From assembly GCF_030684315.1 (NCBI RefSeq), contig NC_081387.1, positions 6,304,497 through 6,368,496 on the forward strand: DNA of 64,000 bases. The letters are read 5' to 3'. A program made the position numbers and the translations under genes. Shown here in pieces: positions 1 through 64,000 of this stretch. The notes under the pieces are model-generated. The model had not been told where the DNA came from, did no database searches, and was given only the letters and a program-made list of their open reading frames with translations. Every line of letters starts with the position of its first letter. Position 1 is the stretch's first letter. This DNA comes from Stegostoma tigrinum (Eukaryota).

Positions 1-3000
1 CTTCCTGACACAGTCTCACCCTCCCAGACACTGTTAAAACCCACCAGACTAAATTCACTCCTATCCTGATCCTGCCTCACCCTCCCGGACACTGTTAAAA
101 CCCACCAGACTAAATTCACTCCCTTCCTGACCCAGTCTCACCCTCCCAGACACTGTTAAAACCCACCAGACTAAATTCACTCCTATCCTGATCCTGCCTC
201 ACCCTCCCAGACAGTGTAAAAACCCACCAGACTAAATTCACTCCCTTCCTGACCCAGTCTCACCCTCCCAGACACTGTTAAAACCCACCAGACTAAATTC
301 ACTCCAATCCATAGCCTGCCTCACCCTCCCAGACACTGTTAAAACCCACCAGACCAATTCACTCCCTTCCTGACCGTGTCTCACCCTCCTAGACGCTGTT
401 AAAACCCACCAGACTAAATTCACTCCCATCCATACCCTGCCTCACCCTCCCAGGCACTGTTAAAACCCACCAGACTAAATTCACTCCCTTCCTGACCCAG
501 TCTCACCCTCCCGGACACTGTTAAAACCCACCAGACCAATTCACTCCCTTCCTGACCCAGTCTCACCCCCCCAGACACTGTTTAAACCCACCAGACTAAA
601 TTCACTCCCTTCCTGATCCTGTCTCACCCTCCCGGACACTGTTTAAACCCACCAGACTAAATTCACTCCCTTCCTGACCCAGTCAAACCCTCCCGGACAC
701 TGTTAAAACCCACCAGACTAAATTCACTCCTATCCTGATCCTGCCTCACCCTCCCAGACACTGTTAAAACCCACCAGACTAAACTCACTCCCTTCCTGAC
801 CCAGTCTCACCCTCCCAGGCACTGTTAAAACCCACCAGACTAAATTCACTCCCTTCCTGACCCAGTCAAACCCTCCCGGACACTGTTAAAACCCACCAGA
901 CTAAACTCACTCCTATCCTGATTCTGCCTCACCCTCCCAGATGGAGTTAAAACCCACCAGACTAAATTCACTCCCTTCCTGAACCAGTCAAACCCTCCCG
1001 GACACTGTTAAAACCCACCAGACTAAATTCACTCCTATCCTGATCCTGCCTCACCATCCCTGATGCAGTTAAAACCCACCAGACTAAATTCACTCCCTTC
1101 CTGACCCTGTCTCACCCTCCCGGACACTGTTAAAAACCCACCAGACTAAATTCACTCCCTTCCTGGCCCAGTCTCACCCTCCCGGACACTGTTAAAACCC
1201 ATCAGACTAAATTCACTCCCCCGCCCCGATCCTGCCTCACCCTTTCGGACACTGTTAAAACCCACCAGACTAAATTCACTCCCTTCCTGACCCAGTCTCA
1301 CCCTCCCAGACACTGTTAAAACCCACCAGACTAAATTCACTCCTATCCTGATCCTGCCTCACTCTCCCAGACAGTGTTAAAACCCACGAGACTAAATTCA
1401 CTCCCTTCCTGACCCAGTCTCACCCTCCGAGACACTGTGAAAACCCACCAGACTAAATTCTCTCCTATCCTGATCCTGCCTCACTACCCCCAGACACTGT
1501 TAAAACCCACCAGACTAAATTCACTCCCTTCCTGATCCTGCTCACCCTCCCAGATGCAGTTAAAACCCACCAGACTAAATTCACTCCCTTCCTGATCCTG
1601 CCTCACCCTCCCAGACACTGTTTAAACCCACCAGACTAAATTCACTCCCTTCCTGACCCAGTCTCACCCTCCCAGACATTGTTAAAACCCACCAGACTAA
1701 ATTGACTCCTATCCTGATCCTGCCTCACCGTCCCAGACACTGTTAAAACCCACCAGACTAAATTCACTCCCTTCCTGACCCAGTCTCACCCTCCCGGACA
1801 CTGTTAAAACCCACCAGACTAAATTCACTCCCCCCTGCCGATCCTGCCACACCCTCCCGGACACTGTTAAAACCCACCAGACCAATTCACTCCCTTCCTG
1901 ATCCAGTCTCACCCTCCCGGACACTGTTAAAACCCACCAGACCAATTCACTCCCTTCCTGACCCTGTCTCACCCTCCCAGATGCAGTTAAAACCCACCAG
2001 ACCAAATTCACTCCCTTCCTGACCCAGTCTCACCCTCCCGGACACTGTTAAAACACACCAGACTAAATTCACTCCCTTCCTGACCCTGTCTCACCCTCCC
2101 GGACACTGCTAAAACCCACCAGACCAATTCACTCCCTTCCTGACCCTGTCTCACCCTCCCAGACACAGTTAACACCCACCAGACTAAATTCACTCCTATC
2201 CTGATTCTGCCTCACCCTCCCAGACACTGTTAAAACCCACCAGACTAAATTCACTCCTATCCTGATCCTGCCTCACCCTCCCGGACACTGTTAAAACCCA
2301 CCAGACAAAATTCACTCCCTTCCTGACCCAGTCTCACCCTCCCAGACACTGTTACAACCCACCAGACTAAATTCACTCCTATCCTGATCCTGCCTCACCC
2401 TCCCAGATGCAGTTAAAACCCACCAGACTAAATTCACTCCCTTCCTGACCCAGTCAAACCCTCCCAGACACTGTTAAAACCCACCAGACTAAATTCACTC
2501 CCTTCCTGACCCAGTCTCACCCTCCCAGACACTGTGAAAACCCACCAGACTAAATTCACTCCTATCCTGATCCTTCCTCACCACCCCCAGACACTGTTAA
2601 AACCCACCAGACTAAATTCACTCCCTTCCTCACCCAGTCTCACCCTCCCAGACACTGTTAAAACCCACCAGACTAAATTCACTCCCCCCCGATCCTGCCT
2701 CACCCTCCCGGACACTGTTAAAACCCACCAGACTAAAATCACTCCCCCCGGCCGATCCTGCCTCACCCTCCCGGACACTGTTAAAACCCACCAGACTAAA
2801 TTCACTCCCATCCATACCCTGCCTCACCCTCCCAGGCACTGTTAAAACCAACCAGACTAAATTCACTCCCTTCCTGACCCAGTCTCACCCTCCCAGACAC
2901 TGTTTAAACCCACCAGACTAAATTCACTACTATCCTGATCCTGCCTCACTCTCCCAGACAGTGTTAAAACCCACGAAACTAAATTCACTCCCTTCCTGAC

Positions 3001-6000
3001 CCAGTGTCACCCTCCCAGACACTGTGAAAACCCACCAGACTAAATTCACTCCTATCCTGATCCTGCCTCACCACCCCCAGACACTGTTAAAACCCACCAG
3101 ACTAAATTCACTCCTTTCCTGATCCTGCCTCACCCTCCCAGATGCAGTTAAAACCCACCAGACTAAATTCACTCCCTTCCTGATCCTGTCTCACCCTCCC
3201 GGACACTGTTTAAAACCACCAGACTAAATTCACTCCCTTCCTGACCCAGTCTCACCCTCCCAGACACTGTTAAAACCCACCAGACGAAATTCACTCCTAT
3301 CCTGATCCTGCCTCACCGTCCCAGACACTGTTAAAACCCACCAGACTAAATTCACTCCCTTCCTGACCCAGTCTCACCCTCCCGGACACTGTTGAAACCC
3401 ACCAGACTAAATTCACTCCAATCCATAGCCTGCCTCACCCTCCTAGGCACTGTTAAAACCCACCAGACTAAATTCACTCCTATCCTGATCCTCCCTCACC
3501 GTCCCAGACACTGTTAAAACCCACCAGACTAAATTCACTCCCTTCCTGACCCATTCTCACCCTCCCAGATGCAGTTAAAACCCACCAGAGTAAATTCACT
3601 CCCTTCCTGATCCTGCCTCACCCTCCCGGACACTGTTAAAACCCACCAGACCAATTCACTCCCTTCCTGACCCAGTCTCACCCCCCCAGACACTATTTAA
3701 ACCCACCAGACTAAATTCACTCCATTCCTGATCCTGTCTCACCCTCCCGGACACTGTTTAAACCCACCAGACTAAATTCACTCCCTTCCTGACCCAGTCA
3801 AACCCTCCCGGACACTGTTAAAACCCACCAGACTAAATTCACTCCTATCCTGATCCTGCCTCACCCTCCCAGACACTGTTAAAACCCACCAGACTAAATT
3901 CACTCCATTCCAGACCCAGTCTCACCCTCCCAGGCACTGTTAAAACCCACCAGACTAAATTCACTCCCTTCCTGACCCAGTCAAACCCTCCCGGACACTG
4001 TTAAAACCCACCAGACTAAACTCACTCCTATCCTGATTCTGCCTCACCCTCCCAGATGCAGTTAAAACCCACCAGACTAAATTCACTCCCGTCCTGACCC
4101 AGTCAAACCCTCCCGGACACTGTTAAAACCCACCAGACTAAATTCACTCCTATCCTGATTCTGCCTCACCATCCCTGATGCAGTTAAAACCCACCAGACT
4201 AAATTCACTCCCTTCCTGACCCTGTCTCACCCTCCCGGACACTGTTAAAAACCCACCAGACTAAATTCACTCCCTTCCTGACCCAGTCTCACCCTCCCGG
4301 ACACTGTTAAAACCCACCAGACTAAATTCACTCCCCCGCCCCGATCCTGCCTCACCCTTTCGGACACTGTTAAAACCCACCAGACTAAATTCACTCCCAA
4401 CCATACCCTGCCTCACCCTCCCAGGCACTGTTAAAACCCACCAGACCAAATTCACTCCCTTCCTGACCCAGTCTCACCCTCCCAGACACTGTTAAAACCC
4501 ACCAGACTAAATTCACTCCTATCCTGATCCTGCCTCACTCTCCCAGACAGTGTTAAAACCCACGAGACTAAATTCACTCCCTTCCTGATCCTGTCTCACC
4601 CTCCCGGACACTGTTTAAACCCACCAGACTAAATTCACTCCCTTCCTGATCCTGTCTCACCCTCCCGGACACTGTTTAAACCCACCAGACTAAATTCACT
4701 CCCTTCCTGACCCAGTCAAACCCTCCCGGACACTGTTAAAACCCACCAGACTAAATTCACTCCTATCCTGATCCTGCCTCACCCTCCCAGACACTGTTAA
4801 AACCCACCAGACTAAATTCACTCCATTCCTGACCCAGTCTCACCCTCCCAGGCACTGTTAAAACCCACCAGACTAAATTCACTCCCTTCCTGACCCAGTC
4901 AAACCCTCCCGGACACTGTTAAAACCCACCAGACTAAACTCACTCCTATCCTGATTCTGCCTCACCCTCCCAGATGCAGTTAAAACCCACCAGACTAAAT
5001 TCACTCCCGTCCTGACCCAGTCAAACCCTCCCGGACACTGTTAAAACCCACCAGACTAAATTCACTCCTATCCTGATTCTGCCTCACCATCCCTGATGCA
5101 GTTAAAACCCACCAGACTAAATTCACTCCCTTCCTGACCCTGTCTCACCCTCCCGGACACTGTTAAAAACCCACCAGACTAAATTCACTCCCTTCCTGAC
5201 CCAGTCTCACCCTCCCGGACACTGTTAAAACCCACCAGACTAAATTCACTCCCCCGCCCCGATCCTGCCTCACCCTTTCGGACACTGTTAAAACCCACCA
5301 GACTAAATTCACTCCCAACCATACCCTGCCTCACCCTCCCAGGCACTGTTAAAACCCACCAGACTAAATTCACTCCCTTCCTGACCCAGTCTCACCCTCC
5401 GAGACACTGTGAAAACCCACCAGACTAAATTCTCTCCTATCCTGATCCTGCCTCACTACCCCCAGACGCTGTTAAAACCCACCAGACTAAATTCACTCCC
5501 TTCCTGATCCTGCTCACCCTCCCAGATGCAGTTAAAACCCACCAGACTAAATTCACTCCCTTCCTGATCCTGCCTCACCCTCCCAGACACTGTTTAAACC
5601 CACCAGACTAAATTCACTCCCTTTCTGACCCTGTCTCACCCTCCCGGACACTGTTAAAACCCACCAGACGAAATTCACTCCCTTCCTGACCCAGTCTCAC
5701 CCTCCCAGACAATGTTAAAACCCACCAGACTAAATTGACCCCTATCCTGATCCTGCCTCACCCTACCAGACACTGTTAAAACCCACCAGACTAAATTCAC
5801 TCCTTTCCTGACCCAGTCTCACCCTCCCAGACACTGTTAAAACCCACCAGACTAAATTCACTCCCCCCTGCCGATCCTGCCTCACCCTCCCGGACACTGT
5901 TAAAACCCACCAGACCAATTCACTCCCTTCCTGATCCAGTCTCACCCTCCCGGACACTGTTAAAACCCACCAGACTAAATTCACTCCCTTCCTGACCCAG

Positions 6001-9000
6001 TCTCACCCTCCCGGACACTGTTAAAACCCACCAGACTAAATTCACTCCCCCGCTGAACCTGCCTCACCCTCCCGGACACTGTTGAAACCCACCAGACTAA
6101 ATTCACTCCAATCCATAGCCTGCCTCACCCTCCTAGGCACTGTTAAAACCCACCAGACTAAATTCACTCCTATCCTGATCCTGCCTCACCGTCCCAGACT
6201 CTGTTAAAACCCACCAGACTAAATTCACTCCCTTCCTGACCCAGTCTCACCCTCCCGGACACTGTTAAAACCCACCAGACTAAATTCACTCCCCCCCTGA
6301 ACCTGCCTCACCCTCCCGGACACTGTTGAAACCCACCAGACTAAATTCACTCCAATCCATAGCCTGCCTCACCCTCCTAGGCACTGTTAAAACCCACCAG
6401 ACTAAATTCACTCCTATCCTGATCCTGCCTCACCGTCCCAGACACTGTTAAAACCCACCAGACTAAATTCACTCCCTTCCTGACCCATTCTCACCCTCCC
6501 AGATGTAGTTAAAACCCACCAGAGTAAATTCACTCCCTTCCTGATCCTGCCTCACCCTCCCGGACACTGTTAAAACCCACCAGACCAATTCACTCCCTTC
6601 CTGACCCAGTCTCACCCCCCCAGACACTGTTTAAACCCACCAGACTAAATTCACTCCCTTCCTGATCCTGTCTCACCCTCCCGGACACTGTTTAAACCCA
6701 CCAGACTAAATTCACTCCCTTCCTGACCCAGTCAAACCCTCCCGGACACTGTTAAAACCCACCAGACTAAATTCACTCCTATCCTGATCCTGCCTCACCC
6801 TCCCAGACACTGTTAAAACCCACCAGACTAAATTCACTCCATTCCTGACCCAGTCTCACCCTCCCGGGCACTGTTAAAACCCACCAGACTAAATTCACTC
6901 CCTTCCTGACCCAGTCAAACCCTCCCGGACACTGTTAAAACCCACCAGACTAAACTCACTCCTATCCTGATTCTGCCTCACCCTCCCAGATGCAGTTAAA
7001 ACCCACCAGACTAAATTCACTCCCGTCCTGACCCAGTCAAACCCTCCCGGACACTGTTAAAACCCACCAGACTAAACTCACTCCTATCCTGATTCTGCCT
7101 CACCCTCCCAGATGCAGTTAAAACCCACCAGACTAAATTCACTCCCTTCCTGACCCTGTCTCACCCTCCCGGACACTGTTAAAAACCCACCAGACTAAAT
7201 TCACTCCCTTCCTGACCCAGTCTCACCCTCCCGGACACTGTTAAAACCCACCAGACTAAATTCACTCCCCCGCCCCGATCCTGCCTCACCCTTTCGGACA
7301 CTGTTAAAACCCACCAGACTAAATTCACTCCCATCCATACCCTGCCTCACCCTCCCAGGCACTGTTAAAACCTACCAGACTAAATTCACTCCCTTCCTGA
7401 CCCAGTCTCACCCTCCCAGACACTGTTAAAACCCACCAGACTAAATTCACTCCTATCCTGATCCTGCCTCACTCTCCCAGACAGTGTTAAAACCCACGTG
7501 ACTAAATTCACTCCCTTCCTGACCCAGTCTCACCCTCCGAGACACTGTGAAAACCCACCAGACTAAATTCTCTCCTATCCTGATCCTGCCTCACTACCCC
7601 CAGACGCTGTTAAAACCCACCAGACTAAATTCACTCCCTTCCTGATCCTGCTCACCCTCCCAGATGCAGTTAAAACCCACCAGACTAAATTCACTCCCTT
7701 CCTGATCCTGCCTCACCCTCCCAGACACTGTTTAAACCCACCAGACTAAATTCACTCCCTTTCTGACCCTGTCTCACCCTCCCGGACACTGTTAAAACCC
7801 ACCAGACGAAATTCACTCCCTTCCTGACCCAGTCTCACCCTCCCAGACAATGTTAAAACCCACCAGACTAAATTGACCCCTATCCTGATCCTGCCTCACC
7901 CTACCAGACACTGTTAAAACCCACCAGACTAAATTCACTCCTTTCCTGACCCAGTCTCACCCTCCCGGACACTGTTAAAACCCACCAGACTAAATTCACT
8001 CCTATCCTGATCCTTCCTCACCACCCCCAGACACTGTTGAAACCCACCAGACTAAATTCACTACCTTCCTGACCCAGTCTCACCCTCCCGGACACTGTTA
8101 AAACCCACCAGACTAAATTCACTACCCCGCTGAACCTGCCTCACCCTCCCGGACACTGTCAAACCCACCAGACTAAATTCACTCCCTTCCTGATCCTTCC
8201 TCACCCTCCCAGACACTGTTAAAAACCCACCAGACTAAATTCACTCCCTTCCTGACCCTGTCTCACCCTCCCAGATGCAATTAAAACCCACCAGACTAAA
8301 TTCACTCCCTTCCTGATCCTGCCTCACCCTCCCAGACACTGTTTAAACCCACCAGACTAAATTCACTCCCTTCCTGATCCTTCCTCACCCTCCCAGACAC
8401 TGTTAAATACCCACCAGACTAAATTCACTCCCTTCCTGACCCTGTCTCAACCACCCAGACACTGTTGAAACCCACCAGACTAAATTCACTCCCTTCCTGA
8501 CCATGCCTCACCGTCCCAGACACTGTTAAAACCCACCAGACTAAATTCACTACCTTCCTGACCCAGGCTCACCCTCCCGGACACTGTTAAAACCCACCAG
8601 ACTAAATTCACTCCCCCGCTGAACCTGCCTCACCCTCCCGGACACTGTTGAAACCCACCTGACTAAATTCACTCCAATCCATAGCCTGCCTCACAATCCT
8701 AGGCACTGTTAAAACCCACCAGACTAAATTCACTCCCTTCCTGACCCAGTCTCACCCTCCCAGATGCAGTTAAAACCCACCAGACTAAATTCACTCCCTT
8801 CCTGATCCTGCCTCACCCTCCCAGACACTGTTTAAACCCACCAGACTAAATTCACTCCCTTCCTGATCCTTCCTCACCCTCCAATACACTGTTAAAAACC
8901 CACCAGACTAAATTCACTCCCTTCCTGACCCTGTCTCACCCTCCCGGACACTGTGAAAACCCACCAGACTAAATTCACTCCTATCCTGATCCTTCCTCAC

Positions 9001-12000
9001 CACCCCCAGACACTTTTAAAACCCACCAGACTAAATTCACTCCCTTCCTGACCCAGTCTCATCCTCCCAGACACTGTTTAAACCCACCAGACTAAATTCA
9101 CTCCCCCCCGATCCTGCCTCACCCTCCCGGACACTGTTAAAACCCACCAGACTAAATTCACTCCCCCGTGCCGATCCTGCCTCACCCTCCCGGACACTGT
9201 TAAAACCCACCAGACTACATTCACTCCCATCCATACCCTGCCTCACCCTCCCAGGCACTGTTAAAACCAACCAGACTAAACTCACTCCCTTCCTGACCCA
9301 GTCTCACCCTCCCAGACACTGTTTAAACCCACCAGACTAAATTCACTCCTATCCTGATCCTGCCTCACTCTCCCAGACAGTGTTAAAACCCGCGAGACTA
9401 AATTCACTCCCTTCCTGATCCAGTCTCACCCTCCCAGACACTGTGAAAACCCACCAGACTAAATTCACTCCTATCCTGATTCTGCCTCACCCTCCCAGAC
9501 ACTGTTAAAACCCACCAGACTAAATTCACTCCCTTCCTGTTCCGGCCTCACCCTCCCAGATGCAGTTAAAACCCACCAGACAAAATTCACTCCCTTCCTG
9601 ATCCTGTCTCACCCTCCCAGACACTGTTTAAACCCTCCAGACTAAATTCACTCCCTTCCTGACCCTGTCTGACCCTCCCGGACACTGTTAAAACCCACCA
9701 GACTAAATTCACTCCCTTCCTGACCCAGTCTCACCCTCCCAGACACTGTTAAAACCCACCAGACTAAATTCACTCCTATCCTGATCCTGCCTCACCGTCC
9801 CAGACACTGTTAAAACCCACCAGACTAAATTCACTCCCTTCCTGACCCAGTCTCACCCTCCCGGACACTGTTGAACCCCACCACACTAAACTCACTCCCC
9901 CCCTGAACCTGCCTCACCCTCCCAGACACTGTTGAAACCCACCAGACTAAATTCACTCCAATCCATAGCCTGCCTCACCCTCCTAGGCACTGTTAAAACC
10001 CACCAGACTAAATTCACTCCCTTCCTGATCCAGTCTCACCCGCCCAGATGCAGTTAAAACCCACCAGACTAAATTCACTCCCCCCCCCGAATCCTGCCTC
10101 ACCCTCCCGGACACTGTTAAAACCCACCAGACTAAATTCACTCCCTTCCTGACCCAGTCTCACCCTCCCGGACACTGTTAAAACCCACCAGACTAACTTC
10201 ACTCCCCCCCTGATCCTGCCTCACCCTCCCGGACACTGTTAAAACCCACCAGACTAAATTCACTCCCATCCATACCCTGCCTCACCCTCCCAGGCACTGT
10301 TAAAACCCACCAGACTAAATTCACTCCCTTCCTGACCCAGTCTCACCCTCCCAGACACTGTTTAAACCCAGCAGACTAAATTCACTCCTATCCTGATCCT
10401 GCCTCACCCTCCCAGACACTGTTAAAACCCACCAGACTAAATTCACTCCCTTCCTCACCCAGTCAAACCCTCCCGGACACTGTTAAAACCCACCAGACTA
10501 AATTCTCTCCTATCCTGATCCTGCCTCACCCTCCCAGATGCAGTTAAAACCCACCAGACTAAATTCACTCCCTTCCTGACCCTGTCTCACCCTCCCGGAC
10601 ACTGTTAAAACCCACCAGACTAAATTCACTCCCTTCCTGACCCAGTCTCACCCTCCCGGACACTGTTAAAACCCACCAGACTAAATTCACTCCCTTCCTG
10701 ACCCAGTCAAACCCTCCGGGACACTGTTAAAACCCACCAGACTAAATTCACTCCTATCCTGATCCTGCCTCACCCTCCCAGATGCAGTTAAAACCCACCA
10801 GACTAAATTCACTCCCTTCCTGACCCAGTCAAACCCTCCCAGACACTGTTAAAACCCACCAGACTAAATTCACTCCTATCCTGATCCTGCCTCACCCTCC
10901 CGGACACTGTTAAAACCCACCAGACTAAATTCACTCCCTTCCTGACGCAGTCTCACCCTCCCAGACACTGTTAAAACCCAGCAGACTAAATTCACTGCCC
11001 CCCCCCGATCCTGCCTCACCCTCCCGGACACTGTTAAAACCCACCAGACTAAATTCACTCCCATCCATACCCTGCCTCACCCTCCCAGGCACTGTTAAAA
11101 CCCACCAGACTAAATTCACTCCCTTCCTGACCCAGTCTCACCCTCCCAGACACTGTGAAAACCCACCAGACTAAATTCACTCCTATCCTGATCCTGCCTC
11201 ACCACCCCCAGACACTGTTAAAACCCACCAGACTAAATTCACTCCCTTCCTGATCCTGCCTCACCCTCCCAGATGCAGTTAAAACCCACCATTCTAAATT
11301 CACTCCCTTCCTGATCCTGCCTCACCCTCCCAGACACTGTTTAAACCCACCAGACTAAATTCACTCCCTTCCTGACCCTGTCTCACCTTCCCGTACACTG
11401 TTAAAACCCACCAGACCAATTCACTCCCTTCCTGACCCTGTCTCACCCTCCCAGACACTGTTAAAACCCACCAGACTAAATTCACTCCTATCCTGATCCT
11501 GCCTCACCCTCCCGGACACTGTTAAAACCCACCAGACTAAATTCACTCCCTTCCTGACCCAGTCTCACCCTCCCAGACACTGTTAAAACCCACCAGACTA
11601 AATTCACTCCCTTCCTGACCCAGTCTCACCCTCCCGGATACTGTTAAAACCCACCAGACCAATTCACTCCCTTCCTGACCCTGTCTCACCCTCCCAGACA
11701 CTGTTAAAACCCACCAGACTAAATTCACTCCTATCCTGATCCTGCCTCACCCTCCCAGATGCAGTTAAAACCCCCCAGACTAAATTCACTCCCTTCCTGA
11801 CCCAGTCTCACCCTCCCGGACACTGTTAAAACCCACCAGACCAATTCACTCCCTTCCTGACCCTGTCTCACCCTCCCAGACACTGTTAAAACCCACCAGA
11901 CTGAATTCACTCCTATCCTGATTCTGCCTCACCCTCCCAGACACTGTTAAAACCCACCAGACTAAATTCACTCCCTTCCTGACCCAGTCTCACCCTCCCA

Positions 12001-15000
12001 GACACTGTTAAAACCCACCAGACTAAATTCACTCCTATCCTGATCCTGCCTCACCCTCCCAGACAGTGTAAAAACCCACCAGACTAAATTCACTCCCTTC
12101 CTGACCCAGTCTCACCCTCCCGGACACTGTTAAAACCCAACAGACTAAATTCACTTCCCCCCTGATCCTGCCTCACCCTCCCGGACACTATTAAAACCCA
12201 CCAGACGAAATTCACTCCCTTCCTGACCCAGTCCCTCCCTCCCGGACACTGTTAAAACCCAACAGACTAAATTCACTCCCTTCCTGACCCAGTCTCACCC
12301 TCCCAGACACTGTTAAAACCCACCAGACTAAATTCACTCCTATCCTGATCCTGCCTCACCCTCCCAGACACTGTTAAAACCCACCAGACTAAATTCACTC
12401 CCTTCCTGACCCAGTCTCACCCTCCCAGACACTGTTAAAACCCACCAGACTAAATTCACTCCTATCCTGATCCTGCCTCACCCTCCCAGACACTGTTAAA
12501 ACCCACCAGACTAAATTCACTCCCTTCCTGACCCAGTCTCACCCTCCCGGACACTGTTAAAACCCAACAGACTAAATTCACTCCCTTCCTGATCCTGCCT
12601 CACCCTCCCAGATGCAGTTAAAACCCACCATTCTAAATTCACTCCCTTCCTGATCCTGCCTCACCCTCCCAGACACTGTTTAAACCCACCAGACTAAATT
12701 CACTCCCTTCCTGACCCTGTCTCACCTTCCCGTACACTGTTAAAACCCACCAGACCAATTCACTCCCTTCCTGACCCTGTCTCACCCTCCCAGACACTGT
12801 TAAAACCCACCAGACTAAATTCACTCCTATCCTGATCCTGCCTCACCCTCCCGGACACTGTTAAAACCCACCAGACTAAATTCACTCCCTTCCTGACCCA
12901 GTCTCACCCTCCCAGACACTGTTAAAACCCACCAGACTAAATTCACTCCCTTCCTGACCCAGTCTCACCCTCCCGGATACTGTTAAAACCCACCAGACCA
13001 ATTCACTCCCTTCCTGACCCTGTCTCACCCTCCCAGACACTGTTAAAACCCACCAGACTAAATTCACTCCTATCCTGATCCTGCCTCACCCTCCCAGATG
13101 CAGTTAAAACCCCCCAGACTAAATTCACTCCCTTCCTGACCCAGTCTCACCCTCCCGGACACTGTTAAAACCCACCAGACCAATTCACTCCCTTCCTGAC
13201 CCTGTCTCACCCTCCCAGACACTGTTAAAACCCACCAGACTGAATTCACTCCTATCCTGATTCTGCCTCACCCTCCCAGACACTGTTAAAACCCACCAGA
13301 CTAAATTCACTCCCTTCCTGACCCAGTCTCACCCTCCCAGACACTGTTAAAACCCACCAGACTAAATTCACTCCTATCCTGATCCTGCCTCACCCTCCCA
13401 GACACTGTTAAAACCGACCAGACTAAATTCACTCCCTTCCTGACCCAGTCTCACCCTCCCGGACACTGTTAAAACCCAACAGACTAAATTCACTTCCCCC
13501 CTGATCCTGCCTCACCCTCCCGGACACTATTAAAACCCACCAGACGAAATTCACTCCAATCCATACCCTGCCTCACCCTCCTAGGCACTTGTAAAGCCCA
13601 CCAGACTAAATTCACTCCCTTCCTGACCCAGTCTCACCCTCCCAGACACTATTAATACCCACCAGACTAAATTCACTCCTATCCTGATCCTGCCTCACCC
13701 TCCCAGACACTGTTAAAACCCACCAGACTAAATTCACTCCCTTCCTGACACAGTCTCACCCTCCCAGACACTGTTAAAACCCAGCAGACTAAATTCACTC
13801 CTATCCTGATCCTGCCTCATCCTCCCAGACACTGTTAAAACCCACCAGACTTAATTCACTCCCTTCCTGACCCAGTCTCACCCTCCCGGACACTGTTAAA
13901 ACCCACCAGACTAACTTCACTCCCCCCCTGATCCTGCCTCACCCTCCCGGACACTGTTAAAACCCACCAGACTAAATTCACTCCCATCCATACCCTGCCA
14001 CACCCTCCCAGGCACTGTTAAAACCCACCAGACTAAATTCACTCCCTTCCTGACCCAGTCTCACCCTCCCAGACACTGTTTAAACCCAGCAGACTAAATT
14101 CACTCCTATCCTGATCCTGCCTCACCCTCCCAGACACTGTTAAAACCCACCAGACTAAATTCACTCCCTTCCTGACCCAGTCAAACCCTCCCGGACACTG
14201 TTAAAACCCACCAGACTAAATTCACTCCTATCCTGATCCTGCCTCACCCTCCCAGATGCAGTTAAAACCCACCAGACTAAATTCACTCCCTTCCTGACCC
14301 AGTCAAACCCTCCCAGACACTGTTAAAACCCACCAGACTAAATTCACTCCTATCCTGATCCTGCCTCACCCTCCCAGACACTGTTAAAACCCACCAGACT
14401 AAATTCACTCCCTTCCTGACGCAGTCTCACCCTCCCAGACACTTTTAAAACCCAGCAGACTAAATTCACTCCTATCCTGATCCTGTCTAACCCTCCCAGA
14501 CACTGTTAAAACCCACCAGACTAAATTCACTCCCTTCCTGACCCAGTCTCACCCTCCCGGACACTGTTAAAACCCACGAGACAAATTCACCCCCTTCCTG
14601 ACCCTGTCTCACCCTCCCGGACACTGTTAAAACCCACCAGACTAAATTCACTCCCTTCCTGACCCAGTCTCACCCTCCCAGACACTGTTTAAACCCACCA
14701 GACTAAATTCACTCCCTTCCTGATCCTGCCTCACCCTCCCAGACACTGTTTAAACCCACCAGACTAAATTCACTCCCTTCCTGACCCAGTCTCACCCTCC
14801 CGGACACTGTTAAAACCCACCAGACTAACTTCACTCCCCCCCTGATCCTGCCTCACCCTCCCGGACACTGTTAAAACCCACCAGACTAAATTCACTCCCA
14901 TCCATACCCTGCCTCACCCTCCCAGGCACTGTTGAAACCCACCAGACTAAGTTCACTCCCTTCCTGAACCAGTCTCACCCTCCCAGACACTGTTTTAACC

Positions 15001-16328
15001 CACCAGACTAAATTCACTCCTATCCAGATCCTGCCTCACCCTCCCAGACACTGTTAAAACCCACCAGACTAAATTCACTCCTATCCTGATCCTGCCTCAC
15101 CCTCCCAGATGCAGTTAAAACCCACCAGACAAAATTCACTCCCTTCCTGACCCTGTCTCACCCTCCCGGACACTGTTAAAACCCACCAGACTAAATTCAC
15201 TCCCTTCCTGACCCAGTCTCACCCTCCCAGACACTGTTAAAACCCACCAGACTAAATTCACTTCCTTCCTGACCCAGTCAAACCCTCCGGGACACTGTTA
15301 AAACCCACCAGACTAAATTCACTCCTATCCTGATCCTGCCTCACCCTCCCAGATGCAGTTAAAACCCACCAGACTAAATTCACTCCCTTCCTGACCCAGT
15401 CAAACCCTCCCAGACACTGTTCAAACCCACCAGACTAAATTCACTCCTATCCTGATCCTGCCTCACCCTCCCAGATGCAGTTAAAACCCACCAGACTAAA
15501 TTCACTCCCTTCCTGACCCAGTCAAACCCTCCCAGACACTGTTAAAACCCACCAGACTAAATTCACTCCCTTCCTGACCCAGTCAAACCCTCCCGGACAC
15601 TGTTAAAACCCACCAGACTAAATTCACTCCTATCCTGATCCTGCCTCACCCTCCCTGATGCAGTTAAAACCCACCAGACTAAATTCACTCCCTTCCTGAC
15701 CCTGTCTCACCCTCCCGGACACTGTTAAAACCCACCAGACTAAATTCACTCCCTTCCTGACCCAGTCTCACCCTCCCAGACACTGTTAGAACCCACCAGA
15801 CTAAATTCACTCCCTTCCTGACCCAGTCAAACCCTCCGGGACACTGTTAAAACCCACCAGACTAAATTCACTCCTATCCTGATCCTGCCTCACCCTCCCA
15901 GATGCAGTTAAAACCCATCAGACTAAATTCACTCCCTTCCTGACCCTGTCTCACCCTCCCGGACACTGTTAAATCCCACCAGACTAAATTCACTCCTAAC
16001 CTGATCCTGCCTCACCCTCCCAAATGCAGTTAAAACCCACCAGACTACATTCACTCCCTTCCTGACCCTCTCTCACCCTTCCGGACACTTTTAAAACCCA
16101 CCAGACTAAATTCACTCCCTTCCTGACCCAGTCTCACCCTCCCGGACACTGTTAAAACCCACCAGACCAATTCACTCCCTTCCTGACCCTGTCTCACCCT
16201 CCCAGACTCTGTTAAAACCCACCAGACTAAAGTCACTCCCTTCCTGACCCTGTCTCACCCTCCCGGACAGTGTTTAAACCCACCAGACTAAATTCACTCC
16301 CTTCCATCCCCTGCCTCACCCTCCTAGA
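1..16328 (+). repeat. 61-bp tandem satellite array (~267 monomers; begins upstream of the window)
   Basis: Consensus CACTCCCTTCCTGACCCAGTCTCACCCTCCCAGACACTGTTAAAACCCACCAGACTAAATT (61 nt) repeats continuously. Main variants are ...CCCTTCCTGACCCAGTCTCA and ...CCTATCCTGATCCTGCCTCA. The array ends at ~16328. Confidence 0.99.
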
Positions 16329-16495
16329 AACTTCATTGTCGATGTTTCCTTCTGACAGGTACTGCCCTTCGACTCATCGGCTGGGGTTGTTGCTTTGGGG
16401 TCAATGTCATGAGCCAAGGTGTTGTCTCACTTCGCCAGGTCTCATTTCAACACCTTCAGCTCTTGTCACACCCTCTGCCCACTACTCCACCATAT

Positions 16496-16522
16496 GCACA
16501 CACGCGCACACGCACACACACC
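16496..16522. repeat. Imperfect (CA)n microsatellite
   Basis: gcacacacgcgcacacgcacacacacc. Confidence 0.7.
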
Positions 16523-16609
16523 AAACACTGACAACAAATACTCAAACCTCGTTGAGTGAAGTTTGTGTCATGCAGTGTTTTGAATTTTTTTTCAAGGGCT
16601 TCTTTCTTA

Positions 16610-16820
16610 GCTCGAGGAAGTAGATTATCAGGCCCTGGGGATTTATCCCCCTTTAATCCCATCATTTTCCCCAATGCCATTTTCTTACTGATATCCTTCA
16701 GTTTCTCCTTCTTACTAAATCCTGTGATCCCCAACGTTCTTGGGCTGTTACTTGTCTCCTACTTTTGTGAAGACAGAACCGAAATATTCATTTCATTAAA
16801 CTTTTGTTTCCCATTATAAC
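16610..16820 (-). mobile_element. CR1 LINE ORF2 fragment (degenerate)
   Basis: Minus-strand translation LKGDKSPGPDNLLPR matches the CR1 KSPGPD motif upstream of RT. Confidence 0.7.
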
Positions 16821-17805
16821 TTCTGTTTTATGACGGTGCAGGGGGTTGTGGAGAGGGAAGGTTGGTTAGAGAGAACTGGTGGAAGAAGGAGAAATCAAAG
16901 TTTGAGCTGGTTTTTTGAACTCTCTTTAAGTTAGAAAAATTATGCCTGAAGATTTGATTGCTCCCTGGTTTGTCCTACCATGATGAAATTATTGCAAGTT
17001 CAGAGAACAAAATCTCAGTTATAAGAATTAAATGAATAATCTTCGAAGTTTACTGGCAGCTACCTGCGCGCATTCGTGTCTTCATGAGCCAAGCAAGATA
17101 CAATCCCATGTGCGTGTGATGTTACAGATCGTGGAGTTTGCTGAAGTGAACTAGCCAGTTACATCTCATGTATTCCTTATTCCTTTTGATTTATCTCTCG
17201 TCTGTCTGTCTGTCTGGAGCTGGAGGTCTAGAATCAAGAGTTTAAATCATAGGCAGTAATTGGATTGCCTTGTGGATTAACTTTGTTCTGCTTAAAGCTA
17301 CTGTATTTTTCTAGCAAACTTTGTTTTAAGCGGCACTTTATCAATCAGTGCTCTTGCTAAACTAGGAAAAATTTATCTACCTCAAAAACCACAAGTTACT
17401 GTGATGTCTGAGTATTTGTGCTGTAAATAAAGTATATCAGTGTTGTGTATACCTCCTGCATGATGTTTTTATTGCTCACTGTGTGTTTTTTACATTAATT
17501 TTAGGAGGTGTGTTAACGTTTTAACATAGCTTTTTTTGAGGGATGTTGATGTCTCTGTCTGTCTGTGTCAGTGATGTCGCTCTATCTCTGGCCTTGGTAA
17601 CAGCAACATTTAGGTGACCTTTCCAGTTCTGTTTCTAGTAGCCCCGAGATGTTGACAATGCCATTGAACGTGAAGACGTGATAGAGTTGCTGTCTTGCTG
17701 GAGATGTTCATTGCCAGGCACTTAAGTAGTATGAATGTTATTTTCTGTTTATCAGCTCAAGCCTTGATGTTGTCCCATTAGACAGGGACTGCCTCAGTAT
17801 TTATA

Positions 17806-19354
17806 CCAGATTTATCCATGGTTGCTCCGGGAAGCGAGAGAGGAGGTTGCTAAGCCGCTGGCGAAGATCTTTGCTTCCTTGCTTTCCATGGGAGTCGGAC
17901 TGGAAGATTGGAGGGAGGCAAATGTTGTCCCTCTTTTCAAGAAAGGGAATAGGGAAATCCCTGGAAATTATAGACCAGTCAGTCTTATGTCTGTGGTCAG
18001 CAAGGTTTTGGAAAGAATTCTGAGGGATAGGATTTATGACTATTTGGAAAAGCATAACGTGATTAAAGGGAGTCAGCGTGGCTTTGTGAGGGGCAGGTCA
18101 TGCTTTACAAATCTTATTGAGTTCTTTGAGGAAGTCATGAGACAGGTTGACGAGGGTCGAGCAGTGGATGTGGTGTACATGGACTTCAGCAAGGCATTTG
18201 ATAAGGTTCTCCACGGCAGGCTCATTCATAAAGTCAGGAGGTATGGGATACAGGGTGATTTGGCTGTCTGGATTCAGAATTGGTTGGCTGACAGGAGGCA
18301 GAGAGTGGCTGTAGATAGTAAGTATTCTGCCTGGAGGTCAGTGCTGAGTGGTGTCCAGCAGGGCTCTGTTCTTGGGCCTCTGCTCTTTGTAGTTTTTATA
18401 AATGACTTGGATGAGGAGGTTGAGAGGTGGGTTAGTATGTTTGCTGATGACACAAAGGTTGGAGGTGCTGTTGGTAGTATCGAGGGCTGTTGCAGGATTC
18501 AGCAAGACATTGACAGAATGCAGAGCTGGGCTGAGAAATGGCAGATGGAGTTCAACCTGGATAAATGTGAAGTGATGCATTTTGCAAGGTCGAACTTAAA
18601 TGCTGAATATAGGATTAAAGGCAGGATTTTTGGCAGTGTGGAGGAACAGCGGGATCTTGGTGTTCAAGTGCATAGCTCTCTCAAAGTTGCCACCCAGGTG
18701 GATAATGTGGTTAAGAAAGCATATGGTGTTTTGGCTTTCATTAACAGGGGGATCGAGTTTAAGAGCCGCGAGGTTATGCTGCAGCTCTACAAAACCCTGG
18801 TGAGACCACACTTGGAATATTGTGTCCAGTTCTGGTCACCCTATATTAGGAAAGATGTGGAGGCTTTGGAGAGGGTGCAAAGGAGGTTTACCAGGATGCT
18901 GCCTGGACTGGAGGGCTTGTCTTACAAGGAGATGTTGACAGAGCTCGGACTTTTCTCACTGGAGAGAAGGAGGAAGAGAGGTGACCTGATCGAGGTATAC
19001 AAGGTAATGAGAGGCATGGATAGAGTCGATAGCCAGAGACTTTTCCCCAGGGCAGGATTGACTGCCACGAGGGGTCATAGCTTTAAGGTGTTAGGAGGAA
19101 GGTATAGAGGAGACGTCAGAGGGAGGTTCTTCACCCAGAGTGTTGTGAGCGCATGGAATAGTTTGCCAGTGGTAGTCGTGGAAGTGGAGTCATTAGTGAC
19201 ATTTAAGCGACTGCTGGACATGCACATGGACAGCAGTGAATTGAGGGGAATGTAGGTTAGGTTATTTTATTTTTGGATTAGGATTATTCCACGGCACAAC
19301 ATCGTGGGCCGAAGGGCCTGTACTGTGCTGTACTGTTCTATGTTCTATGTTCTA
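17806..19354 (+). mobile_element. Young 5'-truncated CR1 LINE (RT ORF 17822-19255, 3'UTR and (TATGTTC)n tail)
   Basis: 477-aa ORF with NYRPVSL, DFSKAFDKV, QGSVLGP, FADDTK and RPHLEYCVQFWSP motifs, ending in ttctatgttctatgttcta. Confidence 0.97.
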
Positions 19355-19449
19355 AAACCTAAGAGGTCATGGGACAATGGCAAGTCAGTTTACAAGTTAT
19401 CACATGTGCATTTGACAAAGCATCTCTCTTTTATTTTTAACACATGAAA

Positions 19450-21200
19450 TGTATAAACTGTCATTTGTAGTTACACGTTATTCAGTATAAACAGTTCACA
19501 AAGAAAACTATTCAACATAACTGTTCACTGTAGTCTGTTGCACTTTTCTCTGAAGACTTCACATCTGGTGAGGGCACAAATTGTTGACCTTGGGTTATTT
19601 GAGTGAACTGCTGCTTCTCGTTCACTGCCCCCGTACCACTACACCTCCTGAGGAGTGAGCATGCATATTGTTCACAGTCTCATGACAAATTAGACAAGAA
19701 CTTTCCTCTGTAGTTTATGCATCCAGTAAATCACTGCACCCTTCTCACACCTGTTGGTCACAGTGCCTTTGTAATAGCTGTCACCTTGTCAGAACATTTC
19801 CTGTGTACTTGATTTCAGTTTTCTTCACATTTGCCTTTTTCAGTTTCCACTTCATCCGACAAGACCACTAGCAGTCACATGAGATTGTAGTCACAGTATG
19901 AGTAATGGCTTCTTTCATTGTCCTTCCACATCTATTCATGAGCAGATAATTCATAATAATATCCACTATCAGAAGATCCCTGATACTGTCACGCTGTCTG
20001 CTTTGATACACTTCTACAACAGTCATCAAAATCCTTCATTTCTAAACAGACTCTCAGATTTCCAGGTGTTGTTTTGCACAGCTACCATGCTGAAAATGCA
20101 TTCTGTAGGAGCTGTCTCTTGTTTGATAACTCCCTTTTCCCTCCAGCTCTACGATCTTTTCTTTCAGGTCGGACTTGAGGGCAACTGGATCCCCTCCTCA
20201 GCAAATGCTGCACCGGTCTCACAGTCCCTTTCTCCTTGAGATTACATATGTTGCCAATCTAAATTTAAGACTTGCTTCAGTGAAATGAATGGATTAACAC
20301 TCAACGTCTACTAGATGGATCTGTGAATCTTTATTGGGCCATCACATTGGCTTCTCAGCTTCACTTGTACTCTTGGGAAGAGTGTCGTTCAATTTGATAG
20401 CCTCAGTGTACCTTCGATGGGTTCATTTCAGGTCATCAAACTGAGCCACTTCAAACAGTGTCTGTGAAGATCATGATGTTGCATGAATCACCAGCATCTG
20501 TCTGAAAGTTTAAATTAATCTGATTCTCTCCTTTTGCAGTCAGTGTTCTAACCATAACACACCATTTGTTACCTTTAGGCTCAGTGATGCTAAAAGATTA
20601 TATGGTTTAGAATGACCCATTTAAAATCACCACCTGTTATGCCTCCAGTAATAATCAGCTTGGGCCTGCTTTACTTCTTTTGAGCAGAAGACTGTGTTCA
20701 AAGTGGTTCAGATTCTTGCATGTAACCAACAAATTCTCAACAACTTGAAGCCTTTTCTTTTCTGTAGTGTCCTCTTCTACATTTACATCCTGTACACTGG
20801 TCTTGATTTTTCTACTGGCTCTTCAGAAGTATTTCCTTTCTCCACCATTATGCTGTTCTGTTTGCCTGAACTGTGTCTCAGCATAATGCAAAACCTTGTC
20901 TGTTGTCTATTAATACTCTCCAGCTTTTAATGACAACCTCAGAGCTTCTCCATATATCAAACATTTTCTTGAAAACAAGTTTCTCCTCTCTCAGCAGATG
21001 TGCTGTCATGGTGGGTTCTCTTGTAAGGCATTCTTATCTCTCACAAGATTAGCTCTCAATTATCCAAATTCTCAGATTTCAGACAGATGCCTCAATGCTG
21101 TCACAAATCTGATCCATATTCTTTGCCACCTTCAGGGATCTAATGTTCAACACAGATTACTTACATGTAATCAGTAACGGAGTATTCAAAAAATAGCTTC
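19450..21200 (-). mobile_element. Highly decayed Gypsy-like LTR retrotransposon pol region (RNase H / integrase remnants)
   Basis: Minus-strand fragments resemble IFTD(H)..LKWL (~20440-20475), FCSKEVKQAQADY (~20655-20692) and VIYW...CLICH (~19680-19740). No long ORF. Confidence 0.4.
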
Positions 21201-21299
21201 AAGGATTTCAAAATTTCTCCGGCCTGATTTTTCTGCCCCCAGTTACGTCTCGAGTGCAGTATAACTTAGCTGTAGCTTGTACCTTGATTCCGATGGGAT

Positions 21300-22686
21300 G
21301 TGTCCTCGCATATTAAAGGGAATAGCCACAGTAATAATGAATGCATTGCTGGCAATCTTCTAGAAACCAATGGATTCTGGAAGAACCCCAGACAATTAGA
21401 AAACTGCCACCTAGATTTAAAAAGGAAAGGAAAGAACAAATGGGCAATGTTTGCTAGTTAGCTCTACACCTTTCATGGCAAAATCGAATCGTCACAAGTA
21501 TTTAGAATTAAATAGCAGGATCAAGCAGAAACAGCATGGCATTGTGAAATGATCATCATGCCTGAAAAAATAATAGAAATCCTTGAAGAAGAAACAAGCA
21601 AGATAGACACAGGATGGATGTAATATTTGGATTTTCACAGGCGTTTGAGGAGATACCATACATTAGGCTACTCAATACAAAAAGAGACCATGATGTTGGA
21701 GGTAGTATGTTAACATGGATAGAGGATTGGCTAACGAATAAAAGAGAGAGAAAATCAGGATAAGGGGGGCATTGTCATGACAGCAACCTGTCACTATTGG
21801 TGTGCCACAGGAATCAGTGTCAGGGAACAACTATTTACAAAATATATTGATGATATGAAAGAGAAAAGTGAATGTATGGCACAAATATGTGGGATGGCAA
21901 GTGGTGACGATGACACAAAGTGTCTGTAGAGGGATAGAAGAGAGGTTAACTGGGCACATACTTGGCAGATGGAATATAATGTGGGAAAATACAGGTTATG
22001 CACTTTGTCTGGAAGAATAGATGAACTGAATATTATTCAAATGCAGGAAGACTATGGAAAGCCACAAGACAGAAGAGTTTCCGGGTCTTCATTCATGAAT
22101 CACAAACAGCTCGCATTCAAGTTCAGCAGGAACTTTATTTGAAAAGGGATGGAGTATAAAAGTAAGAAGGTTTTGCGAAAACTGTAATGCCACTGGTCAG
22201 ACCACAGCTGGAGTACTGTGAACAGTTTCGGGCCTTTTGTCTCAAGGGAGATATGCTGGCAGTGGACGTAGTCCAGAGAAGGTTCACCAGGTTGGTACTA
22301 TGTTTGGAGGTTCTGTCTTATGGGGACAGATTGAGTAGGTTTGTCCTGTAGTCGTTGGAATATAGAAAAAAATGAGAAGTAGCCTTTCCCCAGAGTAGTG
22401 GAGACCAAAACTAGAGGGCGTAGCTTAATGTGGGAAAGGAACATGAGGGTGAGGTTTTCACATAGAGGGTAGTGTGCATATGGAATGAGCTGCCAGAGGA
22501 AGTGTTGGAGGCGAGCATAATACAACACTTAAAAGACATTTGGACAGATACATGGATAGGAAAGGTCTAGAGGATATGGGCCAAACACTGGCAAATGGGA
22601 CTAGTTCAGCTTAGGAGAGCTGGTCAGCTAGAAGGTGTTGGGCTGAAGGTTCTGTTTCTTTGTTGCATGTCTCTATGACTCTATGC
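21300..22686 (+). mobile_element. Old degenerate CR1 LINE RT region with 3' tail
   Basis: Remnants of DVIYLDF, WQMEYNV and RPQLEYC motifs; tail ctctatgactctatg at ~22672-22686. Confidence 0.85.
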
Positions 22687-23679
22687 CTACTCCAGATCCA
22701 ACTCTCACACCATGGACCCTTCAGGACCTAACTTTGGAGCACAGGGGCCTGTGTTATTTGCCATGCTTCTGCCAGGTCATTATGTGCAGGGGCAAACAGT
22801 ATCTTCCATATTCCTACAGACTGATCTTAATACAGACATAGACACAACGCTGAAGTGGGGAAATATACACGTTTAAACTTATGTAAAGAGAGAGATGCAT
22901 AGACCCAGAGAGAAATGAGAGTTCAGGTTCTCTCAAGACAAAGTTTTATCATGGTGTGGGGATCATTTTCCTTTGTAATGAAGACCAGGGGCTGGGCTCT
23001 CGGATGGCAAATCAGGATTTCCTTTCCAATTCAGCTTCAGCACATGGTCTGTGGCTGGGAAGGTCCTTCAACGGGAAGCTCCCTTTTAGCCACTTTTTAA
23101 AGACCGATCAAAATTGAAACAAAAAACACAGCAAGGCCGCCAATTTGAGAAAGGGTGGGAGTCTTCACTCACTGGAAAACTCCCAAACAAATGGGAAAGG
23201 CCAGGCAGTGACTATTATTAGCCTGTCTTTAACAGGGTTCCATAAACCTAGCGGTCTGTACCACCACAGGGACAAACAGCCCCAAGCCTGCAGGAAACGA
23301 TCGCGGACAGGAATAGGTTCTGGAGAAAGGCAGGGTTTTTGTAAATTTCACATCCTTTGTCGATGTGAATCAAACATGCAGCTCTTGTGGTCAAAACACT
23401 GCGGCTGTCCCAGTGACTGGTGAGTATTACATTTAATTGACAACACAGTGTGGATCTGGAGGAAAACAGCAAGCCAGGCTGTATCAAAGGAGCAGGAAAG
23501 CTGACATTTCTTCTGAAGAAGGGCCCTGACCCAAAACGTCGACCTGTCGCTCAACTTCCTGTTTGAGTTTGGACAAACGGTCAAATTTCGAGAGAAGTTG
23601 GAAAAAAAAGTCTCGACAGACATTTTTGTTTGTCATTTACAGTCTATTAGCAGCAGCTTTCATTCCATCAGTTTTTGCT

Positions 23680-24190
23680 TAACCCTGCCCAGGCTCAGCT
23701 GTGACACCCTCACTTTTGAATAGGCCGGGTTACCTCCGACACCAACATCATACTAACAACGAAAGAACTGCGGATGCTGTAAATCAGGAACAAAAGCAGA
23801 AGTTGCCGGAAAAGCTCAGCAGGTCTGGCAGCATCTGTGAAGAAAAAAAAATTAACCTTTCAGGTCCGGTAACTCGGTTCTGAGGACATGTCACCAGACC
23901 TGAAACGTTAACTCTGTTTTTCCTTCACAGATGCTGTCAGCCCTGCTGAGGTTTTCCAGCAACTTCGGTTTTTGTTACCAACTTCCTACTGGCTGTGTAT
24001 AAAGGGGTGATTAAAGAGCTCAGTGAAACACAGTGGGGATCCTGCTCTGGATTGTCCATCCCCCCTGTTTGACAGAGAGACTGTTCACGCAGTGACTGTC
24101 CCCCATGGTCTCACACTTCATCCTCCCAAATATTCCTGTCTCCCCTCATTTCAATCGGGATTAATCTTTACCACACCTTTCCTGGTCATA
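23680..24190 (+). repeat. Paralogous copy of gene A intron-1 segment 29870-30140
   Basis: Shared blocks such as ccaggctcagctgtga, tgtataaaggg.tgattaaa and ttgtccatccccc...tgtttgacagagagactgttcac. Confidence 0.85.
23755..23976. mobile_element. Fold-back Penelope-derived mini-element with ~14-bp TSD
   Basis: The two arms are reverse complements (gaagttgccggaaaagctcagcaggtctggcagcatctgtgaag / cttcacagatgctgtcagccctgctgaggttttccagcaacttc). TSD accaacatcatact (23741-23754) / accaacttcctact (23977-23990). Confidence 0.8.
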
Positions 24191-24212
24191 GCGACCTGCC
24201 CTTGGGTTATCC

Positions 24213-26495
24213 TGAGTTATCCTGGGAGCTCAGGGACGCGGCTGATGTCCATGACTCCTACACACGCAGGAAGTATGTCCAGCTGCGGCTCTTGTTGGAC
24301 CCCACATGATGGCTCTGGAATTGCAGCTGGACTCACCTTGGAGCATCCGCGATGCTGAGGACATCGTGGATAACATGTTTAGCAAATTGGTCATACAGCA
24401 GATGAGGATTGCTGAAGGAGAAGGGAAATGGGTGACCAACAGGCAGACAAAATGCAGGAAGGCAGTGCAGGGAAAATGAGTGGAAGAGCTGTAGTCATGT
24501 GGGGTTCGATTAAGGGGAGTAGATAGGTGGTTCTGTGGTCGAAAACCAGACTCCCAAATGGTACGTTGCCTCCCAGGTGCACAGGTCAGAGATGTCTCAG
24601 ATCGACTGCAGGACATTCTGAAGGGGGAGGGTGAACAGCCAGTTGTCATGGTGCATATAGGCTCCAATAACACGGGTAAAAAATGGGATGATGTCTTACA
24701 TGCAGAATTTAGGGAGTTAGGAGCCAATTTAGAAAGTAGGACCTCAGAGATAGTAATCTCTGGATTGCTACCAGTGCCACATGCTAGTCAGAGCAGAAAT
24801 GAAAGAATAATCTTGATTTATGAGGATAAATGGGATAAATGTGTGGCTTGAGAGATGGTGCAGGAGCGGGGGGGTGTCCAGATTTTTAAGACATTGGGAC
24901 CGGTTCTGAGGGAGGTGGGACTATTACAAATTGGATCGCCTACATCTGGGCAAGACTGGAACCAATGTCCTAGGGGGTACTTTTGCTAACACTGTGGGAG
25001 ATGGTTGAAATTAATGTGGTAGGGAGATGGGAACCAAATGAGGAGGTTAGTGGACAGTAAGGAGGTAGTAACTAAAGCCTGTAAGGAACTAGATAGTGAA
25101 GTCAGCGTTACTAAGGGGAAGAGTCGGCAGACAGCAGATGATCAACGCAAAGGGATGGGTGGTCTGAGGTGCATTTGTTTTAATGCGAGAAGTGTTTTAG
25201 GTAAGGTAGATGAACACAGGGCTTGGATTAGTACCTGGGAGGATGATGTTACTGCTATTACTAAGACTTGGTCAAGGGAAGGACAAGATTAGCAACTAAA
25301 TATCCCAACATATAGATGCTTCAGGCAGGATAGAGAGGGAGGTAAAAGGGGTGGAGGAGTTGCATTACTGGTCAAAGACGATATCACAGCTGTGCTGAAG
25401 GAGGGCACTATGGAGGCCTCGAGCTGTGAGGCAATATGGACAGAGCTCAGAAATAGGAAGGGTGCGATAACAATGTTGGGGCTGTACTACAGGGCTCCCA
25501 ACAGCAAGCGTGAGATAGAGGTACAAATATGGAGACAGATTATAGAAAGATGTAGGATGGTGGTGATGGGAGATTTTAATTTTCCCAACATTGACTGGGA
25601 TTCACTTAATGTTAGGGGTTTAGATGGAGCAGAATTTGTAAGCAGCATCCAGGGGGGTTTTATGGAGCAGTGTGTAAATAGTCCAACTCGGGGAGTGGAC
25701 ATACTGGACCTGGCATTGGGGGATGAGCCTGGCCAGGTGGTTGAAATTTCAGTCGGGGATTACTTTGGGAATAGTGATCATAATTCCATAATTTTTTGAA
25801 TACTCATGGGCAAAGATAAGAGTGGTCCGAATGGAAAGTGCAAAATTAGGGAAATGGCAAAATTAGCAAGGTTCGACAGGAGCTGGGGAATGTGGATTGC
25901 AAGCAGCTGTTTGAGGGAAATCTACACTTGATGTGTGGGAGGCTTTTAAAGAGAGGTTGATCAGAGTGTAGGGCAGACATGTCCCTGTGAAAATGAGGGA
26001 AAGAAAGGACAAGATTAGGGAACCATGGATAACAGGTGAAATTGTGAGACTGGCAAAGAGGAAATTGAAAGCATACATAAGGTCTAGGTGACTAAAAACA
26101 GATGAAGCTTTGGAAGAATATCGGGAAAGTAGGACCAATCTGAAATGAGGAATTAAAAGGGATAAAAGGGGTCATGAAATATGTTTAGCAAATAGGGTTA
26201 AGGAAAATCCCAAAGCCTTTTATTCATACATAAGGAGCAAGAGGGTAACTAGAGAAAGGGTTGGCCCACTCAGGGACAAAGGAGGTAAGTCATGCGAAGA
26301 GTCAGAGAAAATGAATGAGATTCTTCATGAGTAATTTGCATCAATGTTTGCCGAGGAGAGGGACATGACAGATGTTGAGGTGAGGGATAGATGTTTGATT
26401 ACTCTAGGGCAAGTTTTCATTAAGAGGGGGGAAGCGTTGGGTATTCTAAAAGGCATTAGGGTGGACAAGTTCCCAGGTCCAGATGGGATCTATCC
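24213..26495 (+). mobile_element. Degenerate CR1 LINE 5' part (ORF1 zinc-finger/esterase and ORF2 APE endonuclease)
   Basis: VRCLPGAQVRDVSDRL and VMVHIGSN (ORF1 esterase); LRCICFNARS, MGDFNFPNIDW and GNSDHN (endonuclease). Truncated at GPDGIYP by a Penelope insertion. Confidence 0.92.
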
Positions 26496-28066
26496 TCAAC
26501 AACTTCTCTTTCGATTCCTCCCACTTCCTACAGACAAAGGGGGTGGCCATGGGTACCCGCATGGGCCCAAGCTATGCCTGCCTCTTTGTAGGTGACGTGG
26601 AACAGGCCCCAAACCCCACCACTTCCTCCGTTACATTGATGACTGTATCGGCGACGCCTCTTGCTCCCCACAGGAGCTCGAACAGTTCATCCACTTTACC
26701 AACACCTTCCACCCCAACCTCAAGTTCACCTGGGCCATCTCCAACACATTCCTCACCTTCCTGGACCTCTCAGTCTCCATCTCAGGTAACCAGCTAGAAA
26801 CTGTTGTCCATTTCAAGCCCACTGACTCCCACAGCTACCTAGAATACACCTCCTCCCACCCACCCTCCTGCAAAAATTCCATCCCCTATTACCAATTCCT
26901 CCGCCTCCGCCGCATCTGCTCCCAGGATGAGGCATTCCACTCTGGCACATCCCAGATGTCCACGTTCTTCAAGGACCACAACGTCCCCCACGCAGTGGTC
27001 GCGAACGCCCTTGGCTGCGTCTCCTGCATTTCCCGCAACACATCCCTCATGCCCCACCCCCGCCACAACCGCCCCCAGAGGATCCCCCTTGTTCTCACAT
27101 ACCACCCCACCAACCTTGGGGTACAATGTATCATCCTCCGACACTTCCACCATCTACAACCCGACCCCACCACCCAAGCTATTTTTCCATCCCCACCCTT
27201 GTCTACATTCCGGAGAGGCCACTCTCTCCACGACTCCCTTGTCCGCTCCACACTCTCCTCCAACCCCACCACACCCGGCACCTTCCCCTGCAACCGCAGG
27301 AAGTGCTACACTTGCCACCACACCTCCTCCCTCACCCCTATCCCAGGCCCCAAGATGACCTTCCACATCAAGCAGATGGTCACCTGCACATCTGCCAATG
27401 TGGTATACTGTATCCATTGTACCCGGTGTGGCTTCGTCTACATTGGGGAAACCAAGTGGAGGCTTGGGGACCGCTTTGCAGAACACCTCTCCTTGGTTCG
27501 CAACAAACAACTGCACTTCCCAGTCATGAACCATTTCAACTCCCCCTCCCATTCCTCTGATGACATGTCCATCCTGGGCCTCCTGCAGTGCCACACTGAT
27601 GCCACCCAAAGATTGCAGGAACAGCAACTTATATTCCACATGGGAACCCTGCAGCCCAATGGTATCAATGTGGACTTCACCAGCTTCAAAATCTCCCCTT
27701 CCCCCACTGCATCCCAAAACCAGCCCATCTTGTCCCCTCCTCCCTAACCTGTTCTTCCTCTCACCTATTCCCTCCTCCCACCTCAACCCGCACCTACATT
27801 TCCCACCTACTAACCTCATCCCAACTCCGTGACCTGGTCGTCTTCCCCGGACTGACCTATCCCCTCCACACCTCCCCGCTTATACTCTCCTCGCTACCTA
27901 TCCTCGTTTCTCTGCATCTTCGGTCCACCTCCCCCTTTCTCCCTATGTATTCCAGAACCCTCTCCCCATCCCCTGTTTCTGATGAAGGGTCTCGGCCCGA
28001 AATGTCAGCTTTTGTGTTCCTGAGATGCTGCTTGGCCTGCTGTGTTCATCCAGCTTCACACTTTGT
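26496..28066 (+). mobile_element. Penelope-like element (Neptune-type): RT C-terminal part, Cys-rich linker, GIY-YIG endonuclease and 3' pLTR
   Basis: KGVAMGTRMGPSYACLF, RYIDD, PCNRRKCYTC linker and NVVYCIHC...YIGETKWRLGDRFAEH; frameshifted. Confidence 0.93.
27979..28006 (+). ncRNA. Minimal type I hammerhead ribozyme core in the PLE pLTR
   Basis: CTGATGA-A-GGG-tctcgg-CCC-GAAA-TGTC. The stem III palindrome ACGT is mutated to ATGT. Minimal hammerheads are an established feature of PLE pLTRs. Confidence 0.7.
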
Positions 28067-28067
28067 A

Positions 28068-28122
28068 GACTAGTTTCACTCCCCTCCTGACTCCGTCCCT
28101 CCCTCTCACTCACTGTTAAAAC
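28068..28122 (+). repeat. Solitary degenerate monomer of the 61-bp satellite
   Basis: gactagtttcactcccctcctgactccgtccctccctctcactcactgttaaaac aligns to the consensus at roughly 80% by eye. Confidence 0.75.
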
Positions 28123-28533
28123 TTCCCTCATTTTTTTTATCAAAGCAAACTTTCTCATGGTCATTGCGAACTTTCACATTGTTTCCGCTTTTCCAGATGA
28201 GATCCTCATACAGGACTGCAATCGCCACTTCCAAACAGATCTTTTTCATCAGTGGGAGAGAAGTGGCATGGTATTACTCAGATTGGAGGGCATGTTTAAC
28301 ACAACAGTGCCACGTGAACGATATCTCTCGGGGAGAGGAGCAGGCTGCAGCTGGCAATGCCTGTTAGATTTAAGGGGATGAGGTAACTGATCCTCTATCG
28401 GAAGGACAGATCCTAAGCAACCAGAAAAGAACATTTTGATGGTGTCCCTAATCAAACATTGACTGTCAACGGTGAACACACCGGGAGGGGACCAAAGCCG
28501 AGAGCCACAAGAAACTGAGACCCTCGTTCGGGA

Positions 28534-28640
28534 AGTAGCACTTCCTGCGGTTGCAGGGAGAGGCGGTGGTGCTGGTGCGGAGTGGAGAGAGAGCGGTCCC
28601 CCCGGAAAGCAGGGAGGGGAGTGGAGGGAAATATATCCTT
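28534..28640 (-). mobile_element. Short Neptune-type PLE fragment upstream of gene A
   Basis: Reverse complement contains ...PCNRRKCY and matches 27180-27310. Confidence 0.65.
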
Positions 28641-28804
28641 GGTTGTGTTCAGAAGTGACAGAGAATGATATTTCTCTCCCGTGGTGTGAAAGCTGAGGGA
28701 CAGTCCGCACCATCTCCCTGAGGGCATCGAGCAGGAGTGGCTGCTGTGTCAATCAGTCCCACATTTCATCTGAGCCACCTCCCTCCGTGCCGCCGCTGAG
28801 TGGA

Positions 28805-29040
28805 AGCCAAAAGCGAAAACATAACGCGCCGCAAACTGAAGAGAATGTGAATTTTAGCCAATTAGACAGTATTTGTTTGTCATGTGGCTTTTGTTACAAA
28901 CTCAGTGAGAAGTGATGTGCAGTGTTGCCACCCGGAAACACAGAAAATAAACCGAAACCACAGAGAGCAGGAAGCTCCCCGAGCTCTCCACAGGAAAGTC
29001 AGGAAAATAGAAAAGACCGAGAAAAGGTGAAAAGAAAACC
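28805..29040 (+). promoter_or_regulatory. Putative MHC class I promoter with IRF-E/ISRE-like motifs and a CCAAT box
   Basis: AAAAGCGAAAAC (28809-28820), CCAAT (28858-28862), TAAACCGAAACC (28948-28959) and GAAAAGGTGAAAAGAAAACC (~29021-29040), in a locally CpG-richer region 0.4-0.65 kb upstream of the leader ATG. Confidence 0.5.
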
Positions 29041-29452
29041 GGGCAGATCCCGGGCCTCAGGGGCCTGATGCTGCCAGCTTCACCCCCACCACCACCTGGT
29101 AAAAAATATCCCAGTCGGTGTGTGTTCGCTGCCCCCGAGGGAAACATTCCCATCAGTTTTTGTATCTCAGACTCAACCAGAACCTTCAGGCGGTTCAATC
29201 TCACGGGGACTGGTGATGGTCAGCCCTTCCTCGTTTTTAACTGCGGAGTTTTCTTTCTGAGACAAACCAACCAGTCACTCCCACTCCGAGTCATTAGGAA
29301 AGGATCCAACTTCAGTCCAACGGTCAAAGCGACATCTTGCAATTCTGTTTTGTTTTATTTTCCCCAGCCCCCAAACTATGATTATTTCTCCCTTCCCAGG
29401 AATATTTAATTCCCAGGGCTTGATTGGAATACAGACAGTGGACTGTGCCAGA

Positions 29453-29504
29453 ATGTTGATGACCCTTTTCTCCATCTCCCTGTGTTTTTCCTCGGTCTCT
29501 CCCG
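29453..29504 (+). CDS. Gene A leader exon
   Basis: MLMTLFSISLCFSSVSP-G|gtaagt: hydrophobic signal peptide with a phase-1 consensus donor, in frame with alpha1. Confidence 0.82.
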
Positions 29505-32500
29505 GTAAGTACAGAATTTAGCATTCCCTTCTCTCTCCCTCTCTCTCTCTCTCTCTGTCTCTGGGGTGAATGTGAATCTCTTGGTGAGAGTTTGAAATGG
29601 GGGACAGTTCACCAGCCGCCTGTAATACAGCCAGCCTGATATTTTACACATTGAAAGCAGCCCAGTCTGGGAGACTCTGATGGGATTTGTGTCCAGGTCT
29701 CCCGACAGCAGGATATAGAAACCGTGAGATCAGGGAAGCTCAGAGCAAATGGGAAATAATCCTAAAGGACAATTTTAATTTTCACAACAATTGGGAGCAG
29801 CTAAACATCTTCACCACTTCTGGTCAAAATTTTGTAAAGACGGTGGGGAGGAGAAGGATACTCCATGGTTAATCCACCCCAGGCTCAGCTGTGATGCCTT
29901 CCTGGCAGAATAGGTCCGATTATCTCAGACAGCAGCATCCTACTGGTCATGTATAAAGGGCTGATTAAAAAGCTCAGCGAAGGACAGCGAGGGTCCTGCT
30001 CTGCATTGTCCATCCCCCCTGTTTGACAGAGAGACTGTTCACACAGTGACTGTCCCTCCTGGCCTCTCACTTCATCCTCCCAAATATTCCTGTCTCTCCT
30101 CATTTTAATCTGGATTCACTCACTGCACATCGTTCCCGGTTGTGCTGATAAATCACAGATCAGACTTTCGTTTCGCAAAATTTTTCACTGCAACTCTATA
30201 CATGAGACAGTAATAAAGAAAATCAAAAATCACTCCAGATGTTCCCTGGTCAGGAGAGGTTCCCCAATGTCTCTCCAGATGTTCTCTTTTTTGAGATTAG
30301 TGATAGACTGGGTGTTTCCCAGGGTACTGTTCCAGATTATTGATTGACCCCAGACTTGTGACGGACCATATTTATGAAAGTTGCAATTAAATATAAGCGA
30401 AAGGCCAAATTGTACTGAATGTTTCTGGCTGGGCTTGCTTTTATTGCTCATCCTGAGGGAGAATCATAGAATCACACAGTACACAAGAGGCACTTTAATC
30501 CATCAAGCCTGTCCTGCCAAAAATACACTAAATCTACATTAGTCCAACTCCCCAGTGTTCAGCCCATAACCACAAATGTGCTCAGGAAGGACTCTTACAA
30601 AGACTTTTTCAAAGGTTGTGAAGCTTCCCACTTCAACTACCCTCCCAGGCAGTTTGTTCCAGCCCCCTCTGGGTGTAAAAGGCCTTTCTTCAAATCCCCT
30701 CTAAACCTCCTGCCTCTCGCATTAAAATTTTACCCTCTTGGAAAGGAACACTTGCCCTTGAAAAGGTGGTGATGAGCTGTCTTCCTGAACAAATAAAGTC
30801 CTTTCGTGTTTAGGTACACCCATGGTGCTGGATGTCAGGGACGTCCAGTATTATGAAGGAATAGCAATTATATTTCATAATAACTGGCCTGGAAGGGCTA
30901 GTTCAGGGTGTGTGTTCCCATGCATCTGTTGCTGTTGGTCTCCTGGATGGTAGTTATCACAGGATGGGAAGGTGCTGTCAGTGGGGTCCTGTTGAGTTGC
31001 TGCAGTGCATTTTGTAGATGACCAACACACTGTTTCAGCAGTTTGTACCGTGTCAAGCGAGAATGCTGTAGACATGGGATGTGGGAAGAATTAAGCAGGT
31101 TGTTTGTGGTGAGTTACTGCAGAATTCCCAACATCTGGCCTGCTCTTACAGCCACATCGTACATGTGGTTCATCCACTTCAGGTTGAGGATGACTGTCCC
31201 CCCAGGAAGTTGATCCTGAGGGTTTCAGTAATGATAACACCATTCAATATCAAAGGGAGGTAGGTGAGAATGAAACTACTTCAGTTGGTCAGTAGATGAC
31301 ACATGTCTCTGAGGAATAGCAAACAATGCTGAACATTTGCAATGATCAGCAAACATCCCCATTTCTGACCTTATAATGGAGGGGAAAATCATTGATGAAG
31401 CACTTGTATTTGGTTGAGCTTGGGAAGGTACCCTGTTGAACCCCTGTTGTGATGTTCTGGAGCTGAGATGCTTGGCCTGCACTAGCTACAACCATCTTTC
31501 TATATGCCAGGTCTGACTCCAACCAGCAGAAAGCTTTCCCCCCGATTGCCATTGACTGCACTTTTGCTGGACTCCTTAATGGCACACTCAGTTAAAGGAA
31601 GCCTCGATGTCCAGGGTGTTCCTTTCACCTCAGGTCTGAGATTCAGCTGTTTATCCATGTTTGAACTAAGTCTGGACTGAGGTCAGTGGCTCTGGTGTAA
31701 CCCATTACAGGATGTCAGTGAGCAGGTTATCGCTGAGCAGTTGCTGCTTAATAGCACTATCAATAACCCCCACTGTTACTTGATCGATGATTGAGAGTTC
31801 GACTGATGGGGCGGTTAATTGGCCAAGTTGGATTTGTCCCTTTTTTTGTGTGCAGGTCATATCCAGGCAGTTTTCCCATTGTTGGGTAGATGCCAGTGTT
31901 GCAGCTGTACTGCTGCAAATTTGTTTGGGGTGAGGAAATTTCTGGAGCACAAGTCTTCAGCAGTTTTGCAGGAATGTTGTCGGGCCCCATCGCCTTTGCA
32001 GTGACCAGGATCTCCAGTTGTTTCTTGATATTAAATGGACCCACTCAATTCGGCTGAAGACTGACATCTGAGATGTTGGTTATCTCTGGGGGAAGCCAAA
32101 AATGTATCACCTGCCCAGTGCTTTTGGCTGGGGATTATTGAAAATGCTTCAGCCTCATCCTTCTGCACTGATGTGCTGGGCTGGTCCATCAGTGAGGAGG
32201 GGGCTATTTGTGGAGTCACCTCCTGCAGTGAGTTGCAGTGAATTCCAGCTTTTCACCAAAACCTGGCAGTCCTTATCGATGGCATTGGTGAGAGTGACTT
32301 CTCTGTTACCCCTCTCTCCGGCATCCTCAAAGCCAACTGAAGATGCAACCCCAATCTCACAGGCCTTTCTGCAGCTCTGTGAATGTTCCTCGCCATTCAG
32401 GGGCATCACATTCCTCCAGAAATGGAGATCTGAGCACAGCCCATGAGATTTTGGTCACCCAGATCAAGTTGTTGTACATATTCGAGATGAATGTGGTCTC

Positions 32501-35500
32501 AGGAAATTTGGGCAGGAGTGACAATAATTCAGATAAAACGCTCTGCTGTGACTTGGCTTAAACCTGTAAAGATGCTATCTGTCACATACAAGGTGGAGAA
32601 CAGATGCTGCAACATCTAATTCAGACCCAGACAATGAATTTGATTCAAACAGGATCCTGACAGTCTGATTACGTGGTGCACTATTGGAGATTGCCACAGA
32701 CAGGATGGGAATTCACTTTGATCAGATGGTATCTGTGTAAATGTTTGTTAACCCCTTCTTTTCATTGATATTAGCAGGCTCTGACTCACTGACTGTGATC
32801 TACTCGGCAGTCTATGGCATTAAGGACTTTCCTGAGGTGACTAATATTGCAATGGTCAATGGAATTCAACTCAATTATCATGACACTAATATCCGTCGGG
32901 TGATCCCCAGGCAGCAGTTCATGGAGGATTATTTTGATTCAAAATACTGGGAATATCTCACCGGTCTCGGGAATACACGATCAGACATGGCAAAGGAGAA
33001 TCTGAATGCAATAATGAAAAATACAAACCAGACATCTGGTAAGATCAGTGATATGGGATTTCTGCAGGATCATGTTGACTGTCGGGTAGGTGGTGACCCT
33101 CTGGATTCTGCATCAGACAGTAGTAGGTACAAAGCCCAACCCAGGGCATATAGACAACAACTAAAGTGAACATGACAGTCAGTCTTCACAGCTGTTGAAG
33201 TTGCTGTCTATCAGGTAAAAGGCTGAACTGTGTCTCTATCAGCTGTGTGTAGAAAACCCTGGAGAAGAGCAGGGAAGTTATCCCCAACACCCTGGTCAAT
33301 GCGAAACTTCAGTTAGCGTCTTTTGAAATGCCAGTTACCGATTATTTGATCATTAATTGTTTGCAGTTTATCAGAGCATATCTGGGGCAAAAATTCTCCC
33401 TCATTTCCTCCTTTAAACTGTTACTAAAATTAATAAACTGTATTGCACTTCAGCCTGTCCTGAGATCAAGAACTTGCTTTTTAAATGCATGTCTTAATTA
33501 ATTCTTTTTCTTGTCAATGAATGACAGGCAGGTACTTACCCTGCATCACGCTTTATCCCGTGACAGTTGAGTGTGTCGCATGTAGCACAATATGAATGAA
33601 AGACATGAGGAAATTTACTTTCAGAGATAACAGGAACTGCAGATGCTGGAGAATCTGGGATAACAAGGTGTAAAGCTGGATGAACACAGCAGGCCAAGCA
33701 CTGTCAGAGGAGCAGGAAAGCTGACGTTTTGGGAAGGGTCTAGGCCCGAAATGTCAGCTTTCCTGCTCCTCTGATGCTGCTTGGCCTGCTGTGTTCATCC
33801 AGCTCTACACTGTGTTATCTACGAAAGTTACTTTGTTTTGTTTAGCTGTTTTGAATGGGATATTTATAAGGCCATGTCACTTTCTTGAAAATAAAGAGGT
33901 GGTTTGTGAGAAATGAGTGAGAATCCAATGAGATGGTTGTTATCCTCCAGGACTGAGCAATTCCTGTTACCTAATTGCAATGACTACTCATATCCAAGGG
34001 GGAGATTGATCTTCTGCAGTATTGCAGAGCAGACAATGTGAAACCAGGAGACAGTGCAAAAGGAGAATGGAAATCTCTGCAGGAAATAATCTGAGAGATA
34101 GGAAGTGGAGATGATCAAGGACAGGCAGTCCCTCCACTTTTTTAACGATCAAACAGAATTAACATTTCAGGTCCGGTGACCCTTCCTCAGAACTGAGTAA
34201 GTTCTGACAAGGGTCACTGGACCCAAATCTTTAACTCTGTTTGTTTCTGCGTAGTTGCAGCCAAACCTGTGGAGCTTTTCCTGATTTACAGCATCTGCAG
34301 GTCTTTCAGTTTTTGCTCCATTTTTAATTAGTTCAAGTGATTTGGGCATCACTGGCATGACCAGTGTTTATTTCCCACTCCTTTAGACTGGCACGGTGGC
34401 TCAGTAGTTAGCAGTGCTGTCGCACAGCGCCAGGGACCCTGGTTTGATTCCATGTTTGTGTGACAGTTTGTGTGGAGTTTGTATGTTCTCCCCCTGTCTG
34501 TGTGTGTTTCCCCTGGGAGCCCTGGTTTCCTCCCACAGTCCAAAAATGTGCAGGGTGGGTGGATTGGCCGTGCTAAATTGCCCGTAGTGTTCAGTGCTGT
34601 GTGGATTAGATCGTTGGTAGGCGGTGGGTCTGGGTGGGATGCTGTGAGTTTTGATGTGGACTTGTTGGGCCGAAGGTCCTATTTCCACACTAGGGATTCT
34701 ACGATACCTCGTTGCCTCTGAAGTGAATTACTTGCTGGGCCATTTCGGAAGGTGGTTAATAATAAGCTACATTGATATAGACCTGGAGTCACCTGTAAGT
34801 CAGACCGCATTTCCTTCCCTAAACAAAAGACATGAAACGAGTGGGATGTTATGACAATCAGCGACAGATTTGTATCCATCATCAGGAAGATTAGTTTTGT
34901 AGTCAGGCTGGTAACGATTGAATTTAAAATCTCCTGGCTGTGTAGTTTGTGCCTATATTGACAGATGATTCACCTCGACCTCTGGAATAGTGAAGGGGCA
35001 AAGTTGCCTCAGTCTCAGAGCAATGCTTTCTCACTGGAGACAGAGAGAGAACTGGTGATGAGTTTAAACTGAGGGTCAACACACCTGGCAAAGGGGAAGG
35101 TTGAGATGGAAAGCCCTTAATGGTAATCTCAGCTAGTGTGGGAATTGGACCCCTAACTCTCGGTTTCACACTGCAGCAAAAACCAGCAGTTCAGCCAACT
35201 GAGCTATCTGATCCCCACTGGGCACAGGCATTGTCTGACGATTGTAGTTTTGTGACGAATGTATCAGTAGGGAGTAAATTGCCAGGTATGAACGTGACTG
35301 ACCCTGTGTATACATGGCAAAGAAGTCAATGTTCCTGATGGCAAATAACTGTATTGACTTGCATTGAAACTGATAATCATGCATGTTCGACTCGATCAAT
35401 CTCCTAGTGCCAGCCCCTGCATCACTTCATTCAGTCCAGCCCGTGGGTCACTCCACTCAGTCCATTCCCAGCACCAACTCCTGCATCACTCCACACAGTC

Positions 35501-38500
35501 CATCCCCTCGCACCAACCCCTGAGTCAATCTACACAGTCCATTCCCAAGCACCAACTCCTGCATCACTCCACACAGTCCATCCCCTCGCACCAACCCGAG
35601 TCAATCTACACAGTCCATCCCCTCGCACCAACTCCTGCATCATTCTACACAGTCCATTCCCGAGCACCAACCCCTGCATCACTCTACACAGTCCATTCCC
35701 CAGCACCAACTCCTGCATCACACCACAAAGCCCATCCCCTCACACCAACCGCTGCGTTGCTCCACAAAGTCCATCCCCTCACACCAATCCCTGGGTCACT
35801 CCTCACAGTCCATCCTCTAGCACGAACTCCTGCGTCACTCCACTCTGTCCATCTCCCGACGCTGACCCCTGATATCAGACACTACTGAAATATAGTCTCC
35901 AAGTTCTATTAGGTGATAGCTTCCCTTCTGATCAGTTGTAGGATTTTGCAAAAAAACTTAATATTAATTCTGGTTTGATCACTGGCAGGAATTCACACAT
36001 TTCAATGGATAGCAACTGTTGAAATCGCTGATGATAACTCTGTGAAGAGATCGATGAGATTTGGATTTGATGGAAAGGATTTCCTGAGCTTAGAGCCAGA
36101 CAGATTTAGGTGGATTGCAACCAATCAAAATGCAGTGAAGACGAAAGAGAAATGGAATTCTGATGATTCCTGGAACAAGTATTGGGAAATGCATCTGAAG
36201 CAAGGGTTTGTCCAGGATTTAAAGAGAACCTTGCAAGCTGGAAAGCAGTATTTCGAAAGGAAAGGTATATATTTCAGTTGTGATCCCAAGTTCTATTTTA
36301 ACTTTACTGATCAAACAAACCATAATCCTATTCCACTCGGTGTCTGTCTATTGTTTGTGTTCTCACCCTTTCCCATCACAGCTCAGCCTGAAGTGTTCAT
36401 CTCCAGGAGTGAGCCCAATCGTCAGGACAAGCCACTCACTCTCTCCTGCCGAGTCACTGGATTTTATCCTGTAGACATCGAGGTGACCTGGCTAAGGAAT
36501 GGAGAGGTTGTGTCTGAGACACAATCCTCGGGGATTCGACCGAACCATGATGGGACCCATCAGATCCAGAAAGAGATTGAAATCAGTGCTGGGGATGAGG
36601 ATCAATATTCCTGCCAAATTGAACACAGCAGCATGACAGAGGCCAAGCTCTACCAGTGGGGTAAGGAGCTGGATTGTGTGTGTGTCAGTGTCTGTCTGTA
36701 CTTCTGGCTTGTTACTGTTCACGTTGATGTGGCTTTAAGAATTCCAGTTATTTGACACAGCGCCAGTGAAGGAACGCCAGTGTATTTCCAAGTAAAGCTA
36801 ATGAGTGGCTTGGAGTGAAACTGGCATCTGGTGGAATTTCCGTATATCTACTGCCCTTGTCCTTCTCAATGGGAGTGATTGTAGGTCTGTAAGGGACTGT
36901 GTGAGGAGGCTTGGTGATTTTCAGCAGTGCATCTTGTAGATAGTTCACACTGCTGTTGTTGAGTGTCAGTGGTGGAGAGAGTGGATGGGTTGCTTTCTCC
37001 TGGACGGTGCCAAGCTGCTTGAGTGTTGTTGGAGCTGCAGCCATTCAGGCAAGTCGGGAGTATTCCCTGACCTGTATGTGCCCCGTAGATGATGGACAGA
37101 CTTTGGGAGTCAGAAAATGAGTTACTCACCTCAAGTATTCCTGGCCTCTGATCTGCTCTTGCAGCCACTGTGATGATGTGGCAAGTCCAGTTCAATTTCT
37201 GATTGATGGTAACCCGAAGGATGTTCACATTGGGGGATTCGGTGATGGTAACACCATTAAATTTTCTGAATTTTGATGACCAGATTGTTTCTTGTTGGAG
37301 ATGGTCATTTGCCTGGCACTTGTGTGATGCAAATGTTATTTGCCACTTGTCAGCCCGCGCCTTTGTTGTATTTGAACATGGACTGCGTCAGTATTTGGGG
37401 AATGATGAGTGGTGCTGAATATAGTGTAATCATTGGCAAACATCCCATTAATAATCTGGTGCAGAAAAGGTTGTTGATAAAGCAGCTGAAGATGGTTTGA
37501 CCTGGAACACGACCTTGAGGACCTCTTGCAGAGATGTCCTGGAGCTAAGATAATTAATTCCAACAAGCACAACCAGCTTCCGATGTGCCAGGAATGCCTC
37601 TAACTAGTGGACAGTTTGCTCCTGCTACCCATTGATGCCAGTTGTGCCAGGGTTTCTTGATGCCACACTCAGTGAAACACAGCCTTGGTGTCAAGGGCTG
37701 TCACTCTCGCCTCACCGCGGGATTTCAACTCTTTTGTCCATGCTGGAACGAAGACTGTAATGAGGTCAGGAGCTGAGTGGCCCTGGTGGACCTTAAGTTG
37801 GGTGTTGCTGAGCAGATGCTGCTTGATAGCCCTATCGATGACACCTTGTATGACTTCAGAATAGATCGAGAGTAGACCGATGGAGCAATAATTGGCCAGG
37901 TTGGATTTCTCCTGCTTTTCATGTACAGGACAAACCCGGGAAAATTTCCATGCTGTTGGGTAGAGGCTAGTAGCTTTGGAACACCAGTATTCTGCACTGT
38001 GGCCAAATGCTGTCAAGATTCAAGTCCTTTGCAGTATCCAGTGGCTCCAACCATTTCTTGACATTGCATGCAGGGAATTGAATTGGTTCAAGACGAGTAT
38101 CTGTGCTGGGTACCCCTGGAGGAGATGTTGTGGTGTTATCACCAGGCTGTTAATACAGAGACTGTATAAAGGTCTCGCGACCTCAGTTTGAATCCCACTG
38201 TGGCAGAGGCAGAAGTTGAATTCAGTTAAAATTTGGCATTGTTTGTATAATGATGACGCTGAAACCATTGTCAATACTCATTTTTAAAAAATCCATTCCA
38301 TTTATTAACTCCCTTTACAGAAGGAGACCAGCTGTTCCTGCTGCCAAGTGTCTCCATCACACTCCATTCGCAGTGTGAGTGACTTTCAACTGCTCTGCAG
38401 GCAATTAGTTTTGGTCAAAATGCCAAGCCAGCCAGTCACACTTGCAGTTAGTGTTTACACAATTGATTGAGACTTCAATAGAGAAGGATTGATCACTTTG

Positions 38501-41500
38501 TTCACAGACAGTGCAAAAGCGGGTGGGATAGTAAATCATGAGGAGGATCGATTTTAGATTACAGGAGGATACAGTTGGCCTGGTCAATGGGCTGATCAGT
38601 GACAAATGGAATTCAGTCCAGATAAATGTGTTGGACTTGGGAAGGACAAAAAAGGCCAGGGAATACGGGATGAACAGGAGGAGCCTGGTAACCAAGGATT
38701 AGAGAGACCTTGATGTGCCACACACAGGTCCCTTAATGCATCAGGATAGATAAAATGGTTAAGAGGTCACATGGAATATTAGCTTTTATGAGCAAAGGCA
38801 CTGAGTTTAAGAACTGAGAAACGTTTGCTGGATCTAATGTAAAGAGTTGTTTTTTGTTTCATATAATCAGTCACAGGATGAGGGCATCGCTGGCTCAGCC
38901 AGCATTTATTGCCCATTTATAATTGTCCAGCCTTTGTTTGCAGTCACAGAGGAAGGATGGCAGCTTCCCTCTCTAAAGGACATAAGTGAATGGCAGGTTA
39001 GTCCACAGCTCGAGTATTGCGTACCACTCTGGAAGTGACATTACAAGGGGATGTGATTGCACAGGAGAGAGTGCTGGCAAGATTTACCAAAATGTTGTCG
39101 GGTCGAGAGAGTTTTGGTTTTGAAGGGAGATTGGACAGACTAAACTTGCTTGGCTTGGAGCAGAGGAGATTGAGACCGCACATGATGGAGGTGTGTAAAG
39201 TTTTGGGGGGTATCAATCGGGCAAACAGAAAGAAACATTTCATTTTGGAGGGATTAATGACCAACCGTAGATTTAAGGTAAGGGGTGGGGCGTTTCGATG
39301 AGGTGTGAGAATGGATGTTTTCATTTCGAGGGCGGTGGTAATCTGGAACTCAATGCCTGAAATGGCAGACAGAAGCCCTCAGAATATTGAAGAAATATTC
39401 CGATGGGCACTTGTGATGTAAAGCGTACGAGGTCATGGGCCAAGCACTGGAAAATGCAATTAGAATAGGGAGTTGGTTGTTTGTATCAGTGCCAGTCAAA
39501 ATGTGCCAAAGAGCCATTTTCTGTGCCGTAGACCTCTGTATGTTTCCATGGCAACCACAACCCCGAAGAAAATTAAGAAGGTGATGTCGCCAGCCCCAAT
39601 AATTTAATGAAAAGCTGAAATTTCTGGAGCAACTCAGCAGATTTGGCAGAAATTGTGGAGAGAAAGTAGAGTGAACATTTTGGGGTCTGGTGTCCCGTTC
39701 CTCAGAACGGAGTGTAGTGAGGAAAAGGTGGTCTATCTGTGGAAGATGGGGTTGGGGGGGAGCCAGGGTAAAGGAGGAAATGATAGGTGGAAGTGGAGCC
39801 CAGAGTCTGAGAACTGCAGTTGGGCAGAGAAGGAATGGATAATCATGAGCCAGAGAAAAGTGAAAGCTGCTAATGGGGACCATTAGTGGGTGACAATGGG
39901 TTGGCCATGATGAAAGCAGCCCGTGTGATGACAAAGCCTGCTGCTTGGGAGTTGGGGGAAGGACATGGGAAAAGATGTGATGACCCTAAAATTGCCAAAC
40001 ATGACATTGAGTCCTGAAGGCTGCACAGATGCCAAACCAGGACTTTATAATTCAAGCCTTGAATCTGCTGGATCTACGCTGCTCCTCCACTTCACAGTAA
40101 AACACTCTGATCTGAGATTTGATATTTCAGTCTGAATGTAATTATGCAGATGTAGTCTGACCAATGCTCTAAAGCAGAAATATAATTTCCTCACTTTGTA
40201 TTGTAACCCCCTTGAGATAAAGGACGACAGTCTATGAAACTAAATGATTTATTTTGTTTATTAAAAGTGGATTAAACACGAAGGGAGGTGATGGTCTGAT
40301 GGTATTATCACGCAACTATTAATACAGAAGCTGAGCTAATGTTCTGGAAATTTCAGTTCGAATCCCACTGTGGCAGATCATGGAATTTGAAATCAATGAA
40401 AAGGTTTGAATTAAGAATCTCCTGAAGATTATGAAAGTATTGTTGATTGATTTCTCATGTTGATTTCAGATCCCATGAATTCGGTAGTTTCAGCTTAAAC
40501 ATAGGCAAGGAAACTTACTGGTTTCCACGAACCGCCTGCCCTCAGCTGGTGAATCAGCACTCCTCCATGTCGAACAATATTTGGAGGATGCACTGAGGGT
40601 GGCCAGGATGCAGAATTTACCCTGGGTGGGCTATTTCAATGTCCACCCTCAAGAGTGGCTCAGCAGTAGCACAACTGATCGGGTCCTCAAGGACATAGAC
40701 TGTTGGACTGCATCTGTAGCAGATGGTGAGGGAACCAACAAGAGAGAAAAACATACTTGACCCCATCCATACCAATCTGTCTGCCGTCCATGACAGTGTT
40801 GGGAAGAGTGACCACTGCATAGTCCACCTTCACTTTGAGGATATCCTCAGGCATGTTGTGTGGCACTATTACTGAGCCAAGTGGTACAGACTTTGCACAG
40901 ATCTAGCAACTCAACTCTGAGCATCCATGAGGCTCTGTGGGCCATCAGCAACAGCAGTGTTCTACTCCAGCACAATCTGCAACCTCATGGCCCAGCATAT
41001 CCCTTACTTAAGCATTACCATCAAGCCAGTGGCTCAACTGTGGTTCAATGGAGAGTGCAGAAGGGATGCCAGGAGCAGCATTAGGCTTCCCTGAAGATGA
41101 GGTGTCAACCTGGTGTAGCTACCAAACAGGACTACAGCTATGACAAACAGCATGAGCAACAAGTGACAGGGCGAAGTGAGCTCACAACAAACAGATCTGC
41201 AGTCCCGCCACATCCAGTTGTAACTGGTGGCGGACAATTAAACAGCTCACTTGAGGAGTGGCTTCCACACCTATCCCCATCCTCAATGAGGGAAGAGACC
41301 CGCACATCAGTGCAAAAGATAAAGCTGAAGGATTCGCAGCAATCTTCAGCCATAAGTGCATAGTGGATGATCCATCTCGGTCTCCTCCAGTGGTCCCCCG
41401 CATCACAGATGCCAGTCTTTAGCCAACTCAATTCCTCCACATGAGGTTAAGAAACAGTTGAAGACATTGGATACAACAAAGGCTCTGAGCCCTGGCAACA

Positions 41501-44085
41501 TTCCAGCAATGGCACTGAAGCCTTATTCCTTAACCATACCCTTCCAGTACAGTTACGACTTTGATGTCTAGTGGGACAGTGTGGAAAATTGCCCAGGTAC
41601 GTTATGGAGAAAAAAAAGTAGGAAAAATCCAACCTGGCCAATTACCACCCGAACAGTCAACTCTCGATCATCAGTAAAGTGATGGAAGGTGTCATGAAGA
41701 GTGCTATCCAGCAGCACTTGCTCAGCAATAACCTGCTCAGTATTGACTAGTTTGGGTTCCATGAGGGCCACTCAGCTCCTGACCTCACTACAGCCTTCGT
41801 TCAAACAGTGACAAAAGAGCTCAACTCCAGAGGTAAGGTGATAGCGACAGCCCTTGACAGCGATTCTGCATTTGACTGAGTGTGCATCAAGGAGGCCAGG
41901 CAAAACTGGAATCAATGGGCACAGAGGACAAACTCTCCCCTGGATAGAGTTATACATGGCACATAGTACAGTGTTGTTCTTGCTGGAGGTCAGTCAGCTC
42001 AGCTCCAGGACTTCTCTGCAGGAATTCCTCAGGACATTTTCCCAGGAGCAACCATCTTCAACTACTTCATCATTTAGCTTCCCTCTATCATCTGATCAGG
42101 AGTGGGAAATTTTGCCAATGATTGCAGAGTGTTCAGCTCCACACATGACTTCTCTAAGTTCAAATGCAACAAGATCTGCACAATACCCAGGCTGAGGCTG
42201 ACAAGTAAACTTCGTGCCACACAAATGCCAGGTAGTGTTCATCTCCAATAACAAACCATTTAACCATCGCCCATTGATATTCAATGGTGTTGCCATCACA
42301 GAATCCTCCACTACCAACATCTTTGAGGTTACCTTTGACCAGAAACCCAAACACATAAACACCACGGCTACAAGACCAATTCAAATGCGAGGAATACAGC
42401 AGTCAGTAACTCATTTCCTGACTCCCCAAAGCCCATCCACCATCGACAAGGTACAGGCCAGGAATGTAACAAATATTCCCATTTGCCATGATGGGTGCAG
42501 CTCCAATAACAAGAAGCTTTTCAACATCCAGGACAAAGTGGCCAGCCTGATTGGCACTGTATTCACAAGCATCCACTCCCTCCACCACTGACGCTCAGTA
42601 GCAGAAGTGTGTACTGTCTACAAGTAATTCAAAGATTCTTAGCGAGCACCTTCCAAGATCTTACATCTAGAAGGACAAGGGCAGCAGATATGTGGAAACA
42701 GACGCACCTCCAAGCTCCCTGCCAAACCACTTCCCATCCGGACTTAGAAATATTTCATTGATCGTCCACTGTCATTGGGTCAAAATCCTGGGATTTCCTC
42801 TCCAATGACATTGTGGGTCCACCCAGAGAGTGTGGACTGCAGTGGTTTATGAAGGCAGCTTACCACCAACTTCTCAAGGGCATCTAGTGCCGGGAAATAA
42901 GATACTAGCATGCCAGCAATACAAATGAATTTAAAAACTTCATGATAATCATGGCGTTATAAAATTCACTACATTTAACCTCTCCTAATCTCTCAAAGAC
43001 AGGAAAATGTTCCAACTTGTTTTTCTCAGGTTTAACAGGAATGATCTCACATTTCCCCACATTGGATAAAAACATAATGGTTGGAATTCGCTCATTTCAT
43101 CTGTCAATGTCCTTTCATTCTTCCTCCTAACTAATGTCATCGGAAAACATGGATATAAACCCACAGACCGGACAACTCAGTATTTACACTCCCGTTAATG
43201 GGATCTTTAGTGACTTCACTGGAGAGTGAAATTGACTGAAGGTCAACACAAAATTTTAACCAATTGCATCATTTCCCAGTGGGTGGGGTCAGTTAATATT
43301 GTTCCCATGAATACAGAACTGGGAACAGAAAAGTTTCTGATGTTTTTCCAATGTGTTTCAGAAACCACAGGAAACAGAGGGGAACGCATCCATCTTGGAA
43401 TGATACTTGGAATCCTTATTGCTGCAGTGTTCGGGATAATCGCAATGATCATTTGGATAAGGGCATGGAAAGGTAAGGATCATTGAGGAAGGGATGTGGA
43501 ACTGCATGGAGAGAGTGTGTAGGGAATCTCCAGCACTGGGAGGGAGGAGTGAGAGAATATCAGACTGATATTAACAAATTAACTTGTGCTCTCACTCTGA
43601 GAATTGATTATTCTAATGGACGTTTATTTTGTTTCTGCACGTGCATCAAGTGTGACAAATACACCAGTTTGCAGGAAGCAACTAAGGGGACAGAGTGTTG
43701 GGGAGTGGTGGATAAGGGATTGGGGAAAGCTGTCGAGTTACATTGTCCAGGTGTGATTCAGGGTGACACTTGTCTCCTCACTCTGTAGTCTCTCACCCCC
43801 CAGTTCTCTTATGCCCCCTCTTCCTCATCTTCATACCCCCAGGCCCACTCCCTCCAATCATCAACTGCTCAAATCCCTTATATCCCAATTCCTCTTTTCA
43901 GTTCTGCGCCCCTGTTCCCTCCCCCTTCTTCCCTCTGCGCTGTGCTGGTTAGCTGTTGCCAAGGGTGATTGAACCCGGATCTGGTAATTGATAGAGAATA
44001 TCTCACACTGTCACATTTGATATTTAATTTCTCATGCTATGTTTCTCCATCAGCTTCTGATGTCTCTGTTCCAGCTCATTCATGA
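29453..44085 (+). CDS. Gene A: nonclassical MHC class I heavy chain (shark; possibly UEA/UCA-like). join(29453..29504,32778..33038,35989..36264,36382..36660,43362..43472,44054..44085), ~336 aa
   Basis: Six exons with GT-AG borders and all introns phase 1. The spliced CDS of 1011 nt is open. Domain order is leader-alpha1-alpha2-alpha3(Ig C1)-TM-tail. The lineage name is inference. Confidence 0.9.
29529..29562. repeat. (CT)n microsatellite in gene A intron 1
   Basis: ttctctctccctctctctctctctctctgtctct. Confidence 0.85.
30460..30750 (-). mobile_element. CR1 LINE 3' end fragment
   Basis: Begins gaatcatagaatc (reverse-complement tail), followed by the RT C-terminal region. Confidence 0.7.
30750..32420 (-). 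mobile_element. Old LINE (CR1/L2 superfamily) RT region
   Basis: AKAMGPDNIPAKLLKTCAPE, GVQQG and MGMFADHC in minus-strand ORF fragments. Confidence 0.85.
32778..33038 (+). CDS. Gene A alpha1 exon (261 nt)
   Basis: ttagcag|GSDSLTVIYSAVYGIKDFPEV...IPRQQFM...KYWE...NQTSG|gtaag, with the conserved N86 glycosylation sequon NQT. Confidence 0.95.
33622..33820. mobile_element. Fold-back Penelope-derived mini-element with ~14-bp TSD
   Basis: Inverted arms (gctggatgaacacagcaggccaagca...gcaggaaagctgac / gtcagctttcctgc...tgcttggcctgctgtgttcatccagc). TSD aggaaatttacttt / acgaaagttacttt. Confidence 0.82.
34147..34316. mobile_element. Fold-back Penelope-derived mini-element
   Basis: ttaacatttcaggtccggtgacccttcctcagaac is followed by its inverted copy gttctgacaagggtcactggaccc. 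Flanks are ctccacttttttaa and ctccatttttaa. Confidence 0.7.
34390..34705 (+). mobile_element. HE1-like V-SINE (elasmobranch tRNA-derived SINE)
   Basis: A box tggctcagtagttag, B box ggtttgattcc, V-domain gtgtggagtttgtatgttctcccc...ggtttcctcccacagtccaaa, and a CR1-like tail. Confidence 0.85.
34995..35222 (-). mobile_element. tRNA-derived SINE
   Basis: Reverse-complement head ggggatcagatagctcagttggc ... ggtccaattccc (A and B box-like). Confidence 0.6.
35430..35870 (+). repeat. 39-bp minisatellite (~11 copies) in gene A intron 2
   Basis: Unit cagtccattcccaagcaccaactcctgcatcactccaca; it produces the 13-aa periodicity in spurious ORF 35364-35888. Confidence 0.92.
35989..36264 (+). CDS. Gene A alpha2 exon (276 nt)
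   Basis: ggcag|GIHTFQWIATVE...FGFDGKDFLSL...WIA...AVKTKEKWN...HLKQGFVQDLKRTLQAGKQYFERK-G|gtatat. Confidence 0.96.
36382..36660 (+). CDS. Gene A alpha3 (Ig C1) exon (279 nt)
   Basis: cacag|AQPEV...LSCRVTGFYPVDIEVTWLRNG...PNHDGTHQ...YSCQIEHSS...W-G|gtaag. Confidence 0.97.
36750..38125 (-). mobile_element. Old LINE (CR1/L2 superfamily), same family as 30750-32420
   Basis: WKFSRVCPVHEKQEKSNLANYCSIGLLS, ALDTKAVFH and MFANDYT in minus-strand fragments. Confidence 0.85.
38480..39545 (+). mobile_element. Degenerate CR1 RT C-terminal part and 3'UTR
   Basis: SPQLEYCV, RFTKMLSG, LEQRRLR and RFKVRG motifs. Confidence 0.8.
39612..40022 (-). mobile_element. PLE 3' region fragment with a degenerate hammerhead core
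   Basis: Reverse complement gttctgaggaacgggacaccagaccccaaaatgttcac, followed by the pLTR tail seen in the other PLE copies. Confidence 0.6.
40283..40455 (+). mobile_element. tRNA-derived SINE fragment (related copy at ~38130-38400)
   Basis: gggaggtgatggtctgatggtattatc...gttcgaatcccactgtggcaga...gaatttgaaatcaat. Confidence 0.6.
40530..42920 (+). mobile_element. Old LINE (CR1/L2 superfamily), endonuclease through 3'UTR
   Basis: Endonuclease remnants (..GYFNVH.., ILD, SDHC) and RT remnants (KSNLANY, GHSAPDL). Homologous to the minus-strand copies at 30.7 and 36.7 kb. Confidence 0.85.
43362..43472 (+). CDS. Gene A connecting peptide / transmembrane exon (111 nt)
   Basis: tttcag|ETTGNRGERIHLGMILGILIAAVFGIIAMIIWIRAWK-G|gtaag. 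Confidence 0.92.
43641..43673 (+). pseudogene. Dead 33-nt cytoplasmic exon of gene A (both splice sites mutated)
   Basis: tttctgcaC|...tttgca|gGaagc versus the intact paralog exon tttctgcaG|...ctcgca|gtaagt in copy C. The downstream intron sequence is also homologous. Confidence 0.75.
44054..44085 (+). CDS. Gene A last coding exon
   Basis: catcag|(A)SDVSVPAHS*; the same 32-nt exon is present in B (52566-52597) and C (61981-62012). Confidence 0.85.
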
Positions 44086-44143
44086 TTCAGTAAGTGATGT
44101 TTTATTCTCCCTCCATTGATGTACTTGTAACCAAACTACTCTG

Positions 44144-44213
44144 TCCTGGACCCTGTCTCACTCTCCCAGACACGGTTAAAACCTTTCGGACTAATTTCAC
44201 TCCAATCCTGACC
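44144..44213 (+). repeat. Solitary 61-bp satellite monomer just after the gene A stop codon
   Basis: tcctggaccctgtctcactctcccagacacggttaaaacctttcggactaatttcactccaatcctgacc. Confidence 0.88.
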
Positions 44214-44289
44214 GTGAAGAGACTAATTATCTTACCTCATGGGTACCTTGGGCTCTGCTACAGAATATTCCTTCCCAAATAGGAGGTGG

Positions 44290-44566
44290 TCCACTGGCTC
44301 AGTGGTTAGCACTGCTGCCTCACAGAGCCAGTTCAATTCCACACTTGGGCGACTGCAGTTTGCATCTCCTTCCTTTGGGTTTCCTCTGGGTGCTCCAGTT
44401 TCCTCTGACAGTTTACAGATGGGCAGGTTAGGTAGATTGGCTGTGGGAAACGTAGACTTACAGGGATTATGTAGGCCGGTGCTCAAGGTGTGATGCTCTT
44501 CAGGTGGCCAGTGAGGACTCAGTGGACCAAATAGCCTGCTTCCATGCTGTAGGAATGTTATGATTC
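44290..44566 (+). mobile_element. Degenerate HE1-like V-SINE
   Basis: tggctcagtggttagcactgctgcctcacag ... gggtttcctctgggtgctccagtttcctc. Confidence 0.8.
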
Positions 44567-45115
44567 CCAAAGTCTCTTTGAGAAATGAATGGATTCCCTG
44601 TTCTGGCGTGAACATGGACATCATTGTTGATCCTGCCATATCATGGCTCACACGGAATTGCAGTTTATTGTTTGCACACAGTTCTTTCAGGAATGCAATT
44701 AAATGTTCCTGGGAATATGTTTCCACAGATTGAACAGCGTATCCCAGATCTGCATGTTGTGATCCTCAGTCACCAAGTCAGGCCTTCTGAAGTTATGTTT
44801 TCATCCTGCCTCGGAATGTGAGCAGTGTTTCCATCAGAGGGATCTTCATGGACAGTTTCTCCCTCACACTTTCTCATTTTCAATGTCTTCACCCTTTCAC
44901 AATTTGCCTGAAATGAAACAATGTCCAAAGGCAACTTCTAAGCACTTTTTATATTGCAGGGTATGTTTGCTTTTGTACTTTAATTCACCAAATGTGACCT
45001 CTTACGTAACATACTGTTGTAAATTGAATACTTACAGTCTACTTATTGAGAAAGCATCTTTATCTATGTACTATCAATGTTTACCTACAAATGCTGATAA
45101 TTGTGGTTTGTAATC

Positions 45116-45121
45116 AATAAA
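45116..45121 (+). terminator. Candidate polyadenylation signal of gene A
   Basis: AATAAA followed by T/GT-rich sequence, inside the 3' region homologous to copy C (AACAAA at the same position in C). Confidence 0.5.
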
Positions 45122-45899
45122 CAATTTTTTGTGGTTGAACGTTATCGAAATTCCTCATTCATAATTGCACCAGAAGGGTTCAACTCATTTATTCTGCAGC
45201 TTGAGAGTGTCGGAATCAGTAGTCATTGAGCTTCAATTTAGTGTGAACTGGTAGAATTAATGTCAAACATCTTTCCCCCTTTCCATCAGCATTTATTCAC
45301 TTCTTTACACAATAAAGAATACCAGCAGCTGTGAGGAACCAGTTTCATACTGTTGGTCAATCACACTTCGATCCATTTCCCAATGAACTGGAAGTGATGT
45401 GTCACCAGTTTCTCGGTGTAAGGCACCTTTTAATGTCAGTGTTTGGGAGTGGAAACAACTCAGAGATTGTGACTGCTAACAGCACTGACCCATGGAAACA
45501 GAACATTATGGAAAGAAAATGAACAATTGAACAAAATCAACAGGCTTTGTAGCATTCTGAGAATCCTTTCCATATAAGTTATGTAAAGATCCTTTCCTGG
45601 GTTATTGATGTTAAGAAAAGATATTGCACACCTCCAGAGTAGGCAGGACTTGAAGCCAAGTCTCTTGGCTCAGAGGGAGGGACACTCCTACTGTACCACA
45701 TGAGACTCCTCTTATTTGGTGATGAAATGACCATCTCGCTGATTCCCTGATTAGATGAGATGAAGCCAAGTAGTTGCAGAATCCATTTGAAATTGTAGTC
45801 AGGACTCATCAGTCTTTCAAAAACCTTCCTCAAAGAAACCAAGAAGCACAATGTGATGTTTATTTAATGTGTTGTTTGAGCCATTGCTGGTATTTCATT

Positions 45900-47935
45900 G
45901 TTTTTGTTTTATTCTTTAATGAAGTTTGGTTTGGAAGGTGAGTGGGATTGTCAGCTAAAGATCACTTTTGGACTGTACACCAGAAAATAAAAGGAGGTGA
46001 TAGAATGTGTCAATGTCATGTTGTACCAAGGAGCCATAAAAGTATCAGGAAATTGAATAATAGAGAAAACTTCAAGGCTTTGAATTCTTCAGAAGACATG
46101 GGAAGGGGTAGTGTACAGGCCCCCAAACAGTAGCTACTCTGTTCGAAAGGCCAGAAATCAATAAATGATAAGACCATGTAAAAGGAACAGAGCAATAATT
46201 ATGAATGACTTAATTTTCATGTTGATTGGATGAATCAAATCAGAAAGAGTCTCTGTGTCAACAAATTTATAAAATACATTAGGGATAGTTTCCTAGAGCA
46301 ATACATCATAGAGACAATCAGAGCACATGTATAGGAGCTGGTGATGGGTATTGAGGTAGGCTTATGGAATGATCTCCAAGTAAAATCCTCTTGGAAGTAG
46401 CAATCATCGCATGACAGAGTTTAATATTCATTTTGGAGGTGAGAAACTTGTATCGGAAACAGCCGTGTTTCACTTAAATTAGTGGAATTACAACAAAAAT
46501 GACAATAGACTTAGCTAAAGTGAACTTAGTGGATAGATTAACAGGAATACAGTAATCAAGGAGGTAGTTCATGACCCTCAGCAAAAATACATTCCAGTAA
46601 GGAGGAAAAATTCTACGAGCAATATAAAAAACCACATCTAAACAAGGAAGTTGAAGAGAGTATTGAGTTGAAAGGAAAAACACAGAAGGAGGTCAAAGTC
46701 AGTGACAGAACTGAAGTTTGGATAAATTCAGAATCCAGCAAAGGAAGACTAAAAATATAATAAATGCAGTGAAAATAAGCTATGAGAGCAAACTAGTGAC
46801 AAATTTAAAACTGACAATTAGAACTTCTTTAAATATCCAGGAAGGAAGAGAGACATCAAAGTGAATGTGAGTTCCTTAGAAACTAAATATTGGGAGATGA
46901 TTTTGGGGAATAAAGAAATGGCAGGTGACTTAAAAAGATATTTCGCTTCAACCTGAAAAAGAACCCCTTATCCTCACTTGCCGTTTCCTGCCCATGAGCC
47001 AATATTTTGTCCATGCAAGCTACCACCAATGTTGTGGACTCTTTTGACTCAACCTTTTGTGGGGAACCTTGTCGAAAGCACCAAATGCAACATGCCCACT
47101 TGTTCCCACTAACGTTGAAACTTCTTTGAAAAACTCTAACCAATTTGTCAAACTTGATTTTTGTTTCAAGAAGCCACGCTGACTCTGCTGATTAGGTAAT
47201 GATTTTTCCAAATGTTCTGCTACTACTTTGGCAAATGGAGTATAATGCGGGAAAAAGGTAAAGCTGTTCATTTTGGAAGGGAGAACAAGATAACAGAAAT
47301 ATTGAAATGGAGAAAAACTGCAGAAAGCTGCAACACCAAGCAATTTGGGGATATTTGTGCATGAAACATGGAAAGTTAACACAGCTACAGCAGATAATCA
47401 GGAAGGCAAATGGAATGTTGCCCGTTTTTCAAAGGGATTGAAGTAAAAGAGCCACCAAATCTCACTGCAACTGTACAATGTGAGACCACACCTAGGAAAA
47501 CTGTGAGCTGTTTTGGTCCCTATATTCAAGGAAAATGTTATTCCTTTGGAGACAGTTCAGAGAATGTTCACTGGGATGATCACTCATATGGAAACATATT
47601 GGTTTCTTCAGGGGCTCAACAGAGTACATGCTGAGAGGATGCTTCCCCTCAGGGCCAGAGGGCATTGCCTCAGAATAAAAGGGTGGCAATTCAAGGCTGA
47701 GATGAAGAGTAATTTCTCAGATGGTGGGCTTGTTGCCACAGAGCACAGTAGGGACAGAGTTCTTGTGTATATTTAATGCTGAGATGGATAAATTCTTCAT
47801 CAGTAGGGGAGCCAAGAATTACGGGCAACAGCAGTAAAATGGTATGAGACGTATCAAATTAGCCATAATCCTATTGAATGGTGGAGCAGGTACAAGGGGC
47901 CAAACAGCACACAAGTATTTCTTGTGAACTTATGG
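45900..47935 (+). mobile_element. Degenerate CR1 ORF2 with an internally inverted RT segment (~46950-47228)
   Basis: Plus-strand endonuclease remnants, then minus-strand QRGFLKQKSSLTNWLEFF...AFDKVPH, then plus-strand WQMEYN through the 3'UTR. Confidence 0.75.
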
Positions 47936-48269
47936 TGGGTAACACTTGCTGTTCAATGGAATTCAGACCAAACAAGCCTCTTCATCAGGCCAGGCCTCGA
48001 ATTTAATTGCGATTTGGTTCATGATCCAAAGCATTTTGCAGACACTTTGCATTAACAGGATGTTTAATGAGCTAGCAGAAGTTGACTAGTAACAGTCTGT
48101 ACCTGGGATTTAGTTCCAGCAAGTATGGAAGAGATGTTATGCTCATGCAGTTGGTTGATGATGACAGGTAACTGGGACCTCGTCTAAAAATGACATACAT
48201 AGCAGCAGTGTGCACTATCTGTAAGTGGCATTGAAACAATTCGCCTGATTTTTTTTGTGATAGCACTTT

Positions 48270-49722
48270 CCAAATCCATTATTTTCCTCCACTGCCATCA
48301 GCACAAAGCCACTGGCTCCCACAGCTACCTTCGCTACAGCTCATCACACTCCATATCCTGCAAGGCCTCCATCCCATCTGCAGTTCTGAGGGAGGGTCAC
48401 TGGTCCCAAAATGTTAACTCGGATTTTTTTCTTCACAAGTGCTGCCAGACCTACTGAGCTTTTCCAGCAACTTCTGTTTTTGTTGTTCTTGGAGGAACAG
48501 CGCCTCATCTTCAGATCAGGCACTTTACAGCCTCCTGGACTTAATATTAAGTTCAACACCTTTAAATGGTGAATCATTTCTTCCCTTGCTTTTAGCTGGT
48601 TATAATGTCCTCCCCTCCCCCAATCCCAGTTAATGTCTTTTCAAATCTGGCAGGAGACTCACCATTGTTCTGCCACTCTCATATTATGATCGTTTAATCT
48701 GAACTATCAACACATTTTAACCACAAGCACCCTTCACCTGCTCACCCCAAGCACTCCCAAACTATAAACATAAATGCTGTCACACTCCAACTCTGAGGAA
48801 GAGTCACCAATTCTCGGAACATGAGCTTGCTCTCTCTCCCTGGCTACTGTCTGACCTGCTGTGGTCTCCAGCGTTTGGTGTTTTCAAAAGAGATTCCAGC
48901 ATCTGCAGTCATTTGCTGCTAAGGGGCCTGGGATGGGGGTGAGAGGGGAGTTGTAGGGGCAGGTGTAGCACATCCTGTGGTTACAGGGGAAAATGCCAAG
49001 TGTGGCTGGGCTGGAGGGGAGTGTGGAGTGGACAAGGGAGTCCCAGAGACAGTGTTTGCTCTGGAAAGCAGATAAGGGTCGGGAGGGAAAAAATCTCTTT
49101 GGTGGTGGGGTTGGATTGCAGATGGCGGAAGTGTCAGAGGATGCTGCGTTGGATCCAGAAGTTGGTAGGGTGGTACATGAGGATGGGTGGGGGCGGAATC
49201 TGTTTTGGTTGTTACTGTGGGGCCGGGGTGTTAGGAATGAATTGCAGGAAATGCAGGAGATACGGTCAAGGGCATTCTTGACCCCAGATGGGGGAAGTTG
49301 CGGTCTTTGAAAAACGAGTAAATCTGAGATGTTTGGGAGTGGAATCCTTCATCCTGGGAGCAGATGCAGTGGAGGCAAAGGAATTGGGAATAGGGATGGC
49401 ATTTTTGTGGGAAGGTGTGTGCATTCTAGGTAGTTGTGGGAGTCAGTGGGCTTGAAATAGACATCAGTTTCCAGGAGGTTACCAGAGATGGAGACAGAGA
49501 GGTTCAGGAAGGAGAGACGTATCAGAGATAGACCAGGTGAACTTGAGGTTGGGGTGGAAGGTGTTGGTGAAGCGGATGAACTGTTCAAGCTTGTCATGGG
49601 AGCACGAGGTGGTGACGATACAGTCATCAATGTAACGGAGGAAGAGGTGAGGTTTAGGGCCAGTGTAGGTACGGAAGAGGGATTCTTCCATGTAACCTAC
49701 AAAGAGACAGACATGTTTCTTG
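48270..49722. mobile_element. Cluster of Neptune-type PLE fragments (+ ~48270-48920; - ~48920-49722)
   Basis: Minus strand CLFVGYMEESLFRTYTGPKPHLFLRYIDDCI and YFKPTDSHNYL; plus-strand pLTR pieces with hammerhead-like cores at ~48385 and ~48793. Confidence 0.85.
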
Positions 49723-51037
49723 TAAACTGATCCAAGCAGTATCATTTCCCTCGGCTCTGTGATAGGGGTCCAGTGAAGTCCATTTGCAGCTTTTCCCATG
49801 GTCTTTTAGGGTGGGACTGGTGTCCTTGCTTAACCCTGATTCCCTTCCCCGGTTCCAATCTTGCACATTCTCTGCAGTGCTGGTAGTGTTTAGCTACATC
49901 TCATCCCATGCCTGGTCACTACCAATATTTTTCCACAAGCTGGAGCATTTGGTATCTGCTCAGATGGGCTGTACCATGATAGACCCAGCAAAGGGTTGGC
50001 CTTAAACAGCAAGGGGCTACAATTCCGCCTCGAAGGGGAAAGGGTTTCCTGTCTATGCCAACTGGGTCTTCCCTGCCTCCAACTTTGATGCACTCTGCCT
50101 TTTCCTCTGCCACTGCAGACTAACTCCAAATCAAAATGAGAATGAGAAAAGAGGAAGTAGAAAGGAGAAATTAGAAAGAGAGGAGTAATGTAATGAAAGG
50201 ACAGACAATTGCAAACAGAAAGATTCAAAACAACAGTAACAAACACCGAAGTTGCTGGAAAAGCTCAGCACGTCTGGCAGCATCTGCAAAGAGAAATCAG
50301 AGTTAATGTTTCAGGTTTGGCAAACCTTCCTCAAAAGTAATTGTGTAAGAGATAAAAGTTAAGAATGACAAGATTAACTTCCTTGTGCATTTGGTTTGAC
50401 AAAGAATATTCACTTCGACCTAAATTCAGTGAGAAAGGAGTTGAAGTTTGTTTTGAGTTGTCCCAAAATGTGGCTGAAAGAAGATCAGACTGTGTTCCTG
50501 TAAAAGTGCGTTCACAAGGAAGTTGTTGGAGGTATACTGTCGTCTTTCAGAAGAGTGATCAGTTGATAATGAGAGGATAAATCCTGTTGGCCTGACTGCC
50601 TGTGAGATGTTACACGGCAGGACTTCAGAAATTTGAATTGAACACAAAAGAGTTTTGTGGAATTTTTCAACAAGAAGGAAATTATATTTGATAAATGGCT
50701 AGATTAATGAAGGTTGAAAAGACGTTGAGAATCTTAGGGAAGTGATTCTGATGGAAGAATTCAAAACTAGTTTCAAAATTTTCCTCCCAGAATAAGATCT
50801 GACCTGGAGGAATATGAATTTCATAAAATAAAGAATGCTGTAGACATGATAATAAGTTGATTTACAGGCAGCTCAGTAACATACCACAGATTGCAAACTC
50901 AGAGAACTCAGAGAAATTAGAGAGACAGAGGGTTTGATTAAGGAAATAAATCTGTTCTTCAGTGAAAAAAAAATGCCAGGATACAAAGACCTCAAAAAGA
51001 AAGTCTGCAGGATCCCACCTCGCTGTCTATCCCCACA

Positions 51038-51550
51038 CTGCTCGGTCCTCCAGCCCACTGGCTCTCCCTACTCCATGTGATCCTCCAGCCCACTGGGTCT
51101 ACCTGCTCTGTGTGATACTCCAGCCCACTGGCTCTCTCTGCTCTGTGTGATCCTCCAGCCCACTGGCTCTCTCTGCTCTGTGTGATCCTCCATCCCACTG
51201 GCTCTCTCTGCTCTGTGTGATCCTCCAGCTCACTGACTCTCTCTGCTCTGTGTGATCCTCCAGCCCACTGGCTCTCCCTGCTCTGTATGATCCTCCAGCC
51301 CAATGGCTCTCTCTGCTCTGTATGATCCTCCATCCCACTGGCTCTTCCTGCTCTGTATGATCCTCCTGTCCACTGGCTCTCTCTGCTCTGTGTGATCCTC
51401 CAGCCCACTGGTTCTACCTGCTCTGTATGATCCTCCAGCCCACTGGCTCTCCCTGCTCCTTGTGATCCTCCAACCCATTGGCTCTCCCTGCTCCGTGTGA
51501 TCCTCCAGCCCACTGGCTCTCCCTGGTCCATTTGATCCTCCAGCCCACTT
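51038..51550 (+). repeat. 35-bp minisatellite (~15 copies) upstream of the pseudogene B alpha2 exon
   Basis: Unit tgctctgtgtgatcctccagcccactggctctctc. Confidence 0.95.
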
Positions 51551-51869
51551 GACGACACTGCCCTGCCTGGGGCATGCTGGCTCTCCCTGCTCAGCTCTGT
51601 GTCTCCAGCTCACTGTGCCTCAGGATTGAACATCAACAAGGGGAAAAGAGACAAGAAACAAACAGAACAAGTTCCTGTTGATGGGTCCTACTCCGCCACC
51701 ATCTTGACCAGAAAATGCTTCCTCAACATTTCAAATTGAGGCTATGACCCTTTCCACTCTGTTCAGACCGTGACTCTAATCTGACATTTCTATCTGATTC
51801 CAGATCCCTTTCTCTGCAAATTTGATCATGATTTTTCCTAACCAATTATTTCTGTTTGATCACGCACAG

Positions 51870-52597
51870 GCATTCACACATTCCAATGGATACAGACTGT
51901 TGAGTTTCTTGAAGAAGATTCTAATCAGAAAAGTTCTGTTAAGAGATCAATGCAAGTTGGATTTGATGGAAAGGACTTCTTTAGTTTAGAACTAGGCAAA
52001 ATGAGAAGGGTCGCAGCAAATCATCACGCAGTGGAGGTAAGAGTGAAATGGAATTCTGATCAAGCTTGGAACAACTTTTGGAAAACCACCTTGAAGAAGC
52101 ATTTGTTCAATACTTAAACAGTAATCTGGAACCAAGAAAGGAATATTTATTTCAGTTTTGATCCCAAATTCTGGTCAAACTTCACTGATTTTGTGAAATT
52201 GCTCTCCAATTCAGTGTCTGGCTATTGTTTGAGTTTTCACCCTTTCCCATCACAGTTCAGCCTGAAGTGTTCATCTCCAGGAGTGAGACAGTAAGTGACT
52301 GAGGGGACAGATTGTTGGGAATGATACAGAAGGAAATGGAATGTGTAAGAGTTACATTCTCGTTGGAGTAATTTCACAATGTTTATGTGGGACATTCACC
52401 CTGCATACCCTCTGCCTCCATTCCCTCTATATGGTGCTATGCGAGTCTCTTTAATTAAGGCTGAGTGTTGATTGAACGCTGGGCCCTGAGAGTGATAGAA
52501 AACATCTCACACGCTCTGTTTTTACATTTTATCACATTTCTGACAATCTGCTTTTACATTCTCAGCTTCTGAAGTCTCTGTTCCAGCTCCTTCATGA
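51870..52597 (+). pseudogene. Copy B: MHC class I pseudogene (frameshifted alpha2, alpha3 stub fused to the cytoplasmic-exon donor, last exon)
   Basis: cacag|GIHTFQWIQTVEF...GFDGKDFFSL...KWNSDQAWN, then a 1-nt frameshift at ~52085 and a deleted alpha2 donor. alpha3 (52256-) VQPEVFISRSE joins directly to aca|gtaagt. Last exon SEVSVPAPS* at 52566-52597. No alpha1 exon was found upstream. Confidence 0.92.
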
Positions 52598-52674
52598 TTC
52601 AATCAGTGATATTTTTGCTTTTCTGCATGGATCCTATTGTGATTGTCAATGTTTTCCCCATTGCTATGATTAGA

Positions 52675-53465
52675 CCCATATGCACAAAGGAAATAGGGGC
52701 AGGAGTTGGCCATTCAGCTCTTTGAACCTGCTGTGACTTACAATAAGATCATGGCTGATCTGATGACTGCGCATTCCCATCTGTCGCCGATAACATTGCC
52801 ATCCTTTTGTTTGTCAAAAATCTATCCACCTCTGCTGTAAAAATACTCAAATATTCTGCTTCAGCTGCATTTTATGGAGAGGATGATTCCTCTTATGGGA
52901 GTATCTGGAACTGGGCTCAATGCTTAGAAGTAAGGGGTCATTCATTTATGTCAGAGGCGAGGAAACACATTTTCTCACAAACGAGTGACCATCATCCTCA
53001 AATCTACATCTGTCAAGACCCCTCAGGATCTTACGCATTTCCATCAAGTCTTCTCTTACTCCGGCAGCTACAATCAAGCCTTTGCTCATAGGGTGCTGCA
53101 TCTCACTCCAAGTAATAATCATGTTCTGTACTGCTTCCAATTCACTTGCCTCCTTCCTCCAACAAGGAGAGCAAACATGTAGGCAATCCTCCACCGGCCA
53201 TCAGTACCCTGTATGGCTGAAGCAGACCCTCTCTATCTTCCTACTCAGTTCCCTTTATAATGAACAATGACATTCTATCAGCTTTCCTTATCACCTGCTG
53301 TATCTGACAACTTGATGATCCATGCACTGGGACACCTCAAACCTCTGTGTCTCAGAGTTTTGCAACCTCTCACCATTTAGGCAGCTTGCTTTTTATCCTT
53401 CCTGACGAAATGGGTAGTTTCACATTCTGCATCATTTACCAAATATTAGCCCATTCATTTCAACA
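52675..53465 (-). mobile_element. Rearranged degenerate CR1 3' fragments
   Basis: RT C-terminal motifs on the minus strand (CSPCWRKE..LEAVQ, REDLME..KILRGLDR), with a short plus-strand piece at ~52885-52985. Confidence 0.7.
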
Positions 53466-53779
53466 ATCTGTAACAAAAGTGGTTTGACTGTCAGTTGAAT
53501 TTCACACCCCTCTGAGCCTGACTTGCATAGGATGAAGCTTAGTTATTCTCCAGATTACACCCAAAAGACAGAAAGCAGGTCACAACAATGCTCCTGAAAT
53601 ATGACGTTAATTATTGCCATCTTAAACAAATTAATGTTCACCACTTTAGCTGTATTGTTACTGACAATCATTGTTACACAGACACTGAGCAGTGTATGAA
53701 CTCTCAGTATCACACTGACCAGCCCAAGAGGAACAGGATATGTCTGAAATGTTTAACCATTTCTTTCCCCTTTTCAGGC

Positions 53780-54022
53780 CTCAGTTGAAATGAGTGCTTT
53801 GTATGTGTCCATTCCTTACCTGGGTGTCCTGGGGTCTACTGCAGGACATTTCCAGAGCCTTATTGAGGAATAGTGAGATTCTCTCATTCCAGTGCGAATA
53901 TGAACATCGTCGCCCATCCTTCCATACCACAGCAGATGCATAGAATTACATCGTGTTATTCACCCATAATTCATTCATGATTGGATTTGATATTCCTGGA
54001 CTGTTCCCCTCACACTTTCTCA
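53780..54022 (+). other. 3' region (3'UTR homolog) of pseudogene B
   Basis: Aligns with gene A ~44230-44880 and the reverse complement of ~61470-61850 (e.g. gaggaata..g.gattctc, catccttc.ata.cacagcaga, ccctcacactttctca). Confidence 0.7.
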
Positions 54023-54751
54023 ACAACCTTTCCCCAGTGACAGATGTCCATCTCGATCTGTGTTAGAGACATTTTTGAACGGACTTTATTATCTTACTGT
54101 TGATCCTGAAATGTTCTTGAAAAGATCATTTTCACGAATGCATCCTCAGACACTGGAACCAGGTGAGTTAAGCATCAATACCTTGCTGTCAGGACTTTGT
54201 TTAATTACCTGACCTTCATTGGCAATGGCAGGAAGTTCAGGGCGAAGTGATTCCGCTTCAGAATATGCTCCAAATATGTGCTTCCAATTTCTGTCACACA
54301 CTATTTGGTTCTGAACAGGCTCTAAATTAGCTTTCACTGATCTGCTGCTCTAACAGTGAGATGTGTGACTCAAGAATTTGGGCTCATTTCCCTGTGCTGA
54401 TGTTCGTGTTCCCCTGAGAAACATTCAGGCTGCTGCATTTGGGAGCAGAACCCAGCCACTTCTTTCCAGGAAGATTTAAACACCACCAGTAAGGTACTTC
54501 CAGAGCTAAGAGTTTGACTGTTTAACCGTTGACTACTGTGAGATCGCGTTCAAAGCCTTTAGGGTCTCAAAAGAATTGGAAGCTTCAGTGAATGTTTTCT
54601 AGTTACTACTGTGTCTGAATGTTCTCTCAATGTTTTTTTAATCCTAGATTGGAGGAAGACATGTATGATTTTGTGTCTGAATTTGCCTTTTTGCCAAGGG
54701 GTGTGGTAATGGGGTGTTGTTACATTGGAACAAATAATTAATAATAGGTAC

Positions 54752-56362
54752 TAGAACATAGAACATAGAAAAGTACAGCACAGTACAGGCCCTTCGGCCC
54801 ACGATGTTGTGCCATAGAATAATCCTAATCCAAAATTAAAATAACCTAACCTACATTCCCCTCAATTCACTGCTGTCCATGTGCATGTCCAGCAGTCGCT
54901 TAAATGTCACTAATGACTCTGCTTCCACGACAAACTATTCCATGAGCTCACAACTCTCTGGGTGAAGAACCTCCCTCTGACGTCTCCTCTATACCTTCCT
55001 CCTAACACCTTAAAACTATGACCCCTCATGGCAGTCAATCCTGCCCTGGGGAAAAGTCTCTGGCTATAGACACTATTCATGCCTCTCATTACCTTGTACA
55101 CCTCGATCAGGTCACCTCTCTTCCTCCTTCTCTCCAGAGAGAAAAGTCCGAGCTCAGTCAACCTCTCCTTGTAAGACAAGCCCTCCAGTCCAGGCAGCAT
55201 CCTGGTAAACCTCCTTTGCACCCTCTCCAAAGCCTCCACATCTTTCCTATAATAGGGCGACCAGAACTGGACACAATATTCCAAGTGTGGTCTCACCAGG
55301 GTTTTGTAGAGCTGCAGCATAACCTCGCGGCTCTTAAACTCGATCCCCCTGTTAATGAAAGCCAAAACACCATATGCTTTCTTAACAACCTTATCCACCT
55401 GGGTGGTAACTTTGAGGGAGCTATGCACTTGATCGCCAAGATCCCGCTGTTCCTCCACACTGCCGAGAATCCTGCCTTTAATCCTATATTCAGCATTTAA
55501 GTTCGACCTTGCAAAATGCATCACTTCGCATTTATCCAGGTTGAACTCCATCTGCCATTTCTCAGCCCAGCTCTGCATTCTGTCAATGGCTCGCTGAAGC
55601 CTGCAATAGCCCCCGATACTATCAACGGCACCTCCAACCTTTGTGTCATCAGCAAACATACTAACCCACCCCTCAACCTCCTCATCCAAGTCATTTATAA
55701 AAACTACAAAGAGCAGAGGCCCAAGAACAGAGCCCTGCGGGACACCACTCAGCACTGACCTCCAGGCAGAATACTTACTATCTACAGCCACTCTCTGCCT
55801 CCTGTCAGCCAACCAGTTCTGAATCCAGACAGCCAAATCACCCTGTATCCCATACCTCCTGACTTTATGAATGAGCCTGCCGTGGAGAACCTTATCAAAT
55901 GCCTTGGTGAAGTCCATGTACACCACATCCACTGCTCGACCCTCGTCAACCTGTCTCGTGACTTCCTCAAAGAACTTAATAAGATTTGTAAAGCATGACC
56001 TGCCCCTCACAAAGTCACACTCACTCCGTTTAATCGCGCTATGCTTTTCCAAATAGTCATAAATCCTATCCCTCAGAATTCTTTCCAAAACCTTGCTGAC
56101 CACAGACGTAAGACTGACTGGTCTATAATTTCCAGGGATTTCCCTATTCCCTTTCTTGAAAAGAGGAACAACATTTGCCTCCCTCCAATCTTCCAGTACG
56201 ACTCCTGTGGAGAGTGAGGAAGCAAAGATCTTCGCCAGCGGCTTAGCAACCTCCTTTCTCACTTCCGGGAGCAACCTAGGATAAGTCTGTTCTGGCCCTG
56301 GGGACTTATCAATCTTAATGTTTGCCAAAATTTCCAGCACATCAAGTTCCTCATTCTTGATC
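54752..56362 (-). mobile_element. Young 5'-truncated CR1 LINE (RT ORF 54910-56340), near-identical to the 17.8-kb copy
   Basis: 476-aa ORF with KSPGP, NYRPVSL, PQGSVLGP and FADDTK; tail tagaacatagaacatagaa; a 10-nt deletion frameshifts the C-terminus. Confidence 0.97.
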
Positions 56363-56439
56363 TATTAATTATTCTGTTAAGTTTCCCAACAGTTAAGATA
56401 TTCTCAATTCCTCTTGCCTTTGCTTGAATTCTAACTATA

Positions 56440-58140
56440 GTGTTTAAATTGTGCGGGTCTGGTGCACATTGTACAGTGTTCCCCCGCAGGAAGCACAGAC
56501 CCTTCAGCCCACAGACCAGATGGTGCCAGAACTTGATTAAATGAGGGCCCCAACATGGATGTGACTGGAGCCCGGCCTCATAGAGCACCTGAGGAAATCC
56601 CGACTCCAGCTGCCATGGCGGCTCGAGAGCAGCTGGGGGTGATGGATTTGGACATTGAGAGGGAGAAAGTCCCACTCGCTTCCCCAGGAAGTCAGAGAGA
56701 AGAGCCGTGGAAATGGAAAGGAAACAATGGACATTTTTTAGTTCAGGAGCAAAAGGACTTTGCAGAACATTTGTGGTAGATATTGCTGAACAGTGTCAAC
56801 TTCATCTGCTCAGGTCAAAGCCTTTCAGGTCATTTGTATTTATGAGCAATTTTTCCATTTTGTAAATGTTTTGCTTCATGTCAAGTAGTTTAACTAATCA
56901 GGTTGCATCTGGAACATGACACTTCACATTTTCCCTTTAAAATAAGAAAATGTAAGTGTAGGCAACCTTCTTAGAATATATTGAGGGGTTTTTGTCTGGT
57001 CCATAATGCAGGGTTCTTGATTAATCACTTGATCTTTATTGGCAGTGTCTGTAAACTGAGGGAAAATAATTCCATTTCATAATGTGGTCCGAAATATAAT
57101 TCCCACTTCTGTTACACCCCATTTGGATATAAACAGGCTCTAAGTTAGCTTTCTCTGATCCACTGCTCTGACAATGGGTTGTTGTGTCACTCAAGCATTT
57201 TGGGCTCATTTCCCTGAGGCCATGTTGGTTTTTCACTGAGAAACCTTTGGGCTGCTTTATCCAGGATCAGAACACAGTCCCATCTTTCCAGGAAGATTCA
57301 AACACCAGCAGTAAAGAACATCAAAAACAGAGAGTTTGTCCATTTAAATGGACTGTACCTGATTTTGCAATTGGTTGAAAAGTTTTGGTCTGATTATAGG
57401 ATTCTGAAATTGATTTTATTTAATTAATGTTCTTAACAAAAATGAATGAGCATTTACAATATTCAGAAATAAACATGACTTTTTATCGAGTTCATTCTGT
57501 TGGAATGTGAATGGAATTTAGTCAAGTTTGATTTGTTTGAGATCTTTTTCACCTTAAGTTGTCTGACATGTAATATTTTAAGGTAAAATACTCTTCCACA
57601 TGTCACATGGAGAGGACCATCAGGGTGCTGACATGTCACACAGTGAGGGGTGTGATCAAATTGTTAAAATCCCATTTCCAGAGTGTGGACTGGTCAGGGG
57701 CCACTTTACATTTCTCTGCTGTTAATGTCTCAAGGATTGTGGGGGTCTGGTGCACATTGTACAATGTTCCCCTGCAGGAAGCACAGACCCTTCAGCCCAC
57801 AGACCAGATGGTGCCTGAAATTGATGAAATGAGGGTCCCAATATAGATGTGACTGGAGCCCGGCCTCATAGAGCACCTGAGGAAACCCTGACTCCAGCTG
57901 CCAGGACGGCTCGAGAGCAGCTGGGGGCGATGGATTTGGACATTGAGAGGAAGAAAATCCCTCTCCTTTCCCCAGGAAGTCAGAGAGAAGAGCCATGGAA
58001 ATGGAAAGGAAGCAATGGACATTTTTTAGTTCAGGAGCAAAAGGACTTTGCAGAACATTTGTGGTAGATATTGCTGAACAGTGTCAACTTCATCTGCTCA
58101 GGTCATTTGTATTTATGAGCAGCTTTTCCACCTTGTAAAT
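56440..58140 (+). repeat. Direct duplication: 56440-56870 vs 57730-58140 (also 54215-54520 vs 57035-57345)
   Basis: Near-identical blocks ggtgcacattgtaca...gaagcacagacccttcagcccacagaccagatggtgcc...ttcatctgctcaggtca at an offset of ~1.29 kb. Confidence 0.92.
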
Positions 58141-58479
58141 TGTTGTAATATTTGAACATTACATGTCAATAAAACTTATTTTGTACTAATCGAAATTATT
58201 CCAGGCCACTGTGTAAATAAAACAATTGATTCGAATTGAACAGAAATAGAAATTTTTAATTTAGAAGTAGAAATCCCATTAAATAAGACATTTCCTCAAA
58301 ATGAAACATGTAAAACCCACCCTTTCATCATTGTCTGAGGGTCACTGTCACAGGACAGGAGGTAGGCAGTTAATGATGCCCCCCCCATGCCAAAGCTGCC
58401 AACCTCATGCCTCATGACCTTGCCAATGCCTGTGTCTTGCCCCCTCTTGTATAAGAGGCATGCCCAGCAGCTGAGAATT

Positions 58480-59118
58480 CATCACTGGGGAGCTACAGAC
58501 CAGAAGCTACATTCATGAGAGGTCCAGCTGCTGTCTCGTGGGCCTGCCCTGTGTCTCCACTTGGCACAGCTAGGAGGGCTTCTATTGGGCTTCTTTGTAT
58601 TACAGCTGGACCAACTGACTCAAACTCCTGTGTCTGTATTTGCATCTTGTTATGGGGCCTTGCGGGGTCCTCCACGTGGTCATCAGGATTGAGATGGGTT
58701 TGCTTTGTACCCGGAAATGCATCGGGAATGCATTTCCTCCAAAGGTCCAGTTGCCGAGAAGCCCCTGTTTCAATCTCCCTCATCTCCCGTGGGCTCACGT
58801 GCAGAGAGTCGAGGTGCTTGTCATGTTTAGCCACCAGGCCATTCCTCAGGTCAGGAATGAACACCTCTTCCAGCAGACTCTCAACATGGGCCTGATGTGG
58901 TCCCTGTGTCACTGAAGACCACGGAGAAAGTCCTTGCACTGCAGGAAGTCCCTCAGCTGCTGACAAATGAGACCAGTTTATCACACACTCTCCCAGTAAC
59001 CCCATACCATCATCTTCATGGCTGCCCTAATGCCTCCCTCAGACCAAGAGGGGAGCGGAGGCGGAGAGCTGGTGATCTGATTATCATCCCAGACATGAGA
59101 CACACCCCATTTAACACC
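58480..59118 (+). mobile_element. Possible highly decayed PIF/Harbinger transposase remnant
   Basis: Only weak resemblance to FASGSF-, FPQV- and LGD..YP-like segments; no intact ORF. Confidence 0.25.
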
Positions 59119-59539
59119 TTGATGGGAAACTTCAAACCAGTGTCTACAGGAAAACAACACATACGGACCAAATACTGAACTACAGGAGCAACCATCCCAA
59201 CACCCACAAACGAAGCTGCATTAGAACATTATTCCAATGAGCCACCACACACTGCAGCACAGAGGAACTACACAGAGCAGAGGAAAATCACCTATACAGC
59301 GTATTCAAAAAGAATGGGTACCCTATGAACACAGTCCACCGATTTCTCAGCAACAAACTCAAACAAACAGACAAAACTGGCCCAGAAACCATAACGACTC
59401 TCCCCTACATCGAAGGCATTTCCGAAATGACTGCCAGACTACTTGGACCTCTTGGCATCAGAGTAGCCCACAAACCCACCAACACACTAAAACAGCAGCT
59501 AATGAACTGAAAAGGCCCTATACAGACAACAAGCAAAAC

Positions 59540-59846
59540 CCATTTCCTACCTACTAACCTCATCCCACCTCCTTGACCTGCCCGTCTTCCCTGGACTGAC
59601 CTATCCCTTCCCTACCTCCCCACCTATACTCTCTCCAACTATCTTCTTCTCTCTTCAACTTTTTCCGCCTCCCCTTCTCTCCCTATTTATTCCAGTTCCC
59701 TCACCCCATCCCTCTCTCTGATGAAGGGCCTAGGCCCAAAACGTCAGCTTTTGTGCTCCTGAGATGCTGCTGGGCCTGCTGTGTTCATCCAGCTCCACAT
59801 TTTATTATCTTGGATTCTCCAGCATCTGCAGTTCCCATTATCACTG
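59540..59846 (+). mobile_element. Nested Neptune-type PLE 3' pLTR insertion
   Basis: Matches 27797-28066. Flanked by aagcaaaac / aatcaaaac duplication. Hammerhead core at 59718-59745 has GAAA mutated to AAAA. Confidence 0.85.
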
Positions 59847-60259
59847 AATCAAAACGAAGGTCATCTGCAAAATACCCTGCAAGAACTGTGACAAACACTA
59901 CATTGGACAAACAGGCAGAAAGCTAGCCACCAGGATACATGAACATCAACTAGCCACAAAACAACATGACCCACTATCACTCGTATCCTTACATACAGAT
60001 GAGGAAGGACACCACTTTGATTGGGACAACACATCCATCCTAGGACAAGCCAAACAGAGACACGCACGAGAATTCCTAGAGGCATGGCATTCCAACCGGA
60101 ACTCCATCAACAAACACATTGATTTGGAGCCAATCTACCATTCTCTGAGAAAAAGAACAGGAAATGACATCACCAATGCAGGAAATGGCATCACCAACCC
60201 AAGGAAACCTAAACAGATAAATAGAAAGCGGGACATAACACCAGCACTTGATCGGAGGC

Positions 60260-60299
60260 TCACTGAGGATGTTACCTAGAATGGTGACGAAACGTCTGA
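60260..60299 (+). ncRNA. Intact minimal type I hammerhead ribozyme in the Penelope pLTR
   Basis: tca-CTGAGGA-T-GTTACC-tagaat-GGTGAC-GAAA-CGTC-tga: full core, 6-bp stem II, palindromic ACGT stem III and 3-bp stem I. Confidence 0.8.
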
Positions 60300-61857
60300 A
60301 AACTAACCTTCCAGCTCAGCGAGCAAACTCACATCCAGAACCTTGAAGGTGTAACATGGGGACAGGAGTAACAGTGCCATGTCATCTGCCCTCCCACCCC
60401 AGGTGCTCACCATCCTGTTCGTCTGGATGTCACTCCCCTTCCCCCTTCAGCTCAGTTACCGCCTCACTTCCCTCTGTGATCCAGGGCTCAGTGCCTGCTC
60501 CATATCCCTGTTCAATCTCTCGGTGGCTGACAGTAACCTCCACACCCTGCACCCCACCACCACCTCCAGCCAGTGTATCTAAAGACAACAACACCTGTCA
60601 GAGGAAAACATTGACAATGAAGGTGCCTCTTCATCTGTCACATCCCAGAGGCCCGTGGCTCAACCCTGGTTGAAACATTCAGCTGGTGATCCTGGCCTTT
60701 CCTCACTCCAATCCCGGCTTGATCACCAGTCAGTGATGTATTCCTGATTCCCAGCAACTCCCTGGCCCTCTGTTCACACTCATTCAGATCCTTCAGAAAG
60801 GACACTCCACCCCCAGGGAATGAACACTCCCAGACATTATCAATCATTGAACTCTGAACGACATTAAATGAACATCACTTTGTGCTTCCTGGTTGGTTTG
60901 GGGAAAGATGTTGCACAGTTGAATGGTCTTAACTGCCCAAGTTCACATTAAATTGAAGTTCAATAACTGCTGATTCTGAGAGCCACAAACTGCCAAGTGA
61001 ATGAATTAACAGTTCTTGTGAAATCATAAATGAAGAATTCAAATAAAGCAATGACCATCAATAATTTGTTGATGGGCAATCACAATTGAAGTCTGCAGTT
61101 AAACATTGATGATAAATAGGAGCAAAATTTAGCTACCATAAATGCATTACTATGAAGAACTAAAATAAAGACACTTTATATCAGAGTTCAATTTGGGTCA
61201 CATTGGTTACTTAACAGGCAAAACACATCAGCTCAGCTTAATATATCTTTGAATACAAATAGAGAGTAACAGATAAATAGTGAAAGTTTTTGTCAACATA
61301 AAAAAAGGCAATTTAAAAACTTTCTATAAATATTTACATAAGAGTTCAAATTCAGTGACAAAATGCAAAATCTATCCATTGCCTCCAATATAAAAACTGT
61401 CTCTAAGTTACCTGAAGACATTGCTCCATTTCAGGACAATCTTTGAGCCACTGAAGACAGCGGAGATGAGAAAGTGAGGGAGAAACCATCCATGAAGATC
61501 CCTCTGATGGTGACACTGCTCACATTTCTGAGACGGATGGAAGCAGGACTTGAGAAGATCTCGTTTGGAGAATCAGGATCTGAGCACACAGATCCAGGAT
61601 CCACCGTTCAATCTGTGGAAACACATTCCCAGGAAAAAGGGTATTCAATACCAGTCCTGAAAGAAATGGGTGTGAAGAAAGAGCTGTAACTCTGTGTCTC
61701 TGCTGTGCTATCGAAGGATGCACAATGATGTCCATTGTAACATTGGATTTTGAGAATCCCGTTATTCCTCGATGAGGATCCGTGAATCTCCTGCAATGGA
61801 GCTGAGGAAACCCATGAGGTAGAGAATAGACTGACACAAGGCAATCACTTCAGGGTG

Positions 61858-61925
61858 GGGATGGAGTGAAATCAGTCCGACAGGTTTTAAAAATGTCTGC
61901 GAGGGTGAGGCAGGGTCAGGAGGGA
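61858..61925 (-). repeat. Solitary satellite monomer just after the copy C stop codon
   Basis: Reverse complement tccctcctgaccctgcctcaccctcgcagacatttttaaaacctgtcggactgatttcactccatccc. Confidence 0.85.
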
Positions 61926-61980
61926 TGTAAAAATGTTACAAATAAGTCTACGGAGAGAAGTTGACATGCCACTTACTGAA

Positions 61981-62934
61981 TCATGAAGTAAATGCAACAG
62001 GAACATCAGAGGCTGAGAAAATAAAAACAACAGAGTGTAAATAAAATGTAAAATTAGACAGTGTGAAATATTCTCGACCATTCACTGGACCCCGAAGTCA
62101 GTCACCCTCAGTGTAAAAAAAGCAGGCACTGACATCTCAGCGCAGAGGGAGTCAAGGATGAAGTAGTGGCAGAGTTTGGGGGGGATGGGGTAGATAGGGG
62201 ATGAGGGAAAGGCGGGTGATGACTGGAAGGAGAGCTGCTGGGGATATAGAATGGCATTAGAGGAGGAGGAGGAGAAGAGAGTGGTGACTGAGGAACTACA
62301 TCATGAGGATACTGACGTGTGCCACACTGAGTCACAGCCTGGAGAATGTAACTCTACAACTTCCAATCCCTTGTCTGCAACAATCTTTCCCCTCAGCCAC
62401 TTACTGCGAGCTGTTGTGTAGGTCCCACTTTGAGAATCTGCAGAAATGAAATATTTGTCCATTAGGGTGAGGAATAATCCGTTCTCACAGAGTGAGAACG
62501 CAATGTGAGGGAATGGAGATTGTGTAAGAAACCCTGAATCCCACAATCCCCTCCATCCTTACACTTTATGGAGAATCCGGAAATCTCTCCCATTCCACCA
62601 ATATTCAGCCAGCGAGGATGTGAGTGTGTGTGGTGGTGTTTAATGTTCGATGTTGAACATGGGCTGAGCCATTCAGGCAGAAAACAAGACATGTTTATAG
62701 ATGTGTACCTGTGTGTAAGAATTCAATCAGTTTCATTCAACAGTGCTCTGTACTCCCAGCACTGGAGATTCTCCCACAGTCACACTGTCCCCTAAGTTCT
62801 ACATTCCCCTCTCCCAGAATTTTACCTTTCCCTGGCTTTTTCCAAGTGATAAATCTGAGTATTACAGCCATTTCAGTGAGTAACCTAATCATCATTACAA
62901 GATCGGAGCGTTCCATACTGTTTTCCAGGATCTC
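61981..62934 (-). pseudogene. Copy C: 3' exons of a convergent MHC class I paralog (decayed TM exon 62826-62934, cytoplasmic exon 62405-62437, last exon 61981-62012); 5' part lies beyond the window
   Basis: Exons, introns and 3' region (to ~60930) are homologous to gene A 43140-45260. Tail DSQSGTYTTAR|TSDVPVAFTS* is intact. The TM exon is 109 nt (out of frame) and carries charged substitutions. Pseudogene or soluble form is unresolved. Confidence 0.8.
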
Positions 62935-63714
62935 CTATTACATTGAAATAATATCAGCATTGTTGCTTTCCTGAGTTTCATTCCCACTTCTGCATTGTTT
63001 AGGACAATTCCGACTCATCCCGCTGATAGGAATTGATGGAATTGGGTAAAACACTGACTTGACCTTCACTTGATTTCACTTTCCAGTGTACGTTCCCATT
63101 GATAAGATCAGGGAGATGGGGAAAAAGATCTTCAACGTTATGTGAATCACTGCCTCAAGTCTAATCAGGGACCTGGAATAACACACACCCAGTCCAACAG
63201 CTTCTACTTACAGACTGGAACAAAACAGCGGAACAACAATCTTTGGGTTTGTTGAGAACTTTAATCCATTCTTTGGTCTTTAGCCACAGAACCAGAAAGA
63301 TAGAACATGTGATAAGCGATCGCCTGGTCCCGGTGACATGGAAGCTACTACACAGGCAGGTTGAGTTTTCAGGCTCTGAGCCAGTAAGGCTGGGTGCGAG
63401 AAGAGGACTCCCCTTTCAGCTCAGGAGCATAAAGAGAGCACTAGGACTCTGGATGCCATCTCCCCCATCACAGTAAGCATATTGGCTCAGATCTTCCAAC
63501 TGGGAGAGGCAAAGGTACTTCAGGATTGTCTCTAGAGCAGGAATCCAGCGACCCAAGTATCATTCCAGAACATGGAGCGTTTTCCTCCAGTGAGTTGCTC
63601 CGTTGTCATGTCTGGGCATGGCAGGACAGCCAATCTGTTGGTTGTGGGATCACTTAGCTCTGTCTCTGCTCCCTCTGCCGTTTGCTACAGAGGCAGTCTT
63701 AATCTGTCACTTTA

Positions 63715-63968
63715 CCGAGCAACACCATCGCTTACAAGTTCCCCTCCCAAGCACTCACCATCCTGACTTGGAAATATATCGCTGTTCTTTTGGGGTAGTT
63801 TGGTTAAAATTCTGGAATACTGTCCCGGAAGACATTGTGGGTTGACAACCACAACATGAACTGCTGCAGTTCAGGAAGGCAGTTCACTACCACCTTCTCA
63901 AGGGCAGTTAGGAATCGGAAATAAATATCAACAGCCAGCAATGTCCATGTCCCGGCAGTGAATAAAAA
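63715..63968 (+). mobile_element. 3' end of the CR1/L2-superfamily LINE
   Basis: Matches 42700-42920 (caagttcccctcccaagcactcaccatcctgacttggaaatatatc...ggcagttcactaccaccttctcaagggca). Confidence 0.75.
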
Positions 63969-64000
63969 ACACCACTTTTTACTTCAAGATAACAAAGTGT

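What the first reader, a model, noticed from the sequence alone, without database searches (positions are those of the whole stretch)
1..16328. The 16-kb satellite monomer also occurs singly just after the stop codon of two MHC class I paralogs
Seen: single ~70-80% identical monomers lie 56-59 bp downstream of the stop codon in gene A (44144-44213, + strand) and copy C (61858-61925, - strand), in gene orientation each time. A further solitary copy is at 28068-28122 and a very weak trace at ~53490-53522 in B. Inference: the monomer is an ancestral part of this gene family's 3' end (3'UTR, or an intron opened by the conserved ttca|gtaagt just after the stop). The array has the same orientation as gene A, so it may be a runaway expansion inside an upstream paralog, i.e. 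a satellite born from immune-gene sequence that could drive unequal crossing-over in the cluster.
Basis: partly seen in the sequence, partly recalled or inferred. Interest (0 to 1): 0.8.

Follow-up and report, generated by a model that had tools for sequence, protein, structure and literature searches.

The report
Shark MHC intron repeat grown into satellite
A 61-base DNA unit that sits once in the last intron of several zebra-shark MHC class I genes has been copied head to tail into an array of at least 16 kb next to them: a clear but fairly ordinary case of a satellite sharing its unit with gene-internal DNA.

Summary
Window 1-16332 is one uninterrupted array of a 61-bp unit (267.5 copies). 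Outside the array, a profile of its units hits only three places: 44144-44216 (+, gene A), 61925-61851 (-, gene C) and 28067-28122 (+).

The A and C copies start 58 and 55 nt after the stop codon, in gene orientation. They lie inside a 2-kb block that A and C share at 66-70% identity, so the unit predates the A/C duplication.

Spliced transcript contigs show that ttca|gtaagt is a used donor. The unit therefore lies in a 639-bp intron (44090-44728) placed after the stop codon, not in the mature 3'UTR.

Whether the array grew inside an upstream paralog remains open, because its left junction lies outside the window. In favour: the same orientation, a 72-bp match between the array's right flank and gene C's distal 3' flank, and unchecked scan notes of a class I gene about 9 kb upstream. 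Against: no terminal exon follows the array.

Whole-genome contigs do not pile up on the A-type unit, unlike the neighbouring SINE. No function is shown.

The parts
1..16332 (+). Uninterrupted array of a 61-bp unit, 267.5 copies. It runs off the left edge of the window, so its true length is unknown. The strand is C-rich, each unit has a ~20-bp inner periodicity, and there is no strict higher-order repeat.
   Evidence: TRF. GC skew is -0.62. 267 abutting units. Mean pairwise identity is 89%; a 13-unit block recurs at a 22-unit offset and a 12-unit block at a 15-unit offset. Self-match at lag 20 is 32/61 against 13-23 at other lags.
16331..16401 (+). Right flank of the array. It is homologous to gene C's distal 3' flank (60622-60551) in gene orientation. 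The last array unit is cut at about unit position 28.
   Evidence: blastn gives 71-72% over 72-74 bp, E 4e-5 to 5e-6. A degenerate 30-mer pattern (3 ambiguity positions) drawn from the two copies, which agree at 27 of these 30 bases, has only these 2 matches in the window at up to 3 mismatches, with 0 expected. Alignment.
28067..28122 (+). Solitary 0.92 unit that runs across a unit junction (phase 46-61 then 1-40), so it comes from at least two tandem units. It lies 1.26 kb upstream of gene A's first exon, and a Penelope-like element abuts its left edge.
   Evidence: (82.1%, z=20). Other copies of the Penelope tail continue differently, so the unit is not part of that element.
43361..43472 (+). 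Gene A transmembrane exon.
   Evidence: tblastn with P0002. RNA contigs cover it with 0 mismatches.
44054..44089 (+). Gene A 36-nt tail exon encoding ASDVSVPAHS*, with the stop at 44083-44085. It is included in one transcript contig and skipped in two.
   Evidence: Joints 43470->44052 (cut +2) and 44089->44729 in X5; joint 43470->44727 (cut +2) in X6 and X7. Sequence.
44090..44728 (+). Intron placed after the stop codon (GT..AG, 639 bp). It holds the solitary unit and a SINE.
   Evidence: Spliced contig X5 record 9. The donor and acceptor are conserved in C.
44144..44216 (+). Solitary unit of gene A: one full unit plus the first 13 nt of a second.
44271..44561 (+). SINE insertion in gene A's last intron. 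It is absent from C.
   Evidence: The A/C homology breaks at 44270 and resumes at 44562. Whole-genome contigs pile up here enormously (summed depth 1.6 million against about 50).
44729..45121 (+). Gene A terminal, non-coding exon. The RNA contig reaches 45066 and an AATAAA lies at 45116-45121.
61851..61925 (-). Solitary unit of gene C (1.26 units), inside C's homologous last intron (61976-61613).
61977..62012 (-). Gene C 36-nt tail exon (…SDVPVAFTS*, stop at 61983-61981), followed by ttca|gtaagt.
52566..52601 (+). Pseudogene B tail exon (ASEVSVPAPS*). Its donor is mutated from GT to AT. About 1.05 kb of inserted, repeat-like DNA follows before homology resumes at 53786.
53786..53990 (+). B's homologue of the sequence that directly follows C's unit. 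The ~70 bp before it (about 53712-53785) are the decayed positional equivalent of the unit.
   Evidence: 70.7% over 208 bp, E 4e-31. Alignment. No significant unit match.

Best explanation
The genes are members of an expanded non-classical MHC class I family of the zebra shark (Stegostoma tigrinum). Their last coding exon is a 36-nt mini-exon whose stop codon sits 4 nt before a splice donor. An intron therefore follows the stop.

Shown:
- The intron carries about 1.2 copies of a C-rich 61-bp unit, itself built from three ~20-bp sub-repeats.
- The unit was already there before genes A and C split.

Inferred:
- At one site the same unit was multiplied by replication slippage and then unequal sister-chromatid or interallelic exchange, giving an array of at least 267 units.
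- That site is most likely the 3' end of a paralog lying just upstream of the window.
- The array keeps turning over by unequal exchange of blocks of 12-22 units, which also keeps it free of transposon insertions in a transposon-dense region.
- The amplified version has gained extra C-runs (G-runs on the other strand). This may make it prone to replication stalling, but that was not tested.

I take the array to be a by-product of repeat dynamics rather than a device. My odds: unit ancestral to the family's last intron, about 0.9; array is the expanded copy of a paralog's intronic unit, about 0.55-0.6.
For: Array anatomy.

Only three places outside the array match the unit, and all three are highly significant.

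The unit is old:
- The A and C 3' regions are collinear from the transmembrane exon to about 1 kb past the unit, at 66-70% identity.
- The unit is 82.3% identical between A and C.
- B keeps the flank at the same position.

The unit is intronic:
- Transcript contigs with 0 mismatches join 43472|44054 and 44089|44729 (GT..AG). Others join 43472|44729, which reproduces the annotated isoform P0002 ending in WKD.

Relationship of the copies:
- A, C and the array consensus are about equidistant (84%, 82% and 82%).
- A and C group together apart from all 152 distinct array units (support 0.72). So the array had one founder that is neither A nor C.
- Within-array K2P distance is 0.12, against 0.31-0.36 for the A/C introns. 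Homogenisation of the array is therefore younger than the gene duplication.

The array may sit at a paralog's 3' end:
- Its right flank matches C's 3' flank in the same order and orientation.
- Unchecked scan notes place class I exons 9.3-20 kb before the window, with the leader to the left of alpha2, i.e. in + orientation. In gene A, alpha2 lies 8.2 kb before the unit.

Not a common dispersed repeat:
- Whole-genome contigs at 80% likeness or more give summed depth 46-100 on the unit, against 1.6 million on the adjacent SINE.
Against: - The array's left junction was not seen.
- No homologue of the family's acceptor or terminal exon follows the array. If this was a paralog, about 1.2 kb including that exon has been lost.
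- The flank match is short (72-100 bp, 71%) and could be the end of an old mobile element present at both places.
- The copy at 28067-28122 lies 11.7 kb beyond that flank and spans a unit junction. This fits a once-longer or second array better than a single in-situ expansion.
- The contig-depth test would not detect array-type units elsewhere in the genome, because they are about 79% like A's copy. Genome-wide spread of the satellite is therefore untested.
- The direction of descent (intron unit to array, or satellite fragment into intron) cannot be rooted from this window.
Confidence: 0.6

Rival explanations
1. Satellite first. The 61-bp satellite existed on its own, perhaps at several sites, and about 1.2 units were captured in the last intron of the ancestral gene before the A/C split. 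In this reading the array and the copy at 28067 are simply local blocks of that satellite in intergenic DNA, and the flank match is a shared old mobile-element end.
For: - All three solitary copies carry a unit junction: A and C have 1.2 units, and the third copy runs from phase 46 to 40. All therefore descend from a tandem state of at least two units.
- No terminal exon follows the array.
- In both places the flank homology starts sharply at the same base.
Against: - Nothing else in 48 kb of transposon-rich DNA matches the unit.
- Genome contigs do not pile up on the unit.
- The array's orientation, its position behind an upstream class I gene (unchecked) and the collinear flank match would all have to be coincidences.
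Confidence: 0.27
2. Functional element. The unit is a conserved cis-element of the last intron, for example a C-rich protein-binding site that tunes inclusion of the 36-nt tail exon. The array would then be an amplified block of such sites with an effect of its own, as a protein sink, a chromatin boundary or a recombination modulator.
For: - The unit is the best-conserved segment between A and C (82.3%, against 78% for the coding tail exon and 57-68% for the rest of the intron). P is about 0.009 against a uniform 68%, a post hoc test.
- A further paralog seen in genome contigs has eight indels in the spacer (44097-44148). None is listed within the unit, though the indel table is truncated.
- The tail exon is alternatively included or skipped.
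- In pseudogene B the unit has decayed more than its flank.
Against: - The conservation rests on 62 columns and two genes.
- There is no RNA structure (z between -0.3 and +0.5) and no Rfam match.
- No binding or splicing data exist.
- Array units vary freely (89% pairwise identity).
Confidence: 0.1
3. Chance resemblance or assembly artefact.
For: None was found. The array's length was not checked with long reads.
Against: - E-values of 2e-12 and 8e-11, and z-scores of 20-29.
- The array units carry structured variation and internal block duplications, which is unlike a collapsed or inflated assembly.
Confidence: 0.02

Closest known systems
Minisatellite or satellite arrays born by slippage and unequal crossing-over from a short local duplication (classical models of Smith, Stephan and Charlesworth; cited from my own knowledge)
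   Same: - Head-to-tail units with no coding capacity.
- A unit built from shorter sub-repeats.
- Block duplications inside the array.
- Homogenised units that form one group against older solitary relatives.
   Different: Here the solitary relatives sit at a defined, homologous place in paralogous genes (the intron after the stop codon). This gives the array a datable relative. The founder event itself was not seen.
Tandem repeats embedded in MHC genes, such as microsatellites or minisatellites in salmonid class I/II 3'UTRs and in DRB intron 2
   Same: A repeat that travels with an MHC gene lineage through duplications and lies in non-coding gene sequence.
   Different: Those stay short (tens to hundreds of bp) inside the gene. 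Here one copy has reached at least 16.3 kb and the others are single units.
Transposon-derived satellites
   Same: A solitary form together with a tandemly amplified form of the same sequence.
   Different: - The solitary copies are not independent insertions: the A/C homology runs through them.
- The unit is not part of the adjacent Penelope tail or SINE.
- There is no high copy number at 80% likeness or more.
Satellite-filled giant introns of Drosophila Y-linked genes (papers listed; cited from my own knowledge)
   Same: If the array lies in the last intron of the upstream paralog, it would be an intron swollen by satellite DNA.
   Different: No acceptor or terminal exon follows the array here, so an intact satellite-bearing intron is not supported.

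Membership tests
Satellite or minisatellite DNA | Head-to-tail copies of one unit, many copies, no interspersed unique DNA | tested here: met
   267.5 copies of 61 bp. The gap between successive units is 0 in 254 of 266 cases.
Satellite or minisatellite DNA | Concerted evolution: array units are closer to one another than to relatives outside the array | tested here: met
   Units average 92.5% identity to the consensus, against 79% to A and 77% to C. A and C fall outside all array units in the tree.
Satellite or minisatellite DNA | Length variation between individuals, or presence at several loci | not testable with these tools
Dispersed transposon-derived repeat | Many copies in unrelated contexts | tested here: not met
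   Three copies in 48 kb of transposon-rich DNA. Two are paralogous rather than independent. Genome contigs do not pile up at 80% likeness or more. Caveat: more diverged copies would be missed.
Dispersed transposon-derived repeat | The unit is a part of a recognisable element (SINE, LINE, Penelope) | tested here: not met
   The SINE is an A-specific insertion beside the unit. Other Penelope tails in the window continue with different sequence.
Spliceosomal intron after the stop codon (3'UTR intron) | GT..AG borders and a spliced transcript that removes the segment | tested here: met
   Joint 44089->44729 (GT..AG) in a 587-nt contig with 0 mismatches. The run type is not on record; I infer RNA because the contigs are spliced.
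Expanded shark MHC class Ib family (UBA or UEA) | Class I alpha1/alpha2 and C1-set alpha3 domains, multicopy, in a shark genome | tested here: met
   Pfam MHC_I and C1-set hits. 104 shark relatives, five of them from Stegostoma tigrinum. Three copies lie in this window.
Expanded shark MHC class Ib family (UBA or UEA) | Assignment to one named lineage by phylogeny with reference sequences | not tested
   No named reference sequences were at hand. The papers only state that UBA and UEA are the two expanded families.

The most novel reading that the evidence does not exclude
The 61-bp unit is a selected cis-element of the intron that follows the stop codon in this class Ib family, controlling inclusion of the 36-nt tail exon. 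Its 16-kb amplification, in a version with added G-quadruplex or i-motif potential, would then act on the cluster, for example as a sink for the binding factor or as a fragile, recombination-prone boundary between paralogs.
Probability: 0.08. Interest if true: 0.6.

Novelty: new member of a known kind. Interest (0 to 1): 0.33.

Why it matters
Satellites rarely come with an identifiable, datable single-copy relative. Here the same unit sits at a homologous place in paralogous immune genes. This lets one ask when and from what the array arose and how fast it turns over in a slowly evolving genome.

The finding also fixes a detail of these little-studied shark class Ib genes. A 36-nt tail exon is followed by an intron after the stop codon, and that exon is alternatively skipped, which changes the cytoplasmic tail.

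None of this changes what is known about satellite biology or MHC function. It is a tidy example and a possible marker for tracing duplications in the cluster.

Tried and rejected
- **Fetching upstream DNA and other sharks' loci.** The array's left junction and cross-species checks were therefore out of reach.
- **Metagenome contig scans.** One scan used a degenerate unit pattern and one a tail-exon/donor pattern. Both were blank, which says nothing either way.
- **Earlier notes by sequence.** Blank for both the flank motif and the array.
- **Post-unit flank after the array.** I looked for the sequence that follows the unit in A and C right after the array and after the 28067 copy. There was nothing significant.
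- **More collinear homology.** I compared the array's flank with the downstream regions of C, A and B. Only the 72-bp match turned up, plus shared transposons.
- **Edge gradient.** Units at the right edge of the array are no more similar to the solitary copies than interior ones.
- **Strict higher-order repeat.** Rejected. Identity is flat at 0.875-0.898 over the unit offsets tested (1-30, 44 and 66).
- **Structured RNA or known RNA family.** Rejected.
- **Unit as part of the Penelope tail.** Rejected.
- **Literature.** I found no paper on this repeat or on a satellite in the zebra-shark MHC.
- **Joined spliced gene model.** None was built or searched. Exons were read singly, and the one protein search used a natural open frame of the window (36042-36755).
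Full report
**What is there**

Window 1-16332 is a single tandem array of a 61-bp unit: 267.5 copies with 86% matches. The plus strand is strongly C-rich, with a GC skew of about -0.62.

Cutting the array with a profile gives 267 abutting units of 60-62 bp, with nothing inserted between them. Units average 92.5% identity to the consensus and 89% to one another.

There is no strict higher-order repeat. A block of 13 units recurs at an offset of 22 units and a block of 12 at an offset of 15. That is the footprint of unequal exchange inside the array.

The unit has an inner period of about 20 bp: 32 of 61 self-matches at lag 20, against 13-23 at neighbouring lags. The array runs off the left end of the window, so 16.3 kb is a minimum length.

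**The solitary copies**

A profile built from the array units finds only three places in the other 47.7 kb:

| Place | Strand | E-value |
|---|---|---|
| 44148-44203 | + | 2e-12 |
| 61921-61863 | - | 8e-11 |
| 28085-28122 | + | 0.02 |

Every other hit has E>3. Aligned to a tandem consensus with shuffle controls, the copies are as follows:

| Copy | Coordinates | Units | Identity | z |
|---|---|---|---|---|
| Gene A | 44144-44216 | 1.18 | 84.9% | 29 |
| Gene C | 61925-61851 | 1.26 | 80.5% | 25.6 |
| Third copy | 28067-28122 | 0.92 (phase 46 to 40) | 82.1% | 20 |

The stop codons are at 44083-44085 and 61983-61981. The unit therefore begins 58 and 55 nt after the stop, in gene orientation in both genes.

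B's counterpart of the sequence that directly follows C's unit starts at 53786 (70.7% over 208 bp). What precedes it is too decayed to score.

**The genes**

The exons carry MHC_I and C1-set domains. The closest proteins are annotated class I chains of Stegostoma tigrinum and other sharks. P0002, an annotated isoform from that species, matches the window's exons at 29378-43474.

- Gene A is on the plus strand.
- B is a fragment: alpha2, the first 28 nt of alpha3, and a tail exon whose donor is mutated.
- C is on the minus strand, with its 5' part beyond the window.

Sharks have two expanded non-classical families, UBA and UEA. I did not resolve which one this is.

**The unit is old and sits in an intron**

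The A and C 3' regions are collinear at 66-70% identity, from the transmembrane exon to about 1 kb past the unit. A 291-bp SINE is inserted in A only. The unit was therefore present before A and C separated.

I laid the contigs of four public runs of this species on 42900-45600. Three small runs have no recorded type, but their contigs are spliced, so I take them to be RNA.

- One 587-nt contig with no mismatch joins the transmembrane exon (ending at 43472) to 44054-44089, and then 44089 to 44729 (GT..AG).
- Two others join 43472 directly to 44729. This reproduces the annotated isoform ending in WKD.
- A loose end of one contig reads the end of gene A's alpha3 exon. These are therefore mRNAs of this gene.

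So ttca|gtaagt is a used donor. The unit and the SINE lie in a 639-bp intron after the stop codon, and the 36-nt tail exon (ASDVSVPAHS*) is alternatively skipped. Donor and acceptor are conserved in C, whose intron is 61976-61613.

**How the copies relate**

A, C and the array consensus are about equally distant from one another (84%, 82% and 82%). In a tree, A and C pair up (support 0.72) apart from all 152 distinct array units. The array thus descends from one founder that was neither A's nor C's copy.

The K2P distance is 0.31-0.36 between the A and C introns and 0.12 within the array. Homogenisation of the array is younger than the gene duplication, but not recent.

Between A and C, the unit is the best-conserved segment of the region:

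| Segment | A/C identity |
|---|---|
| Unit | 82.3% |
| Tail exon | 78% |
| Rest of the intron | 57-68% |

This gives P of about 0.009 against a uniform 68%, a post hoc test. It is a hint of constraint and no more. There is no RNA structure and no Rfam match.

**Is it a common dispersed repeat?**

Within the window, no. Whole-genome contigs laid at 80% likeness or more give a summed depth of 46-100 over the unit, close to the roughly 40-110 of the unique flanks. The SINE next to it reaches 1.6 million.

The unit is not part of that SINE. It is also not part of the Penelope-like element that abuts the 28067 copy: other copies of that element's tail in the window continue with different sequence.

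This test has a limit. Array-type units are only about 79% like A's copy. Arrays elsewhere in the genome would therefore not have been laid.

**Did the array grow inside an upstream paralog?**

This could not be settled.

In favour:
- The array has gene A's orientation.
- Its right flank (16331-16401) matches C's 3' flank at 60622-60551, in gene orientation and in the expected order, about 1.24 kb past C's unit. Identity is 71-72% with E of 5e-6 to 4e-5. The two copies agree at 27 of the first 30 bases, and a degenerate pattern of that 30-mer has no other match in the window.
- Unchecked notes of this scan place class I exons 9.3-20 kb before the window, with the leader to the left of alpha2, i.e. 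in + orientation. In gene A, alpha2 lies 8.2 kb before the unit. An upstream gene's 3' end would therefore fall close to where the array must begin.

Against:
- Nothing after the array resembles the family's acceptor or terminal exon. A paralog there would have lost about 1.2 kb.
- The flank match is short and fades after about 100 bp. It could be the end of an old mobile element.
- The 28067 copy lies 11.7 kb beyond that flank and crosses a unit junction. It descends from a tandem state and hints at a once-longer or second array.
- All three solitary copies contain a unit junction. The ancestor therefore already had at least 1.2-2 tandem units, which leaves the direction of descent open.

**Mechanism and consequences**

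The initial duplication most likely arose by slippage, followed by unequal exchange. These are inferences from the anatomy and from the classical models of tandem-repeat evolution.

The idea that the solitary copies drive unequal crossing-over in the cluster is not supported. They are 56-77 bp long and 80-85% like the array consensus, which is a poor recombination substrate by general knowledge.

The amplified unit has five C-runs, against two in A's copy and three within the unit proper of C's copy. The array holds 115 canonical four-run motifs, against 2-3 in the rest of the window. A tendency to form G-quadruplex or i-motif structures, and so to stall replication, is possible but untested.

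**Verdict**

The unit is an old resident of the intron that follows the stop codon in this class Ib family. The array is the same unit amplified nearby. Its birth inside a paralog is plausible but unproven.

It is a new member of a known kind of sequence, of moderate-to-low general interest.

Noticed in passing
window 43472 / 44054-44089 / 44729: Gene A makes two tail isoforms. With the 36-nt exon the protein ends …AWKASDVSVPAHS*. Without it, it ends …AWKD*, as in the annotated isoform P0002. One transcript contig shows inclusion and two show skipping.
   Followed up: partly
window 43641-43673 (A) versus 62437-62405 (C, minus strand): Gene C and the paralog P0006 have a 33-nt cytoplasmic exon (DSQSGTYTTAR…). 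In gene A both of its splice sites are mutated (AG to AC, GT to GG), and the transcript contigs skip it. Gene A's tail therefore lacks 11 residues, including the tyrosine.
   Followed up: partly
window 17807-19361 (+) and 54745-56289 (-): Two LINE reverse-transcriptase copies, 95% identical over 1.55 kb, lie in inverted orientation on either side of gene A and pseudogene B. They are a possible substrate for an inversion of the 35 kb between them.
   Followed up: no
window 44097-44203 joined to 44649 (seen only in public-run contigs): One genome contig and one transcript contig carry a closer paralog, or a divergent allele, of gene A's last intron. It has eight indels in the spacer before the unit and lacks 44204-44648, including the SINE. 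A second genome contig (86% identity, 44423-44731) shares the SINE. More copies of this 3' module therefore exist elsewhere in the genome.
   Followed up: no
window 35436-35857: A C-rich 39/78-bp minisatellite (10.8 copies of 39 bp) lies in gene A's intron between alpha1 and alpha2. It is not detectably related to the 61-bp unit.
   Followed up: partly
window 51046-51549: A 35-bp tandem repeat (14.4 copies, 89% matches) lies just upstream of pseudogene B.
   Followed up: no
window 16590-16830 (-) and 17807-19361 (+): A LINE fragment on the minus strand ends where the plus-strand LINE copy begins in protein coordinates (…DKSPGPD…AKKE, then …EVAKPLAKIF). This looks like a 5'-inverted (twin-priming-type) LINE insertion, 230 bp to the right of the array.
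   Followed up: no
window 1-16332, minus strand: The array carries 115 four-run G3 motifs with loops of 7 nt or less, against 2-3 in the other 47.7 kb. The extra run comes from array-specific substitutions at unit positions 43-47.
   Followed up: partly

What the first reader, a model, noticed from the sequence alone, without database searches (positions are those of the whole stretch)
32778..36264. Class I groove without the alpha2 disulfide, with asymmetric loss of peptide-anchoring residues
By manual alignment to HLA numbering, C101 is V (WIATVE) and C164 is F (KQGFVQD), so the near-invariant alpha2 disulfide is replaced by a hydrophobic pair. Pseudogene B has the same V and F, so this is a lineage trait rather than decay. 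N-terminus anchors are mostly lost (Y7V, Y159H, W167D, Y171T; Y59 kept). C-terminus anchors T143, K146 and W147 and F123 are kept (position 84 is N). The beta2m-contact residues Q96, D119, G120 and D122 and the N86 glycan are kept. This suggests a beta2m-associated nonclassical molecule binding N-terminally extended or modified peptides, or non-peptide ligands. It may belong to the described multigene shark UEA lineage, which I cannot confirm here.
Basis: partly seen in the sequence, partly recalled or inferred. Interest (0 to 1): 0.7.

Follow-up and report, generated by a model that had tools for sequence, protein, structure and literature searches.

The report
Shark UEA class I lacking disulfide
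This is an intact, spliced shark immune-display gene (nonclassical MHC class I) that lacks a nearly universal disulfide bond in its binding groove, but its large shark-wide gene family lacks that bond too and is most likely the already described UEA family, so the gene is ordinary for that family; one end of its groove is likely open.

Summary
In detail: V101, F164, V7, H159, D167 and T171, and no cysteine in alpha1-alpha2. The gene has six intact exons and one run holds a spliced contig. The loss is a family trait. Among 60 shark relatives C101, G100, Y7 and W167 occur 0 times, but F164 is in only 19, C164 survives in 5 and Y171 in 43. The family has 19 alpha2 copies in this genome, between brd2/beta2m and col11a2/slc39a7-like genes beside UDA: the published UDA/UEA cluster. 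Published nurse-shark and dogfish 'UCA' sequences already lack both cysteines. UEA membership is about 0.88; the UEA paper could not be read. Mechanism (inferred): the parts that close the groove's N-terminal end were lost together (1 of 10 kept) while the F pocket stayed (4 of 5), so a C-anchored ligand with an extended or acylated N-terminus is likely. beta2m pairing is model-supported (0.91 vs control 0.05), possibly from memory of solved complexes. This scan reported the same trait before on other DNA (24 findings, at least 9 genomes). Verdict: new member of a known kind.

The parts
29453..29504 (+). Leader (signal peptide) exon from the ATG that relatives share; database models start at an upstream in-frame ATG at 29378
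   Evidence: GT donor
31511..31633 (+). In-frame 123-nt extra exon in 3 of 5 database isoform models (X1-X3); not in relatives, probably repeat-derived
   Evidence: repeat origin inferred from a weak similar stretch near 41900 (E 0.38)
32778..33038 (+). alpha1 exon: V7, A26, Y59, L63, N77, N84, N86 glycan sequon; no Cys
   Evidence: Pfam MHC_I E 0.00039, below the curated cut-off on its own; AG/GT ends; positions
35989..36264 (+). alpha2 exon: T100, V101, F164, H159, D167, T171; keeps Q96, D119, G120, D122, F123, T143, K146, W147; has W97, M114, W133, W152, Y155, W156
   Evidence: Pfam MHC_I E 1.6e-14
36018..36020 (+). Codon 101, GTT (Val) in place of Cys
   Evidence: GTT in 12 of 13 family copies checked in this genome
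36207..36209 (+). Codon 164, TTT (Phe) in place of Cys
36382..36660 (+). alpha3 exon, C1-set Ig domain with its cysteine pair
   Evidence: Pfam C1-set E 1.3e-17
43362..43472 (+). Connecting peptide and transmembrane exon
   Evidence: helix 326-352 in the model
44054..44085 (+). Last coding exon, short cytoplasmic tail and stop; no Tyr-motif (YTT) tail exon was found between the TM exon and this one
51870..52287 (+). Pseudogene B: alpha2 exon with a 15-nt net insertion and a 1-nt deletion (frameshift), then only the first 31 nt of alpha3; no alpha1 found in the window

Best explanation
This is an intact, spliced shark nonclassical MHC class I heavy-chain gene, most likely of the published multigene UEA lineage, whose product is predicted to pair with beta2-microglobulin and likely holds its ligand by the C-terminal end in a retained F pocket while the N-terminal end of the groove is likely open. 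Shown: gene structure, splicing, residue losses, family size, synteny. Inferred: the disulfide was lost as part of a whole module. In class I, G100 kinks the strand, the C101-C164 bridge lifts the alpha2 helix, and W167 then blocks the groove end while Y7, G26, Y59, E63, Y159 and Y171 hold the peptide's free amino group (PMC8236899, sections 13 and 18). This gene keeps only Y59 of those ten. The likely ligand is a C-anchored peptide whose N-terminus overhangs (HLA-F-like) or carries an acyl group (chicken YF1-like); I slightly favour overhang, because the A/B-pocket walls include polar N24, N34, R70 and H159. Odds: UEA membership 0.88; beta2m-bound surface protein 0.85; C-anchored, N-open ligand 0.45.
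For: Six exons with canonical internal splice sites join to 336 aa identical to database isoform X5 from its second Met. A 1282-nt contig in run X20 skips the GT..AG alpha2-alpha3 intron, matches alpha2 with 0 and alpha3 with 1 difference and carries alpha1 sequence upstream; the DNA-like run X17 does not show that joint. Family: 19 of 28 alpha2 matches in the own genome are this type, at C44 5.53-7.07 Mb. Order on C44: bromodomain gene 5.34 Mb, beta2m 5.449 Mb, cluster with UDA-like 6.41 Mb and UGA-like copies, COLFI 8.01 Mb, Zip 9.14 Mb, UBA-like 10.7-11.1 Mb; this matches the UDA/UEA cluster of PMC10751288 section 9. alpha2 tree: one clade of 73 of 82 rows (SH-aLRT 99, stem 0.88, quick search), apart from UAA/UBA/UDA/UGA-like rows; it includes two own-genome copies, one of which (L009) matches the published nurse-shark 'UCA_NODE_26056' row at 86 of 92 positions by eye. 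Module loss: Y7, G100, C101 and W167 each 0 of 60; G26 11, D/E/Q63 2, C164 5 of 60; G100 is in 113 of 131 outgroup domains that keep both Cys. F-pocket side: W147 60, K146 58, F/Y123 56, T143 47, N77 39 of 60. Complex with this genome's beta2m: 0.91, best of 3 controls 0.05; runs share at least 94% of contacts, partner pLDDT at least 91; the mark was reached by 51 of 78 solved and 2 of 108 mismatched microbial pairs, and by 71 of 105 solved and 2 of 126 unrelated eukaryote pairs. AlphaFold2 gives the class I fold, with block pLDDT 83-96 over alpha1-alpha2.
Against: No ligand evidence at all, and no model coordinates were available, so groove shape was not inspected. No sequence labelled 'UEA' was seen (0 occurrences in the supplement); reading the nurse-shark 'UCA' label as UEA is my inference. 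R84, a C-end anchor, is kept in only 13 of 60 and not here. Y171 and Y159 survive in 43 and 14 of 60, so the N-end loss is less complete in the family than in this gene. W97, M114, F116, W133, W147, W152, Y155 and W156 may fill the middle and C-terminal half of the groove, which would argue against a long peptide. W147 is also kept in 21 of 28 outgroup domains that lost two or more N-end anchors, so it may be structural. The beta2m pass concerns a textbook pair and may come from memory of solved complexes. Expression rests on contigs of one run not on record as RNA.
Confidence: 0.45

Rival explanations
1. Same gene and lineage, but it presents a fixed non-peptide ligand (small aromatic metabolite or short lipid) in an aromatic cage, as MR1 does; the F-pocket residues are kept for folding only.
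For: M114, W133, W147, W152 and W156 are invariant (60 of 60) and W97 is in 45 of 60. Six orthologues from zebra shark to sawshark share 31 of 43 groove positions against 70 of 136 other positions (Fisher p 0.02, positions not independent), which suits one fixed ligand. R70 and H159 could bind an anionic group. MR1 chains rank with chicken class I in the fold search.
Against: The groove is only moderately hydrophobic: mean Kyte-Doolittle 0.39 over 43 positions; alpha1 0.55 against 1.49 for the UFA-like copy, alpha2 0.21 against 1.53 for the UGA-like copy. It is therefore not CD1-like. K146 (58 of 60) and T143 (47 of 60) are better kept than folding alone needs: among 28 outgroup domains that lost two or more N-end anchors only 3 keep T143+K146+W147. 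The fold search does not separate MR1 from classical chains (TM-scores 0.49-0.52).
Confidence: 0.3
2. The groove is empty or nearly closed and the molecule is a ligand for NK-type or gamma-delta receptors (MIC-like); without the disulfide the helices can collapse together.
For: PMC8236899 section 13 notes that the G100-dependent geometry also differs in MIC-A. Bulky aromatic residues line the groove. The family is multicopy with fast turnover: 8 of the 19 alpha2 copies here have a stop or frameshift in alpha2 or alpha3 as read, and one more has a stop in alpha1.
Against: Groove-facing positions differ more between paralogues than other positions (49% against 62% identity to this gene) yet are conserved within the orthologue group, which suggests a used groove. 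Small residues (V7, A26, G67, A99, G163) leave room at the N end. beta2m contacts are kept.
Confidence: 0.18
3. It is a separate, undescribed shark lineage that merely sits in the UDA/UEA cluster.
For: No row labelled UEA was available for direct comparison, and the UEA paper could not be read. Seven literature searches found no statement that UEA lacks the alpha2 disulfide.
Against: It is the only multicopy family found between brd2/beta2m and col11a2/slc39a7, where PMC10751288 places multicopy UEA. A published nurse-shark query row falls inside the clade. All named hits are sharks, as recalled for UEA.
Confidence: 0.08
4. The cysteine loss is pseudogene decay or an alignment or assembly artefact.
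For: Many cluster copies are broken, including the closest paralogue (stop in alpha1). In HLA-A2, mutating C101-C164 abolishes TAPBPR interaction (PMC6926029 passage).
Against: Open six-exon frame, spliced contig, V101 in 58 of 60 relatives from 11 shark species, dN/dS 0.33 in alpha2 among 28 paralogue pairs, gap-free alignment to solved chains.
Confidence: 0.02

Closest known systems
Shark nonclassical class I lineage UEA (Almeida et al. 2021, J Immunol 207:824; seen only as a citation, content recalled; described in PMC10751288 section 9 and PMC12562908 passages)
   Same: Multicopy; in the MHC class Ib cluster with UDA between brd2/beta2m and col11a2/slc39a7; found only in sharks here; most peptide-anchoring residues lost; related to UCA.
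   Different: No difference shown. Whether that paper reports the C101-C164 loss, or which of its three (recalled) sublineages this gene belongs to, could not be checked.
Spiny dogfish UCA (AF515705; alpha1-alpha3 rows seen in PMC10751288 supplementary file 10)
   Same: By eye: V101, no C164 (V), no G100, W97, W152, W156, no W167.
   Different: Much more divergent; lacks T143, K146 and W147. It was not returned by my protein searches (motif check), so it is not in my trees.
HLA-F (PMC6525141 passages)
   Same: Works-like analogy: peptides anchored only at the C-terminus with the N-terminus protruding from an open-ended groove.
   Different: A primate gene, not an orthologue; recalled to keep the alpha2 disulfide, so it opens the end by other means.
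Chicken MHC-Y YF1*7.1 (PMC12212280 abstract and passages)
   Same: Works-like analogy: multigene class Ib family, beta2m-bound, F' pocket (N75, F119, T139, W143) binds the peptide part, A' pocket holds an acyl chain; W at the 156-equivalent site.
   Different: Keeps both alpha2 cysteines, Y7 and G26; its A' pocket is apolar where this gene has N24, N34, R70 and H159.
Classical shark class I UAA (PDB 6LUP; PMC8236899 sections 13 and 18)
   Same: Fold, domain lengths, beta2m contacts, N86 glycan, Q87, G175, F-pocket residues.
   Different: Keeps the whole P1-pocket module and the disulfide; this gene keeps 1 of 10.

Membership tests
MHC class I heavy chain | Leader, alpha1, alpha2, C1-set alpha3, TM and tail exons; class I fold | tested here: met
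MHC class I heavy chain | beta2m-contact residues and beta2m pairing | tested here: met
   Q96 59, D119 58, G120 60, D122 60 of 60; model score 0.91 vs best control 0.05, textbook pair, may be from memory; binding itself not measured
Classical class Ia (UAA) | Conserved peptide-terminus anchors and the C101-C164 disulfide | tested here: not met
   1 of 10 P1-module residues, no R84
Classical class Ia (UAA) | Groups with UAA in a tree | tested here: not met
   UAA-like rows lie outside the clade and at C44 1.1 and 1.7 Mb; TAP/PSMB linkage not examined
Shark UEA | Multicopy family | tested here: met
   19 of 28 alpha2 matches in the own genome; lower bound
Shark UEA | In the class Ib cluster with UDA, between brd2/beta2m and hsd17b8/rxrb/slc39a7/col11a2 | tested here: met
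   brd2, col11a2 and slc39a7 identified by Pfam domain and position only; hsd17b8 and rxrb not searched; UDA label by eye
Shark UEA | Clusters with published UEA sequences | tested here: inconclusive
   No row labelled UEA seen. Own-genome orthologues of the nurse-shark row labelled 'UCA_NODE_26056' are in the clade; equating that row with UEA is inference
Shark UEA | Lacks conservation of the peptide-terminus anchor residues (recalled from the 2021 abstract) | tested here: met
   Y7 0, Y59 24, R84 13, Y159 14, W167 0, Y171 43 of 60; T143, K146, W147 mostly kept
Shark UEA | Relatively hydrophobic groove (recalled) | tested here: inconclusive
   More hydrophobic than UDA-like and UAA/UAA-2-like copies, less than UFA-like alpha1 and UGA-like alpha2
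Shark UEA | Present in sharks, absent from rays and chimaeras (recalled) | tested here: inconclusive
   All named family hits are sharks, 11 species; no ray or chimaera genome was searched directly
Shark UEA | Three sublineages with distinct grooves; weak, broad expression (recalled) | not testable with these tools
   Paper not held; contigs give no expression level
Shark UDA / UBA / UGA / UFA | Lineage sequence and retained alpha2 cysteines | tested here: not met
   Their published rows keep both Cys; own-genome UDA-, UBA- and UGA-like copies lie outside the clade; UFA-like alpha2 was not retrieved

The most novel reading that the evidence does not exclude
This shark lineage dismantled, as one unit, the class-I-specific machinery that closes the N-terminal end of the groove (Y7, G26, E63, G100, C101-C164, W167), giving a beta2m-bound class I molecule with a class-II-like open end. 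The branch holding this gene (D/N at 167 in 5 of 6 orthologues, like the class II beta1 residue at that site; 31 of 43 groove positions fixed from zebra shark to sawshark) presents one conserved class of N-extended or N-acylated ligand to invariant lymphocytes, and this structural reading is not yet in print.
Probability: 0.22. Interest if true: 0.62.

Novelty: new member of a known kind. Interest (0 to 1): 0.3.

Why it matters
The alpha2 disulfide is shared by class I and class II and is thought to be ancestral (PMC8236899 section 13), so an old, expanded, expressed family without it is a natural test of how the fold stays stable and what the bridge is for. The lineage is most likely already named, and the cysteine loss is visible in published sequences, so the gene is not a discovery. 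What remains useful is a testable reading: the disulfide went together with G100, W167, Y7 and G26, and the orthologue group of this gene has a conserved groove, which makes it a good candidate for the first ligand elution and structure of this family.

Tried and rejected
Reading the UEA paper (PMC id, DOI, PubMed id) and the UDA paper: not held. Searches for a printed statement on the disulfide loss: none found (passages); the key paper is outside the library, so this is not evidence of novelty. RNA holders: no holder on record as RNA was listed; 16 small-share runs, of which 2 were laid and show relatives, not this gene. Compensating disulfide: rejected. This gene has no Cys in alpha1-alpha2, and the scattered family cysteines near positions 45, 71 and 164 are not shared by the family. 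'V/F pair is the lineage signature': rejected, only V101 is. CD1-like lipid groove: rejected on hydrophobicity. Foldseek gave only generic class I and MR1 hits, with whole-chain rmsd 6-10 A, probably because alpha3 sits differently in the monomer model. No model coordinates were available. The careful alpha2 tree did not finish; the quick tree was used. Dogfish UCA was not retrieved by any protein search. One search used two exon ends off by one base; corrected. A look-up of earlier findings by sequence found nothing.
Full report
WHAT IS THERE. The finding covers the alpha1 (32778-33038) and alpha2 (35989-36264) exons of an MHC class I gene on the + strand. With the leader (29453-29504), alpha3 (36382-36660), TM (43362-43472) and tail (44054-44085) exons, all internal junctions are AG/GT and the joined frame gives 336 aa, identical to database isoform X5 (XP_059495521.1, labelled Stegostoma tigrinum) from its second Met. 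Pfam gives MHC_I for alpha1 and alpha2 and C1-set for alpha3. AlphaFold2 with a 60-row alignment gives the class I fold, block pLDDT 83-96 across alpha1-alpha2, with an unbroken first alpha2 strand; Foldseek returns class I and MR1 chains. One run (X20, kind not on record, no intron cover) holds a 1282-nt contig that joins alpha2 (0 differences) to alpha3 (1 difference) across the GT..AG intron, with alpha1 sequence before it; run X17, which covers the intron, lacks this joint (4 of 20 listed runs laid, on 851 bases). This shows a spliced form, not its level.

OBSERVATION. Every residue claim is right. HLA numbering was set by motif anchors and checked against HMMER alignments to solved chains; the numbering scheme and my list of 43 groove-facing positions are recalled, not from a call. 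There is no cysteine in alpha1-alpha2. Pseudogene B (51870-52287) has the same V and F codons, with a frameshift between them. As a control, 131 of 140 outgroup alpha2 domains keep both cysteines, 9 keep one and none loses both (189 domains aligned, 49 dropped for not covering both sites; family members excluded or partial).

THE FAMILY. The own genome gives 28 alpha2 matches, all on contig C44; 19 are of this type (54-100% identity), at 5.53-7.07 Mb, and alpha1 matches extend to 7.14 Mb. Protein searches return relatives from 11 shark species and no named ray, chimaera or bony vertebrate at this level. I aligned 60 of them, leaving out two double-length models, partial proteins and further isoforms. 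In these 60, position 101 is V 58, A 1, I 1; position 164 is F 19, L 19, S 6, C 5, other 11. The five C164 rows sit on three separate branches. So C101 loss is fixed and position 164 drifted once freed; the order is inferred.

WHICH LINEAGE. PMC10751288 (seen: passages, section 9, supplement parts 1, 97, 98 and searches) places single-copy UDA and multicopy UEA in one cluster between brd2/beta2m and hsd17b8/rxrb/slc39a7/col11a2, with UBA elsewhere. Here a bromodomain gene lies at 5.34 Mb, beta2m at 5.449 Mb, the family at 5.53-7.14 Mb with a UDA-like gene about 70 kb from this one, a COLFI gene at 8.01 Mb, a Zip gene at 9.14 Mb and UBA-like genes at 10.7-11.1 Mb. Lineage labels for own-genome copies were set by eye against that paper's labelled query rows. 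Of its 26 alpha2 rows, 23 have both cysteines; the three without are nurse-shark 'UCA_NODE_26056', dogfish UCA AF515705 and a ray 'UHA'. The nurse-shark row matches locus L009 at 86 of 92 positions by eye, and L008/L009 fall with this gene in a 73-row clade (SH-aLRT 99) apart from UAA-, UBA-, UDA- and UGA-like rows (quick search, 92 columns, 82 rows; five frameshifted or truncated copies and the duplicate of this gene left out). The supplement never uses the label UEA. I recall from the 2021 abstract that UCA proper is limited to dogfish sharks and that UEA is its multigene relative in other sharks, so I read this row as UEA. The 2021 paper itself was not available, so membership stays at about 0.88. 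PMC12562908 (passages) confirms that sharks have two expanded class Ib families, UBA and UEA.

HOW IT LIKELY WORKS. PMC8236899 (sections 13 and 18 read) explains how class I closes the N-terminal end of the groove: G100 breaks the regular strand, this lifts the C101-C164 bridge and the helix, W167 blocks the end, and Y7 (allowed in by G26), Y59, D/E/Q63, Y159 and Y171 bind the peptide's first residue. This gene has V7, A26, Y59, L63, T100, V101, H159, F164, D167, T171: 1 of 10. The family mean is 1.6 of 10, against 3.9 of 5 for R/Y84, F/Y123, T143, K146, W147 (57 of 60 rows had all positions). G100 is absent in all 60 but present in 113 of 131 outgroup domains that keep the bridge. Since class II beta1 shares the bridge and the gene keeps class-I-specific Q87, G175 and the beta2m contacts, the loss is secondary (inference). 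The modelled complex with this genome's beta2m scored 0.91 against a best control of 0.05, with at least 94% shared contacts and partner pLDDT at least 91; the mark was reached by 51 of 78 solved and 2 of 108 mismatched microbial pairs, and by 71 of 105 solved and 2 of 126 unrelated eukaryote pairs (my alignments were not used). It is a textbook pair, so the pass shows likeness, not binding. The simplest reading is a surface heterodimer that anchors a ligand's C-terminus in the F pocket and leaves the other end open, as HLA-F does with long peptides (PMC6525141 passages), or fills it with an acyl chain, as chicken YF1 does (PMC12212280 abstract and passages). I give this 0.45.

AGAINST THAT READING. 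R84 is mostly gone (13 of 60). Y171 mostly stays (43 of 60). W147 is common in other class I proteins that lost N-end anchors (21 of 28), though T143+K146+W147 together is not (3 of 28). The groove has a fixed aromatic set (M114, W133, W152, W156 in 60 of 60; W97 in 45) that could fill it or cage a small molecule. Hydrophobicity is moderate, below the UFA- and UGA-like copies. No coordinates were available to judge.

THE BRANCH OF THIS GENE. In an alpha1-alpha2 tree of the 60 proteins it groups with five orthologues from two bamboo/epaulette sharks, basking shark, white shark and sawshark (UFBoot 91), at 70-82% identity. They share 31 of 43 groove positions against 70 of 136 others (p 0.02, approximate), whereas paralogues differ more in the groove (49%) than outside it (62%). 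Each branch therefore seems to keep its own groove chemistry. alpha3 behaves the other way: 89-91% identical to three same-species paralogues but 79-88% to orthologues, with dS 0.185 against 0.70 for alpha2 over 28 paralogue pairs, which points to homogenisation of alpha3 within the cluster.

NOVELTY. The trait is real and unusual among class I proteins, but it marks a family that is most likely named and whose published relatives show it. Seven searches found no sentence stating the loss, but the key paper is outside the library. PMC4364491, PMC9586880 and PMC6926029 were seen as passages only; the 2003 dogfish UCA paper is recalled only. This scan has 24 earlier findings with the same words in at least 9 genomes, 8 of them shown, 2 in this genome; these are unchecked AI notes and not independent support, and my reading was fixed before I saw them. 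Verdict: new member of a known kind, interest 0.3.

Noticed in passing
window 36382-36660 and loci L002-L013: alpha3 exons look homogenised within the cluster: dS 0.185 against 0.70 (alpha2) and 0.90 (alpha1) among paralogues; alpha3 is closer to same-species paralogues (89-91%) than to orthologues (79-88%). Likely gene conversion.
   Followed up: partly
window 43473-44053: This gene lacks the short tail exon with the Tyr (YTT) motif that 29 of 60 relatives, including its bamboo-shark orthologues, carry; no remnant found. May change endocytic traffic.
   Followed up: partly
G000:C44:6220637-6224217 (L002, L030), minus strand: A recent inverted duplicate of this gene (alpha2 95% identical) about 116 kb away, with a stop codon in alpha1. 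UGA-like and pseudogene-B-like copies are also duplicated nearby.
   Followed up: partly
window 61845-62934, minus strand: 3' end (TM exon, Tyr-motif exon, tail) of the next family gene, whose alpha2 lies just outside the window (L005); its TM segment looks degenerate.
   Followed up: no
window 1-16332: 61-bp satellite array, about 267 copies, 86% matches, strongly C-rich on the + strand; a related stretch lies in the 3' region of this gene near 44140-44215.
   Followed up: no
window 35436-35857 and 51046-51549: 39-bp and 35-bp minisatellites just upstream of the alpha2 exons of this gene and of pseudogene B.
   Followed up: no
window 31511-31633: In-frame 123-nt exon in 3 of 5 database isoforms that would put 41 residues between leader and alpha1; probably an exonised repeat; no read support checked.
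   Followed up: no
L025, G000:C44:6718133-6718399: A divergent class I alpha2 exon with both cysteines that matches none of the labelled rows closely; long branch near UGA-like rows.
   Followed up: no
PMC10751288 supplementary file 10, row 'Pamandae_UHA': A ray class I-like row with no cysteine in alpha2, unlike this family in sequence: possibly a second, independent loss of the bridge.
   Followed up: no
L060:8711-8980 (G000:C44 about 5.449 Mb), minus strand: The beta2-microglobulin gene lies about 78 kb from the first gene of the cluster.
   Followed up: yes
window 36492: The spliced contig in run X20 differs by C>A here (Leu to Ile in alpha3), probably an allele.
   Followed up: no
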